Source of the DNA: Rhizophagus irregularis
Lineage: Eukaryota
Direction of reading: 5' to 3'
NCBI RefSeq assembly: GCF_026210795.1
Contig: NC_089430.1
Span: 930,001 to 994,000 of the forward strand
Length of the DNA: 64,000 nt
Each line of letters begins with the position of its first letter. Within the stretch, counting starts at the first letter, position 1. Positions 1-64,000 of the stretch are shown in pieces. A program made the translations under genes and the position numbers. A model generated the notes under the pieces. The model saw nothing but the letters and a program-made list of their open reading frames with translations. It did no database searches and had not been told where the DNA came from.

Positions 1-277
1 AATTGATATTGAAATGATATCAAAATGATAATAGAAATGATATTGAAACAACATCTTTAAGTTTAATTTAAAGATATCATTTCGATATCATTTTAATTAT
101 CATTTCGATATCATTTCGACATCGAATTAATATCGAAATGATATCGAAGTGATAATACTTTATTTTGATATCATATCGATATTAAATTGATATTGAAATG
201 ATATTGAAATGATATTGAAATGATATCGTTAAAATAAACTTAACGATATCGATTCTATATTGATTAAAAATGGTAAG
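1..277. repeat. GATATC/ATTGAAATGAT-rich repeat, probably the end of a non-autonomous element that starts left of the window
   Basis: Many 10-11 bp units (gaaatgatatc/gaaatgatatt) in both orientations, ending abruptly at ...aaaaatggtaag. Confidence 0.5.
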
Positions 278-1429
278 TTTCTGTAAAGTAATTTCATTGT
301 TCGTACAAGTTTTCTAGCGAAGTTAGGTAATAGAGTTATGAGCATTCGTGATGAGATGTAAGAATTTACAAATGCGGGGAAAATAAATTCTCATTTTTTA
401 TTGTTCACAGAACCGATTCACAGCGATTAGTATATTACCGTTGTAATACAAGTATTGTCTTTTGTGAGCCAGCTATCGTTACCGTAACATTGACAACTTA
501 ATAAATTCTGCTGTCATGATCACAACTATTTACGCAGAAAATAAATCCAAACTTGAATAGAGGGTGTCTCTTGGAAAAAATTGAACCAGAAATTTGGTAC
601 CAAAGATCATGTGGAACAGCTGCGCTTACATTTATTTTCTACGCATGTAGTCAAACTAAGGAATATGATACATGAGTGAGATTGGAGGTAAAATACACAT
701 CATCAAAATGATGCTTTCGTATGGCAGGGTATTCTGCTGTGACTACTGCGTCCATAGACTGTAAATACATTAATTTTAACATACAAGTAATTTTGCTGTG
801 ATATGACAAGAGACTAACACTATCTCAAAAATGTCTATTACGTCTATGAACCACATGACTTATCTCCCATTTCCAATAAGTAGGATTTTATAGTATGACC
901 CGTAGTTAGTAAAACTTCCAAAACAACACCATCTGAGATAAGAAATGTGTGCGCACGTGTATGAGTATACATATAAGTATTCTCCAAGTGCTCTCTTGCT
1001 TCTAGCAAAATGATTGCTTGTAATCATTTTCATATGAATAACATTGGTAATCTATAGTATTTGCATGGGAATTCTTGAAATATAATACCAAGGTATAGAT
1101 AGATAATGCTATCTCATTTTTCTTTTTGTAATTCTATTCACACTGTGGGACCAAGTAAAGTGGCACATAAAAACTTGTCACATTGGTAACATATATACCT
1201 GCATTGTTTCTAGGGGTAATCAAGATATTAACTTCTATCCTTTTTTTAGATCATAGCTATGAAGAAATGCATCTCCCAAAAACTCTCATAAGCATAAAAC
1301 CAAATGTGATAGCTAAGAGGAAATACGTTGACTGTGTGTAAAAAATTTGAATCCCAAAGAGATGAGTTTCACAAAATTGCTTTGTAATACTCTCCACTTA
1401 TCGCTTAAACAAAAAATATACAATGGAGT

Positions 1430-1606
1430 TATACATGCCACCCAAATTATTTTGGACTGCCGTAATTATAAGTAAAATCCCAAATTCAATTATGGCATCC
1501 CAAATTATTTTGGCACTTTACATAGTAAATTATATATAAACCGAATGAATTATGGCATCCCAAATTATAATTATGGCATCCCAAAATAATTTGGGCAGCA
1601 TGTATA
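1430..1606. mobile_element. 177-bp MITE, hAT-like (8-bp TSD)
   Basis: Imperfect TIRs of about 37 bp (tatacatgccacccaaattattttgg... / ...ccaaaataatttgggcagcatgtata); identical 8-bp flanks aatggagt at 1422-1429 and 1607-1614. Confidence 0.85.
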
Positions 1607-2464
1607 AATGGAGTCTGTGATTCTGACAGTATTTTGTTGAACTATTGTTACCATTTCATGTCCTTTCAACTTTACATTTTTGTAATTTCTATTGTATTGA
1701 TCACAAGGAAACATGGCAGTGATTCCACTATTCTTCAAGTCGCCATTGACAAATAATAACTGTACATTGCTATTAAATAATGATTGACCATATAACCACT
1801 AGTTACGGCATTTATGCCTAGTCTTAGATAGCTCACGCAAAATGTTATCAAAAAAGGGTTTATGACGACATGACAATATAAACACACTCAGTAGTTTCTG
1901 ACAAATGATAGTTGATGATAATCGATAACAAAAATTACATGTTTTATCATCATCGCAATAATAACCAGTAACAACAAACAAATTTTACTGTTAAAAGGAA
2001 ATCCGTTGACCATGGTAGAAAAATCTGATTCTGAAAAACACAAACTACTATGAGGAGACTGTCGTGATTTTTCAAGGAACAAGAAAAATAATGAGGGAAA
2101 TTCCTGAAGGAGTTCTACTTTTACTAATGGTGAACTAGGCTCCGCCCAAAAAATGCTCTCTACTGTACATGTTGTAGCGAGATATTAAAGGTATTTGATA
2201 TAAAATGTATTTATATGATTTAGTGGAACTGGCTAAAGCCACTCATCTCTCCATACATATCACTGGTTGAAATAGTCCAAATCGGCTAGAAATCGGATGT
2301 CCGATTTTAGGCCGAATTTGGTGATAAAGATGGCCGATTTATTAATTTAGGTAAAGTTCTGATTGGCAGGCCGATCGATGCCGATCAGAATATCCAAATT
2401 GTATCTGAATTGCTTAGTATTTTTGATCCGAATTGTTTAAAAAAATATATTCATAAATTTACCA

Positions 2465-2985
2465 AATTGCAGTGAATTTATTCTGAATTATGATAAATTT
2501 TAATAAATTGTGATAAATTTTAATCTGAATTGCAGTAAATTTTAATCTGAATTGCAGTAAATTTTAATCTGAATTGCAGTAAATTTTAATCTGAATTGCA
2601 GTAAATTTTATTCTGAATTGCAGTAAATTTTATTCTGAATTGCGGTAAATTTTATTCTGAATTGTGGTAAATTTTCTATTCTGAATTGCGGTAAATTTTA
2701 TTCTGAATTGCAGTAAATTTTAATCTGAATTGCAGTAAATTTTTTATTCTGAATTGCGGTAAATTTTATTCTGAATTGCGGTAAATTTATTCTGAATTGC
2801 GGTAAAAATTTAATGAATTGCGGTTAATTTTATTCTGAATTGCGTCTAAATTGCAGTAAATTTTATTCTGAATTATGGTATATTTGCAGTAAATTTTATT
2901 CTGAATTGCGGTAAATTTGCAGTAAATTTATTTCGAATTGTAATTAATTTTTTTCTGAATTAAGACAAATTTATTTTGAATTATG
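2465..2985. repeat. Tandem repeat of about 22 bp (ctgaattgcagtaaattttatt) in the subterminal region of element A
   Basis: About 20 directly visible copies. Confidence 0.9.
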
Positions 2986-3030
2986 GAAAATTCTAATACT
3001 AATAATTTGGAATATTAATTATATATATAT

Positions 3031-6000
3031 GGGTTCTGTGCTAGGAAAATCGAGGTACGAAAGGCGCAGTATAATTTGAGATAAACAATGATAAACAATA
3101 GCATTACACAATCCAGGCATTTTTTGCCAATAAAAAATGGTTCTAATTTTAGGTATGATGATCTACATCACATGATTTAGTTTTGTATTACAGAGAATTT
3201 TGCTATCAATTTAACCTTCTGAAACATTGTTACACTAATTTTTTTTTCTTTAATGGCTTGGACGACTTGAACCTAAACCAAAAAATTTTTGGTAGGTGTT
3301 GCATCATTTTTTGTGTTTGTTCATTTATTTTTTTGCTTTCTTTCGTTATTATTAACTATTATTTCTTTTTTTTATAGGTTTATAGACTTTCAGAGCTTTT
3401 CAAATGGCCTCCTTTTTTATTGGAACGGTATATTTCTTTTTTTTTTTGTTTTTTTTTTATTATAGAAATGGTACTAACATTCTACTTTTTTTATAGGCTG
3501 GACCTCTAAAAGTCTAAACTTTCCAGAATAGGTTATTGTGGGAACGGTGCTGGCGTTCCACTTCAGAAGTTTTTTATAAAAAGAGGAAAGAAATACAGGT
3601 ACATCTTTACTTATGGGAGTATAATATTCCGTATAATAAAACATCATTACTTTTTATTTTTTGGGAGGGTTTATTTTAATGAAAATTTGTTTATCTCATG
3701 AAACAGCCTATGAAAAAGGAAAGGAAATACTTTATGAAGCATAATACTCCGAATCCTTATGGAAATTCTTTCTTTTTTAAGCTCTTTCTATTTTTTTTAA
3801 TAAAAAGGATTACTTTTTTTTATTTTTTTGTTTTTACTTTTACTTTTAAAGTTTATTTTAATAAAAATATTTATTTTACAGATATTTTTTATTTTTTAAC
3901 GAAATTTTTTTGGTTTCTTTTTTAATAAAATTTATCACAATTTCAATGAGTTCCGCAACGCCTGTTTATAATTTTATCGAGTTAGGATTAGAAGAATATA
4001 AGGAAAATGAAATGGTACTTGATGTGGTACATGATTTAATAACATTTTTTAAAGATTTTACAAACTGTACTTGCCGAAATTCTTCTAATAAAAAAGATCT
4101 AAGAACCTGTTTTGAAAAAGTAGGATTTAAGCGTTTTTTTGAAAGACACTTGGAATTAAAAGCATTAGAAAAACATGAATTTGAACTTCATATAAAAAGC
4201 CAATTAATGGTCTTTGAAATTTCAAATGAAAAAGATGAAAAAAACGAAAAAGATAAAAAATCACGTCATTCATATCGATATAGCTTTAATATATCTTTAC
4301 CACTTTGTAAACCTGCCTATATGAAATTATGCAATTTAAATGATTATAAACTTTTAACTTTACAAACTCATCTTCAAGAAAATGGATTAATTGAGCATAC
4401 TCATGGCAATACTGGACGTGTTTCAAGGCGAAATTCTAAAGTCTTTGTTGATTTCAATATAACATCTTCTGTTAAAGAATATTTAGTACAATATGGAACT
4501 ATTTATGGTTTACCATCTCCTATGAGACATCGTAATGATTCTGGAAATTTTATATATCTTCCAACTGGTGAAAATTATACTTCAATATATAAGAAATACA
4601 AAGAAGATTTTTATCTTGAACATGATGAAAGTGAAACTATCATTTCTTATTCTACATTTCGTAGACTTTGGCACGAATTAATACTTAATCTCAAATTCCA
4701 ACCTTCTGCATCTGATCTTTGTGAAAAGTGTGTAGAATTCAAAGCAAAAATGCAAGCAGCGAAAAGTGATATTGATAAATACAATATTATAAAAGATCAA
4801 TATGAAGAACACCATAAAGCAGCAGATCTTGAACGAAAACATTATAATGATAATATCGAAAAAAGCAAACAGGATTTATCTATAGCACATATTTGTTATG
4901 ATTGGGCACAAAATGTATCAATTCCATATTCACCACAGCAAGTTGGATCAATTTTTTTTAAAACAGCCTATGCTATTCATTTATTTGGTGTTTGCAAAAC
5001 CGAAGGTGGAGAAAATAGACAAATAAATTTTGTTATTACGGAAGATGAATTTCCTAAAAGTGTGTCAAAAGGGGCTAATACAACATTAAATATGGTTTAT
5101 CAAGCAATTAAAACATTTGTTAAAGATGGAAAAAAAGATTTACATATTACATGTGATAATTGTATCGCACAAAATAAAAACAATTTATCACTTTTTTTTT
5201 GGTCTTGGTTGAGTATGTTAGGTTGGTATAATAATATAACAATTAACTTTATGATACCAGGTCATACAAAATTCATTTGTGATTCATTTTTTGGACATAT
5301 AAAAAAAACTTATCGAAATCAAAAAGTTAATACTGTAGATGATATTGAAGATATTGTAAATAATTCATCAAAAGGTAATGAAGGACTTAGGTATAATGGT
5401 GGAATTGGATGGAAGTGGTTTGATTATCAAAATTTTTTTTCAAAAAATAATTTTATAAATTTACTCCATATAACAAAATATTATCATTTTCGTTTTAGTA
5501 ATTTATCAGAAGATTTAGAAAAAGTTTATTGTTCTGAAAATTCTGGTGGTGTTGAAATTTGCCATAAGCTTTTACGTGATGATAATAATTTTAATATAAA
5601 TGAAAAATTAGATATTTTGGATGTTATGCATATATCTGAAGAAAGAAAAAAATATTTATATCAAAAAATTCGTCAACATATAGAAGATCCATACAAAGAT
5701 GTTTATTATCTTTGATATATTTGTATTTTTTATTATTTTTCTTAAATAAAAAAAGAAATTACTAATTTAAAGTTATAAATTCCTTAAAAAATTAATTTAC
5801 TACCTATTGATCAATTGAAATAACTACCTATCAATGCTGAATTGATTAATATTAGATGTATTATGATGAGATAAGTCTAATAAGCTATTATCTGTCTTTG
5901 TATGATCGATAGGTAATGAATTACGGTACTTCGATTTTTCAAAAAAATGTATGTCGATCATTTCCAAATCTATTTTTAGATTTTATGGCTGATTGTTACA

Positions 6001-6166
6001 CAAAAAATTGATGATTTTTAAACTTCGATTTATTAATTTTGATAATAAGATAATATGCTATAAAATTTGCACCAAATGATTCTCATATGTCTCAGATTCA
6101 GATGCACAAAAAATCTCAATTTTGGTAAAAAATATCTCTAACCCTTATTTTCCTAGCACAAAACCC
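3031..6166 (+). mobile_element. Sola-superfamily DNA transposon, apparently intact
   Basis: 20-bp TIR gggttctgtgctaggaaaat / attttcctagcacaaaaccc; inserted in an (AT)n run (ATAT 4-bp TSD); single long transposase ORF. Confidence 0.8.
3946..5715 (+). CDS. Sola-type DDD transposase, 589 aa from the first ATG
   Basis: Uninterrupted ORF with motifs DLCEKC, YDWAQN, DNCIAQNKN and GHTKFICDSFFG, characteristic of Sola-like transposases. Confidence 0.8.
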   Translation: MSSATPVYNFIELGLEEYKENEMVLDVVHDLITFFKDFTNCTCRNSSNKKDLRTCFEKVGFKRFFERHLELKALEKHEFELHIKSQLMVFEISNEKDEKNEKDKKSRHSYRYSFNISLPLCKPAYMKLCNLNDYKLLTLQTHLQENGLIEHTHGNTGRVSRRNSKVFVDFNITSSVKEYLVQYGTIYGLPSPMRHRNDSGNFIYLPTGENYTSIYKKYKEDFYLEHDESETIISYSTFRRLWHELILNLKFQPSASDLCEKCVEFKAKMQAAKSDIDKYNIIKDQYEEHHKAADLERKHYNDNIEKSKQDLSIAHICYDWAQNVSIPYSPQQVGSIFFKTAYAIHLFGVCKTEGGENRQINFVITEDEFPKSVSKGANTTLNMVYQAIKTFVKDGKKDLHITCDNCIAQNKNNLSLFFWSWLSMLGWYNNITINFMIPGHTKFICDSFFGHIKKTYRNQKVNTVDDIEDIVNNSSKGNEGLRYNGGIGWKWFDYQNFFSKNNFINLLHITKYYHFRFSNLSEDLEKVYCSENSGGVEICHKLLRDDNNFNINEKLDILDVMHISEERKKYLYQKIRQHIEDPYKDVYYL

Positions 6167-6229
6167 ATATATAGATTTTTGACGAAAAAAAGAAAGTTTT
6201 CTACCAAATTAATTCAGATTCGTTCATTG

Positions 6230-8490
6230 TGCGTCGTCCATATGTAAATCAGAATCTGAATTATTATGATTGTCACCAACCGTTGATTTTGATGGTTTTT
6301 CTTCTCCTTCCTTGTTATGGTCTTCATCATTTTCAGTGGTGTTGCCAGTTGCTGGTGTTGTCCCTCTACTAACTTCTTCTTCTTCTTCATCATATTCAGT
6401 GATTAAACCCTGATCGATATCAGTATCGAATATTAAATCTTGTTGTTGTACGATATAAGACCATTCGGGAGCATTCGATGGATGTGGTCGGTCGTATTTT
6501 TGTACCTCATCATCGTATCTACGTTCGCGTATTAATTTTGACTTATTTGACGAGTGTACATCGAGTACATTTCATAGCAAATTTTTAAGCTGAAGAAACA
6601 ATAAAATATAAAAATTAAATCCAGTGATTTGTCTGAAAAATCAAGATTCAGAAGTTCTAACCTCATCAGATCTCCACAAATAGTCGTAAATAGCGATTAT
6701 GGACTTTGTTGGGTCTTCTTCGTCTGTCTCGCTTATTTTTGGAGAATGAAATAAGCGATTGGATAACATCTTTAGTAATCTACGCTTATCATATTTTGTT
6801 GTCTGTTCATCGTCAAAACTATATAATCTCTTTGCCGTCTTCATTCGGCAGATTTTCTTCTAAAATACGTTATAATTTGAATAAAATTCAATATATAATC
6901 GGAATAAAATTCAGCATAATAATTATAAATCATTACTAACGTCGTGTACTCGATTGTTTGAGTGCACCCAGTGTTTATTTTCATCGGCTTTTCCCCTATC
7001 CATTAATCTTTGATGAGAATGACGAGACTTGTGGAGATAACCCAACCATTTTGTAAGTTGCTTATTCAAAGCGGAAAAACACGGAGAAAGGGCTGAACGC
7101 AATTCAGGGACTAGCTTATGACAAATCTTGAGATTTTTCACGCTATTGAACGTTTTATTGTAATCTAGTCCTCGAGTTTCATTGATGGTTTTCAAAATAG
7201 ACTTCATTTCAGCCTAAATATAACAATCAAATAATGATAACCGGTACTTAATTACTCAATACTGCAATTTTAAATAACTGAATCAGACAAATAAAATTAA
7301 TATACTTTAGCTTCTTTTTCGTCGTACTCATCATTATTGTTAGAATCAGACCGTTCTTCCTCCGATTCTTCCTCGTATCGCTCAGACTTTTTTGTCTTAA
7401 TTCTTTTTGGACATTTTGCCGGCTGTTCGAGATCCGTCTGCCTATGAATGGCTTTAGGCAGATGGATTTTCGAATACCTGTTTAAGCTTTCGCATAGATC
7501 GTCATTCTTGTCTGCAAAGGCCTTGTTTATTCGAGTCAAAAAATGATTTTCATCGAATAATCGGTTATTTTCGCGTTGAAGCTTTGCATTCTCTACTTGT
7601 ACTTCTTCAATTTGTTTCTTTAATTTTAGATTTTCTAAATAAAGAATTTTATTAATAGTAATATTTTTTTACGAATAATTCTGAATTTATACGAATGAAG
7701 TCAAAATCGTAACTGCTTCTAAATCAGTATCGTCATCATCGATCATCCTTTCATTACCTTGATCGTTTTTAACCACTAATACGAATTTTTGTGGAATTCA
7801 AATATTCCCATATCATTTTTTCATTTCCGATAACATCTCTTGTTGATCTATAAAAATTATTAATTATCGTACATGTCAATCAGCAATTTTCCAAAATTCA
7901 ATTACCTTTAGGAATATTTGGCGGTTCAATTTCAATAACCTCATCGTCAGACTCTTCTTGAGTCGGCTTAGTCGACTTTGCAGATTTGAGGATTGACTTA
8001 ATGGGTTACGATTTTCTAGTCGACTTATTGGTTTTGTCAATCGTATCATTCAGATTACTTTCTTCTTCTGTTCTTCCCCATTGACGATTAGATTCTTCGT
8101 CAGGTGTTTCTTCTTAAAACCTTTGCTGCTTTTGTTTGTTTGACTTAGTGAGTGACGATTTGCTAGTCGACTTATTGGTTTTGTCAATCGTTTCATTTGG
8201 ATCACTTTCTTTTTCCGCTCTTCTCCATTGACGATTAGATCCTTCGCTCGGTGTTTCTTCTTGAAACCTTTGCTGCTTTTGTTTGTTTGACTTGGTGGGT
8301 GACGATTTGCTAGTCGACTTATTGGTCTTGTCACTCGTCTCATTCGGATTACTTTCTGCTTCCGTTCTTTCTTGTTGATGATTAGATCCTTTGTCAGGTG
8401 TTTGTTCTTGAAACCTCTGTTGCTTTTGTTTGTTATTTTTTTTATTGTTTTTTTTTATTATTGCTATTATTTGACATTTTATATTCACTC
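6230..8490 (-). pseudogene. Multi-exon second (TnpA-like accessory) gene of CACTA element A, degraded; boundaries approximate
   Basis: ORF pieces 8114-8488, 7297-7539, 6923-7207 and 6641-6844 separated by short GT-AG introns; motif FHSP.ISETD...LWRSDE shared with the corresponding gene of element C; 147-bp internal repeats around 8010-8420. Confidence 0.6.
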
Positions 8491-8554
8491 AATATTCGTT
8501 TAAAAAATCGAAGCGGGTTCAATATCGTCATATCGTCCTATTTATAAATTTAAA

Positions 8555-8857
8555 AATCATCAATTAATTAATAAGAAAATCGTTAGCGTTCTACTGCGTT
8601 GATTTCTTGATTGAAAAATCAACTATAAATCATAATTAAAAAAGACAAATCAATTAATTAATAAGAAAATCGTTAGCGTTCTACTGCGTTGATTTCTCAA
8701 GGAAAATCAACTATAAATCATAATTAAAAAAGACAAATCAATTAATTAATAAGAAAATCGTTAGCGTTCTACTGCGTTGATTTCTCGATTGAAAAATCAA
8801 CTATAAATCATAATTAGAAAAGACAAATAAATTAATTAATAAGAAAATCGTTAGCGT
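8555..8857. repeat. Tandem repeat of about 88-90 bp in element A (left part, split by the LTR insertion)
   Basis: Units aatcaattaattaataagaaaatcgttagcgttctactgcgttgatttctc...; continues at 15302. Confidence 0.9.
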
Positions 8858-9423
8858 TGTTAACCGATTAGGTACGTTGAATAGATTAACTATGATTTGC
8901 AGTCAGGGAGATTAAGTACGTTTAACTATGACTGAAATCCAATCAAACAAGACACGCTTAAAGTAGGGAGTTCGTTTATAGTGTAAAAGGTTATACTTTA
9001 TTATAGAACTTTATAATTACAAGAATAAGAATTAAGGAACTAAAGGTAAACTAATTCGAACTGAAGGAACTTAACTTATAACGAAGGAAAATACCAACGT
9101 TATTTATATAAAAGTTACTACATATAAAGATATAATAAATATAATAGATATAATAAATATAAGAAATATAACTAATATAATAAATATAACTAATATAATA
9201 AATATAACTAATATAATAAATATAATAAATAAATTAAATATAATAAATAAAATAATTATATCGATTATATTAAATATAATTAATATAATAAATATAATAG
9301 AAATAATAGGCTAAGTAGGCTGCGGCTAGGTCGGCTTGGTACAGTTAGGCACAGTAGATCCTAATTTTCCACATGATCTTCTGGCGTAGTAAATTGTAAC
9401 TCTACACGTGACTAGGGGTAACA
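8858..9423 (-). repeat. 3' LTR
   Basis: tgttaacc...ggggtaaca; near-identical to 14736-15301; preceded on the minus strand by PPT agaggaggaacc (9424-9435). Confidence 0.95.
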
Positions 9424-9434
9424 GGTTCCTCCTC

Positions 9435-9848
9435 TTAATTTGCAGCTCCTGTGAAAATCAATAAATTATTTCTAAGTCTCCTTATCTGAGGTCTGGTAAT
9501 TTTTCTAATAACTTGGACGTCTAGTTTCTTCGTCCTTAAGATTTGTTCTGGAAAAAACTCAAAAATATCAAAAGTCTTTTCTACAATTGTTGCATAATGT
9601 AATGACATTTTATGCTTGTATTTCAATCGTTCGCTAGGAGTTGGTAGTTGGTCTAGGAGTTGTCCTAAATAGAAAGAGTTAATCATCGCCAATCGTGTAT
9701 CTTTTAGTCGTATTGACTTCGTTACACTTCTCAGAGTTGCAGAGAATTTAACTTGGAAATCTTCTTCTTCCATGTAGGGCGGTGGTGGAAAATTAATTTC
9801 CTCTGAAGTTGTTTGTTGAATATCTTCTAATATTTCTGAAAAATCCAT
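9435..9848 (-). CDS. Extra 137-aa ORF of the Gypsy element upstream of the 3' LTR, unknown function
   Basis: ATG-initiated intact ORF with protein-like composition ending at the PPT. Confidence 0.6.
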   Translation of the reverse strand: MDFSEILEDIQQTTSEEINFPPPPYMEEEDFQVKFSATLRSVTKSIRLKDTRLAMINSFYLGQLLDQLPTPSERLKYKHKMSLHYATIVEKTFDIFEFFPEQILRTKKLDVQVIRKITRPQIRRLRNNLLIFTGAAN

Positions 9849-10350
9849 TTTTCTTCAAGCGGTTTAAACTCTTTTGTCAACTTATCCACATCTATATATA
9901 TGTTTTAAATTCCTGTAGATCATTTTGCTGATTAGATTTTTGTTTATTTCTGATGAGGTTTTTGTATTACTTATCATGTTTCACTACATCTATCAGTTAT
10001 TTTTAGCGCTTAAATTATTTAACCGCGTTTTTCTATTTTAAGATTATTTTTCCTTGTTCTAAAAATATCTTCACATTTTTCTCTAGAACTTTCCAGAAAT
10101 ATTTTCAAAAATGATTTTTGCGCGTCTTACGCATCCACATTTTTCATAATTTTTCGCGTCGTGATTTTTCATAATATTTTTGTTGTGCCTGATCTTAACG
10201 TGTTTTCGCGTCGTGCCTATTTCTTATATAAAGTCTAAATTTTTCCCTTTCTCTTTATCTTATCTTCACGTAAAATCTTTGATATTATCCCAAAATTTTT
10301 TCCAAAATTTTCTTTGTCTACCTATCTATCTATCTACCAATCTATCTATC

Positions 10351-11046
10351 ATGACTTGTCGTCGATCTAATACCTCACGTCAGAAGTCTCGAGCAAGATT
10401 TCAAAGGCTTAAAGAAGCGCGTAAGATGAAAGTTCGTCAACTTGAAGGTGGGTATTGTACGCAAGGTTCTTAAGATGTTTCTTGAACGGTATGATTGCCT
10501 GTAGACAAGGTTTCGACCTTATATCCAGTTCTTGAACGGTTGATTTTGCGCAGCTTGTAGACGGGGTACTTGTACTTCTAGGATATTTAAGTCTTGAAAG
10601 GCCTCTACTTGTAGAACTCTTTTGTGCTATCGATTTATCCACTTAGTTTTTAACTAACTTGGAGTGACCATAAATCTCCATTTTTATTTTTAATAGAGGA
10701 TCTTACGAAGGCTAAGGAAGAAAAAGAAGATCTTCAAGAGAAATTTGAAAGCTTGCTTGAAATGGGGACTCATAAGAATCTCGATACTGAGTTCCATAAT
10801 AAACTCTGGGCTGAAGAGCAGCGAAAATTATGGGAAGCCCAAAAATTAATCATCGATCAGCAACGAACGATAGAAGGTCTGGAAGAAGGAGTTTGTCAAT
10901 TAATTTCACATAATATAAGCTTGCAGAGTAGTAGAAGTCGTGCTGAAGCAGCATTTGAAGAAACAAAGCAAATGCTTTTTGAGGAATGTAATATAATTTT
11001 GTCAAACGGTTCTACTTCTAATCCTAGTTATGAAGAAGTTGATTAA
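10351..11046 (+). CDS. Spliced antisense gene inside the Gypsy element (exons 10351-10447 and 10697-11046), coiled-coil-like protein of about 148 aa
   Basis: Donor G|GTGGGT at 10448, branch TAACTAAC near 10651-10658, acceptor TAATAG| at 10696; splicing joins MTCRRS...RQLE-E-DLTKAKEEKEDLQEKF... in frame. Confidence 0.65.
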
Positions 11047-11264
11047 ATAAAAAAAATTTCTTCTTTCTGATTTTCTCTATAATTTTCTAATATATTTTGT
11101 AATAAATTTTTCATTAAGTTTTTCACAATAAAATTTCTAAAATTTTTCCATCTTTTTAATAAATTTTTCTGGGGCATTGAGTCGCAAATTCATTTTGATC
11201 GTCTGTAACACTTGTAAATAAAATTAACTATTTGCCACGAGTTGTAGATCTTAATCGTGACTAA

Positions 11265-12527
11265 TTATACTACAATTATTGGTTCCCAATTTTGTCGATC
11301 ATGATACAATTTTAATAAACTTCCATTTACAGGAGTTCGTAAGACTTTTCCATCTATAGTTCGTAATTTGTACGCTCCTTTTTCTCCAACTTGATGAATA
11401 TAGTATGGTCCTTTCCATTTTGGATTTAGTTTTCCAGTCCATTGCTTTTCTTTTGCTGCGTCATAATATAAGACTTTATTTCCAATAGAAAATTTTATTT
11501 GATGATGTAATTTTCTATCATGTCGTTCTTTTTGTTTTTGTTGAGATATTTCAATATTTGTCTTAGCTATTTCGATTTCTTGAGGTAGTTGGTCAACTAA
11601 ATTTTCTATGTGATTTATTAAAGTTGGAGTTCCATTATTTTCTAATGAATCAGTTGGTAGTTTAGCATCTCGTCCATATAATAAAAAGAAAGGTGCGATT
11701 TTTGTAGTCGAATGTTTTGTAGTACGGTAAGCAAATAAAATTGGTGCAATATAATTATCCCAATTATCAATATGATCTGTTGATAATTTTGCTAAAGATT
11801 CTGATAAAGTACGATTAAATCTTTCTACAAGTCCATTTGTTTGAGGGTGGTATGGCGTTGAAAATAAATGTTTTATCTGAAATTTTTCCATTAATTTTTC
11901 AATTATTTGATTTCTAAAATGAGTTCCTTGATCTGATAATATTTTTGCTGGGCATCCATGTCGACAAATTATTTCTTCATAAATAAAAAGTGCAGCTTGT
12001 TCTGCAGTAGCTTCTTTTACAGGACGTGCTTCTGGCCATTTTGTTAAATAATCCATTGCTGTAATTATATATTTATTTCCATTTGTAGTTATAGGTAAAG
12101 GTCCTACAAAATCTATTCCTATTTGATGAAAAGGACTTTCTACTGGAATAGGATGTAAAGGTAACTTTGTCTTTTGTTTTCCTCTTTGTTGGCAAGAGTC
12201 ACATGACATGACATAAGATCTGATGTCATTATACATTTGTGGCCAATAATATCTTGATTGAATTTTATCAAACATTGTGTCAACTGAAAAATGCGCAGCA
12301 GTAGGATCATTGTGGAACATAAAAAGAACTGGTTCCAATTCATGTCTTCTGATTACTCGTAATAAATTATTTTGTTTCTTTTTATCTTTTTTATAAATAA
12401 AATTATTTTTGATAATAAAATATACTGATTGTTTTTGAATTTGTTGTTGTTGTTGGTTATTTAATGTAGAAGGTAATTGATTATATTTTAAATAATTATA
12501 TATGTTATTGTAATGTTCGATATCCAT
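11265..12527 (-). CDS. Gypsy integrase (H2C2 zinc finger, rve core, GPY/F motif) as a separate ORF
   Basis: FHNDPTAAH...YYWPQM...CDSCQ; GIDFVGP; SDQGTHF; YHPQTNGLVERFN; WKGPY. Confidence 0.92.
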   Translation of the reverse strand: MDIEHYNNIYNYLKYNQLPSTLNNQQQQQIQKQSVYFIIKNNFIYKKDKKKQNNLLRVIRRHELEPVLFMFHNDPTAAHFSVDTMFDKIQSRYYWPQMYNDIRSYVMSCDSCQQRGKQKTKLPLHPIPVESPFHQIGIDFVGPLPITTNGNKYIITAMDYLTKWPEARPVKEATAEQAALFIYEEIICRHGCPAKILSDQGTHFRNQIIEKLMEKFQIKHLFSTPYHPQTNGLVERFNRTLSESLAKLSTDHIDNWDNYIAPILFAYRTTKHSTTKIAPFFLLYGRDAKLPTDSLENNGTPTLINHIENLVDQLPQEIEIAKTNIEISQQKQKERHDRKLHHQIKFSIGNKVLYYDAAKEKQWTGKLNPKWKGPYYIHQVGEKGAYKLRTIDGKVLRTPVNGSLLKLYHDRQNWEPIIVV

Positions 12528-12622
12528 TTTTGAAAATTTAGGCTGTCTCGTCACGATGCGGACACTTTCGCTTTCACATTTTTGATACTTTGTTAATTAT
12601 AATATGTAAAAGAGGTGGACTT

Positions 12623-14407
12623 TTAGTCCAAATTGGCAATGAAAGGTTCCAAAGATACTTTGTAAACTGGTAAATTATTCATTAATCGTTCGATATATTT
12701 AAGATAATTGATATTATTTTCAAGTTGTACTGCTTGAGGTTCTTTCCACCATTGATTATTAATAAGAAATTTGGGATTCATATCTGGCCTGATTTTTCCT
12801 AAAGTGAATCCAATGATACAGTTATGTATAGTAGTTCCATAAAATAAATTCTTCTTGCACATCGTACAATATGTGTGCACGTGATGATTTTCTGTATCAC
12901 ATTCCATGGTACAACGACTTCCACCATGATTGATTGGTTGACCAGCGATTACTTGTTTAATTTTGATGTTTTCTAAATACATGTTTTCTAGAGCTTGACG
13001 GTCCATACCACACATGGTCCAAGCGATATGTTCTTCAATATTGATCTGATTTTCTTCTGAATAATCAGAGAATGCCTCTCCATTAATTTGTCTTTCCCAC
13101 GAATTATTATATTCTTCTGTATCAATTGAATAGTTATCTTCATTACACTGACAAATAATTTCATTGCAGCAACTATATGGTGATGGTGAACGGGCTGGAG
13201 GAGGTTGACAATCTTTACAAATACAATCTTCTGAATGAGGTCCATTGAGGTTGTCAAACTCATATCGAATTCCTGAAATAATATTGATAGGAGAACTATT
13301 TCCTGATCGTTCTTCAATGTAGCTTTGCATATCGTATAATAAATTATCACAATGATTTAACAAATCGATGGCTCTTTGAGCAGGTCTATCAGTATAATCA
13401 TCTTCTGAATCTGCATCATACTCTTCATGTACTGGAGTAAAGCTTTCATTTGCATTAGTTTGTCTTTCTTTTTCGATAGAAATCATGAAACAACTAAGAG
13501 TTTGATTATCTTCTTCAAACATTCTGGATAATGCGTCTGCATTTGCATTTGCTTTTCCTGCTCGATGCTTAATATTAAAGTCATACTGTTGAAGGTCCAT
13601 GACCCATCTTGCACGGCGACCTTTTGGGATTTTGGATGTCTTTAACCATTTTAGAGCAGAGTGGTCGGTAACAATTGTGAAAGGTTTCAATCCTAAGTAG
13701 TGTTGGAAATGTTTGATAGCCCACACTATCGCAAGACATTCCTGGTCAGTTATAGGGTAATTGCACTCAGCCTTATTCAAAGATCTGCTGGCATAAGCGA
13801 CTACATGTTCTTTTCCATCCTCTCTTATTTGTGATAATACAGCACCAAGTCCAGTTCCAGATGCGTCTGTATGGATAATGAAGGGTTGTTTAAAGTCAGG
13901 ATATGTTAAGATCGGAGATTTAATTAATCTTTCCTTCAAATAATCAAATGCAGTTTGCTGTTTCTCAGTCCAATGAAAAGGGGTTTCCTTCTTTAAAAGT
14001 AATAACATTGGTTTGGCTATTTTTGAGAAATCTTTGATGAACTTTCGATAGTAGGAGAATAAGTCTAATGCTGAGCGAAGTTGCGTTAGGTTTGTTGGGA
14101 CTGGAAAAGTTCTAATTTTCTCAATTTTTTCTGGATCAGGTCGGATACCTTCTCATCCTACTACATGTCCTAGGAAATGAATATTTCCAAGGCAAAAATA
14201 ACATTTCTTAAGTTTAATCTTCAAATTTGCTCGTCTAAGAGTTTCAAATACTTGTCTAAGATGATCCAAGTGTTGCTCCAAGGTTCCCTTTGAGTAAATG
14301 ATTACATCATCTAAGTATACTGCCACAAACTTTCCTAGATACTCTTGAAGTATTCTATTCATTAGTCGTTGAAAAGTTCCAGGCGCATAAGCTAAACCAA
14401 AGGGCAT
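12623..14407 (-). pseudogene. 5'-truncated pol: RT C-terminal half, RNase H and a Cys/His-rich extension; one in-frame TGA at 14153-14155
   Basis: MPFGL...YLDD; TDAS...GAVL...YASR...TDHSAL...NADALSR; the two ORFs are in frame across the stop. Confidence 0.9.
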
Positions 14408-14429
14408 TCAATTTCAAAATTCAAATTGT

Positions 14430-14685
14430 TGCAAGTACGTCTGCTAATATCTCAAGTACGTCTGAGAAAGTAAATTTCGTTTGCAAGTGCGTCTGCAAGT
14501 ATTCTCAAGTTTGTCTGAGAAAAGAAATTACGTCTGCAAGTTCGTCTGCAAGTATTCTCAAGTTCGTCTGAGAAAAGAAATTACGTCTGCAAGTTCGTCT
14601 GCAAGTATTCTCAAGTTTGTCTGAGAAAAGAAATTACGTCTGCAAGTTCGTCTGCAAGTATTCTCAAGTTCGTCTGAGAAAATAA
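14430..14685. repeat. Tandem repeat of about 53 bp in the retroelement leader
   Basis: About 4-5 units of tacgtctgcaagttcgtctgcaagtattctcaagtt..tctgagaaaagaaat. Confidence 0.85.
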
Positions 14686-14715
14686 ATCAATTGTTAATTC
14701 ACAGTATAGCCTTTT

Positions 14716-14733
14716 ACCTGGCAGGAATCACCA
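14716..14733 (-). promoter_or_regulatory. Primer-binding site (TGGTGATTCCTGCCAGG), possibly tRNA-Val
   Basis: TGG-initiated tract 2 nt inside the 5' LTR; tRNA identity is a guess from resemblance to fungal tRNA-Val 3' ends. Confidence 0.7.
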
Positions 14734-14735
14734 CT

Positions 14736-15301
14736 TGTTAACCGATTCGGTACGTTGAATAGATTAACTATGATTTGCAGTCAGGGAGATTAAGTACGTT
14801 TAACTATGACTGAAATCCAATCAAACAAGACACGCTTAAAGTAGGGAGTTCGTTTATAGTGTAAAAGGTTATACTTTATTATAGAACTTTATAATTACAA
14901 GAATAAGAATTAAGGAACTAAAGGTAAACTAATTCGAACTGAAGGAACTTAACTTATAACGAAGGAAAATACCAACGTTATTTATATAAAAGTTACTACA
15001 TATAAAGATATAATAAATATAATAGATATAATAAATATAAGAAATATAACTAATATAATAAATATAACTAATATAATAAATATAACTAATATAATAAATA
15101 TAATAAATAAATTAAATATAATAAATAAAATAATTATATCGATTATATTAAATATAATTAATATAATAAATATAATAGAAATAATAGGCTAAGTAGGCTG
15201 CGGCTAGGTCGGCTTGGTACAGTTAGGCACAGTAGATCCTAATTTTCCACATGATCTTCTGGCGTAGTAAATTGTAACTCTACACGTGACTAGGGGTAAC
15301 A
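14736..15301 (-). repeat. 5' LTR
   Basis: 566-bp copy of 8858-9423; only one difference spotted by eye (gattag/gattcg). Confidence 0.95.
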
Positions 15302-15845
15302 GCGTTCTACTGCGTTGATTTCTCGAGGAAAATTAACTATAAATCATAATTAAAAAATCAAATCAATTAATTAATAAGAAAATCGTTAGCGTTCTACTGC
15401 GTTGATTTCTCGAGGAAAATCAACTATAAATCATAATTAAAAAATCAAATCAATTAATTAATAAGAAAATCGTTAGCGTTCTACTGTGTTGATTTCTCGA
15501 TTGAAAAATCAACTATAAATCATAATTAGAAAAGACAAATAAATTAATTAATAAGAAAATCGTTAGCATTTTACTGCGTTGATTTCTCGAGGAAAATCAA
15601 CTATAAATCATAATTAAAAAAGACAAATCAATTAATTAATAAGAAAATCGTTAGCGTCCTATTGCGTTGATTTCTCGATTGAAAAATCAACTATAAATCA
15701 TAATTAAAAAGACAAATCAATTAATTAATAAGAAAATCGTTAGCGTCCTGCGTTGATTTCTCGATTGAAAAATCAATTATAAATCATAATTAAAAAGACA
15801 AATAAATTAAAATTACGAAAATTGTTAGCGTTCTACTGCGTTAAA
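15302..15845. repeat. Tandem repeat of about 88-90 bp in element A (right part)
   Basis: About 6 more units resuming exactly in register after the TSD gcgt. Confidence 0.9.
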
Positions 15846-17629
15846 ATTTGATATACTTTAATGCGGCAAGTTATACTTTGTCGAAATTTGCAGTAAAATC
15901 GAAAATATATTGTTATTATAGCAATATCACTTCGATTAATACAAAATTGTTACTTTTCAACTTTCGCTAAAATTTACAGTTTCTTTTGATAAAGTTTGTT
16001 TGGCATCCGAAAATGATAAAGGAATAATAAAGTGATTATCTTGTAAATAAAAGTTATTTTAAAATAAAATAAGCTTTTTATTTTAAAAATAAGCTTTTTA
16101 TTGTAAAATAAGCTTAAATCATATTGCAATTTTTAAAAGTATATTAATTAGAAAATTCGCAAATTTATTATATAAAATTGCCAAATTTGCGAAAAAAAAA
16201 TATTAAATCCTAAAAAATTATTGAAATAATCATAGAAGCCAGGATTACATTAATTATACATACAAATTATACAAATTTTGTGTTATTCCAAATTTTATAA
16301 AAATCGGCCTTTTAACAAATTTGGATTTTGCCAAACTTATTAAACTTATTCAAACACTAAACAAATGAGCAGAAAAAGGTCAGTCTCTAGTATACTTGAA
16401 GATCTTGATGATGAAGAATCACCTTCAAATTAGCCATCTTCTACTCGTAGAAATAGATCAATTTCTGGTATAATAAACGAAGAAATAGTATCTTCTGCTA
16501 GACCAACAAGTAATAAAAGAAAACTAGTAGTTTGTAATTATCCTGATTGTGATGGCAACTTGGTGGATTCTCGCACAAAAGAAATTCACGATTCTAGACA
16601 TCAAGAATACCAAGATTCACAAGGTACAATTTCGTCTCAAGTTCGTCAACTTGAAATAGGTGAAACATCAATACCCGCTTCAGCTGGACGAATGATTGAT
16701 GAATCTATTAGACAAGAATCGGAAGAATCAGATAACAGTAATCAAGATGATGTTGATGATGAACATCAAGATGTCGAATTTAACTTCTTACCTCAACAAT
16801 ATGCAAGAAAGTATACAAATCGTCCAGAAATTTCAGAAGATCCAGAAGATTTATCATCATCCGAATATACTACAGAGGAAGATATCTACAGTGATACATT
16901 GTCTATAGGCAGTGAATCAGATAATGATCCAATTTCTGGAATTTCTGAAATTTTTGAAGACTATTCACCACCTAGTTATGAACCATTTCAAAACCCACCA
17001 TATTTAGAATCGAATTATGATCGATTTTTATGGATTTTACTTTGGATAATGAACTTTCGAACAAGATTCAATATCGCAGAGACAGCTACTGAGACTCTAA
17101 TAAAATTTATGAAATTGGCCCTGTGCAAGTTCAGTAGTGACGATTTTAATGATTTCCCAGATTCACTTTACTTAACAAGAAAGAAGCTTGGATTAAACGA
17201 CCAATTTCATAGTTTTGTACCTTGTCCGAAATGTCACAAATTGTATAAAAAAAGGAAGTGGTAGATTTCAAACAAGAGGACAATCCTGCTATAATGAAAT
17301 GTCAACACATAAAATTTCCCAATTCTTCAGTTCGCAGATCACGTCTTTGCAATACGGCATTGTCTGAAAAAATTAGCGCATCGACAAATCGAACAATAAT
17401 ACGCCACAGGTCGAACAGATGTCATTGTTGCAAAATTTGCCTGGAATTTTTCTGGCAAATTGAAAATTATCCCGGTGAATTAGGGTAAATTGTGTTACAA
17501 TTTTGGGATAATGGAGGTCTTACAATTTGGCAAATTTTGTCAAAATGGCGGAATTCCTACAGAATTCCTAATTCAAATGTTGAGAAATTTTTCAGTATAT
17601 TATCATTAAATTGTGGGAAATTTTAGGCA

Positions 17630-18480
17630 AATCTTTAGTAATGATATGCAAATGAAGTGCAAATTGTGGTGAATTTAGTTAAATTTTTAGTAATTTTATG
17701 CAAACGTAATGTAAATTGTGGTGAATTTAGTCAAATTTTTAGTAATATTATGTAAACGAAGTGCAAATTGTAGTGAATTTAGTTAAATTTTTAGTAATTT
17801 TATACAAACATAATGTAAATTGTGGTGAATTTTAGGCAAATTTTTAGTAATTTTATGCAAACGTAATGCAAATTGTGGTGAATTTAGTCAAATTTTTAGT
17901 AATTTTATGTAAACGTAATGCAAATTGTGGTGAATTTAGTCAAATTTTTAGTAATGTTATGTAAACGAAGTGCAAATTGTGGTGAATTTAGTCAAATTTT
18001 TAGTAATTTTATGTAAACGAAGTGCAAATTGTGGTGAATTTAGTCAAATTTTTAGTAATGTTATGTAAACGAAGTGCAAATTATGGTGAATTTAGTCAAA
18101 TTTTTAGTAATGTTATGTAAACGAAGTGCAAATTGTGGTGAATTTTGTTAAATTTTTAGTAATGTTATGTAAACGAAGTGAAAATTGTGGTGAATTTTGT
18201 TAAATTTTTAGTAATGTTATGTAAACATAATGCAAATTGTGGTGAATTTAGTTAAATTTTTAGTAATTTTATGTAAACGTAATGCAAATTGTGGTGAATT
18301 TAGTTAAATTTTTAGTAAATTTATGCAAATGTAATGCAAATTGTGGTGAATTTAGTCAAATTTTTAGAAATGTTATGTAAACGAAGTGCAAATTGTGGTG
18401 AATTTAGTTAAATTTTTAGTAATTTTATGCAAACGTAATGCAAATTGTGGTGAATTTAGGTAAATTTTTAGTAATGACGC
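17630..18480. repeat. 43-bp subterminal tandem repeat of element C
   Basis: About 19 units gcaaattgtggtgaatttagtcaaatttttagtaattttatgtaaacg. Confidence 0.9.
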
Positions 18481-18559
18481 CAAATTTACCAAATTTGAAA
18501 TAAAAATTGTCAAAAATATTACATATATTTTGATATTTATTATATAATCCATTAATATC

Positions 18560-20998
18560 CCTACATATTCTTCCTACACCCTTACTGTTCTTTTTCTTTT
18601 TCTTTTAAGGTTCTCTTAGGAACATTATCATGAATATGTTCCTGTTTTTGGGACGATGGTTTGGATGATAATTTTTTATTTGTTTTTTTCGATTGATCAC
18701 GTATGTTGTCAATAACTTCCTGCAATTCATCAAGTGCTTCGTTGTTTTTGTTTGTGGATTTTTTATTTTTTGAAATTCTTTTTGATGATCGTGTTTGTTG
18801 AGAAGTTTTCCGTGATGATGGGGGTTTTTGCAGTGGTAATGGTGGGGTTTTAGAGGATTGTTTAGATCATTTGTTTGATCGTCGTCCCGATGTCTGTGAT
18901 AATGGCGTTTCCTCTTGCTCCAGCTCGTTTATCTCATCCTCACCCTCTTCTTCTTCATCAGATTCAGCATTTATATCTAATTTATCGACATTGAGACCTT
19001 AAAAGAAAAATTTAAAAAATTTTCTAAAAAATTCCGTTTCATAAAAAAAAAAAGAGAACGGTAATACTCAATTACCATAACTTTGTTTACTTTGTTGACT
19101 TTGTTCCTCCTCTTCGCTCTCTGATTCCGACTCATCATCTGATTCTTCATCAATAGATTTATGGACTGAGGGAGATTCTCGCTTTTCGTCTTTAAGTGTC
19201 CACCAAATTAAATTTGGTGGTGCTTTCTTATTTTTCCAAAATTCATCTTTAAGGATACGAAGACGTACTCTCTTATTTTCTGGAAAATATTTTTCTACGT
19301 ACTCGTCAATTGAATGTAGAAGGTTCGTTAACTAAAAATAAACGTGTATTAGAAATAGATAAACTTCTGTTGTTTTTGAGGTTTGGCATTTTTCTAAAAT
19401 TCGAAAGCATGCAAAGAAATTGATATGCTGAGATTTGGCGAAACTAGAAGCACCAATCACGTATTGATAAAGACATTTTAGTGTTACTGCGCATAAACAA
19501 AATGAATTGTCTGACTTACTTCATCAGATCTCCATGATAATTTGTAAACAAAAAGGTTTTTGTGGTCTGTGGATGCGTTTGGATCATTCTCCAGATCACT
19601 TTATTCAGGAGAGTGGTATTCGTTCTTGTTTATTATTTCATTAATATCCTTGATCCCGCGTTTTTTAAAAGATTTTCGATAATCGAGGTGATTTTTCATG
19701 GCTAATGCGCCCTTCATCCTTCGTTCTCGTTTCTGAAATTAAAATAACTATTAGTAATTTTCAATATTACCTAAAAATTTGGAACTTGATTAACTTACTT
19801 TCTGATAAACGGTTGATTATATGGCTCATTATTTTTTTTTGTTTTATTTCTGCCTCATTAAGCTGGCTTTCTTTCCATTTACGTTGGCCATTTTTATGCA
19901 AATCTGAGAACACATCCCAAACTATACTTAATGTTGCATGAATACCACGTTGTTCAAGAAGTGATTGGATACGGGGAATCAGATCCTTTTCCAATTGTGG
20001 TGCAATCTCGCCAAACTTCTTTGTATAATTGATGGGAATTTCATCAATTTTTGCGCTACAAATTAGAATTTTAATTTCGTTCTATAAAATGAAAATTGAT
20101 AAAATTAATGAGTTTAAACGTCACATAAATAATAAAAATATACCAAAACAAACTTTTATTTCTTTTCGATGCTTTTTATTATATTGTTTTTGTAATGTCT
20201 CTTGCAACGAATGTAGATCTTTTTCAGGGATATATTCCTCATTGTCTTGTTTATCAAGTTCATCTTCGTCATCGTCATCATCAACCTGAATATATTCTAT
20301 TTGTCGATTTTGTCGTGAACGTTCTTGTGAGTTCAGAGAACGCTCTAGCATTCTCGTTATTTGCCCGAACCCAGTGGACATTTGTTCTTGAATTGACGAC
20401 ATTCCCCGTTCAAGTCGTAAAATACGTTCTTAATGTACAAAAAAATAGTAATTTTTAAATTAAGTTTGCTATTTAATCAAAATTTTGAATGATCTGCCAA
20501 ATTATCCGTCAAAACGTAAATTATACCTTCAGTATTCAGACTTGATGACCTATTTAATCGATTACGATTGTGTATTTTACTGGTAAAAAAATGATTTATC
20601 CTACACATATCTTACACATATTGGGTACTCAAAATGTAGAAAATCATACACAAATAATACACATATCATACACATATCGGGTACTAATATATATATCATA
20701 CATATATCAGGTACCTGATAGGTATACTATATATATAAGTACCCGATATGTGTATGATATGTGTATTATTTGTGTATGATTTTCTACATTTTGAGTACCT
20801 GATATATGTAAAATATGTGTAGGATATGTGTAGGATAGACCATTTTTTTACCAGTGTTTGGTCGATGGATTCGGCTGAATTTAAGTGTGATAAAGAGTGA
20901 ACTGTCTGAATGCCTTGTCCATCATGAGAAGCGTCGATGAATAAAGGAGAATGTAGTGTACGAGTACGACGTGTTAACGAACTTCTTTTTTTGGTCAT
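18560..20998 (-). pseudogene. Multi-exon second (TnpA-like accessory) gene of element C, interrupted by a MITE; 3' end approximate
   Basis: ATG at 20998 (MTKKRSS), exonic ORFs 20121-20402 and 19767-19994; NKNEYHSPE...LSWRSDE near 19520-19630, homologous to the element A gene. Confidence 0.6.
20578..20856. mobile_element. 279-bp CACTG MITE, copy 1
   Basis: Near-palindromic (t)actggtaaaaaaatg...cattttttaccagtg; 3-bp TSD ttt. Confidence 0.92.
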
Positions 20999-22119
20999 TA
21001 TCAGAAAAGAAATGAAGTAAAAGCTAGAAATGTGGAAGGAACGAATGTAAAATTGAAGAAACGTAAAGTAAAAAAAGAGTTGAGTAAAAAAAAAATTAGA
21101 AAGTAACAAAAATAAAATAATTTGAAAATTGTAAAGACGATTTTAATGTAAAGGAACAAAAATTGCAAAATCGACGTTTGTATTGTAAAAAAAAAAATCA
21201 CTCTTTATATATTTATTCCAATTAAATGTTTTCTTCGCGTAATTGTTGAAATAATTTAATAATTTTTGAATTGTTCTATTTTGGTCATTGCTGATTTTGG
21301 AAAGTAGTTAAATAGTTAAATGATTTGAATTGTTCTATTTTGGTCATCACTAATTTTGGAATTAGTTAGCCAATCGCTAAGTATATTAAGAATATAATTA
21401 AAAATAATTTGGTATTTAATATATAAATTTAGTCAAACAAGGTTACGAGGAGTATACTGAAAGTTAAATTTATTGTTATTGCTGATATATTTAAGTATAT
21501 AATTAAGAATAATTTGGCTATAAAAAGTTAAACAAGGAGTATACTGAAAGTTAAATTTTATTGTAGATCTGTTAAAATGTAACATATTCACTTTCGATTA
21601 TGTATTGATCTACAATTGATGTATTGATGTTCGAAAAAAATATACAATTGATGTATTGAAACTCGAAAAAAAATAAAAATGTATATACAATTGATGTATT
21701 GATGTTCGAAAAAAATAAAAATGTATCGTCTGATTATTTATTACAGCGAAATGCTGGTATTTTGGTTAAATTCACATTTTGTAAAATTAAATCAAAATTT
21801 GAAAAAATGATGAATGTTAATGAAAGACGCGTTAAAACAAGAACTAAAAAAAAATGTTATTGTAATAAATGCAACAGAAAGTATGTTGATCCAAGAACCA
21901 AACAAAAACATTCAATGAGTCTAAGTCTTGATGATGCAACTACTTCAAATGACCCAATGAGTATTGGATCATCATTCGTTAATGAAGAAATCTCTATCGA
22001 CCCTCAAGAAAGCACATCAACATCAGAAAATTTGTCAACATTTTCTTCGAAAAGGAGAAAACGAAGCAGGTATAATACTTATTTGGAGCGTGACACTCAA
22101 ATGCAAAATATAAATGACA

Positions 22120-22310
22120 GTGATGATAACAATGACAGTAACGAAGAAACTGATAATTATGGTGATAGCGATGATGGGGATGATAGTGATGATAACGATG
22201 ATGGGGATGATGGGGATGATAACGATGATGGGGATGATAGCGATGATGGGGATGATAACGATGATGGGGATAATAGCGATAATGGGAATGATGGGGATGA
22301 TGATGGCGAA
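22120..22310 (+). repeat. Coding minisatellite (gatgataacgatgatggg)n giving a poly-Asp tract
   Basis: Directly visible 9/18-bp units. Confidence 0.9.
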
Positions 22311-22447
22311 GAAACCAACATTTTTGAAGATTACTCTCGACCGAATTATGATTTTCCAAACAATATTAATGAAAATCTGCAAAATATTGAAGATTGGATA
22401 ATTGTGTTTATTTTGAGGTATCAAACTAGATTTCGGCTAGCAGATAC

Positions 22448-22726
22448 CACTGGTAAAAAAATGGTCTATTCTACACATATCCTACACATATCTTATATAT
22501 ATCGGGTACTCAAAATGTAGAAAATCATACACAAATAATACACATATCATATACATATCGGGTACTTATATATATAGTATACCTATCAGGTACCTGATAT
22601 ATGTATGATATATATATTAGTACCCGATATGTGTATGATATGTGTATTATTTGTGTATGATTTTCTACATTTTGAGTACCCAATATGTGTAAGATATGTG
22701 TAGGATAAATCATTTTTTTACCAGTG
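22448..22726. mobile_element. 279-bp CACTG MITE, copy 2 (opposite orientation to copy 1)
   Basis: Same sequence; flanked by a 4-bp duplication atac; its removal restores ...RLADTAIDTLIKF. Confidence 0.92.
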
Positions 22727-25499
22727 ATACCGCAATCGATACATTAATTAAATTCATCAAACATATTTTAACAAATTTTAATTACGATCGTTTTAAAGAT
22801 TTTCCTATTTCGTTGTATACTGCAAAAAAGAAATTAGGATTGAAGCATCAATTTGTCAAATTTTCCGTATGTCCTTCATGTCACAAATTACATAATATAG
22901 ATGATGTTAAACAACACACAATCCAACAACACAAAGCAATAAAAAAATGTGGTCATGTACAATTTCCAAATCATCGTTTACTTCGACAATGCAATGCTCC
23001 ATTATCAGAACAAAAAGAACTAGACGATGGTAAAGTCGTTAATGCACCATTATTAATTTATCCGATGCCCAGTATAAAAGAGCAACTTTTACAAATGTAT
23101 CAAAGGCCAAACTTTGAAAAAAATCTTAAATTATGGGCCGATAGAAGCGTCAACGACCGAGTCTTATGTGATGTATATGATGGTGAAATTTGGAAGAATT
23201 TCTCAAATAGTGGAATAATAGTGGATGATGAATCTGACAAACAAAGATTTTTAATAAAGAACATGCGGATGATCATTTGGGTATTATGATTAACGTCGAT
23301 TGGTTTCAGCCATTTGAAAGGACAATTCATAGTTCTGGTGCTATATATGGAGCTATTTGCAATATCCCAAGAGAATTGCGCTTTAAACCTGAAAATATGC
23401 TCATTTTAGGATTAATGCCAGGCCCTAATGAACCAAGCTTACATCAGATAAATCATTACTTGGCGCCAATTGTTGATCAATTTCAAACTTTTTGGGAAGG
23501 AGTGGGATTAGACAGAACTTCTGAACATTTATCCGGAAGATTGATAAAATGCGCAGTAATTGCTTGTTGCTGCGATATACCAGCTGCTAGAAAATTATGT
23601 GGCCATTATTCAGCCAATGTAAGCTGTCACAGATGCTTAAAGGTTGCAAGAAATAGAAATTTTAGTGGCATGGATGATATTGACGAATGGTTTGTTGCTA
23701 AAAGCGCGAATAGTCATCGAAAAATGGCTTTGGAATGGAGAAAATGTAAAAGCAACGAAGCTAGAAAAAGACATGTGAAGCAATATCACGCGAGATGGTC
23801 AGAAATGCTCCATTTGTCTTATTTTGATCCGATACGATTTTTACCTGTGGACCCGATGCATAATTTATTTATAGGAATTGCATCATTTATCGTAAAACGG
23901 CTTTGGTTAAGACATGGTAAAATAAATATGGATGATCTGACGAAAATTCAAAAAAACATGAACAATATTCATCCACCATCAGAAATCGGTCAAATTCCTC
24001 ATAAAATAGATATTGGGGAAGGATTTTTTAATTTAACGGCTAACGAATGGAAAAATTTTTTCCTGATTTATGCCAGAGTCGTTCTTTGGGATTTTTTGGA
24101 CCAAGTAGATCGGAAAATCTTAGTACATTTCAGCCAAGCTTGTTCTATATTAGTCCGAAGGATTGTTACAATCAAAAATTTAGATGACGCACATGAACAT
24201 TTAATTGAAATTTTGAAACTTATCGAAACGAATTACGGAGAAGTTTCAATAACACCAAATTTACATCTTTCATTACACTTGAACAAATGTTGTAAAGATT
24301 ACGGTCCTTTTTACTTATTTTGGTGTTTCTCCTTTAAAAGGATGAATGGAATTTTTGGTTGGTATTTACAATAATATTATTCAAATTATTCAGAATTATT
24401 ACTTACGATTTTACAATTATACAGGGAGTTTACCTAATAGTAGACGAAAAATTGAACCGGAAATTATGCGATTTATGATGCAGAGTTCTCAAATTGAACG
24501 AAGATTCAATACATTGGCTCTAAATCATCAGGCCATTTTTCAAATACTTGATTTAAATGATGATACAACTGACGATAATGAAAATGAATCTCTCGAAAGT
24601 GAGGAATTACAGGCATTTTTAGACATATCCGAAAAGCTGGTTTCTAGCGGGGCAATAGGAACGGAGGAATATCCTGAAGAACTTTTAAGTCCGATAAAAT
24701 TGAATGTCATATTACCGGATGATATTTTGGATTTACTAGTTGATTACTACAATCGCGCTTATGAAGAATATAATTTTAGCTGACCACGGTTAGATCCTTC
24801 TTCATCAACCAAAAATTACATTGCTGTAACTGGAAATATCACACAATGTGGCAGATTGCGAATCGGTGCAGAATATTTTGGGTCAATATTATCCAAAAGG
24901 TATATTAGAAGCTCTTATATTTTAGCACATTTTATAGAACAACGTGGAAATGATATAGACACATATCCCGGCCAGGTACAATTCTATTTCAAACATACAG
25001 TTCATCTTCCGAATGGTCCGACAGAACATTATTTGGCTTTTGTGAATTGGTATAAACCCGCTGCGACCGCAAACATCAGATTTTTTTTTCCAGCGAAGAT
25101 TCTGATGATTTTACGAATGATCCGGAACTTTGGAAAAAGGAGTTTTTTAATTCTTCAGTTGATAGTATAATTCCGGTTCATCACATATTAGGTAGATTTG
25201 TTCCAGCAAAATTTAAATACAAACGTACTGAATACTTGGCCATTTTACCGTTAAATAGAAGATTTCACATTTAAATTTACCATAATAAATAATTTTTTTT
25301 TTTGCGAAATTATCCGATTATTATATCAAATTATTCAATATTCAGTAAATAATGTCGCATTTTTTTAGTAAATGATCTAATTTTTCGATAAAATGTTACA
25401 TCTTTCTAGAAAATGTCAACAAATGTACATTTTGCAAAAAAAGTGTCGAAAAAAAATAACATTCTAACGAAAAATGTAACATTTGACCAAAAAAACATG

Positions 25500-26110
25500 A
25501 AATTTGCATGAAATTTGCTAAAAAATGCGGAATTTTCATAAAAAATGTACCATTTGGCAGAAAATCGGAATATTTGACAAAAAAAAAGCAAAATTTGATT
25601 TTAATTGACAATGTTATAACAATGTTATAAAATGTTGTTACAATGATATTACATTGGTGGCAAAATGTGGAATTTTTATAAAAAATGTACCATTTGGCAG
25701 AAAATCGGAATATTTGACAAAAAAAAAAGCAAAATTTGATTTTAATTGACAATGTTATAACAATGTTATAAAATGTTGTTACAATGATATTACATTGGTG
25801 GCAAAATGTGGAATTTTCATAAAAATGTACCATTTGGCAGAAAATCGGAATATTTGACAAAAAAAAAAGCAAAATTTGATTTTAATTGACAATGTTATAA
25901 CAATGTTATGAAATGTTGTTACAATGATATTACATTGGTGGCAAAATGCGGAATTTTCATAAAAATGCACCATTTGACAAAAAAAAAGCAAAATTTGATT
26001 TAATTGACAATGTTATAACAATGTTACGAAATGTTACATTTGAGGTGTAATGTAGCATTTTTCTAAAATTTCATAAGATTTGCTAAATCGGACAATGTTG
26101 TAACAATGCT
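25500..26110. repeat. Subterminal tandem repeat of about 121 bp in element C
   Basis: About 4 units aaaaatgtaccatttggcagaaaatcggaatatttgacaaaaaaaaagcaaaatttgat... Confidence 0.9.
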
Positions 26111-26694
26111 ATTCCAAAAAATTGCTCAGCATAATGTAGCATTTTTCACAATTTCCCACCATTTTCCAGAAAAATGGGGAATTTGCATTTTTTAAATTTT
26201 GGACAATGGTGCCCTTCGACGACCTAATTTAATGTATCCATTTGCTGGAATCAATCAACAACTTGCCACTATGTTTTGTCAGCCTGGGTTTGAAAATTCT
26301 CTCCGACATTGGGCTAATCGGTCAAATTTTGATAATATTTTGACCGATATATATGATGGGCAAGTGTGGAAGAATTTCAAAAAATCGGACAATGAAGATT
26401 CGCCAAATTTTTTCAGAAGCGAAGTGGCTGATTCTCATCTTAGCTTGATGCTGAATCTTGATTGGTTTCAGCTATATGATAGTACCATTTATAGTATCAG
26501 TGTCATATACACCGCTATATGCAATTTGCCACGCAATATCTGATTTAGACGTGAAAATTTATTGACTCTCGGCATTTTACCTGGGCCAAAGGAGGTCAGC
26601 CTACATAAAGTGAACTACTATTTAGCACCAATAGTTAACGAATTGGAAACACTCTGAGCTGGGTTAACACTAAATCGTACTTATGAATGCGAAA

Positions 26695-26973
26695 CACTGG
26701 TAAAAAAATGGTCTATTCTACACATATCCTACACATATCTTACATATATCGGGTACTCAAAATGTAGAAAATCATACACAAATAATACACATATCATACA
26801 CATATCGGGTACTTATATATATAGTATACTTATCAGGTACCTGATATATGTATGATATATATATTAGTACCCGATATGTGTATGATATGTGTATTATTTG
26901 TGTATGATTTTCTACATTTTAAGTACCCAATATATGTAAGATATGTGTAGGATAAATCATTTTTTTACTAGTG
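26695..26973. mobile_element. 279-bp CACTG MITE, copy 3
   Basis: 3-bp TSD aaa; its removal restores ...TYECENGKRVRG. Confidence 0.92.
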
Positions 26974-29900
26974 AAAATGGAAAGAGAGTTCGTGGCACTT
27001 TAATCTTAGTTTCATGTGACATTCCCGCCGCAAGAAAAATTTGCGGTCATGTTTCTGCCTTAGTTTCATGTCACAGGTGTGAGAAAAAAGCAAATTATGA
27101 AAATGGGCAGCATAATTTTGCTGGAATGGATGATGTAGGGTATTCTGCTCAAGATTCGAATGAGCACCAGCAAAACGCATTAGGTTGGCGAAGATGCAAC
27201 TCAGACTGCTAAAAAGCGCTTCGTCAAAGAAACTGGCGTTAGATGGTCCGAATTGTTGCGTCTATCATATTTCGACCCTATTAGATTTATTACAGTCGAT
27301 CCAATGCATTGCTTATTTCTGGACATTGCGAAGTGGATAGTAAAACGAATTTGGATCGATGGGGGTATTTTGACACCAAATTCTTTGAACAAAATTCAGA
27401 AAAAGATGGACGAGTTTCAGATACCATCCGATTTAGGTCGAATTCCAGGAAAAATTCATAGTGGAGAGGGATTCACCAATTTTACGGCCAATCAGTGGTG
27501 AATATTCTTTACAATTTATTCAACTGTATCACTTTGGGAACACCTTTCAGACGTAGATAGAAGAATCCTGAATCATTTTGTCAGGGTTTGTTCGATTTTG
27601 GTAAATCAGATTCTAGAATTTAATTTGGTGGATGAAGCCCATAGAAGTCTTATCGAAATAGTCAAGCTCATTGAGAATCACTACGGCAGAGATAAGATCA
27701 CACCGAATCTTCATCTTTCTCTGCATTTGCGTGATTGCTCATCTGATTATGGACCATTATATGCGTTCTGGTGTTTCTCTTTTGAACGTATGAACGGTAT
27801 TTTAGGTAAATATCCGTTAACAATTTTTTAACGATTTTAATGATTTCAATATTAGCTTATAATTTATTGATTTTGCACTTTTAGGTTCGTTACCAAACAG
27901 CAACAGAAAAATTGAGTCTGAACTTATGCGTCGATTAATGTTTGATAAACAAATCGAAAATATCATAAGTTCAGGTATCGAAGTAAAAGGTCTTGAATTG
28001 CTAAACAGTCAGCGTACTATCGGGTCCCTTTCAGTTACTGATGAATTTTCGTCAGATGAGATGCATCGATTTTGGCTGAATTCACAAAATATTAAAGATT
28101 CACAGATTTCTGGCAAAGAAGGCTTCCCAGGTGAATTTCTTAAGCCAGTATCTCATAATATACTGCTTTCAAGTGAAATGTTAAATTTAATGGTCGAATA
28201 TTACAATGTGACTTACGAATCATTTGGATTTCGGAGGCTTCTTGTAGAAGGTTTTGATAACGATATAATAATTAGGGTCAAAATTAACCAATTCGGAAGG
28301 TGTCGGATTGGTTCAGAAGTCTTTGGATCGTCATTATCGTTAAGACATGTAAAAAGTTCGTACGTCTTAGCGAAATTTATTACGGATGATGAAGATGTCA
28401 ACACCTACCCAGGTCAAATTCAGTATTATTTTACTCACATAGTAGACTTTCCGGATGGTCCCGTCGAACATTTTCTAGCATACGTTCATTGGTATAAACA
28501 CGCAAATTCAACCAATATTCGATACTATTTCAGCAGTGATGAAATTTGTAATGTTGAGTTGTAGAATACCGAATTTTATCTAATAAGTCGTGATTGTATA
28601 ATACCTATGCATCATATTTTAGGTAGATTTGTACCAGTAAGTTACCAAATCTCAAACCGGCAAAATGCAAAAGAGTATTTAGCCGTAAATCCAATTAGTA
28701 GAAAATACCAATTATAAACTTATAAGTTTTAGACATAAATTTATAATAAATTGAGTAATTGACTATAAATTTGGTGTTGATTTTTTCCGAATTTCTGAAT
28801 TTTAATGACAAATCATGTTTTTCAAAAGTTAATTTTGATGACTTTTTTTGTATCAATCAGCCGTCAATCAAATATAATGATTTTTTGCCAAATTTTTATT
28901 GAATTTTTATTGAATTGTCAATTTTCCATAAATTGGAAGTACATATTTGAATATTGGGCAAATTTTAGGTTGATTTGCCATTTGTCCGATTTTTTTTTTG
29001 ATTTCAACCAGTATCAATCAGCCGTCAATCAAATATAATGATTTTTTGCCGAATTTTTATTGAATTGTCAATTTTCCATAAATTGGAAGTACATATTTGA
29101 ATATTAGGCAAATTTTAGGTTGATTTGCCATTTGTCTGATTTTTTTTTTGATTTCAACTAGCATCAATCAGCCGTCAATCAAATATGATGATTTTTTTCT
29201 GGATTTTCATTAAATTGTCCGATTGGCATCAATCAGATGTGCCGATTTGTAATGTCAGTCGATTTTAGTCTGATTTTTAGCTGATTTTCCATATGTCCAA
29301 TTTTTTTGATTTCGACCAGTGACAAATTCCTCTTCCCATATTCTAGAACTTCTATACATGATCAACGGATTTTCTCTTAAGAGAATTCTTATACCTCTAA
29401 ATAGTAGACCTCTCTGGTAGATAGACAAAGACAAAAATAAAGATATTCGTCAAACCCAAATATTTATCTTCATATTGTCTTGAGAATGTGATCTATTACA
29501 GTAAGTTATTGTTGTGGACTCTAAAGAGAAGGAAGAGACTCTTGGTGACTACTGACATCTACATACTCTACATATAATAAAAGAAAATAGGTAAACTATG
29601 AGCATAACACTAGGTCACTGCTAGCTTCGTTCACAAAAAAAAATAGTGTAACTAAGAAAACAGTAAGAGTACCCATGGATATGGTAACATGTGATACAGA
29701 GTATTTTTTGAAACAAGTTCCGAAAATCCACACGGATAAACATGGTAACATATAATGAACAGAAGCATTTAAATATATTTATCACTATCCGAATCGTAAT
29801 ATAATAGGGACAAAAAAATTTCAATTTCCGCTTCTCAGTTGGAGACTGCTCAAAGGATACAAAAATACTTAGGTATGAACTATCGCAAAATCTATTTATT

Positions 29901-30038
29901 ATACCATAATATGCATTAGCTCCTTAACAAGGCACCTTTGTCAAGAAACTGACCATAACTTAGCCAAAACTAAACTGTAAGTGACTGGTATAACAGTTAT
30001 AGAATTAACCAAATTATGGTTTGTCAGGACACACAATA

Positions 30039-30149
30039 TATGACTAAAAATATATGTATGACTAAAATTGTATGACTAAAATTGTATGACTAAAATTGTA
30101 TGACTAAAATTGTATGACTAAAATTGTATGACTAAAATTGTATGACTAA
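30039..30149. repeat. 14-bp minisatellite (tgtatgactaaaat)n
   Basis: About 7-8 copies visible. Confidence 0.9.
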
Positions 30150-33100
30150 ACTTACCTACTAGTCCCGTAATTTTGATGTTCTTAAAATTGTCCGATCCTT
30201 ACAATAATAACTAGGCGAAATATACCCATCTACCTTGACCAGTTATACTGCCTTGAGTTCTTCAAGTCCAATGTGGCGAACCCCATCTTTGAGAGACCAG
30301 ACAAAACCTCTATGACAAGAAGTATCACATACGAGAAGAAATCAGTCCCAAATGGAACACGCTACGCAGCTTGATTTCATACAAAGGTTTTTTCTTTGTT
30401 TAATTTCGTTATAATATTTTTTTCGACATAAAAATTACTAAGCAGATACCTTTAAATGATGTATACGGGAAATTATTATTTCACTTCGTAGATAAGGCCC
30501 AGGACTGAGCGGGATTTAAAAAATGTGTAAACTTTTTTTACTAGGCAGGCCTACAAAGTAAACTTATATTAGTGTTAGGCATTTTCGGATTTCATTTTTT
30601 TACACATCGAAGAGAGGAATCACTTATTTTTGTTTAAAACAGATTCTATTTTCACGTAGACTATTGGTTTTTAAAATCTTTAGTCTTCGGTATAGTTATG
30701 GATGATGAATGACAATAGTAACAATTACATCCAGGACAGAGAAGTGCGATTATCGTTAGCATACGCAAGATGCAAGGCTTTAATAGCGCCTCCATCCCTT
30801 TCTCTATTTCGTTAACGAGCGATTAACTGTTTCTCTTTGAATAACTCATGATATAATTTGTATAGGTGTTCTACACTTGAGAAGATTTGCTTATTCGCAT
30901 ATCATTTTCTGTATCTAGCTAATGACCGTGGACTTCGCCCAGCCAAGGGCTCTTGCCGCTCAACCACGCTTTTTTCATTAACCCATTCACTGTAATCGAA
31001 TAACATACAAACGTATAAAAAAGTCTTCAGTCTATGTAATGGACCTTCTAAGGAAGTGATTTTATCCAGGGAACCTTCAAAGAAGTGAAGTGAAATTAGT
31101 CCAGTCCTGGAGGGACCACCAGAGGTGTGAAATGGACCTTCAAAGAAGTAAAGGGAAATAACTACGGCAATATTTCTCACATATTCATTCGGATTCTCTT
31201 CTTGTTATAGTCTGCTTACGTAACCAGCATATTCTCTTATAAACCTACTATCCTTTTTGTATCGTGTACAAATCCTTCTTCCATTATTTTGATCTGTACT
31301 TTTTTTATATCTTTCCACGTGATAGTTTTTCTGCCGTTATTTCCATAGCAATGAACTGTTTTCGTGTATTCAAGTCAGTTATAAAATTTTGATTTCGAAA
31401 ATATGTAACTAAAAAGAGCTTTGCACTCTCTTAACCCATCTGACATGTGCAATTGATTGAAACTTCTGTAGGAAATTATGGTCAAATTTCTTCGGCTTTG
31501 ATTGTATCTTCTCTATTGCCTTACAGTGATATTACATATTCATCCGATACTTCTTCCGGCAGTATCATGTGTCATTAACATTCTCAATTTATCCAGAGCC
31601 TGCTCACGAAGACATTATTCTCACGTATGTATTTTCCTAAACTAAATTTTCTTTATCAAATTCCATTTGATGTTTCGCCTCCCAGTTATTCTTATATGAT
31701 TTCGACTACAAGAGCATTCCTTACGCTGAACTTTGTTATTGAGTCTAGTTGTTATTGTCCAGGCTAGGCGTAATGTTGGTATGATATTGGATACTTTTGA
31801 TAACGAAGCAAATTAAAACACTAAACAATATAAGAATGAAGAAATGTTAATAACGTACTGTACACATAATATCTGATAACCTACTTGATTGTAATGAGAG
31901 GAATCAATCATTGAAACGATGTTGAATTATTGCAAGCATACTACATATATGTTTGTCTACGTCATTCCATAGAATACTGTATATGTTGTTCACTAATTAC
32001 TACGGTGTACCGTTTGAACGAAAAGTGCCAAAATTTCGAAAAATTGATTTTTCGATTTTTGAATTTTCAAAATCTCCTTATAAGGAGATTCTCCTTATAA
32101 GGAAAATCTCCTTTTATGGCAATGTAACGTTACACAAATGTCCAAATAAGGAAGTTTGTATTACCAAATTTCCTTTTTTGGACGTTTTGTGTAACGTAGA
32201 TCTATCCTATAAAAGGAAAATTTCCTTATAAGGCGATTTTAAAAGTTCAAAATTTCGAAATTTCGAAATTTCAAAAAAAAATTACCATAAAAGGAAATTT
32301 TTTTTAAGATTTTTGAAATTTTGAAATTTCGAAATTTTGAATTTGAAAATCGCCTTTTAAGGAAATTTTCCTTTTATGTAAGGGATCTACGTTGCACAAT
32401 ATTTAATTTATAGTGCCAGCCAGAATTATAATCTCCTTATATGGAAATTTTGTTTAAAAATATTTTTTTAACAAATCTGGTGGCTAAACTATTTACCCGA
32501 ATTCCGAAATCATGTGTTAATATTTATTTTTACCAAAAATTGGAGTAATCCTGGCCGGATTTAAGAAAAATATTAATGTAACGTTACACAAATTTCCAAA
32601 AAGGAAATTTTGCTTCTCGCAAAAAATTGGAAATTTGGTTTCACAAATACTCCAAAAAAGGAAATTTACATGGCGATCACTTAATTCCGGCCAGCATTAT
32701 AAATTTTTTATATTCTTTATTAATTAAAAAAATTTAATTTTTTTAATAAACTTTTAATTTTTTTTTTAATGATCTATATATACTTTATTAATATTAAGTT
32801 CATATACCATATAAACAAATTATCATAAGCTATATCCATCCAATAGAATGCAATCATCAAAATAATAAACTTTTAATAAACTTTAACTTTTTAATTTTTT
32901 TTAATAATAATAATTATTATTATTATTATTAGCATTATATTAATTTTTTAATTATGCAAAATAATTATCAATTTTACCAATGGCTGGTATTTTCTAATAT
33001 TTGTATTTGAATAATACATATTTTTAATGAAGAAAAAGCAATATATGATAAAATTTATATTAATAAAATTTTTAATAATTTTTATTTTTTTTTGTTTTTT

Positions 33101-33754
33101 TATCAAATTTTCAATTATACAAAATAAATATTTATATTTAAGTGATGTATTAAATATGTTTTTAATGAAAAGAAAACAATATATAATGAATTTATTTAAT
33201 ATTCTTTTTAATAAATTTTTTTATAATTTTTATATTTTTATTTTTTAATTTTTCTTAAAAAACTTTTTAACTTTTAACTTTTCTTAATAAACTTTTTAAT
33301 TTTTTTGTTTTCTTTTATCAAGTTATTTTCAATTATACAAAATAATTATCAATTTTACTAATGGCTAGCATTTTCCAATATCTGTATTTAAGCGATATAT
33401 TAATATTTTTAATGAAGAGAAAGCAATATATGATAATATAAAACTTATATAATATTCTTTTTAATAAATTTTTAATAATTTTTATATTTTTTTTAATAAA
33501 CTTTTTTTATAAACTTTTTAATTTTTCTTAATAAACATTTTAATTTTTTTTAATAAGCTTTTTAATTTTTTTTAATTTTTTTTGTTGATTTTTTTATCAA
33601 ATTTTCAATTATACAAAATAATTATTACTGATTTTATTAATAACTCAATATTTGTATTTAAGTGATATATTAAACATATTTTTAATGAAAAGAAAACAAT
33701 ATATAATAAACTTATTTAATATTCTTTTTAATAAAATTTTTTATAATTTTTATA

Positions 33755-35596
33755 GGAATATGTTTTTTTTTCACCTGCAATATGTCACATCTTCCTTTTT
33801 TTTTGGTAATTTTTTATATTAATTATGTTAATCATTTTGATCATATGACTTTGTTAAGATTTCCCTTTTTTTAAAAAAATCCTGGTGTGAAACCTTATGC
33901 ACTTATTATGTACTATAAGAAACCTTATACTATATGTATTTTTAACTGCTCTGCAAGTTTTCTTAATATATCAAAAGAGATTTAAATTGTCATTTTGACT
34001 TTTATATGTAATATGTTATAGGAATCCCTATAAGAAATATGTATACGGAAAGGATACATTTTGTATATATTTTATGTACGTTTTTATAGATTCTGTATAC
34101 AAATTCTGTATATTTAATAAGCAATTCATTTTTGAACATTTTTTAAAAAAACTAATGTATACAGAAAAAATTAATCATGCGGAATGTATACGGAATTTTT
34201 AAACTTAAGATAATTTTACCCATCATAACACGAGATCACATGATTGTTTATTGTTTTGTTATGATACATTTTTTGTTTTTTATATAAACTCTTACTTTGA
34301 TAAGTTTGATCTTCCGATCTTCCTTTCTGTCTTTCCTTTCCTTTCTCTTTCTCTTATCTTATTTTTGTTATTTTTTCTAAATTTTTCTTCTTTCTTTGTC
34401 ACCCCCTTTTAAAAATAATTTTTTTTTTCGTACCTCACTTTAAAAAAAATTTTTTTTCGTCACTCTCCTTTGAAAAAAAATTTTTTTTTGTCACTTCCTT
34501 AAAAAAAATTTTTTTCTTTTATTCCCACTCTTCTTTTTTTTGAAAAAAAATTTCTTCTTTCTATTTCTATTTCCTCTTTATAAAAAAAATTTTTATTTTT
34601 CTAACTTTGACGTCCTCCTTTAAAAAAAAATTTTTTTTTAACTTTCCTAACTTCGTTATCCCTCTTTTTTAAAAAATATTTTTTTTGGTTTATTCTTTAT
34701 TTCCCTTTCTTCTTTATTTATATTTAATTTCATAGGCCAGCAGATTTTTTTTGTGAGAATATTCAGTTTCTTTTTTTTTTTTTTGTAGATCAGTTTGGAA
34801 GTCCTTTTCTTTTTGTAGGATGATTCAGGATTTTTTTTCTTTTTTTAAGTCAGTTCAAATTTTTTTGTTTTTTTGTATGTTGGGTTCAAATTCTTTTCTT
34901 TTTGTAGGTTGTTTCAGTTTTGTTGCTTTAGAGTCTTCTTTTTTTGTAGGTCAGTTTTGGATTTATTTTGTTGTTTTGGTTTCTTTTTCATCAGATACTT
35001 CATAATTCTTTTCATTTATGTAGGTCAGACATTCTGGAGTTCTCTTTTTTTTTTTGTAGGAATGCTGACCTTTGGTAACTTAGACGATTGCAGATACTAT
35101 ATGAAGGGGGGTTTTGTTTCCAATTAAGTTAGACGTTCTTATGTTTCTTTTTTTTGTTCTTTTAGGTTGTTTGATCCAAATGAACCTGGACTTATAGATA
35201 ATTTAGGTTGCAATAGGTGGTTTTAATAAAGAGGGAATTTTCATAATGTATTTGTACTTTGTTTATTTTTTATTTTTTATTTAATTTAATAAAGTGAAAT
35301 TAGATTTATGTAAATACAATTATAGTAAACTGTAATACAAATAGTAAATTCAGTGACCAAATCGTATAAATTTCGTGATAAAATCAGTGATCAAATCATG
35401 TAAATTCCATATAAATTCCGTGCAAATTCCGTATCCAAACCATATTTTTGGTGATACGGAATTGTGCATTTTTCCATATCCTATTATAATACGTTATTTC
35501 TAAGGAAAAAAAATCGTATAAAAACTTTATAAAAAACGTATCCAGTTTTTTTATAGGGAATGCGACATAACACAGGTGTGATAAAAAATAAAACCC
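33755..35596. mobile_element. MULE-like MITE (about 310 bp) expanded by a nested insertion
   Basis: 9-bp TSD atttttata on both sides; degenerate G-initiated TIRs (..tcacctgcaatatgtcacat / atgcgacataacacaggtgtga..). Confidence 0.6.
34026..35558. mobile_element. Non-autonomous element with CCCTATAA termini and 3-bp TSD (CACTA-like)
   Basis: ccctataa...ttataggg; TSD aat; subterminal tacgga/tccgta motifs. Confidence 0.7.
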
Positions 35597-35904
35597 ATTT
35601 TTATATTTTTATTTTTTAATTTTTCTTAAAAAACTTTTTTTTCTTTTAACTTTTCTTAATAAATTTTTTTCAATTATACAAAATGATTATCAATTTTACT
35701 AATGGCTAGCATTTTCCAATATTTGTATTTAAACGATATATTAATGTTTTTAATAAAGAGAAAGCAATATATGATAAAACTTATATAATATTCTTTTAAA
35801 TAATTTTTTTATTTTTTTAATAAATTATAATAAACTTTTTTTATAAACTTTTTAATTTTTCTTAATGAACATTTTAATTTTTTTTTTTATCAAATTTTCA
35901 ATTA

Positions 35905-36059
35905 CAATCAACCCTTGTTATAACAAACCCTAGATTCTAGACCTCAACTTCACTATAAGGCTATAGTGAAGATTTTAAGAGATTTAATTGGTTAATTTAT
36001 TATAACAAGGGAAATTTATTATAGTTGTCTGAAAAATTCACTATATCAAGGGTTGACTG
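35905..36059. mobile_element. 155-bp Tc1/mariner (pogo-like) MITE
   Basis: TIR caatcaacccttg / caagggttgactg flanked by TA on both sides. Confidence 0.8.
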
Positions 36060-39000
36060 TATACAAAATAATTATCAATTTTACTATTAGCTAGCATTTT
36101 CCAATATCTGTATTTAAACGATATATTAATGTTTTTAATGAAAAGAAAGCAATATATAATAAAACTTATATAATATTCTTTTTAAATAATTATTATATTT
36201 TTTTAATAAATTATAATAAACTTTTTTTATAAACTTTTTAATTTTTCTTAATAAACATTTTAATTTTTTTTAATAAGCTTTTTAATTTTTTTTAATTTTT
36301 TTTGTTAATTTTTTTATTAAATTTTCAATTATACAAAATAATTATTACTGATTTAATTAATAACTCAATATTTGTATTTAAGTGATATATTAAACATATT
36401 TTTAATGAAAAGAAAACAATATATAATAAACTTATTTAATATTCTTTTTAATAAAATTTTTTAATAAATATTCTTTTTAATAAATATTCTTTTCTTTTTA
36501 ATAAATTGTTTTAATAAATATTCTTTTTTTTATAAATTAAAATTAATATAAATTTGAAAATCATAAAATAAGCATATCTTAATCTGTTTTATAAGTTTAT
36601 TTAAAGAAAAAAAATAGTTTTTAAATACTATTTTTAACTTTATATTTAAACAAAGATTTTGCTAATTATATCCAAAAATAGAAAAACAAAAAATAAAAAT
36701 TTAAATAAATTGAAAATGGCATTTAAAACCTCATTTTGTATTTTAAGTAAACTTATAGAGCAGATTAAAATAGTACATTTAATATATATGTTTAAGAGAT
36801 TGTATTATTTTATATATATGGTGAAAATTTTATTTAGAAAAAAATGTTTTTTTGAAATTATATAATTTACTTCTACTTTAGACATTCTTCAAAAAGGAAA
36901 GTGTAATGCATTATATATGTAATGAATAAATTTACTTATAATAAAATAATATAAAAAGGATATTAAAGGCAAATATTGGAAAGACTTATTGGAAAAAATA
37001 TAAAAAATTTATTAAAAAAAAATTTTATTAATTTGCATTTTAGGTAAAATTATCTAAAATAAAATTTAGCAGTTAAACAATTGTTAAAATTTAGCCTACA
37101 ACATTACTACTAGCTAATAATAAATAATAACAGATTAATTATTGAAAATAAAAAATAGAAAGTATAATGTCTGTAATAAATAGCTTTTTTAGTATTATTA
37201 CAAAATTTTTCTTATATAATTATAGCAAAAATTTATCTCCTTATACTTTAAATACTCTTCACATTTCCATTTTTATAAGTATTCTAAAAACAGAATTTTT
37301 TCAGTAATTAAAATCTATTTATTATGATCTTATTTATCATATGGTTCATAATGCTAGCCAAAAAATCATGAAAAAAAAATTTTGTAGTAATACTACTAAT
37401 AAATTAAATAAAAATTAAAGAATATAAAAGAATATTAAAAAGAATATTAAAAAAATTATCACACTATAATTAAGCTATAATGCTGGCCGGAATTAAGTGA
37501 TCTCCATATAAATTTCCTTTTTTGGAGTATTTGTGAAACCAAATTTCCAATTTTTTGCGAGAAGTAAATTTCCTTTTTTGGAAATTTGTGTAACGTTACA
37601 TTAATAATTTTCTTAAATCCGCCCAGGATTACTCCAATTTTTGGTAGAAATTAAATATTTCCTTTTTTGAAAATTTGATCACAAGTAACTGTAAAATTAA
37701 TAAAATCAATTATAATTCCGGCCAGAATTACAATCACATGATTTCGGAATTCGGGTAAATAGTTTAGCCACCAGATTTGTTAAAAAAATATTTTTAAACA
37801 AAATTTCCGTATAAGGAGATTATAATTCTGGCTGGCACTATAAATTAAATATTGTGCGACGTAGATCCCTTACATAAAAGGAAAATTTCCTTAAAAGGCG
37901 ATTTTCAAATTCAAAATTTCGAAATTTCGAAATTTCAAAAATCTTAAAAAAATTTCCTTTTATGGTAATTTTTTTTTGAAATTTCGAAATTTTGAAATTT
38001 TGAACTTTTAAAATCGCCTTATAAGGAAATTTTCCTTTTATAGGATAGATCTACGTTACACAAAACGTCCAAAAAAGGAAATTTGGTAATACAAACTTCC
38101 TTATTTGGACATTTGTGTAACGTTACATTGCCATAAAAGGAGATTTTCCTTATAAGGAGAATCTCCTTATAAGGAGATTTTAAAATTCAAAAATTCGAAA
38201 AATCAATTTTTCGAAATTTTGGCACTTTTCATCCAAACGGTACACCGTAAATTACTTCTGCACGTAAAATATACTGCACTTGCTAGCAGTAATACTCTGA
38301 ACAAATTTCAGAGTGTCATGTGTCATTTTTAATGACGTAGTCAAATTCTCTTGTTAGATTCGTTACAGATTTTTATGACGTCTGGTATTCTCATTGTGAA
38401 TTGTTTCGTTAGACGTGATGACTAAGTAGAGTATAGAATTTCCTTGAAAGGCGCTAAAGCATAGTTAGAGAAAATATGTTGCTGGTTATAAATCATAGAC
38501 GATAGGCGATAAAGCAAATCATGAAAGTTAGCCTTAGCACGGAATGCCTGAAGAGTATTCTTTCAGAATGTACTTGTAACAGATGCGTTTCAGTTTATTC
38601 CCAATAAAAATCATATAGTTACGATCTGCAGTATCGTTCATGTGCGTAGTATTATCTGATAAAGTTATCACCTTCAGAACGTAATAAATTTGTTATCCAA
38701 GACTCTAAGTCAGTGAACTACGTAACTCTTTCAATCATTAAAGTCTCTTGTTATACAAAATGCATTTTTAATTTGGTTACCGCTTTTGCTATCAAAATCT
38801 ACTAAAAGAAATTAAGGGATATCATAGAGTAAATTGTCGTGACAATATGGCCAGTTTATAGTGACAAAAATGAAAAATAACCTACGTTGTTATCAAAAAT
38901 GTTACATTTTTTGTAATGCACCCTCACTTTGTATATGCAGGCTATGTCTACGAAGTAAATTTTCAGGTTCGTTTTGGTTAGAACTAATGAAGGTTACTAG

Positions 39001-41879
39001 CTATTTCATATGAATGATGTATTCTCTTCCAAATTTTTTTTCTTTACAAACTTATTATCACAGAGAGTTTCGTTTACTGCTCCAGATTATTTTCTCTACA
39101 AATATTATATCGTTCAGAATATAACCAGGGCTGTGATTCTGCGCAAAACGAAATAATAGGGGTCTAATTATTCTATCCAACCTTCGTATAAGTTTGGAGT
39201 TATACGAAAATGAGGAATATGGTTATTAAGGGTATCGAAAAGAGGTTAAGAGGAACTTCGCATACAAAGTGTAGAAAAAATAGAATCCTGCTAAAGAATA
39301 TAATATCACAGGCCTAGACTATTAACTGGGAATGAGAAGCTTATAACAGAAAGTCATGAAGACTAAAGTTCTGGCTTTCAATCAATCCCATTGAATTTAA
39401 ATATATGTTAACGTTCGTTCTGCGCTTTGTTTGTACTCCTTGTATTCATAAAATTCCACTCATCAAAACGAATTTTGAATTAAATAGCTTCTGTGTTCTA
39501 TTATTATACAGATTAGTTCGCTTGTTTTGATTACATCCATAGTAGACGTATTAGGAAGGCTTGAAACCTACAGGAGCATATTTCATTAATAAATGTCATT
39601 TTTGTTCATATTCACATAAAAATATATTGCAGAAGTACCTTATTCCTCTACACGTAACTCTTTATCTTTTGCTCGATTTATTAGTAATGTTCCGCTATGA
39701 ATCTTTCAAATCTACTTAATATAGTTTAGAGTAATCTTTTACACATATTTTCATTGTTAGAAACAAAACTCGTAACTCTGTTTTTTTAACTTTTTTTCAG
39801 TGCATGTTTTGAAACTGACTCCTTAATCAGAATAATCATCAATTAAAACTGCTGATCCATTATTTTATTGATAATTAGATATGCGCAGTATAAATCTAGA
39901 AGAGTTACACAAAGTTTAATAATTGAGGGCCCTTGTGCGATATATTACGGAAATAAGTTTTAGCTCTTGGTGTCTTACCCTTCTAGATCAAAAAATGTTT
40001 CCTTATGGTATCTAGCATTAATGTGTCTCGACCCTACCGATCATAGTCTGGGTGTAGAAAGACTTTTCTTACACAAAAATATCTCAAACACAAACGATGG
40101 TACTGTGTTGAACAAATCGTGTCCAAACTGTCCAATACATATTATGATGTAAATAATACGTAACAGAAATTTAGTAAAGGAAAAATTCATATGTTATATC
40201 TGATCATGTGACACCATGAATATTTGTTCAGAGTATCAGTCAGAGACTGCCCAAAGGGCACTTGATAACAAGGTCACATGGTGATCTAACATTTTCTCGT
40301 CTACTCTTCAGAGGAACGAAGCTCATCCCTTATTGATTCAAGATTTTTCACACACGGTTAACACAGGTCGAAGGGGCAATATTGTCCAAAATTCAAAAAA
40401 TGCAAATTCCACATTTTTCTGGAAAATGGTGGGAAATTGTGGAAAATGCTGCATTACGCTGAGCAATTTTTTGGAATAGCATTGTTACAACATTGTCCGA
40501 TTTAGCAAATTTTATGAAAATTTGGGAAAATGCTACATTATATCTCAAATGTAACATTTCGTAACATTTCATAACATTGTTATAACATTGTCATTAAAAT
40601 CAAATTTTGCTTTTTTTTTGTCAAATGTTCCAATTTTCTTGCAAATGGTGCATTTTTATGAAAATTCCACATTTTATTTCAAATGTAATAACATTTCATA
40701 AAATTGTTATAACATTGTCAATTAAAATTAAATTTTGCTTTTTTTTTGTCAAATGTTCCAATTTTCTTGCAAATGGTGCATTTTTATGAAAATGCCACAT
40801 TTTATCTTCAATGTGATATCATTGTAACAACATTTCATAAAATTGTTGTAACATTGTCAATTAAAATCAAATTTTGTCAAATATTCCGATTTTCTGGCAA
40901 ATGGTGCATTTTTTTTATGAAAATTCTATATTTTTTGTCAAATGTTGCATATTTTCAGCAAATTTTATGTTTTTTTGGTCAAATGTTTCATTTTCGTCAG
41001 AATGTTAAAATGTTACATTTTTTTTTGAAAAATGCTCAATAATATGGCATTACACTGGAAAATGTAGCATTTCACCAAATTACACTAAAAAGCATCACAA
41101 TTATCACATTTTTTGGAAAATTCCACATTACACTAAAAAATGTAGCAATATACTAGATTATGTAGCATTACACTAAAAAATACCGCAATTACACTAGACG
41201 ATGTAGCATTATACTAAAAAGTACCACAATTATCATATTTTTTAGAAAATTTCGCGTTATACTGGAAAATGTAACATTATGCTAGAAAATGCAAAATTGC
41301 ACTAAAAAACGCGGAATTGCACTAAAAAACACAAAAAAAATACTACAATTACACAGGATAACGTAGCATTACACTTAATTACATTAGATAATTTTTTATT
41401 TATTTGTAAAATTACAGACATTATTAAATTTATAATATTTATATTCTAACGTATTATTTAACATTAAATTCACATTGTTAATATTAACAATGTATCAACA
41501 CGATGTGTTGTTTAATTTATATATACGAAACCTTATTACTGAAGACTCCCTCTTTTTGTCACTATAAACAGGCGGAGGGAGCAGCAATGGCTCTCCCCCT
41601 ATAGGTACTTTATGGCCTCTACCTGTTTACAGAGAAGGGGCTTTTCGTAAAGTTATTAGATAGATATATATATATGTATATATATAAGTATATATATACA
41701 TCTATCAAAAATTATAATAAAAAAAAAAAATTATTTCGGGGAAAAAGCCCCTATTTATATAAATTTTATATCACGTGCATCACGTGATATTACTTAATAA
41801 TTACCGCAGCTTAGCTGCGATATAACGAAAAAAAAAATTAAGCTTTTTTTAGCAAAAGCTTAATTTTTTTCTCTTTTTT

Positions 41880-44540
41880 TTACGGCCTTAACCTTTACTT
41901 CCCTTCTTTCGCCATTTCACCTTCCCTGTTTCTCTCACCTTCCCCTTCCCCCTTTCCCTTTCGTTCTCCCCCTCCCTTTTCGTTCCATTTCCCTTTCCTT
42001 TTCGTTCTCCCCTCCCTTTTCGTTCCATTTCCCTTTCCCTTTCGTTCTTTTCGTTCCATTTCCTTTCCCCTTTCCTTTTTGTTTCCCCCTCCCTTTTTGT
42101 TTCATTTTCCCCTTTCCCCTTTTGTTCTTCCTCCCTTTTCGTCCTTTTCCCTTTCGTTTTCCCCTTTCCCTTTTCGTTCTTCTTTTTCCCTTCCCTTCCC
42201 CTTTTACTGTAAATTAGAAATATTGGAAATTTCCTTTCAGAAAAACAAAAGGGTAAGTTTCGAATTGTTCGATTCGAAACTTTAATATTTTTTTTATTTT
42301 TTAGGAAACGTTTCTAACGTTTCCTATATCTTCTTTATTTGGAATTACATGAGGTAAATTTTATTACACAAAAATTTACAAGAATTCATTGCAAGTTTTT
42401 AATTTTATTTTATTTTATCAAAGGCATTGGATAATATAGCAATAGCAGATAGAGATTTACAACAATGAGAATTAATTGATGCTCTTTTTTTTATAGGTCT
42501 TTTCGCCGTATTCAACTTGGAAAAATGAAACGGTAAGTTTCGAGGCGTTCGCCTCGAAACTTTTTTTAAAAAAATCTTTTATTAGGAAACATTACTAATG
42601 TTTCCAATAATTCTTTTTTTTTGTAGGTTTTTTTGGCGTACTCGACTTAGAAAACGAAATGGTAAGTTTCGAGGTGTTCGCCTCGAAACTTTTTTTCTAA
42701 ATTCTTTTTAGGAAACATACTGACGTTTCCTTTCTTTTTTTTTTATAGATTTTTCGGTGGTTTGACTTTGGGAAACGAGAAACCGAAAGGTAAGTTTCGA
42801 AGCATTTCGCTTCGAAACTTTTTTTTAAAAAAAAAATTTTTTAATTTTTTGTAAGGAAACGTTTCTAAGTTTCCTTTTCCTTTTTCTTTTTGTAGGAACG
42901 CCGGACGTTTGGATAATGTATTTCGAAACGAACGGTAAGTTTTGCAACGAATCGTTGTGAAACTTAATTAATTATTTTTTTTTTTTATTAAAAGAAACGA
43001 TTAACTAACGTTTCTTTCTTTTACTTTTGTAGGTTCCGGACGTTTGGATAATAAATTTTGAAACGAGCCGGTAAGTTTCGCAACATGTGTTGCGAAACTT
43101 TATTTTATTAATTTTTTTTTAAAGAAACGATACTAACATTTCTTTTTTTTTCCTTTTTTTAGATTCCGGACGTTTGGATGATGAATTTCGAAACGAACCG
43201 GTAAGTTTCGCAACATTGTGTTGCGAAACTTTATTTTATTAATTTTTTTTTTAAAGAAACGATACTAACGTTTCTTTTTTCCTTTTTTAGATTCCGGACG
43301 TTTGGATGATGAATTTCAAAATGAACTGGTAAGTTTCGCAACATTGTGTTGCGAAACTTTATTTTATTAATTTTTTTTTTTAAAGAAACGATACTAACGT
43401 TTCTTTTTTCCTTTTTTTAGATTCCGGACGTTTGGATGATGGAATTCGAAACGAACTGGTAAGTTTCGCAACATTGTGTTGCGAAACTTTATTTTTATTT
43501 ATTTTTTTTAAGAAACGTTAACTAATGTTTCTTTTCTTATTTTTGTAGGAACGCCGGACGAAATTTTTGGGCGAAAGGTAATATTTTCGTTTTTTTTGTT
43601 AATAATTTTTTTCTACGAAACGTTAACTAACGTTTCAGTTTTTTTTTATAGATCCATGGCTTCGCCTCCAGGACGAGATTTCGAAGGTAAATATTTACCT
43701 TCGAATCAATTTTGTTTTTTTTTTGTTTAACGAAACGTTAGTAAATGTTTACTAACGTTTCGTTTATCTTTATTTTTGTAGTTTATTTTCCGGTCGCCTT
43801 CTGTACGGAAGAATTTTGAAGGTAAATATAAGAACCTTCGAAGTTTATTTGTTTTATTTACAATGAAATGTTTACTAACTTTCGGTTTTCATTTTTTAGG
43901 TTCCAGGATGCCGTTTCAACATTTCAAAGGTATTAGAACTTCGAAATTATTGGATTTTTGTTATGTAACGAAACATTGTTTAAAGTTTCGTTTATTTATT
44001 TATTTTTTTTGTAGGTTAAAGGAACGGAAAAATGAAAGGGAAAGGTGAAGACGAAAGGGGAAAGAGAAAGGGGAAAGAGAAAGGGAAAACCGAAATGGAG
44101 TGGAACATTTCGAAGGTATACTTCGAAATGTTTGTTATACCTTCGAAATGTTTTTTTTTTTTAGGTTTGGACATACCGGAATTCAATATTTTGAAGGTAT
44201 ATTATACTTCGAAATATCTTTTATTTTGATTTTTTTCAACGAAACATATATTAACGTTTCGTTTTTTTTCTTTTTTTAGGTTCGGCGGTCCTTGTATGGA
44301 ATTTAACATTTCAAAGGTATATAACTTCGAAATGTTTTTTATTTTGATTTTTTTCAACGAAACGTATATTAATGTTTCGTTTTTTTTCTTTTTTAAGTTT
44401 TCACCAGCTTTTACTTCGGCACTGGACATTTGATACATGAATGAATTAGAGGTGTGGATTATCCATAGATCATCGGATATCTGATGAATATAGATCAATA
44501 TAGATTCTCATCGTTAAATAATAATTGTGCATTTGTTAAT
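41880..44540 (+). ncRNA. Putative multi-intron non-coding transcript (about 17 introns, micro-exons mostly 29-41 nt)
   Basis: Donors at 42253, 42354, 42533, 42662, 42790, 42935, 43071, 43201, 43329, 43459, 43578, 43687, 43822, 43930, 44116, 44197 and 44317, mostly followed by CTAAC/CTGAC/TTAAC, poly-T and YAG; transcription not shown. Confidence 0.6.
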
Positions 44541-45246
44541 AAATAATATTGTAATAAATTATGTAAAATTATTAAATCAGTGTTTTAAATTGTCACAGCG
44601 CTTATACTAAATTGTTTAAAATTATTACTAAATTTCACACAATTGTCCAAAATTATTGCAAAATTTCACTAAATTGTCTCCGAAAATGTTGCATTTTATA
44701 CCGTTTACACTCAATTGTCCAAAATCGGTAAAACATTTTCACTCAATTGTCCGAAATTATCCTAAATTTCACTAAATTATTCAAAGATTTAACTAACATT
44801 TACCGAAAATATGCAAAATTCACCACAATTTTCCACAATTTGCATTACGTTTGCACAACATTGCTAAAAATTCGCCTAAATTTTCAACAATTTACATAAC
44901 ATTACTAAAAATACACTACAATTTACCACCATTTGCATTACGTTTGCATAAAATTACTAAAAATTCACTATAATTCACCACAATTTGCATTACGTTTACT
45001 AAAAATTTGACTAAATTTACCACAATTTGCATTATGTTTACATAAAATTACTAAAAATTTGACTAAATTTACTACAATTCGTATTACGTTTACATAAAAT
45101 TACTAAAAATTTGACTAAATTTACCACAATTCGTATTACGTTTACATAAAATTACTAAAAATTTGACTAAATTTACCACAATTCGTATTACGTTTATATA
45201 AAATTACTAAAAATTTGACTAAATTTACTACAATTTGCATTACGTT

Positions 45247-45525
45247 CACTGGTAAAAAAATGATTTATCCTACATATATCTTACACATATTGGGTACTCA
45301 AAATGTAGAAAATCATACACAAATAATACACATATCATACACATATCGGGTACTAATATATATATCATACATATATCAGGTACCTGATAGGTATACTATA
45401 TATATAAGTACCCGATATGTGTATGATATGTGTATTATTTGTGTATGATTTTCTACATTTTGAGTACCTGATATATGTAAGATATGTGTAGGATATGTGT
45501 AGGATAGACCATTTTTTTACCAGTG
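45247..45525. mobile_element. 279-bp CACTG MITE, copy 4
   Basis: 3-bp TSD gtt inside the 43-bp repeat of element D. Confidence 0.92.
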
Positions 45526-47442
45526 GTTTACATAAAATTACTAAAAATTTGCCTAAAATTCACCTCAATTTACATTACGTTTGCATAAAATTACTAAAAA
45601 TTTAACTAAATTCACCACAATTTGCACTTCGTTTGCATATCATTACTAAAAATTTGCCTAAAATTTCCCACAATTTAATGATAATTTACTGAAAAATTTC
45701 TCAACATTTGAATTAGGAATTCTGTAGGAATTCCGCCATTTTGACAAAATTTGCCAAATTGTAAGTCCTCCATTATCCCAAAATTGTAACACAATTTACC
45801 CCAATTTACTGGGATAATTCTCAATTTGCCAGAAAAATTCCAGGCAAATTTTGCGACAATGACATCTGTTTGACCTGTGTAACGGAATTCCACTTAATGA
45901 GTTACCTTGTTCTTTCCCTTCGGATTGTAGTTCAGACATATTTAGTTACAAAGCGTAATGTATGCGGTTGTTAAAAAATGAATATACTCTCTGTTCGGCG
46001 ACTATAATCTATAAGTGGCAAGAAATCTCGATGACCGTCCGTTAAATTTTCTTGGTATAAAGATATTCAACTAATGACACAAAGTACCAAATTGTTATAC
46101 ACAGACAGAACACACGATAAACGGAAAGTAGTAGACTATTTATTCGTAGGCTCTGCTAGATGCAATAAAAATTGTGCTTGTGACCCTATTAACATAATTA
46201 AATTCTGGAGAAAATCTCTCCTGTTGATTTTAGTGCTAATCTATTTATAAAGTATAAAACGGTGACATGTCACATAGTTGCATACTGCTTATGGCATGTT
46301 ACTTCAGAATGATGGTGTGTATACAAAAAATACAACAAAATCAAACAAAGAAAAACCATTAGTATGAAATCAAGTTGCGCAACGTGTTCCATATGGGACT
46401 GATTTCTTCTCGTAGATTTGATACTTCTTGTCATAGAAGTTTTGTCCTTTATAATTTCCTTCGCTTAACTCACGCTTTAGCGCCTTACAGGGGAGCGTGG
46501 TCTGACAAATCCATCCTGCCTTTTGTTTTGCATAGGTGTAGTGTCAGTCCTTCTCATTATAGATTTGTAATACAGTCTCGTGTTTTTTATAGACTTCTGG
46601 TCGTTCAAGTTACAAATTTGTGAGGATAGTGATAAAAACTCGTGAAATTTAGAATCTTAATCGCTAATATGCTAACTGTGTTATATCACGCAATTGTGGA
46701 CACGTTTTTCGTATCCATGCGAGCTAGAAATGATCTAACATGCGGCTATCAACAATGATGCACAAAGATATATCGAAGATATTAATCGATAACACTGCAG
46801 GTTCCTTTGTGTGTTAATTCCTTCAATGAGCTAAACTAGAACAAGAATTCTCAGCTTTTTTTGGAAACAATGATGACATGAGATAAAAATATCCTTGGTT
46901 ATTCATCCGTAACTCAAAACTTCAAACGAATAAAAAGCAAACTGATGTTACATTTGGGCTTAATTCAACTGCATTTATGGTCATTGACGGCAGTAAGTGA
47001 TTCTTTACTAAGCTTATACGGGATCCCGTTTACTAGTAAGAACCCACCAGCTAAGTGAGAGGATGTATGAGTCATTACTTTTCAGTAACGATGACAAAAA
47101 TAATACTACATATATTATACTATACAATAGTTCCATATTAGTTACTATTCCTCGGTAACGACAGAAACATTTTATACAATACCATTACACGGTATGCGAT
47201 GCAGGGTCTACTTGGGTTATTACTTTTCACTACATAATATTCTATACAAGTTATCTCAATAGTTACTTCCTCGGTAATAATAGACTGGAGGTATTACTAC
47301 CTTCGTAATGAAAAATATACAGATATACCGTTGCATAATATATCGGTGCTATCCGTGTTCTGCATAAGTTTTACTCATCAATAACGATATGGAAATTGTT
47401 ACTACATAACAAGTAATGTTCCACACAATGGATACGTTAGTT

Positions 47443-49713
47443 TAGGGATGGTAAATTAACCGTTAATTAACTGTTAATTAACCCAATTATAATTTCTGGT
47501 CTATTATAACAAATTTTTATAATTTTTATAATTTATTTAATTAAACTTATATTTTTATTTTATATTTATCAAAATTTATTTATTATTCAGTTGCTAAATC
47601 CGTAATATTTAATTCTAACCCGAATATTCTATCATCATCATCATTATTGTTATCGTTACCAGTATTATTATTATTATTTATATCATTATTGTTATTATCA
47701 TTACGCCGATCATGTATTAATTTTCTTTTTAACCCCTTTTCGTACAACTGAAGATTTCCGTAAATATAAACCAACTTCTTAACACGTTCATTTTGCAATC
47801 GATTACAGATTTTATTATTAATAAACCCAAACGTAGAAAAATTTCTTTCAGCGGCGGCAGATGACGTTAGAATTGAAAGAATCTTAATAGCTAGTTGTTG
47901 AAGGCTACTATTTGGCCAAGATTGCCACCATACAGACGGACTAAGGTTAGTAGATGATAACCAAATCGTTTTATTATCATATGGTGAATTTTTTTGACGA
48001 AATTTTACTAATTCTGTAAACATAATCACAGATTCCTCTTGACCGAACCTTTTACTTGTGAATTCTGTGAATTCTCTATATCTCGTTGCCTCTATATCAG
48101 TATTTTTGCTTTCTTCTAAAAAACATGGATCTAACATATAAGCAGCCATCATAACAGGATGGTATGTATAATCCCACCGTTTTTGAACAAGTTGTTGAAT
48201 ATTGTTGGAAAAATTACAAGAGATTTCACTAACTCAATGCATTAATTTTTTGAAGTGAAAATAAACAGTTGAAAGAGTAGATGTGTCTGATTCAAACAAT
48301 TTTAACGCTATAACTATTGGCTCTAAAAATTTTATAATTGTGTCCAACATATCCCAAAAATTTTCTGATAATACAAAATTTCTTACTGTATTATTTATTT
48401 TTTTACAGATATCAGGATCCATTAATGTTTGTTCAAGAGCAGTTTTTGATTTTTGAAGTGACTGAAAGCAGCTAAGATGTGATCCCCATCGTGTAAGTAC
48501 TGGTAAAACCAACGCAATCTCTTTATTATAATTTTCACCTTGAATACGTTTTAATTTTGCTGCTGCTTGTACATGAGACTTAAAATAATTTACTATCATT
48601 TTAGAATTTTCAACTATGGGTTTAATTTCATTAATCTTTAAAACATCCCCAATTAAAAGATTAATAACATGAGAGTTACACCCAAGACAAACAACATTGG
48701 AATATTTTTCCTCAATTCGTCTCCATGCTGATTTCATTACACTAGCTGTATCCATAATAACAGCTGAAAATTTTTGAACACCAATAGCTTCTATTTGTTG
48801 AATAATTTCATTTAAAATCCATTCTCCTGTATGGGATTCTTCACCTGAAAATGTAGCATTAAAAAAAACTGGTTTAGGAGTACAAATGATAAAATTTTGT
48901 ACTGATTCTTGATTAATATTAGACCAACCATCAGAAACCATATAAAGAGTATTTGCTTTGGAAATTTGTTCATCAGTTTGTAATTTTACTTCATCGTAAA
49001 CATCATTTAATAAATCTCCAGCAAGTTTTCTCCTATTTGGCAACTTGAAGGATGGCCGAAGACATTTAAAAAATTGAATGACAAGCGGATTTTCAACAAA
49101 GGCAAATGGTACTCCAGCTGAAAATAATGCTTGTGCTAGTTGAAATTCAAGGTCGTCTTGTTCTTCTTCGCTTATACGATCAACGAAATTCTCAATCTTA
49201 GATGTTTTAGTTATTTTAATTCGTTTTACAGGTATATTTGTATGAGTAGTATTTGGAGTAATAGTTGGAGTGTGAATAGTGCTAGTTGTGGAACCTTGTA
49301 AATTAATATTTTTTTTAGACTTTGCATTATCCGGTGCTCCTAGACATTCTTTATCAAGATGATTTTGCATTCGTGCAGGAACAGCTCTATTCAAAACTTT
49401 AGAACAATAATTACATTGTACAGTAGGATGGGAGTTGTTTTTATTACTTTCTGTTTGGTTTTGTGTAATAATAGTCCAATGTTTCCAAACAGCACCTTTT
49501 TTTTTAGTCATTGTTAAATTGAAAAATAAAAAAAATTATTGAAAAAAAGATCGATAAAAATCAGAAAATCGGTCACGTGACTGTGATCACTTCTTTTAAT
49601 TGGCTAATTTATAATTAACCAAATTAACCGTTAATTAACCAAATTTGCTTAATTATAATTAACCGTTAATTAACCGCAGTTAATTAACCATGGTTAATTA
49701 ACCCCCATCCCTA
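47443..49713 (-). mobile_element. hAT DNA transposon
   Basis: TIR tagggatgg / ccatcccta; 8-bp TSD cgttagtt; subterminal taattaacc repeats. Confidence 0.95.
47583..49511 (-). pseudogene. hAT transposase (BED finger, DUF659-like core, hAT dimerisation domain) with one in-frame TGA at 48234-48236
   Basis: VWKHW...CNYC...H...C; SDGWSN; CNSHVINL; TRWGS; WW...SSAAAERNFS; the 425-aa and 189-aa ORFs are in frame. Confidence 0.93.
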
Positions 49714-50197
49714 CGTTAGTTACTATTCCTTGGTAACGATGCAAAATAATACATAGGATATCCTTAATTCCGCACGTATCCATTCCGCATGAAATAATAT
49801 TGTTTGGTAATGATTACAAATATTCTGTAATTATCACTAAATATTATCCGCTGTAATAGTTACTACTTTTATCAACGATTGTTATATAATACTGTCACAA
49901 TGTGTCTCGTCTTCATCTACGAAAGTTATTGCAATGATAGAATGCGACTGCAATTTACTATATGACAGATAAACCCTCATCACTATGGATCCTTACATAA
50001 AAATATGAACGACCTGGTCGTGAATGCTAGTTAATATAGTAAATAGATAGTAAATGGATAGAAGTAGAGCAAATAGGGCTTTTTCTCCTGACTGATTAAA
50101 TGGTAACTATATTTTGTATGTGCATTTTCGGGCTTTTTGGGTATTTCCTAAATACTAATGTTTTTAAAATTGAAGTCAGGAACCTTATTATAAATCA

Positions 50198-50823
50198 ATG
50201 GACGATTTTACAATACTTTTAGTGAAATTAAAGGATTTGATCGACTTATCGACTGGCAATGGGAGTCCCAAGAGTAATACCTCTTCGAATAACTTTTCAT
50301 TGCCAAATTCCGACGAGTTCAGTGAGGTAGTTTAATGGTTGACGTTACTATTGGCTAGAAAACCACAATTATGTAAGCAAATATGGAAATCAATAACTGA
50401 AAAAAAAACGTACTTTCTGCTAGTGACAAAAAATCCAATGAAACAAAAGGACGAGATAGTTTTAAGATGTTGACCGAAATGATAGTACACATTTGCTTCA
50501 CAGCAAGCAACATGTTACCTGATGATGTAGAATCCACGAATACTGATGCACTGATGGAAGTTGCCCTACTGCGAGATACAAGTGAACAATTTGGAAAAAT
50601 TCTGTTAAAATGGACGGAAAATAACAAAAGGGAATATATGGATGAACTTAAATGCGAATCCCTTATCAAAATGATCAGCTCTCAGATAAACAAACCCATC
50701 TGTGATTCATCAAAATTATCACTGAAGAATAGATTAACACAACTGACAGAGGTTATCCAACAGATCTACCATCATTGTATACTACATGAAATATTAGTCG
50801 ACAACACAAAAAACAAAGTATGA
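50198..50823 (+). pseudogene. Possible degraded gene fragment, unknown product
   Basis: 118-aa ORF with protein-like composition and stop-interrupted upstream sequence; no recognisable motif. Confidence 0.3.
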
Positions 50824-52348
50824 ATTCCCTACTTCATAATAGTGTGGCAATCAACAGGGTCATGCTGTAAAATACTGCCGAAGCAAATGGAAAAAGAAAT
50901 GACGTATTTGTCATTACCAGGACTACACCTCCTTATCCCAGAGGGTAAATGACTTTTCCGCTTCTCTGTGTTTTTGTCCTTAGTATTAACCTATGCTACT
51001 TGCCGAAAAAAATATCAGCGTACACGAGACTTATGATAATAAAGGTGGTATCGTTATCAGCCTCCTTTTGTTCCAACCTAGTATTCCTTTTATGGAATTA
51101 CGTATTCGTCGTTCAAGTGCAACTGTTCATTTTTTAAGAATCTCGCTAAATTACTTGTTTTAGTCCAACTGCAATAACCGGTTAATAAACGTATATAAGC
51201 CAGATCATGATCTTGGATTGTCTGTTCAGTGAAACTGATTATACACACAGTACGAATTCATAAGACTTTCGAATCCTACTAACATGCGTAGTAACGGATA
51301 TGTGACCTCAGGTGGAAGCCCCCATAGACAATTTTCTTCGCTTAGCTCAGAACGCCTTGCCACTCTATTGCACCTTGTTTATAACGTATAATTATTGTTA
51401 TCGACAACAAAATATTTTATGACGACGATTACATTTTTTCTAGAACGTATCCCTAGTCATTCCAGTTCTACTTCGTACCTAGAGGTACTACGTAGTATAA
51501 TCCGGATTAATTACGTTCATCAGTTATTTTTTACCATTTATCAGCATAATCAATTATGTAGAAGAATATTATGCGAAATAGTAAGATGCTTATATATGAC
51601 TTATGTTCTTACGCTTTAGTGCCTTCAGGCATAATAGTGCTCACATTTTTTACGAGACCAGCACATACGAAAATACATTAATCATGAACGCAGAAAAATC
51701 CCTGAAAGGGCTATTCCGGAAGAACTCTTCAGAGTAGCATGCATGATTTTCTGAACAGAGTAAAAGATTCTTTAGCCTGTTTCATAGGGAAAACCATGGA
51801 GGTTATTTCGTATACAATCTGTCTCTACAGTAAGAAACTTGTATATTAATATGTATGCGAGCGACATGAGAAATTTTATACAGAAGCAAAGCCCAGAAAA
51901 TCAGTCCATGGATAGACCTTCCAAACTAGAAACGTAGTTTCTAAGACTTCCTCTCGAGTTATAAACCATTTGGTTTTATGGAAAGTGAGTCGAAGAGATG
52001 GAAGAAAATACGGTCTGCATAAAAAAAACCATGATCTTGTGAAATTTTTTACCTAGTTTGGAAACATCGTATGAAGTCATCAAAGTTTAACATTTCAGAG
52101 TTATAGTATTCACCAATCTGTTTGGCATGACCTTCTACGGGTGTCTTCTGCTTTAACAGAGGACGAATCAGTCGTATTTGTTATATGCAAAACGCATCCC
52201 ATTTGCTCGCACAGTATATCGGTATCGTTTACTAGTGTTATCAAGAGAGGACAGGCTTTTAACTAGTGTCACCAACAAGTACACATCTTATGCTTTAGCC
52301 GAATTCAGGGTTCGGAACAGGATATACTACATCGTCTATGGTTACTGC

Positions 52349-55300
52349 CACTGGTCGAATGAAGGGCTACCGGGTAAATTTCATATACCCGATAGCCCTA
52401 TTATATGTTTTCGATTTTAACCTGAATGGCAGCTGATCGATCCACCCGATTTGTGACCGGTTCTCGGCGCAGATCAGGTATAAGTCATGTGACTTTCAGG
52501 TTAGAACATAACGGTAAAGTGCTATATGAATATCGGGAGAATTTCAGCAATCCGATATTTCTCCGAACTATTTATAATATTAGATGTATATTTGCTACAT
52601 CGAAACCCGAAACTTATTATTTATTCATTTATATATACTATATATTATTCATTTATTTATTTATTTAACATAATAACATATATATATATTTATTTTATTT
52701 ATTATATTTTTAAAAATTATTTTTAAAAATTCGTTAATTTATCCTATTCTATCTATCTACATTATGTTGTTAATGGTTTGGAATATTATTCCAGTTGGTT
52801 CGATTCCAACAAACAACTATTTTTCCCAAAGTTTTTATGCCAACTCTTCCGAACTATTGCCTACTAATACCAAACGAATTAAGCAGAAGATGGATATTAG
52901 ATTGTGGTGGATTAGGTTGATTTTGACTTGGTAAAATTGTGAGTGAAATATTATTTCGTTCTCTATAAAAAAAAAGAACGTTTAGTAAACGTTCTTAACG
53001 AAAAATATTAAAAAAAATAAGTTCTGGTACCTTGTGTCAATTTCATCTTGAGCGAATTACCTACAAGAAAACGAAAAAAGTAACGTTAAAAATGTTACAA
53101 AAAAAAATAGAAAAACCCTTCTATTTACCTTTCGTCCAAAGTCCAGTTCGTAATCTTGTCTGGCGTTCCTACTAAAAAAGAAAGAAACGTTAGTACGTTT
53201 CTTTAAAACAATTAAACACCATACACCGCATTATCCCATATACCTAAGTCCAGGTTCTCCCAAATTCCTAGGAGTCCGGTAATCTAAAAAACAAAAAAAG
53301 AAACGTTAATACGTTTCTTTAACATAATTAAACACCAACGCTATACACTTCCCCATATACTTTACCGGGTTCTTCCAAATTCCTAGGAGTCCGGTAACCT
53401 AAAAAAATGAAAAAAAGAAACGTTAATACGTTTCTTTAATACAATTAACGCCATACACTCCTCCCATATATTTTACCGGATTCTTCCAAGTCCGGTAACC
53501 TAAGAAAATGAAAAAAGAAACGTTAGTACGTTTCTTTAACACAATCAAACGTCATACGCCACCCATATATTATACCGAGACTTCCAAGTTCCTAGGAGTC
53601 CGGTAACCTAAAAAAATTGAAAAAAAGAACGTTCGATACGTTTCTTTAACAGCCCCCATATATCTAAATCCGATTTATTGAAAAAAAATATTTAGTTTCG
53701 ACAAAAAAACTTACCGAATTTAAATACCGAGCTCAACAAATCCTACAAAAAAAGAAAAAGAAACGTTAAAACGTTTCTTAATAAAAATAAAGTTTCGTAA
53801 CGATTTTCGTTACGAAACTTACCATTTCGACCTTAGAGTACCGGAGCGGCGGAGCCTACAGATTCTACAAAAAAAATAATAAGAACGTTAGAAACGTTCT
53901 TTGAAAAATAAAAAAAATATTGAAAGTTTGAAACTTACCCTCTCTTAGGCCTTAGCATCCCAGTCCGGTATAAAAGTCGAAGGGAGCCTACAAAAATAAA
54001 TAAAGAAACATTAGTAACGTTTCTTTAAAAAAAAAATAAAAAAAAGAATCGAAGTTTCAAAACGAAACTTCGAAACCTAACCGAAATCCAATATCCAGAG
54101 AGTATCTACAAAAAAAGAAGAAACGTTAATATAACGTTTCTTACAAAAAAAAGAATAAAAAAAGATTGTTTCGCAACGTTTAAACTTACCGTTTCGAAAC
54201 ACCGAGCCGAACACTTGAACCTACAAAAAAGAGAGAAACGTTAATATAACGTTTCTCAAAGAAAAAAATTTTTTAAGTTTCGTAACGTAACTAAACGTCG
54301 CGAAACTCACCGTCATTTCGAATTTCACAAGGCCGAAATACTTGAACCTACAAAAAAAGAGAGAAACGTTAATATAACGTTTCTTACAAAAAAATAAATA
54401 AAAAATAAGTTTCGCGTTGTGAAACTTACCATTCGAGGTTTGCCATTTCGAAGCTCCCCACTTGAACCTACAAAAAAAGAGAGAAACGTCAGAATAACGT
54501 TTCTCAAACTCTCAAAGAAAAAAATTGTAAGTTTCGCAACGCGCTGCGAAACTTACCGTTCGTTTCGTTGAAAAATGAAAAAAGATATTTTGAAGTATAC
54601 TTGAAGTATATCTTCGAAATGTCGAATTTAATTTCGTCCGTCTAAGGAGCCGCCCAAAAGAAACCGAACCTAAAAGAAAAAAAACGAAACGTTAATAAAC
54701 GTTTCGTTGAAAAAAAAACAAAAAAAAATATATTTCGAAGTATACTTCAAGTATACCTTCGAAATGTCGAGTAAGGAGCCGCCCAAAGAAGTCGAACCTA
54801 AAAAAGCAAAAAAAACGAAGCGTTAATAAACGTTTCGTTGAAAAAAAAAACCCAAAAAGAAAGACATTTTGAAGTATATATACCTTCAAAATGTCTTATT
54901 GATTTCCGTCCGTCCAAGAAGCCAAGAAGCCGCCCAAAGAAGCCGAACCTAAAAGAAAAGAAACGAAACGTTAATAAACGTTTCGTTAGTCGAAAAACAA
55001 AAAAATAATTATTTCGAAGTATACTCGAAGTATACCTTCGAAATATCGAGTTCCGTCTCCAAGGAGCTGCCCAGCCGAACCTAAAAAAGCAAAAAAAACG
55101 AAGCGTTAATAAACGTTTCGCTAGTCGAAAAAATAAAAAAATAAATTATTTCGAAGAAGTATACCTTCGAAATGTCAAATTCCGAACCTATACCTTCGGC
55201 GTTCTGGACCTAAAAAATAAAAAAGAATATTAGTGCTAACGTTCATTAAAACAAATAAAAAAAAATTTTTTGCTTACTCCGGAAGACTGGAACTAATTTA

Positions 55301-55867
55301 GATACCGGTATATGTCTTCGGCTTCCTTAAAGTCTCCAAGAGTCCGGCATTTCCTTCAAAAGAAAAGAAGTCCGGAGACTACTAAAGTGAAACTTTTTAA
55401 TCCGTTTCTGCATGTTGCAGATTATATTCCGAACGTTGGACGAGCTTGCCAGAAGTTAGAAATTTGATTTCGAGTTAAATATTTGGTTCTTCAAAAGGTG
55501 TGATAAAAATTTATTTATTTAAAGTATTGTAAGAAAAAAGTTAAAAAAAAATTAACTTTAAAGTGTAAAAAAAAAAAGTTTATCAATTAAAAAAAAGATC
55601 GAAGATTTTTGTGGGAATAGAAATAATTACATGCCGTAAATTATTCCAATGACCTATCAGACTACTGATAGGTATAATAAAATTTTCTGATATTTTAATG
55701 ATATGTCTTTAAAAAATCAGATTTTTTTCATAAAATATTATTAAACATTTCAGATTACCGATACTTGTAAATGTTTAATATTGCCTATCATGCCATATCG
55801 GGTTTCTGATTATTTCCTGATATTTGACCAATACGTTATTACCCGATATTTCATCATTTGACCAGTG
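52349..55867. mobile_element. Non-autonomous CACTA element E (CACTG termini) with intron-array cargo
   Basis: TIR cactggtcgaatga / tcatttgaccagtg; TSD tgc at 52346-52348 and 55868-55870. Confidence 0.92.
52700..55500 (-). ncRNA. Second putative multi-intron non-coding transcript (about 19 introns); ends approximate
   Basis: On the plus strand, recurring cctac/cctaa-A-run-gaaacgtta..cgtttc...cttacc/tatacc, i.e. minus-strand GT...branch...YAG units every 110-150 bp. Confidence 0.6.
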
Positions 55868-56760
55868 TGCCCTATCATCGTTTGTCAAACTACCGGTCAC
55901 TTTAATGCTTACCTTGGGTTTAGAAGAGAAATTGACAGGTTCGAGTTGCTCTCCTATAATACAGGCGATTGTGTTTAGTTCTACGTCTGTGTCAGAACTC
56001 TTTTTGGTACTTTGAGTACTTACGTGATTAGATGAATTATTTGGCGCCGAGTTGTCATTCTCATCGTCCTCCACATTGTCTAATACATCCTCTGGGTGGA
56101 CTTCAGTGGGTGTAACATTCCAGAGGTCGAACATGTCCAAGTTTTCCCTGTCGATGGTCGAGCTGAGAGAGAGATAGGCCCAGAAGACTTGGTGGTGTCT
56201 GACATTACTTTTCATTCGTCATACGACTATAACCTGTTCTACAAATTCTAGACCATGTAACATGGTCGCTGCTTTGTATGTGGTATGTTTCCTGGAATCT
56301 GTGAAGTCATATTTTAGTACTATCTCATCAGTAGCTTGGAAGTCCGTGAAAGCCTTTTTATCAGTATGCTGCATACTATTTGTTCCTCTGGGGTCAGTTA
56401 CTGAAGAGGCTGAACTATTTTGTCTCGGAGAGTTGGCACTATTCTGGTGGGGGCATTTTGTTTTCGATGAGTTTGGATCGTTTGTTTTCTCAGTCTGCGT
56501 TTTATCTGAATTTCCCATTAAGTCGTGTATCGCATTCCCAAAAGACTATCTTTTGTAGTCTGGTATTTTTTGGGAGGTTAGACACGGGTTTATTTTTTTC
56601 GTCAGTGTTTGGTGGACCATCACCTTCTGGCTCCGTTGCTGACGGATTGGAGATGTTATCGTTTTTTACATTTTTTTCAGGGTGCTTTGTTGGACGATTT
56701 CCAGGCATGTACTTATCTAGCAAATGATTGTGGCATGTGTTCAATTGCCTGTCAAAAAAT
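55868..56760 (-). pseudogene. Frameshifted gene relic interrupted by element E
   Basis: Three consecutive minus-strand ORFs (80, 99 and 146 aa); the frame continues across the TSD as ...TNDDRA|VTIDDVVYPVPNPEFG* below 52348. Confidence 0.45.
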
Positions 56761-57693
56761 TTTATGTCCCCGCCTGCTTTCGAAATCTATCTATAACAGG
56801 TAGCATTGCTATGTTGGAAGCGGACGAGGAAAAAAAAATAATTATGTCTGATGCCCGTGGAAGGCGTAAATTGACAGCTTTCTTCTAGTTCAACAGAACT
56901 GTTACCGAAATATAGTTGCTGAGAAACTGCTAGGAACATGATGTGAAATGAAATTGACCACGGCAATACAAGCGAGCATTTGTTTTAGCCTATCGATTTG
57001 ATAGAATACGCAGTGTATTGTTGAGTCCAAGGAGGATCAAAACAGACCATTGACAGCACTAAATACGCAAACCTTGTGTCTATTAAGAACTCATAGTACG
57101 GTGGTGATCAGTCCTCCATTATTTCATGGAATGGGCCAAAGGCCCCTCGTTCCTCGAAAAATCATTTCCCTTGGAAGGTCCATACATGGACTGGAGATTA
57201 ATTGGTATACAAGTCGTCAGGCTGGATGTGGGAGGTGCAAGCACCACCCACCTCCAGGTCTACGACCCGTCGCAGTACCTATATGGCCCCTACGGGGCTC
57301 AGGAATCCCCTATATCTGTCACCATCTGTCATTAACATCTGTCATATAACAATATACTAAAAAAGGATAAAATAAGGGAAAAGAGAGGAAAATACAATAG
57401 AATCAGAGAGGTATGACAGATATGACGGATATGACAGATGTTTCAGAAAAATTGGGAGAGGATATCTCCAGAAAAAAGTTTTGATTTTACCCCCAGATCT
57501 GTCATTCTGTCATAGTTCTGGGATTCAGTCTATTCATCTGTCGGAAGCAGTGAGATAGCAAACCAGGTAAGTTAGCAGGTAAGCCCCTAGAAGGTTTATA
57601 GAGCCAGTAAGACCAACCCTGTCCCGCCCCCATCAGAAAAAATAAGTAATTGAACAATGGGTATAATATAAGTAACCTATAAGGACAGATAAC

Positions 57694-58062
57694 ATGTATA
57701 CCCCGCACGCAGTATCAGTAATTCCCGAACTTGTAGGCCATATCCCGGAACTCATTCCAAGTAGCAATTTTGGGTCACATCTTTTAGAAGTCAGCCCAAT
57801 CTGGAAAGCCGAAGCTGAACGAGTACTCTGGAAGCGGCATAAAAAAGCCAAGGAGGCATACGACAGGGCAGTAGAAAAGAAGGAAAAAGCAAATGATGCT
57901 CTTGGTCGATCGGAGGAGGAGGATAATAGAAATCGTGACCTCCGTGAACTTGAATGGATGGCGTATCAAAAGGCTTGTAAAGAGTTAACGGACACTAGAA
58001 AAGAGCTAACTATAGTAAAAGGAGCTCTTGAGCGGTTTGGATTTCAGATATATGTAGTTTGA
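57694..58062 (+). CDS. 122-aa helical protein of the virus-like element
   Basis: Homologous to 59943-60380 (EAYDRAVEKKEKA.DALG...YQK.CKELTD.RKE...ALER.GF). Confidence 0.7.
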   Translation: MYTPHAVSVIPELVGHIPELIPSSNFGSHLLEVSPIWKAEAERVLWKRHKKAKEAYDRAVEKKEKANDALGRSEEEDNRNRDLRELEWMAYQKACKELTDTRKELTIVKGALERFGFQIYVV

Positions 58063-58280
58063 AAAAGGGGAAGGGAAGATTTAGAGCAGTCGTAAAGGTT
58101 CGTGGTTTATAATTTTTTTTTACCCCTAGAAGATAACCAGATATGACCGGAGGACCACAGAACCGCAGGACTATAGGACTACAGGAGGTAACCAAGTAGG
58201 AGTGCAGATCTTTGGAAAAATTATTCGGCAATTGAAGATTAGGTAACTATAAATTAGTACTTGATTTGATAGAACAAAAA

Positions 58281-59366
58281 ATGACTGCCCAAACTAGCAC
58301 TCAAGCTCAAGTTATCCCCAAGTTCAGTGAACAAAAGAAGGCTTTTAGTATTGATGAGCTTAAACGGCTCATTAACGCTGCAAAGAATATAAGGGATCTC
58401 AATCAAGCTAAAGGTTATCTTTGCAGTTACTTTATCCCCTGCTCCAACCCGCATGGAGTCTTCAAGTGGCGATCAGAAATCAAAAACCTTGAGCACATCC
58501 CTGATAAAAATATTAATAAACTTATCCGTCCAATTACCAAAGTCTTTTACACACAATCTGAACAGGGTCCTTCACAAAAGGTTGAATTTAATATCAACAA
58601 ATGGTTTATGATCGAATATAGTACTGTATGTGTAGCTACCTGTGACCCTCAAAAATTCCGTATCTTTAAACTAGGTGGCCAACTTTATCTCAATATCTTT
58701 CCAGGATTCCTCCATATCCTGCGTCCGATATCTACTTTTGAATCTACAACCCACCTCGCGGTTAAATTTATCTTCTCTCACATTCAGGATATCTGGTGTT
58801 CAGGCGATTGGAATCTTACTGAGTATATCATAAAGTGGTTGGCCGGTGTGGCAGCTGGAAGGAAAATGTATTCGATTCTCTACCTGAAATCTGGACAGGG
58901 TTGGGGTAAGAGTATTATAACAGATTTCATTCAACGTAGTGTCTTAGGTACTCAACTTGTTTATAAGACCAGCGATCTTCAAACGATTCTTGGAAGTTTC
59001 AATGGGCAATTACAAGGTAAGGTTCTTCTCCTTCTCGAGAAAATGCCTACAGAAAAAAGCCAGTGGAATAATCTGTATCGATCGTTAAAGGATAAGGTAA
59101 CAGGTGACATAATGGAAATCCATGAAAAATACAAGACGCCAACACATTACAAAAACTTTATATCCACCATTGTACTCACTAATGAAAATGCTCTCAGAGT
59201 GGAGAATGACGATAGGCGCACAGTGTTCTTGGATGTGTCACCATCCCGCAAGGGAGACCTCAACTACTTTAAGAAACTCAGTGACGCTATGAAATACCTA
59301 GGCGCCAGTGAGGCATTCTATGCTTACTTGAGAGCCATTGCAGATGCTTACCCAGACTTCAATGGG
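58281..59366 (+). pseudogene. D5-like SF3 helicase (DUF5906/NrS-1-like), truncated by insertion
   Basis: LNIFPGF, IWCSGD...YIIKWLA, Walker A SGQGWGKS, FNGQLQGKVLLLLE, LTN...DDRR. Confidence 0.85.
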
Positions 59367-59942
59367 AGTCGTCGGGCTGGATGTGGGAGGTGCAAGCACC
59401 ACCCACCTCCGGGTCTACGACCCGTCGCAGTACCTATATCCCCCCTACGGGGGATCAGGAATCCCCCATATATACTACTACCATGGCCACAGTGGCCATG
59501 GCTGGTCACACTACTTTCCAACTCCTTTTTTTTATCCATTTTTTCTTATATATAAAACTACTATGACCACTATGACCACTATGACCAGACTACTAAAAAG
59601 TGGATAAAAACGCGAATAAAGCTGAAATCAGACAGAATATCCGGTCATAGTACTGGCCACAGTTCAAAAAACTTATGATAATACTATGGCCACCTTAGTT
59701 AGCCCCTCAGGCTCCAAAACCCGATTTAAGCTATGACCACCCTTTATCTACTTACCTGAGACACCGAACTATGCCACCGAACTATGACCGCCGAACTATG
59801 ACCACCGAACTATGACCGCCGAACTATGACCACCCTTTATCTACATACCTGGGACACCAAACTATGACCGCCGAACTATGACCACTTTCCCCGTCAGAAA
59901 AAATAAGTAATTGAACAATGGGTATACCATAAGTAATATACA

Positions 59943-60380
59943 ATGATGAACTTACACGCAGCCACTTATCTTGCCGAAGACCTCGGACTTGATCTTGTAG
60001 ACATCTATGGAATCCGTAAATGGATCCAAATGCGGGCATCGCCCCTCAACGACCCGGATATAGTAGCAGAAATAGTCAGAAACCTTCCGGCCAAAGAATT
60101 CGGAAAGCACCTCAAGATAAACAGACTCTGGTACAACTGTTGTAAAGCCGAGTTGTGGAAGCGATATGAGAAAGCCGAGGAGGCATACGACAGGGCAGTA
60201 GAAAAGAAGGAAAAAGCGGGGGATGCTCTTGGTCAATCATTTGAGGAAGAGGGTATTGGAAATCGTGAACTTCATGAGCTTAATTGGAAGGAGTATCAAA
60301 AGACTTGTAAAGAGTTAACGGACGCTAGAAAAGAGCAAATAATGGTAAGGTGGGCTCTTGAGCGGTGTGGATTTCATTAG
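59943..60380 (+). CDS. 145-aa helical protein of the virus-like element
   Basis: Intact ORF; homologue of 57694-58062. Confidence 0.7.
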   Translation: MMNLHAATYLAEDLGLDLVDIYGIRKWIQMRASPLNDPDIVAEIVRNLPAKEFGKHLKINRLWYNCCKAELWKRYEKAEEAYDRAVEKKEKAGDALGQSFEEEGIGNRELHELNWKEYQKTCKELTDARKEQIMVRWALERCGFH

Positions 60381-60613
60381 ATATACGTGGATTGAAAAGG
60401 GGAAGGGAAGATTTAGAGCAGTCGTAAAGGTTCGTGGTTTATAGTTTTTTTTTACCCCTAGAAGATAACCAGATATAACCGGAGGATCGCAGAACCGCAG
60501 GACCATAGGACTACAGGAGGGTAAATTGGTAGGAGTGCAGATCTTTGGAAAAAATATTCGGCAATTGAAGATTAGGTAACTATAAATTAGTACTCGATTT
60601 GATAGAACAAAAA

Positions 60614-63112
60614 ATGGCCGCTCAAGTTTCAGCAATCTTTAACCCCAACAACCGTTTCTTCTACGATGACCTTCTTAAAAAGTGTATAGGTACACACACA
60701 AAAGAAAGCATCAATTCAGCAATCTCAGCTTCTGTGGCTTTCATCACCACGAAGTCCGGCATGTGGATCAGAAAAAAGAAGGCTTATAATGGAAGCATAT
60801 ACTTCGAGTTTGCTGCAGATCTCAAGGAAATTTCTACTAAGCACAAGGTAAGTATTTGGTCAGATGCAGGAGAAGATGATGGTATGACCACATCCATCAA
60901 GTTAAAGGACCTTCTTATCCAAGCCTCAGTCACAAAGATCTGTTATACAGATGTTAATTTCATGCCTTATCCCCCAAATGCACTAAAGTATAATCCTGAA
61001 TTCTTCAATCTCTTTCTAGGTTTCAGGGCTCAACCCGCTGAGCACATCAAACCGAACCTAGTTAATCCAATCATTCGACATGTTCATGAGGTATGGTGTG
61101 CAGAGGACAAGCAGTTAACCACGTACATCCTCAACTGGCTCGCATTTCTGGTTCAAAATCCTGACAAAAAACCCAGTACAGCAATTATTATGCGCAGTCC
61201 CCCCAGATGTGGTAAGAATATCTTAACCGATTTTATCGGAGAACATATTCTTGGTCGTGAAAACTTTCTCTCCACTACCCGTCTTGAAGATGTAATGGGA
61301 AGGTTCAATGCAGCTGTTCGTGCCAAAAAACTCATTATCCTCAATGAATGTGATATGACAGGAAAGGAATGGCATGGAGCAAATAACCGACTTAAGAGTT
61401 TAATCACTGAGCTTTACATCTCTATCAAGGAAAAGGGAATAGATGTGAAGGTTATTGATGACTTTGCTGGCTACATGATCCTGAGTAATCATGCTATGCC
61501 AATCCGCATAGAAATGGGAGATGAAAGATTTGTAGCTCTTAACGTCTCAGCCAAATATAAGGGCAATCGAGAATACTTCAGTTCTCTAGTAAAAGTATTA
61601 GAAAACACAGATACAGCCAGTTCCTTCATGTCCTATTTACTTAGCCGAGACTTAACTAGCTTCAATCCCCGATCTATTCCTGATACTCAAATGAAACAGG
61701 AGCTAATCGAAGCAAGTATTCCAAATCCCCAGCGTTTCATACAATATTACCTTGAAATGATGTGGCCCGACAATTGTGATACACTTGAAATTCCTTGTAC
61801 AAATTTCTATAGCACTTACCAGAATTGGTGCAGTGAGAAGGGCGAAAACAAAACACTTAGTGATAATAAGTTTGGTATGGAGATTAAGCAATTCATTCCT
61901 AAAACTCGCCCAAGACGTTCAGGTGCTAGAATAAACTATTACATACTAGATAAAGCAAAAATTGCAAAGAATTTTAGTAGAGTAATCCAGGAGACACAAG
62001 ACATACAGGAAGCACAGGTAGATCAAGAGGAAGTGGAGCCAGTTGTTGAGAAACCTGCTGAGGAAAAACCCGCTCCTGTTGAGAAGAAGCCTACTGAAGA
62101 GACCAAAAAGACTCCACCACCAGTACCACTTAAGCCCGATTGCTTGAAGGTAAAACCCGCACCTGTCATCAAAGAGGATCCTATTCCTGAGGAATCTCCA
62201 GCTCCTATAGAATCAGATACTGATGAACCTATAGATAGCTTCTCGAACTGTTATCTATCTGATGAGGAACCTGATCAAGAAAATGAGCCGCCTGCTGAGG
62301 AACCTGCATTTAAAGCTGATGATGACTATGACGTTTTAGATGACTTGCTATCTGACTCAGATTTTACAACTGTGAACCCAGCTCCTGAACAACAACCCGA
62401 GTCTCCCGCAGAATTTTCTGCATCTGTCACTAAGCCTGACCCAGAACCGGCTCCTGAAAAACAATACGAGTCTCCCGCAGAATTTTCTGCATCTGTCACT
62501 AAGCCTGACCCAGAACCGGCTCCTGAAGAACAACCTATCCCAGAACACGACACAGAACTAGAAGTTGACTGGGACCCTGAACCAAAGGAAGGTACTCGAG
62601 CACACTGGGCTTGGCATGAAAGGCACCGATGGGATCGTAAGCCATGGGTCAAGAATTCAAAGGACCAGGTCTTCAATGATCTCTACAATACAGGTAAGGA
62701 TTTATGGGCTAAGTACCAAGACGTGTCAGACGACTATGACTGGGAAATACTCGCGTTTGAAGTAGAGGAATGTCCCACAACACGTATTGAGGACGAGTAC
62801 CAGTACTACCTTAGGGAGGTAGTAGACCGCTTCAAGGACTGGATAGAATATAATGGGTACTTACCTAAAACACCTAGCCGTAAAGAACTCACAGATCTAA
62901 TAAGAGCATATAAGGAGGATCATGATGCCGAGATTATCCCTACCACCTCCGGTTATGAAACTATGAAGATGAATAAGGGTAAAGCACGAGAGATCCCTGA
63001 GGAACGTCCAAAAACTGATATGGAACGTGAATGGGAAGCCGCCAATGGAATTGTCGACGACTGGGATGAAGAGGATCTTGATCGTGTATGCAGCAAGATT
63101 GACTCCTTTTAA
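60614..63112 (+). CDS. D5-like SF3 helicase (DUF5906/NrS-1-like) with winged-helix region and long acidic/Pro-rich tail, 832 aa
   Basis: FNLFLGF, VWCAED...YILNWLA, Walker A SPPRCGKN, Walker B LIILNE, LSNH...DERF, YSTYQNWC...NKFG; 69-bp tandem duplication at about 62399-62530. Confidence 0.88.
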   Translation: MAAQVSAIFNPNNRFFYDDLLKKCIGTHTKESINSAISASVAFITTKSGMWIRKKKAYNGSIYFEFAADLKEISTKHKVSIWSDAGEDDGMTTSIKLKDLLIQASVTKICYTDVNFMPYPPNALKYNPEFFNLFLGFRAQPAEHIKPNLVNPIIRHVHEVWCAEDKQLTTYILNWLAFLVQNPDKKPSTAIIMRSPPRCGKNILTDFIGEHILGRENFLSTTRLEDVMGRFNAAVRAKKLIILNECDMTGKEWHGANNRLKSLITELYISIKEKGIDVKVIDDFAGYMILSNHAMPIRIEMGDERFVALNVSAKYKGNREYFSSLVKVLENTDTASSFMSYLLSRDLTSFNPRSIPDTQMKQELIEASIPNPQRFIQYYLEMMWPDNCDTLEIPCTNFYSTYQNWCSEKGENKTLSDNKFGMEIKQFIPKTRPRRSGARINYYILDKAKIAKNFSRVIQETQDIQEAQVDQEEVEPVVEKPAEEKPAPVEKKPTEETKKTPPPVPLKPDCLKVKPAPVIKEDPIPEESPAPIESDTDEPIDSFSNCYLSDEEPDQENEPPAEEPAFKADDDYDVLDDLLSDSDFTTVNPAPEQQPESPAEFSASVTKPDPEPAPEKQYESPAEFSASVTKPDPEPAPEEQPIPEHDTELEVDWDPEPKEGTRAHWAWHERHRWDRKPWVKNSKDQVFNDLYNTGKDLWAKYQDVSDDYDWEILAFEVEECPTTRIEDEYQYYLREVVDRFKDWIEYNGYLPKTPSRKELTDLIRAYKEDHDAEIIPTTSGYETMKMNKGKAREIPEERPKTDMEREWEAANGIVDDWDEEDLDRVCSKIDSF

Positions 63113-63195
63113 TAAGATAAGCACTTCTTAGTTATCTTATATTTTTTGTATAAATAACCTATATTACAACTGAACACAATTCATAAATACATCAA

Positions 63196-64000
63196 ATGGT
63201 TTATTCAGAGATTGTCCGTGCTTTACCTACAAGACCGGATATCAAAGAATTACAGTATTCAGGCGCAAGATTTTCCAGAGGAGCAATAGCAAGACTTGGA
63301 CAGCGACTCCAATCCCGGTATCCGACACATAAATTTCAGATTCTGCTCCCCTATGAAGACTGGAAACCCGGTGGATGGACATCAGGAAACCAACCAGCCA
63401 GCCTCTTCTCACTCTTGGACCACTACGACGAAGCACAACTACCGGATGACGCAGACCCTGATTATTTTGAACGATTCATAATTTATGTGAGAGATGCCCC
63501 ACCGGTTGCAGATGGTTGCAACGGGGAGCTAAATGATTGCCTGTATGAATGCCTAAAATATATCTACGGCACATTCTCTAAAATGCCAAAGTCAATCGAA
63601 AAGCCCGAGTATATCAAAAAGGCATTAGGTCTCAATCGTGATGCTCCAGTTCCAGTCTCATATATGGATAAGGTTGAACAACTTGCAGGAAGCCTTGCAC
63701 TTAATATTGTAGGGGATTCCACTCGAATTTCCAAGAGCAAATCTGACAGACGTGCAACACTTATCCTGTCTGAAGGCCACTACTCTCTTGCACTGAATCC
63801 CGGAAGACTCCACCCTAGCAAATTAGATAGAAAACAAAAGTCTCCCTTTGTTTATCGTGAAGATGGGGTTAATAATGTAGTAACAATATACAATGGTAAG
63901 ACAGTTAAGTCTCTTACAGTTGGACAGTTTCAGAAAGGTAAGAACTCTGATAGTTACTCCTTCATCCCTATCGAGAAGAATTGTAAAACTGGAATATATG
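63196..64000 (+). CDS. 5' part of a long ORF not in the supplied track; NDC...GHY cysteine-protease-like motif, possibly the N-terminus of a protein-primed DNA polymerase B
   Basis: Open for 268 codons to the window end: MVYSEIVRALPTRP...DGCNGELNDCLYECL...LILSEGHYSL...; polymerase motifs not within the window. Confidence 0.6.
   Translation, partial: MVYSEIVRALPTRPDIKELQYSGARFSRGAIARLGQRLQSRYPTHKFQILLPYEDWKPGGWTSGNQPASLFSLLDHYDEAQLPDDADPDYFERFIIYVRDAPPVADGCNGELNDCLYECLKYIYGTFSKMPKSIEKPEYIKKALGLNRDAPVPVSYMDKVEQLAGSLALNIVGDSTRISKSKSDRRATLILSEGHYSLALNPGRLHPSKLDRKQKSPFVYREDGVNNVVTIYNGKTVKSLTVGQFQKGKNSDSYSFIPIEKNCKTGIY

Follow-up and report, generated by a model that had tools for sequence, protein, structure and literature searches.

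The window analysed in this work is a 64,000-nucleotide stretch of the Rhizophagus irregularis genome that hosts two arrays of short predicted introns with conserved stems, each carried by a non-autonomous CACTA-type transposon (Table 1). Array 1 lies in the region 42241-44410 and consists of 16 GT-AG units; its first intron contains an extra donor-like GT at 42354 which, if counted, gives 17 units, in agreement with the initial annotation of about 17 units at 42240..44400. Fourteen of the introns are 74-106 nt long, one is 49 nt and the first is 244 nt. The internal exons measure, in order, 36, 35, 41, 39, 38, 38, 38, 38, 29, 35, 40, 30, 101, 32 and 37 nt, i.e. 29-41 nt plus one of 101 nt, with four consecutive exons of 38 nt. 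The introns follow U2 spliceosomal order on a single strand: a GT donor, a YTRAY branch point, a pyrimidine tract and YAG. Upstream of the array, the pyrimidine tract has the same layout in one metagenome locus (L011), and motifs like the palindrome and GC-rich motif also occur upstream of arrays in L011 and L027.

Table 1. Features of the window, in order of position (strand given where assigned).
Feature	Position	Strand	Remarks
Element with GGGTT(C/T)TGTGCTAGG termini	3031-6172		DUF7869 ORF 3865-5712, preceded by two short introns at 3292-3377 and 3428-3496, the latter with a branch-point stem and a weak array-model match (E 0.07)
Gypsy-type retroelement	8549-15842		rve and integrase zinc finger; flanked by long direct repeats, which have tandem arrays of 87-90 nt and of 9 nt inside them
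Another Plavaka-like transposase gene	16434-28717		Split by the nested 17405-26220 element; right end probably 29321
Sister element, array 1 family, opposite orientation	17405..26220	-	No array; one terminus truncated
Divergent spliced second gene in sister element	about 21140-18580	-
Disrupted Transposase_21 gene piece in sister element	23238-24371	+	PF02992, E 3.5e-09
Palindromic 284-nt MITE, CACTG-ended, four copies	20576-20859, 22446-22727, 26693-26976, 45245-45528		97-99% identical; all nested in other CACTA-type elements; weak Rfam miRNA matches below gathering score
Element with long inverted ends	32001-38249		TTTCGAAA-rich ends, with 374 nt arms plus additional ones; pyrimidine tract 34310-34700; acceptor-only run of T-tract plus TAG, 34788-34949 and beyond
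TAA target-site duplication of array 1 element	40359-40361 and 45880-45882
Non-autonomous CACTA-type element carrying array 1	40362..45879	+	Termini CACAGGTCGAA / TTTGACCTGTG; CACAG ends
Left subterminal repeat region	40374..41345	.	128-129 nt period
TCACGTGA palindrome and GC-rich motif	41771..41830	.	Upstream of array 1; possible promoter
Pyrimidine-rich tract	41900..42240	+	Ends at first acceptor AG (42240)
Array 1, introns of units 1-9 (block 42253..43548)	42253-42496, 42533-42626, 42662-42748, 42790-42895, 42935-43032, 43071-43162, 43201-43290, 43329-43420, 43459-43548	+	Exons 35-41 nt
Array 1, introns of units 10-16 (block 43578..44397)	43578-43651, 43687-43781, 43822-43899, 43930-44014, 44116-44164, 44197-44279, 44317-44397	+	Final intron ends AAG
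Last exon and AT-rich 3' region	44398..44740	+	Putative transcript 3' end
Right subterminal 52-nt repeats	44745..45879	.	Interrupted by nested palindromic MITE 45245-45528
hAT element between both arrays	47425-49712		DUF659 and dimerisation domain; one stop between two ORFs; CpG observed/expected 0.52 in ORF
Second non-autonomous CACTA-type element, other family	52349..55867	-	CACTGGTCGAATGA / TCATTTGACCAGTG; CACTG ends; TGC duplication
Array 2	52963..55280 (55280-52963)	-	17 introns modelled and about 3 degenerate units
GC-richer block	58236-63999		Three ORFs, two of them DUF5906/Pox_D5 primase-helicase; similar to a Polinton-like element or an endogenous viral one

An ordinary element of CACTA/Plavaka type serves as the carrier; the initial annotation had likewise proposed CACTA. 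Short terminal inverted repeats of CAC(T/A) type are present (CACAGGTCGAA/TTTGACCTGTG and CACTGGTCGAA/TTTGACCAGTG), and target-site duplications of 3 bp flank both carriers, TAA at 40362-45879 and TGC at 52349-55867. A sister element shares both ends with the array 1 element (85% identical over 581 nt and 96% over 354 nt) and holds the Transposase_21 match; none lies within the array 1 element itself. Array 1 has the position and orientation of the second gene of this sister, and since the transposase-bearing sister carries no array, the array is not required by the family. The carrier of array 2 has different subterminal sequence, and the array 2 units show the same two donor-stem classes together with the branch-point hairpin described below.

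Every donor of array 1 sits within a predicted stem. In units 1-9 this is hairpin 1 (AAGTTTCG..CGAAACTT), 12-13 bp long and beginning at intron position +3. The initial annotation had also reported that the stem of later units crosses the exon-intron boundary; this is what we see in units 11-16, which are of the type TTCGAAG/GT..CTTCGAA (the slash marks the boundary), and unit 10 has an exon-intron stem that places the donor GT in the loop. The donor is thereby covered by differing sequence solutions: an intronic hairpin, an exon-intron stem or an extended hairpin. A second hairpin lies at the branch point in 15 of the 16 units and is missing from the 49-nt intron; the stems of the array are 12-13 bp and 7-11 bp long. 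This second stem had been described as enclosing a CTAAC branch point. Its placement at the branch point stands, but CTAAC is not simply enclosed in a loop: in 83 of 96 anchored units the branch A is the base immediately before the 3' arm of this hairpin. It is predicted to be mostly paired (0.71), and only the bases just upstream are single-stranded (0.11-0.28).

The predicted folding of these introns is unusually stable. Against dinucleotide shuffles, the median MFE z-score of the array 1 introns is -5.2, with 12/16 below -2, while 17 coding-gene introns, hand-picked from the window and fetched loci, have a median of +0.5 and none below -2. Computed donor occlusion, ignoring pairs that lie within the donor site itself, exceeds the null for 68/77 GTAAGT donors, 6/11 GTGAGT donors and 18/40 other donors; an excess therefore holds for the GTAAGT class only.

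Stem covariation between units, another claim of the initial annotation, is found in 16 of 21 stem pairs among 96 distinct units, in an alignment fitted to the covariance model. The inner pairs of hairpin 1 alternate among A-U, U-A, C-G and G-C. In 11 gap-free hairpins 4/4 inner pairs covary with 13 paired cells, values for cells and score that were reached in 0/500 shuffles. Furthermore, the inner stems contain 3.1 contiguous pairs, compared with 1.1 for swapped partners (maximum 2.0 in 5000). These randomisations take no account of relatedness among units. On the array strand G-U and A-C are about equal in the invariant cores and number 8 and 3 in the inner stems (p=0.23); as G-U is not significantly above A-C, pairing at the RNA level and at the DNA level is not separated by this count.

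A 24-base pattern retrieved 34 metagenome loci, of which 30 are AT-rich arrays and four GC-rich ones (L001, L002, L028 and L033) were dropped as chance matches. The covariance model (R1), built from 11 window introns, gives 204 matches in 51 fetched loci, and 203 of these lie in the 30 array loci, which had themselves been retrieved by the array pattern. In prokaryote genomes the 24-base pattern gave four isolated matches, none matched by the model, and a shorter pattern gave 13 single hairpin-1 matches and no array in viral contigs. Six loci have CACAG or CACTG termini, and near-identical array copies occur at several loci; the metagenome loci are short and partly redundant. Copy number and the range of host families are drawn from the window and short contigs. 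Behind each of the two arrays in L026 stands a repeated end that includes a short hairpin, and L014 looks chimeric, with an ABC-transporter ORF after the array.

Seven loci (L010, L011, L012, L016, L017, L029 and L034) also contain runs of 5-8 units of T-tract plus YAG, which recur at intervals of about 40-60 nt and lack any intervening donor. In the two that were read through, L011 and L034, these acceptor-only runs precede the hairpin introns. Their occurrence at seven loci suggests that the common feature is a dense splice signal. The acceptor-only run of the window element at 32001-38249 resembles those of L011 and L034.

The arrays are strongly polarised. The core of hairpin 2 is its own reverse complement, and for 114 distinct cores an acceptor-like tract plus YAG follows in 104 on the array strand and in none on the other; likewise the branch motif abuts the 3' arm 102 times on the array strand and 19 times on the other. 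This polarity of splice motifs is something that DNA palindromes would not need. At the donor, GT lies ahead of hairpin 1 in 55-58 of 60 cases, a result that is partly built in because the loci were retrieved with that motif.

The initial annotation had held that splice signals and stems are conserved while exons vary, and the copies agree. Across 12 homologous copy pairs, with each locus used once and non-CpG sites only, GT, branch A and AG differ at 1 of 194 sites and the stem arms at 4/653, compared with 51/878 in exons, 31/615 in linkers and 217/6280 in flanks. The constraint on the stems becomes borderline (p 0.01-0.07) when limited to the 11 pairs of at least 85% identity. L027 was excluded from the polarity, constraint and inner-stem G-U/A-C tests because it overlaps L026. 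At CpG sites the array exons have changed at 22/152 and the flanks at 52/460; the exons thus decay as fast as the flanks, and nothing here points to protection from methylation.

Units close together are more alike than units far apart, with exon and intron similarity both dropping with distance along the array. The array has probably grown by local or tandem duplication of exon and intron together. The longest matches of the exons elsewhere in the window are at shuffle level for 13 of 15, and the other two exons are of low complexity. The repeat-spacer logic suggested by the initial annotation, if it implies acquired spacers, is therefore not borne out, and a CRISPR-like array was rejected, the exons being duplicates of their neighbours rather than spacers with outside targets in the window. 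Two further suggestions fare poorly. The unit is unlikely to be intron-propagating, since what multiplies inside transposons is exon and intron together and the motif is absent from the 17 coding-gene introns checked; nor is the intron mobile by itself between unrelated exons, as an introner would be, exon similarity tracking intron similarity. Dicer-type small RNAs from the introns are unlikely because the stems reach just 12-13 bp.

We conclude that the array is a real, repeated and apparently constrained sequence feature that fits none of the families tested. The constraint on splice nucleotides and on the stems that cover them, alongside freely varying exons, suggests that the selected property is engagement of the spliceosome. 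The acceptor-only runs point in the same direction, and the presence of near-identical copies at several loci suggests that the element benefits. Together these three lines favour a non-coding transcript that loads the spliceosome. Judging from sequence patterns, we regard it as possible, and as the reading to prefer, that such a transcript helps the element to resist silencing.

Under this reading Pol II transcription would start in the 41.7-41.9 kb region, and U1, SF1 and U2AF would load at 16-20 closely spaced sites. Splicing would be slowed by the 12-13 bp stem over the donor from +3 and by pairing of the branch A. Early spliceosome components might be recruited and held on an element that would resemble an intron-rich host gene. 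That likeness could confer resistance to silencing by RNAi and DNA methylation. The array would enlarge by tandem duplication of exon and intron, and array-bearing elements would stay accessible to transposase supplied in trans and so spread. The anti-silencing direction is the least supported step. Introns that protect from silencing have a precedent in HUSH (PMC8770142); however, the opposite direction is described in Cryptococcus, where poor splicing triggers silencing (PMC7763443), and we also count against our reading the report that intronless Glomhopper copies of Gigaspora are more highly expressed (PMC13465315). The same holds for the lack of a significant G-U excess, for donor occlusion that stays within the null outside GTAAGT donors, for the borderline stem constraint among the pairs of at least 85% identity, for the sister without an array and for the CpG decay of the exons. 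More tentatively, transposons of mycorrhizal fungi, from several superfamilies, might share one dedicated RNA module, a structure-gated intron polymer that captures the host spliceosome and licenses the element as self. Such a module would counter silencing through RNA only and would be under selection; its conserved code would be the splice sites and gating stems, and its exons would be disposable spacers.

The excised introns could instead be the product: cut out of a non-coding host transcript, they would persist as stable lariats or as linear two-hairpin RNAs of 80-95 nt, in which hairpin 1 sits beside the branch bond while the tail is clamped by hairpin 2. This would account for constraint that falls on introns rather than exons and for stem sequences that are nearly invariant, and HSV LAT and ebv-sisRNA-1 are precedents (PMC4378190). 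We nevertheless consider it unlikely: the exon-intron stems of units 10-16 would be lost on excision, the acceptor-only runs give no such intron, and no Rfam family was matched.

We find it harder to accept that the stems stall the spliceosome in order to feed RdRP and Dicer, making the array a SCANR-like siRNA trigger by which a transposon family limits itself. The predicted occlusion of donor and branch point is what such a trigger would need, the SCANR mechanism is described in Cryptococcus (PMC7763443), and small-RNA loci of R. irregularis are reported to be 49% TE-derived and 41% unannotated (PMC8647823); yet near-identical copies at several loci would better fit benefit to the element than self-silencing. 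Similarly improbable, in our judgement, is that a single structured, introner-like intron has expanded in tandem, neutrally or selfishly and without function, a process in which template switching would produce the compensations and homogenisation the conservation. The greater likeness of nearby units, the lack of a significant G-U excess and the sister element without an array all agree with such an expansion. However, homogenisation would not keep splice nucleotides and stems constant and let adjoining exons and linkers drift. Also against it are the several different stems that cover the donor and the persistence of the design across element families with different termini.

Slightly less credible still is a function at the DNA level, with the CpG-containing inverted motifs (GAAACG, AAGTTTCG and TTCGAA) bound by a transposon or chromatin protein and the splice signals as relics. 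CpG observed/expected is 2.2-2.4 in the arrays and 1.0 in the whole window, antisense hairpin 2 folds as well as the array strand (-7.7 vs -7.4 kcal/mol), TTCGAA recurs in the termini of the 32001-38249 element, and the contig with two arrays, L026, also bears a Tet_JBP dioxygenase ORF (L026:711-2189, minus strand, E 1.7e-09). Against this stand the strict strand polarity of acceptor and branch motifs, the conservation of GT, branch A and AG to the same degree as the stems, and the near absence of the core motifs from subterminal repeats (24/25 occurrences of AAGTTTCG lie inside arrays).

The remaining alternative concerns coding. A protein search with a read-through frame of array 2 gave four R. 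irregularis proteins built of near-identical exon peptides, whose gene models (near-identical copies of array 2, with annotated products of 115-147 aa) break at the predicted GT/AG junctions; they omit different exons and read one shared exon in different frames. The breaks speak for our reading, although the gene models are themselves predictions. The proteins have no Pfam match and no usable ESM Atlas match, and searches with the read-through frames of L026 and array 1 gave no match. No gene model backs array 1. We take the locus prefixes of the four models to belong to two published assemblies. Gene models of this species have been refined with Nanopore RNA reads (10.1101/2022.10.19.511543). 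The predicted spliced product of array 1 (607 nt) has 9, 6 and 6 stops in its three frames, and exon length modulo 3 is distributed 42/41/47 across 130 distinct units, so that no conserved ORF is present, in line with the non-coding exons of the initial annotation. Despite the annotated array 2 products, the idea that the transposon carries an ordinary micro-exon gene for a protein is very improbable and largely refuted by these stops, by the lack of a conserved frame, exon phase bias or database match, and by exon divergence at or above the rate of the flanks.

The symbiont genome is described as about half repeats, two-thirds of them unclassified (PMC11075540), and the model R1 can be used to annotate such repeats. 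The arrays further explain one class of spurious orphan gene models among the annotations of R. irregularis. Splicing marks RNA as self in some systems and triggers silencing in others; if expressed, the arrays are a natural many-copy test, in a symbiont, of how RNAi and DNA methylation read splicing efficiency. Our full-text literature search, with most subscription papers outside its scope, found no description of such arrays, nor of any mobile element whose conserved, non-coding array serves to engage the spliceosome.

Non-coding exons combined with conserved intron content are familiar from snoRNA host genes such as GAS5/UHG and from mirtron hosts. The array is set apart from these by its transposon carrier, by stems too short for Dicer and by the lack of Rfam matches and of C/D or H/ACA boxes. 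A snoRNA host gene was rejected because no Rfam snoRNA matched and inspection of the array 1 introns revealed no such boxes, and a mirtron or miRNA hairpin, which would have about 22 bp or more and span the intron ends, because the stems have 12-13 and 7-11 bp and nothing in Rfam matched at gathering score (13 weak matches over 40000-56500, none near it).

The carriers resemble Rhizophagus CACTA/CMC-EnSpm (Plavaka-type) elements as described in PMC11075540, with CAC(A/T)G termini, a 3-bp duplication, subterminal repeats and Transposase_21 in the sister copy, and differ from them in their cargo, a polarised intron array; the word 'intron' is absent from its main text and from that of PMC8647823. 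Like fungal introner-like elements and sister stwintrons (PMC8469720), the array has many similar U2 introns with a predicted stable structure and one functional strand. Those are single insertions in exons of scattered genes, with one long terminal inverted repeat and with donor G, branch A and acceptor G often unpaired, whereas the units here stand in tandem, are multiplied as exon-intron pairs within transposons and place two local stems at the splice signals.

Splicing factors are also engaged by repeated branch-point motifs in the lncRNA Gomafu/MIAT (tandem UACUAAC; PMC3116199). Gomafu is a host lncRNA with exonic repeats, unlike the transposon-borne array. In Cryptococcus SCANR the silencing machinery reads the splicing state, as our reading supposes, but SCANR is a host defence against weak TE introns rather than a conserved TE-borne structure (PMC7763443). 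Further parallels are found among viruses. The EBV W repeats, which give rise to sisRNA-1, are parasite-encoded and pair a short exon with an intron of about 80 nt and a covarying hairpin, and these viral stable introns (EBV sisRNA-1 and HSV LAT) include a hairpin that governs branch-point use (PMC4378190). The W exons, however, are coding and the repeats near-identical, whereas the array exons are non-coding and drifting. Finally, non-coding sequence shields a locus from silencing in HUSH intron protection (PMC8770142) and in Helitron-derived PATCs, which arise from transposon minisatellites (10.64898/2026.08.08.743475). Both are animal systems, and PATCs act via DNA curvature, without splice-site hairpins. 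By analogy, the array may act in the way that introns protect from silencing, or in that of the stable introns of viruses.

Follow-up and report, generated by a model that had tools for sequence, protein, structure and literature searches.

A tandem array of hairpin-bearing intron-like units in a non-autonomous CACTA-type transposon of Rhizophagus irregularis, and related arrays in other mobile elements

The stretch of DNA analyzed here (64,000 nucleotides, referred to below as the window) represents a stack of mobile elements with a G+C content of about 30%, and R. irregularis proteins are among the named best matches of one of its transposases, at 84% identity. The element of interest is bounded by CACTGG termini at positions 52349 and 55867, which match in 15 of 20 letters, and is flanked on both sides by the target duplication TGC (3 bp). 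As no open reading frame (ORF) of at least 100 amino acids with a Pfam match and no transposase were found inside it, this element is a non-autonomous CACTA/CMC-type DNA transposon; an autonomous partner with the same CACTG ends was not encountered within the 64-kb window. Its minus strand harbors a tandem series of intron-like units, here termed array 2, whose subdivisions are listed in Table 1 together with a second, homologous series (array 1) and the host element of the latter.

Table 1. Features of the two arrays and of the transposons that carry them (positions within the window)
Feature	Position	Strand	Basis
CACTG-ended non-autonomous CACTA/CMC-type element, 3519 bp, TGC duplication	52349..55867		Inverted repeats at the ends, flanking TGC
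Array 2: 19 intron-like units with 18 non-coding micro-exons between them	52963..55305	-	Splice signals, covariance model
Four type-B units: exon end pairs with intron start, donor GT in predicted loop	54670..55164	-	77.5% over 249 nt to end of array 1
113-nt fused "exon": dead-donor (54612) type-B unit and type-A exon end, joined at CGAAACG	54557..54669	-	Sequence comparison
Seven mostly type-A units: hairpin at or just after donor, plus branch-point hairpin	53743..54556	-	69% over 648 nt to array 1
Eight units with donor hairpin weak or absent, branch-point hairpin mostly kept	52963..53714	-	Folding, splice signals
Putative first-exon segment, conserved in another array locus	55361..55454	-	79.8% over 99 nt to locus L005
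tRNA-like half (T-arm, B-box-like loop), antisense to array 2, in putative last exon	52763..52821	+	94.9% over 59 nt to L037 and L073, partly L099
Array 1: homologous array, 16 covariance-model matches, type A then type B	42253..44397	+	Model and alignment
CACAG-ended host of array 1, TAA duplication	40362..45879		Ends equal those of transposase-bearing element 17405 to about 26222

A preliminary description of this DNA, made from the letters alone, had reported about 19 minus-strand units at this position, and this count was reproduced, with 19 donors (from 55305 to 53030) and 19 acceptors (the first at 55210, the last at 52963) being located; the unit given as an example in that description lies at 54556-54429 on the minus strand, exactly as written. 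The order and spacing of signals are those of spliceosomal (U2-type) introns, with a G/GT donor in 19/19 units, a T tract followed by a TAG acceptor in 19/19 and YTRAY, which we take to be the branch-point consensus, in 17/19, positioned 20 to 25 nt from the AG. The donor at 54081 is of the weaker GTTAG type, while position 54612 represents a would-be 20th donor from which the G has been lost. The intron-like parts measure 68 to 107 nt and the intervening exons 23 to 113 nt. When joined, these exons contain stop codons in all three frames, and a protein-coding repeat gene was rejected on this basis and on that of the exon lengths of the wider survey described below, which are spread over the frames.

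Along the direction of the array, the donor style changes from type B (exon-paired) to type A (intron-internal) and then to a block in which a strong donor hairpin is absent. Similarity is higher between adjacent exons (mean local score, 21) than between exons that lie further apart (12), in agreement with the local tandem amplification that the preliminary description had proposed. The type-A exon end within the 113-nt fused exon is identical to positions 42925-42934 of array 1, and this exon is presumed to mark a recombination joint between a type-B and a type-A module. Two units of the mostly type-A block yielded fold z-scores of -6.5 and -5.5, the putative first-exon segment displayed no significant fold (z-score, -0.3), and the fold z-score of the tRNA-like half reached only -1.9, with no tRNA being called at that position by ARAGORN.

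The remainder of the window is occupied by further mobile elements. In the region 16434-28700, another CACTA transposase gene is interrupted by a CACAG-ended element (17405 to about 26222, the right tip being lost) that carries a Transposase_21 gene together with a spliced gene in divergent orientation. Four copies of a palindromic MITE with CACTG ends, 279 bp in length, are present (20579-20856, 22448-22726, 26695-26973, and 45247-45525; about 97 to 98% alike), all of which sit in other transposons. An LTR retroelement at 8547-15842, whose 573-bp repeats are 99.7% identical, is inserted in an array of 87- to 90-bp tandem repeats, and a hAT-like transposase gene (DUF659) with one internal stop is located on the minus strand at 47400-49720. 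The plus-strand block 57400-64000, of higher G+C content, encompasses two tandem D5-like primase/helicase ORFs (DUF5906, Pox_D5) along with duplicated upstream segments and looks like a Polinton- or virus-like element. The element at 31994-38254, which possesses terminal inverted repeats of about 520 bp (98%) and a 6-bp flank duplication, contains on the plus strand of 34730-35170 six acceptor-like sites called by regular expression, mostly without donors; this segment gave local matches of 71 to 76%, which low complexity may inflate, to the acceptor-only loci L073, L062, and L031 and may be a third array that has decayed, housed in a further backbone.

The transposon that hosts array 1 belongs to a different family from that of array 2, as the preliminary description had held, given that the two have CACAG and CACTG ends, respectively, which align only at their tips. 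The Transposase_21 element at 17405 to about 26222 provides an autonomous partner for the ends of array 1's host, in which array 1 occupies the place and orientation of the second, spliced gene of that element. A pyrimidine-rich repeat precedes array 1 (41940-42200) and a complementary purine-rich exon lies inside it (44015-44115), a similar purine-rich exon being joined to a type-B donor in 29 reads of RNA run X21. That array 2 might be a recent copy of array 1, which the preliminary description had named as an outcome to be checked, was rejected, since the best-aligning blocks (Table 1), exons included, reach only 69 to 78%. The two arrays had also been regarded as independent, and in this respect the earlier interpretation has to be revised. 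With splice flanks trimmed, the exon likeness between the arrays (286) exceeds both the mean (236) and the maximum (270) of shuffled sequences, the host termini have 10 of their first 11 letters in common, and array labels intermix on a tree of 31 units, with 6 label changes and 0/200 bootstrap trees separating the arrays, albeit with weak support, such that the strongly supported branches alone are still compatible with one split. An independent origin was discarded on the basis of the exon likeness and the intermixed tree. Judged from these comparisons, the two arrays show common descent and module shuffling rather than convergence, and the shuffling may have proceeded through recombination at the shared GAAAC motif.

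The predicted hairpins of the units are short, with stems of about 9 to 14 bp. All 30 (overlapping) matches to the branch-hairpin pattern fall within the two arrays and none was obtained in 100 shuffles, so that the array cannot be ascribed to chance. A covariance model was derived from 14 array-1 units, as the preliminary description had suggested; it retrieved 17/19 units of array 2 at an E value of ≤0.024, with one more at an E value of 0.7 and one missed, and detected nothing in the window beyond the two arrays at an E value of ≤0.05; the few reverse-strand matches inside the arrays reflect palindromes. Both donor-hairpin styles and the branch hairpin recur in a different order, as had been noted, with type B preceding type A in array 2 and following it in array 1. 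A similar frequency of the same hairpins in ordinary introns was, besides recent copying, the other outcome that the preliminary description had named as speaking against its reading, and neither of the two occurred. The last 48 nt fold at -6 kcal/mol or better in 16/19 units of array 2 and 12/14 of array 1 but in 0/16 ordinary introns, a small and unvalidated control of by-eye calls from mobile-element genes rather than host housekeeping genes (11 from the window and 5 from three other loci, two further introns having been dropped because the motifs failed to place them). Hairpins at the donor end occur in 5/16 ordinary introns, compared with 13/19 units of array 2 (one donor of which was placed two bases off in this count) and 13/14 of array 1.

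Comparable arrays were recovered beyond the window. A pattern scan covering 17 of 64 parts of the metagenome data returned at least 120 loci, and among the 124 loci examined, at least 52 further arrays of two or more same-strand units were identified; by-eye inspection of the other 68 loci yielded about 11 array pieces, the rest resembling bacterial terminators or chance matches, and no lone sense copy of a unit in a gene. The covariance model produced 227 matches at an E value of ≤0.001 in the 62 loci searched. When these arrays and the two of the window, 54 in all, were grouped at 90% identity, 45 clusters resulted, which is an upper bound, as fragments of one family can fall apart. The ends of their backbones are of CACTG, CACAG, and hAT-like types. 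L076 encodes a hAT transposase on the strand opposite to its array, a hAT homologue search yielding 89 matches, one of them to R. irregularis (68% over 42%), and L049 possesses the element end of array 2 (79% over 204 nt) but a different array content. The array points into an opposite-strand gene in L025, L059, and L076 and is likewise opposite in strand to the neighboring gene in L028, whereas in L053 a nearby ORF, apparently outside the element, lies on the array strand. Two scans of viral contigs returned four loci, none of which contained array units, and zero loci, respectively.

Eight of the metagenome loci (L031, L042, L046, L049, L062, L073, L079, and L100) carry acceptor-only arrays beside full units, consisting of 6 to 32 units of 20 to 60 nt (T tract, TAG, and short exon) from which the donor and the branch hairpin have been lost. 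The same eight loci share, on the array strand, a conserved motif that resembles a cloverleaf and contains a T-arm/B-box-like loop, and a fuller tRNA-like sequence lies antisense inside the arrays of L049 and L114; such tRNA-like motifs could be Pol III promoters, insulators, or processing sites. Subterminal repeats of the same GAAAC/GTTTC motif that is found in the hairpins occur at positions 190-400 of L074 and are a possible origin of the hairpin stems.

The extent to which the units have been conserved was evaluated for 121 distinct units from 42 arrays, of which 99 received a donor call and 22 did not. A strong donor is present in 92 of the 121 units, compared with 4.6 in shuffled sequences and 7 on the reverse strand, and donor variants are limited to the spliceosome-type GTAAG, GTGAG, and GCAAG. 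Among the 99 called units, introns span 62 to 100 nt and exon lengths are distributed over the three frames as 35/30/34. Although the scan pattern predetermines part of the branch motif, it leaves the preceding position free, and of 178 instances, 109 have C there and 45 have T. Double changes were observed at 18 of 21 paired positions in a model-fitted alignment, and an alignment-free assessment of the inner donor stems, which vary in sequence while their pairing is kept exactly at the splice signals, scored 100 pairs against a maximum of 69 after swapping. Single stem changes to G-U are about as frequent as those to A-C (21 versus 20, 8 versus 9, and 10 versus 4 in the three comparisons), which gives no sign of wobble selection on an RNA strand, and donor hairpins are missing from several array families. 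Among 115 exon junctions inspected in the loci and in the DNA of the window, a small sample, none was intron-less, and a precise intron loss was thus not observed. The ratio of observed to expected CpG is 2.2 and 2.45 in the arrays, while five other mobile genes of the window have ratios of 0.63 to 1.16, a difference that an escape of the arrays from methylation-driven decay would produce. The preliminary description had argued from the recurrence of the array in a second backbone to a selected architecture. Its conservation is supported, on the evidence of the wider metagenome survey rather than of the array pair, given that many arrays in varied backbones keep their splice signals, that the hairpins covary, and that the exons lack a frame; selection on the splice signals, on the other hand, we infer from their persistence while the exons diverge.

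Reads from four RNA runs, chosen by species label and derived from a different strain, were aligned to positions 52800-55480 at 90% likeness. One polyA run contributed 933 reads, 67% of which continue into other sequence, and the other 1099 reads, 58% of which do so, the proportion of raw reads extending into other loci ranging from 58 to 90%, which indicates that the strain has many related loci. The cassette family is probably transcribed. None of the predicted splice joints is represented among the best-supported 15 of 25 read joints. At position 54544, within the intron that begins at 54556, 16 polyA reads of run X22 and 7 of run X21 share a variant with a contig that crosses the donor unspliced; these reads lean toward retention and against efficient splicing, but both mate strands are represented, short exons are hard to align, and DNA carry-over from many copies is possible. 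C>T and G>A differences are numerous among the copies, which are thus not immune to decay.

Several known systems resemble the arrays in part. snoRNA host genes and mirtrons combine many short frame-less exons with structured introns. The arrays differ from these in the shortness of their stems, in their location inside transposons, and in lacking an Rfam match near threshold, only two matches having been obtained (E values of 0.29 and 0.63), both far below the gathering scores. Non-autonomous CACTA/CMC-EnSpm elements have CAC-starting termini, a 3-bp duplication, no transposase, and internal tandem repeats or captured gene pieces. The host of array 2 conforms to this description in its termini, duplication, repeat cargo, and lack of a transposase, but differs from it in the cargo unit, which combines all the splice signals with hairpins and is also found in hAT-type elements. 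CMC elements are active in R. irregularis (PMC8647823).

The introner-like elements (ILEs) of fungi, as portrayed in PMC3609843, are multi-copy introns with canonical signals, a stable predicted structure, and compensatory changes, and the array units have in common with them the canonical donor, branch, pyrimidine tract, and acceptor as well as the stable structure and compensatory changes. ILEs, however, are acquired one at a time, as almost identical introns in genes that are unrelated to one another (PMC3609843), whereas in the arrays the exon and intron are co-duplicated in tandem and the exons are non-coding. Identity with ILEs was rejected in view of this co-duplication, the lack of the hairpin in the 16 gene introns, the lack of intron-less junctions among the 115 inspected, and the absence of a lone gene copy from the 68 non-array loci viewed by eye. 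PMC3609843 also describes intron duplication within a gene by segmental duplication, of which at most 16 cases per species are given, all in genes. These duplications resemble the arrays in that intron and adjoining exon are duplicated together within a single transcript unit, but the arrays reach up to 19 units per element, are non-coding, and occur in dozens of elements.

Parallels of a functional kind are provided by host pathways. In human cells, introns protect against HUSH silencing even when they are not spliced (PMC8770142), and in Cryptococcus, stalled spliceosomes yield siRNA through SCANR (PMC7763443, also PMC6004069). In both instances, splice signals on mobile-element RNA decide silencing, and the array may work alike, although HUSH and SCANR are host pathways of human and Cryptococcus, respectively, and a dedicated array carried by a transposon has a part in neither. 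Our literature search, which covered main texts and few subscription papers, revealed no account of arrays of this kind, and repeat libraries in supplements may contain unnamed copies; the R. irregularis genome papers PMC10234402 and PMC8647823 do not mention them in their accessible sections, the word "intron" being absent from those of the latter. By this comparison, the cassette fits no known family among those considered.

We consider it quite possible, if short of an even chance, that the DNA transposons of arbuscular mycorrhizal fungi, across several superfamilies, share and swap a dedicated "intron decoy" cassette which loads the spliceosome to set the silencing state. More specifically, we tentatively propose that the array is a spliceosome-baiting, anti-silencing non-coding cassette. 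It is one member of a family of such cassettes in DNA transposons, which expanded as a unit of one exon and one intron was duplicated in tandem and were probably shuffled between transposon families; it is probably transcribed into RNA with strong but hairpin-masked splice signals, which would recruit early parts of the spliceosome while the stems hold back efficient excision, so that the transposon RNA would look intron-rich to surveillance and silencing would be damped. The proposal is favored by splice signals that outlast diverging exons over up to 45 clusters, covarying hairpins, a branch hairpin that is absent from 16 ordinary introns, unspliced polyA reads, high CpG, and the capacity of introns to counter HUSH even when unspliced. 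Against it stand the human origin of this precedent, the equality of G-U and A-C changes, the possible DNA carry-over, the C>T and G>A decay, and the acceptor-only units, and arrays that point into an opposite-strand gene (L025, L059, and L076) fit antisense regulation as well.

The same equality of G-U and A-C changes, the continued amplification of acceptor-only derivatives, and the lack of a predicted splice joint among the best-supported 15 of 25 would all be accommodated by a selfish or neutral minisatellite, in which a captured ancestral intron and exon were amplified by slippage or recombination and then spread, the hairpins being by-products of template-switch repair that are not under selection. 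Similar neighboring exons and the common descent of the arrays also accord with this account, which we nonetheless regard as rather unlikely, given that up to 45 clusters retain the three splice motifs (donor, branch, and acceptor) at their spacing while the exons have become almost unrecognizable, and that differing inner stems stay paired exactly at the splice signals.

A module for self-restraint, in which hairpin-stalled spliceosomes would give rise to small RNAs against the element in a SCANR-like manner, aided by antisense orientation, is in our estimation unlikely. Masked signals, unspliced reads, and the position of the array opposite a neighboring gene in L025, L028, L059, and L076 are consistent with it, as are the generation of siRNA by stalled spliceosomes in Cryptococcus (PMC7763443) and, in R. 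irregularis, the small-RNA loci in unannotated regions near transposable elements reported in PMC8647823. High CpG speaks against long-term silencing, however, a non-autonomous element would presumably gain little by silencing itself, and the neighboring ORF of L053 lies on the same strand, though apparently outside the element.

Two further explanations are improbable. An array acting at the DNA level, in which CpG palindromes and T tracts bind proteins or exclude nucleosomes and the intron-like appearance is inherited but unused, would agree with the Watson-Crick-only covariation, the CpG excess, the GAAAC motifs in the subterminal repeats of L074, and the B-box-like tRNA remnants of several arrays, but a one-strand order of donor, branch, T tract, and TAG with fixed spacing is needless for a DNA site, as is the confinement of donors to spliceosome-type variants. 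An ordinary, efficiently spliced multi-exon lncRNA, the product of which would be the spliced RNA or the excised structured introns, is equally doubtful, as the canonical signals, host-like intron lengths, and conserved first- and last-exon segments are outweighed by the missing splice joints among those best supported, the unspliced reads at the donor, the lack of an Rfam family near threshold, and the absence of precise intron losses at the 115 junctions.

Unclassified repeats constitute 24% of the R. irregularis genome (PMC8647823), and the cassette may explain part of them. Even if the neutral minisatellite account were true, the arrays would represent an undescribed repeat family that is able to mislead gene annotation. 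The loci identified here also offer hundreds of natural variants with which to probe the effects of hairpins at the donor and branch point on spliceosome loading. Splicing is linked to the recognition of self and non-self RNA in humans, worms, and Cryptococcus, and the cases known to us are all forms of host surveillance. The baiting cassette, if true, would be the first transposon cargo to consist of splice signals and to be retained for this function, and such a transposon-side cassette would show that mobile elements exploit splicing-based RNA recognition.
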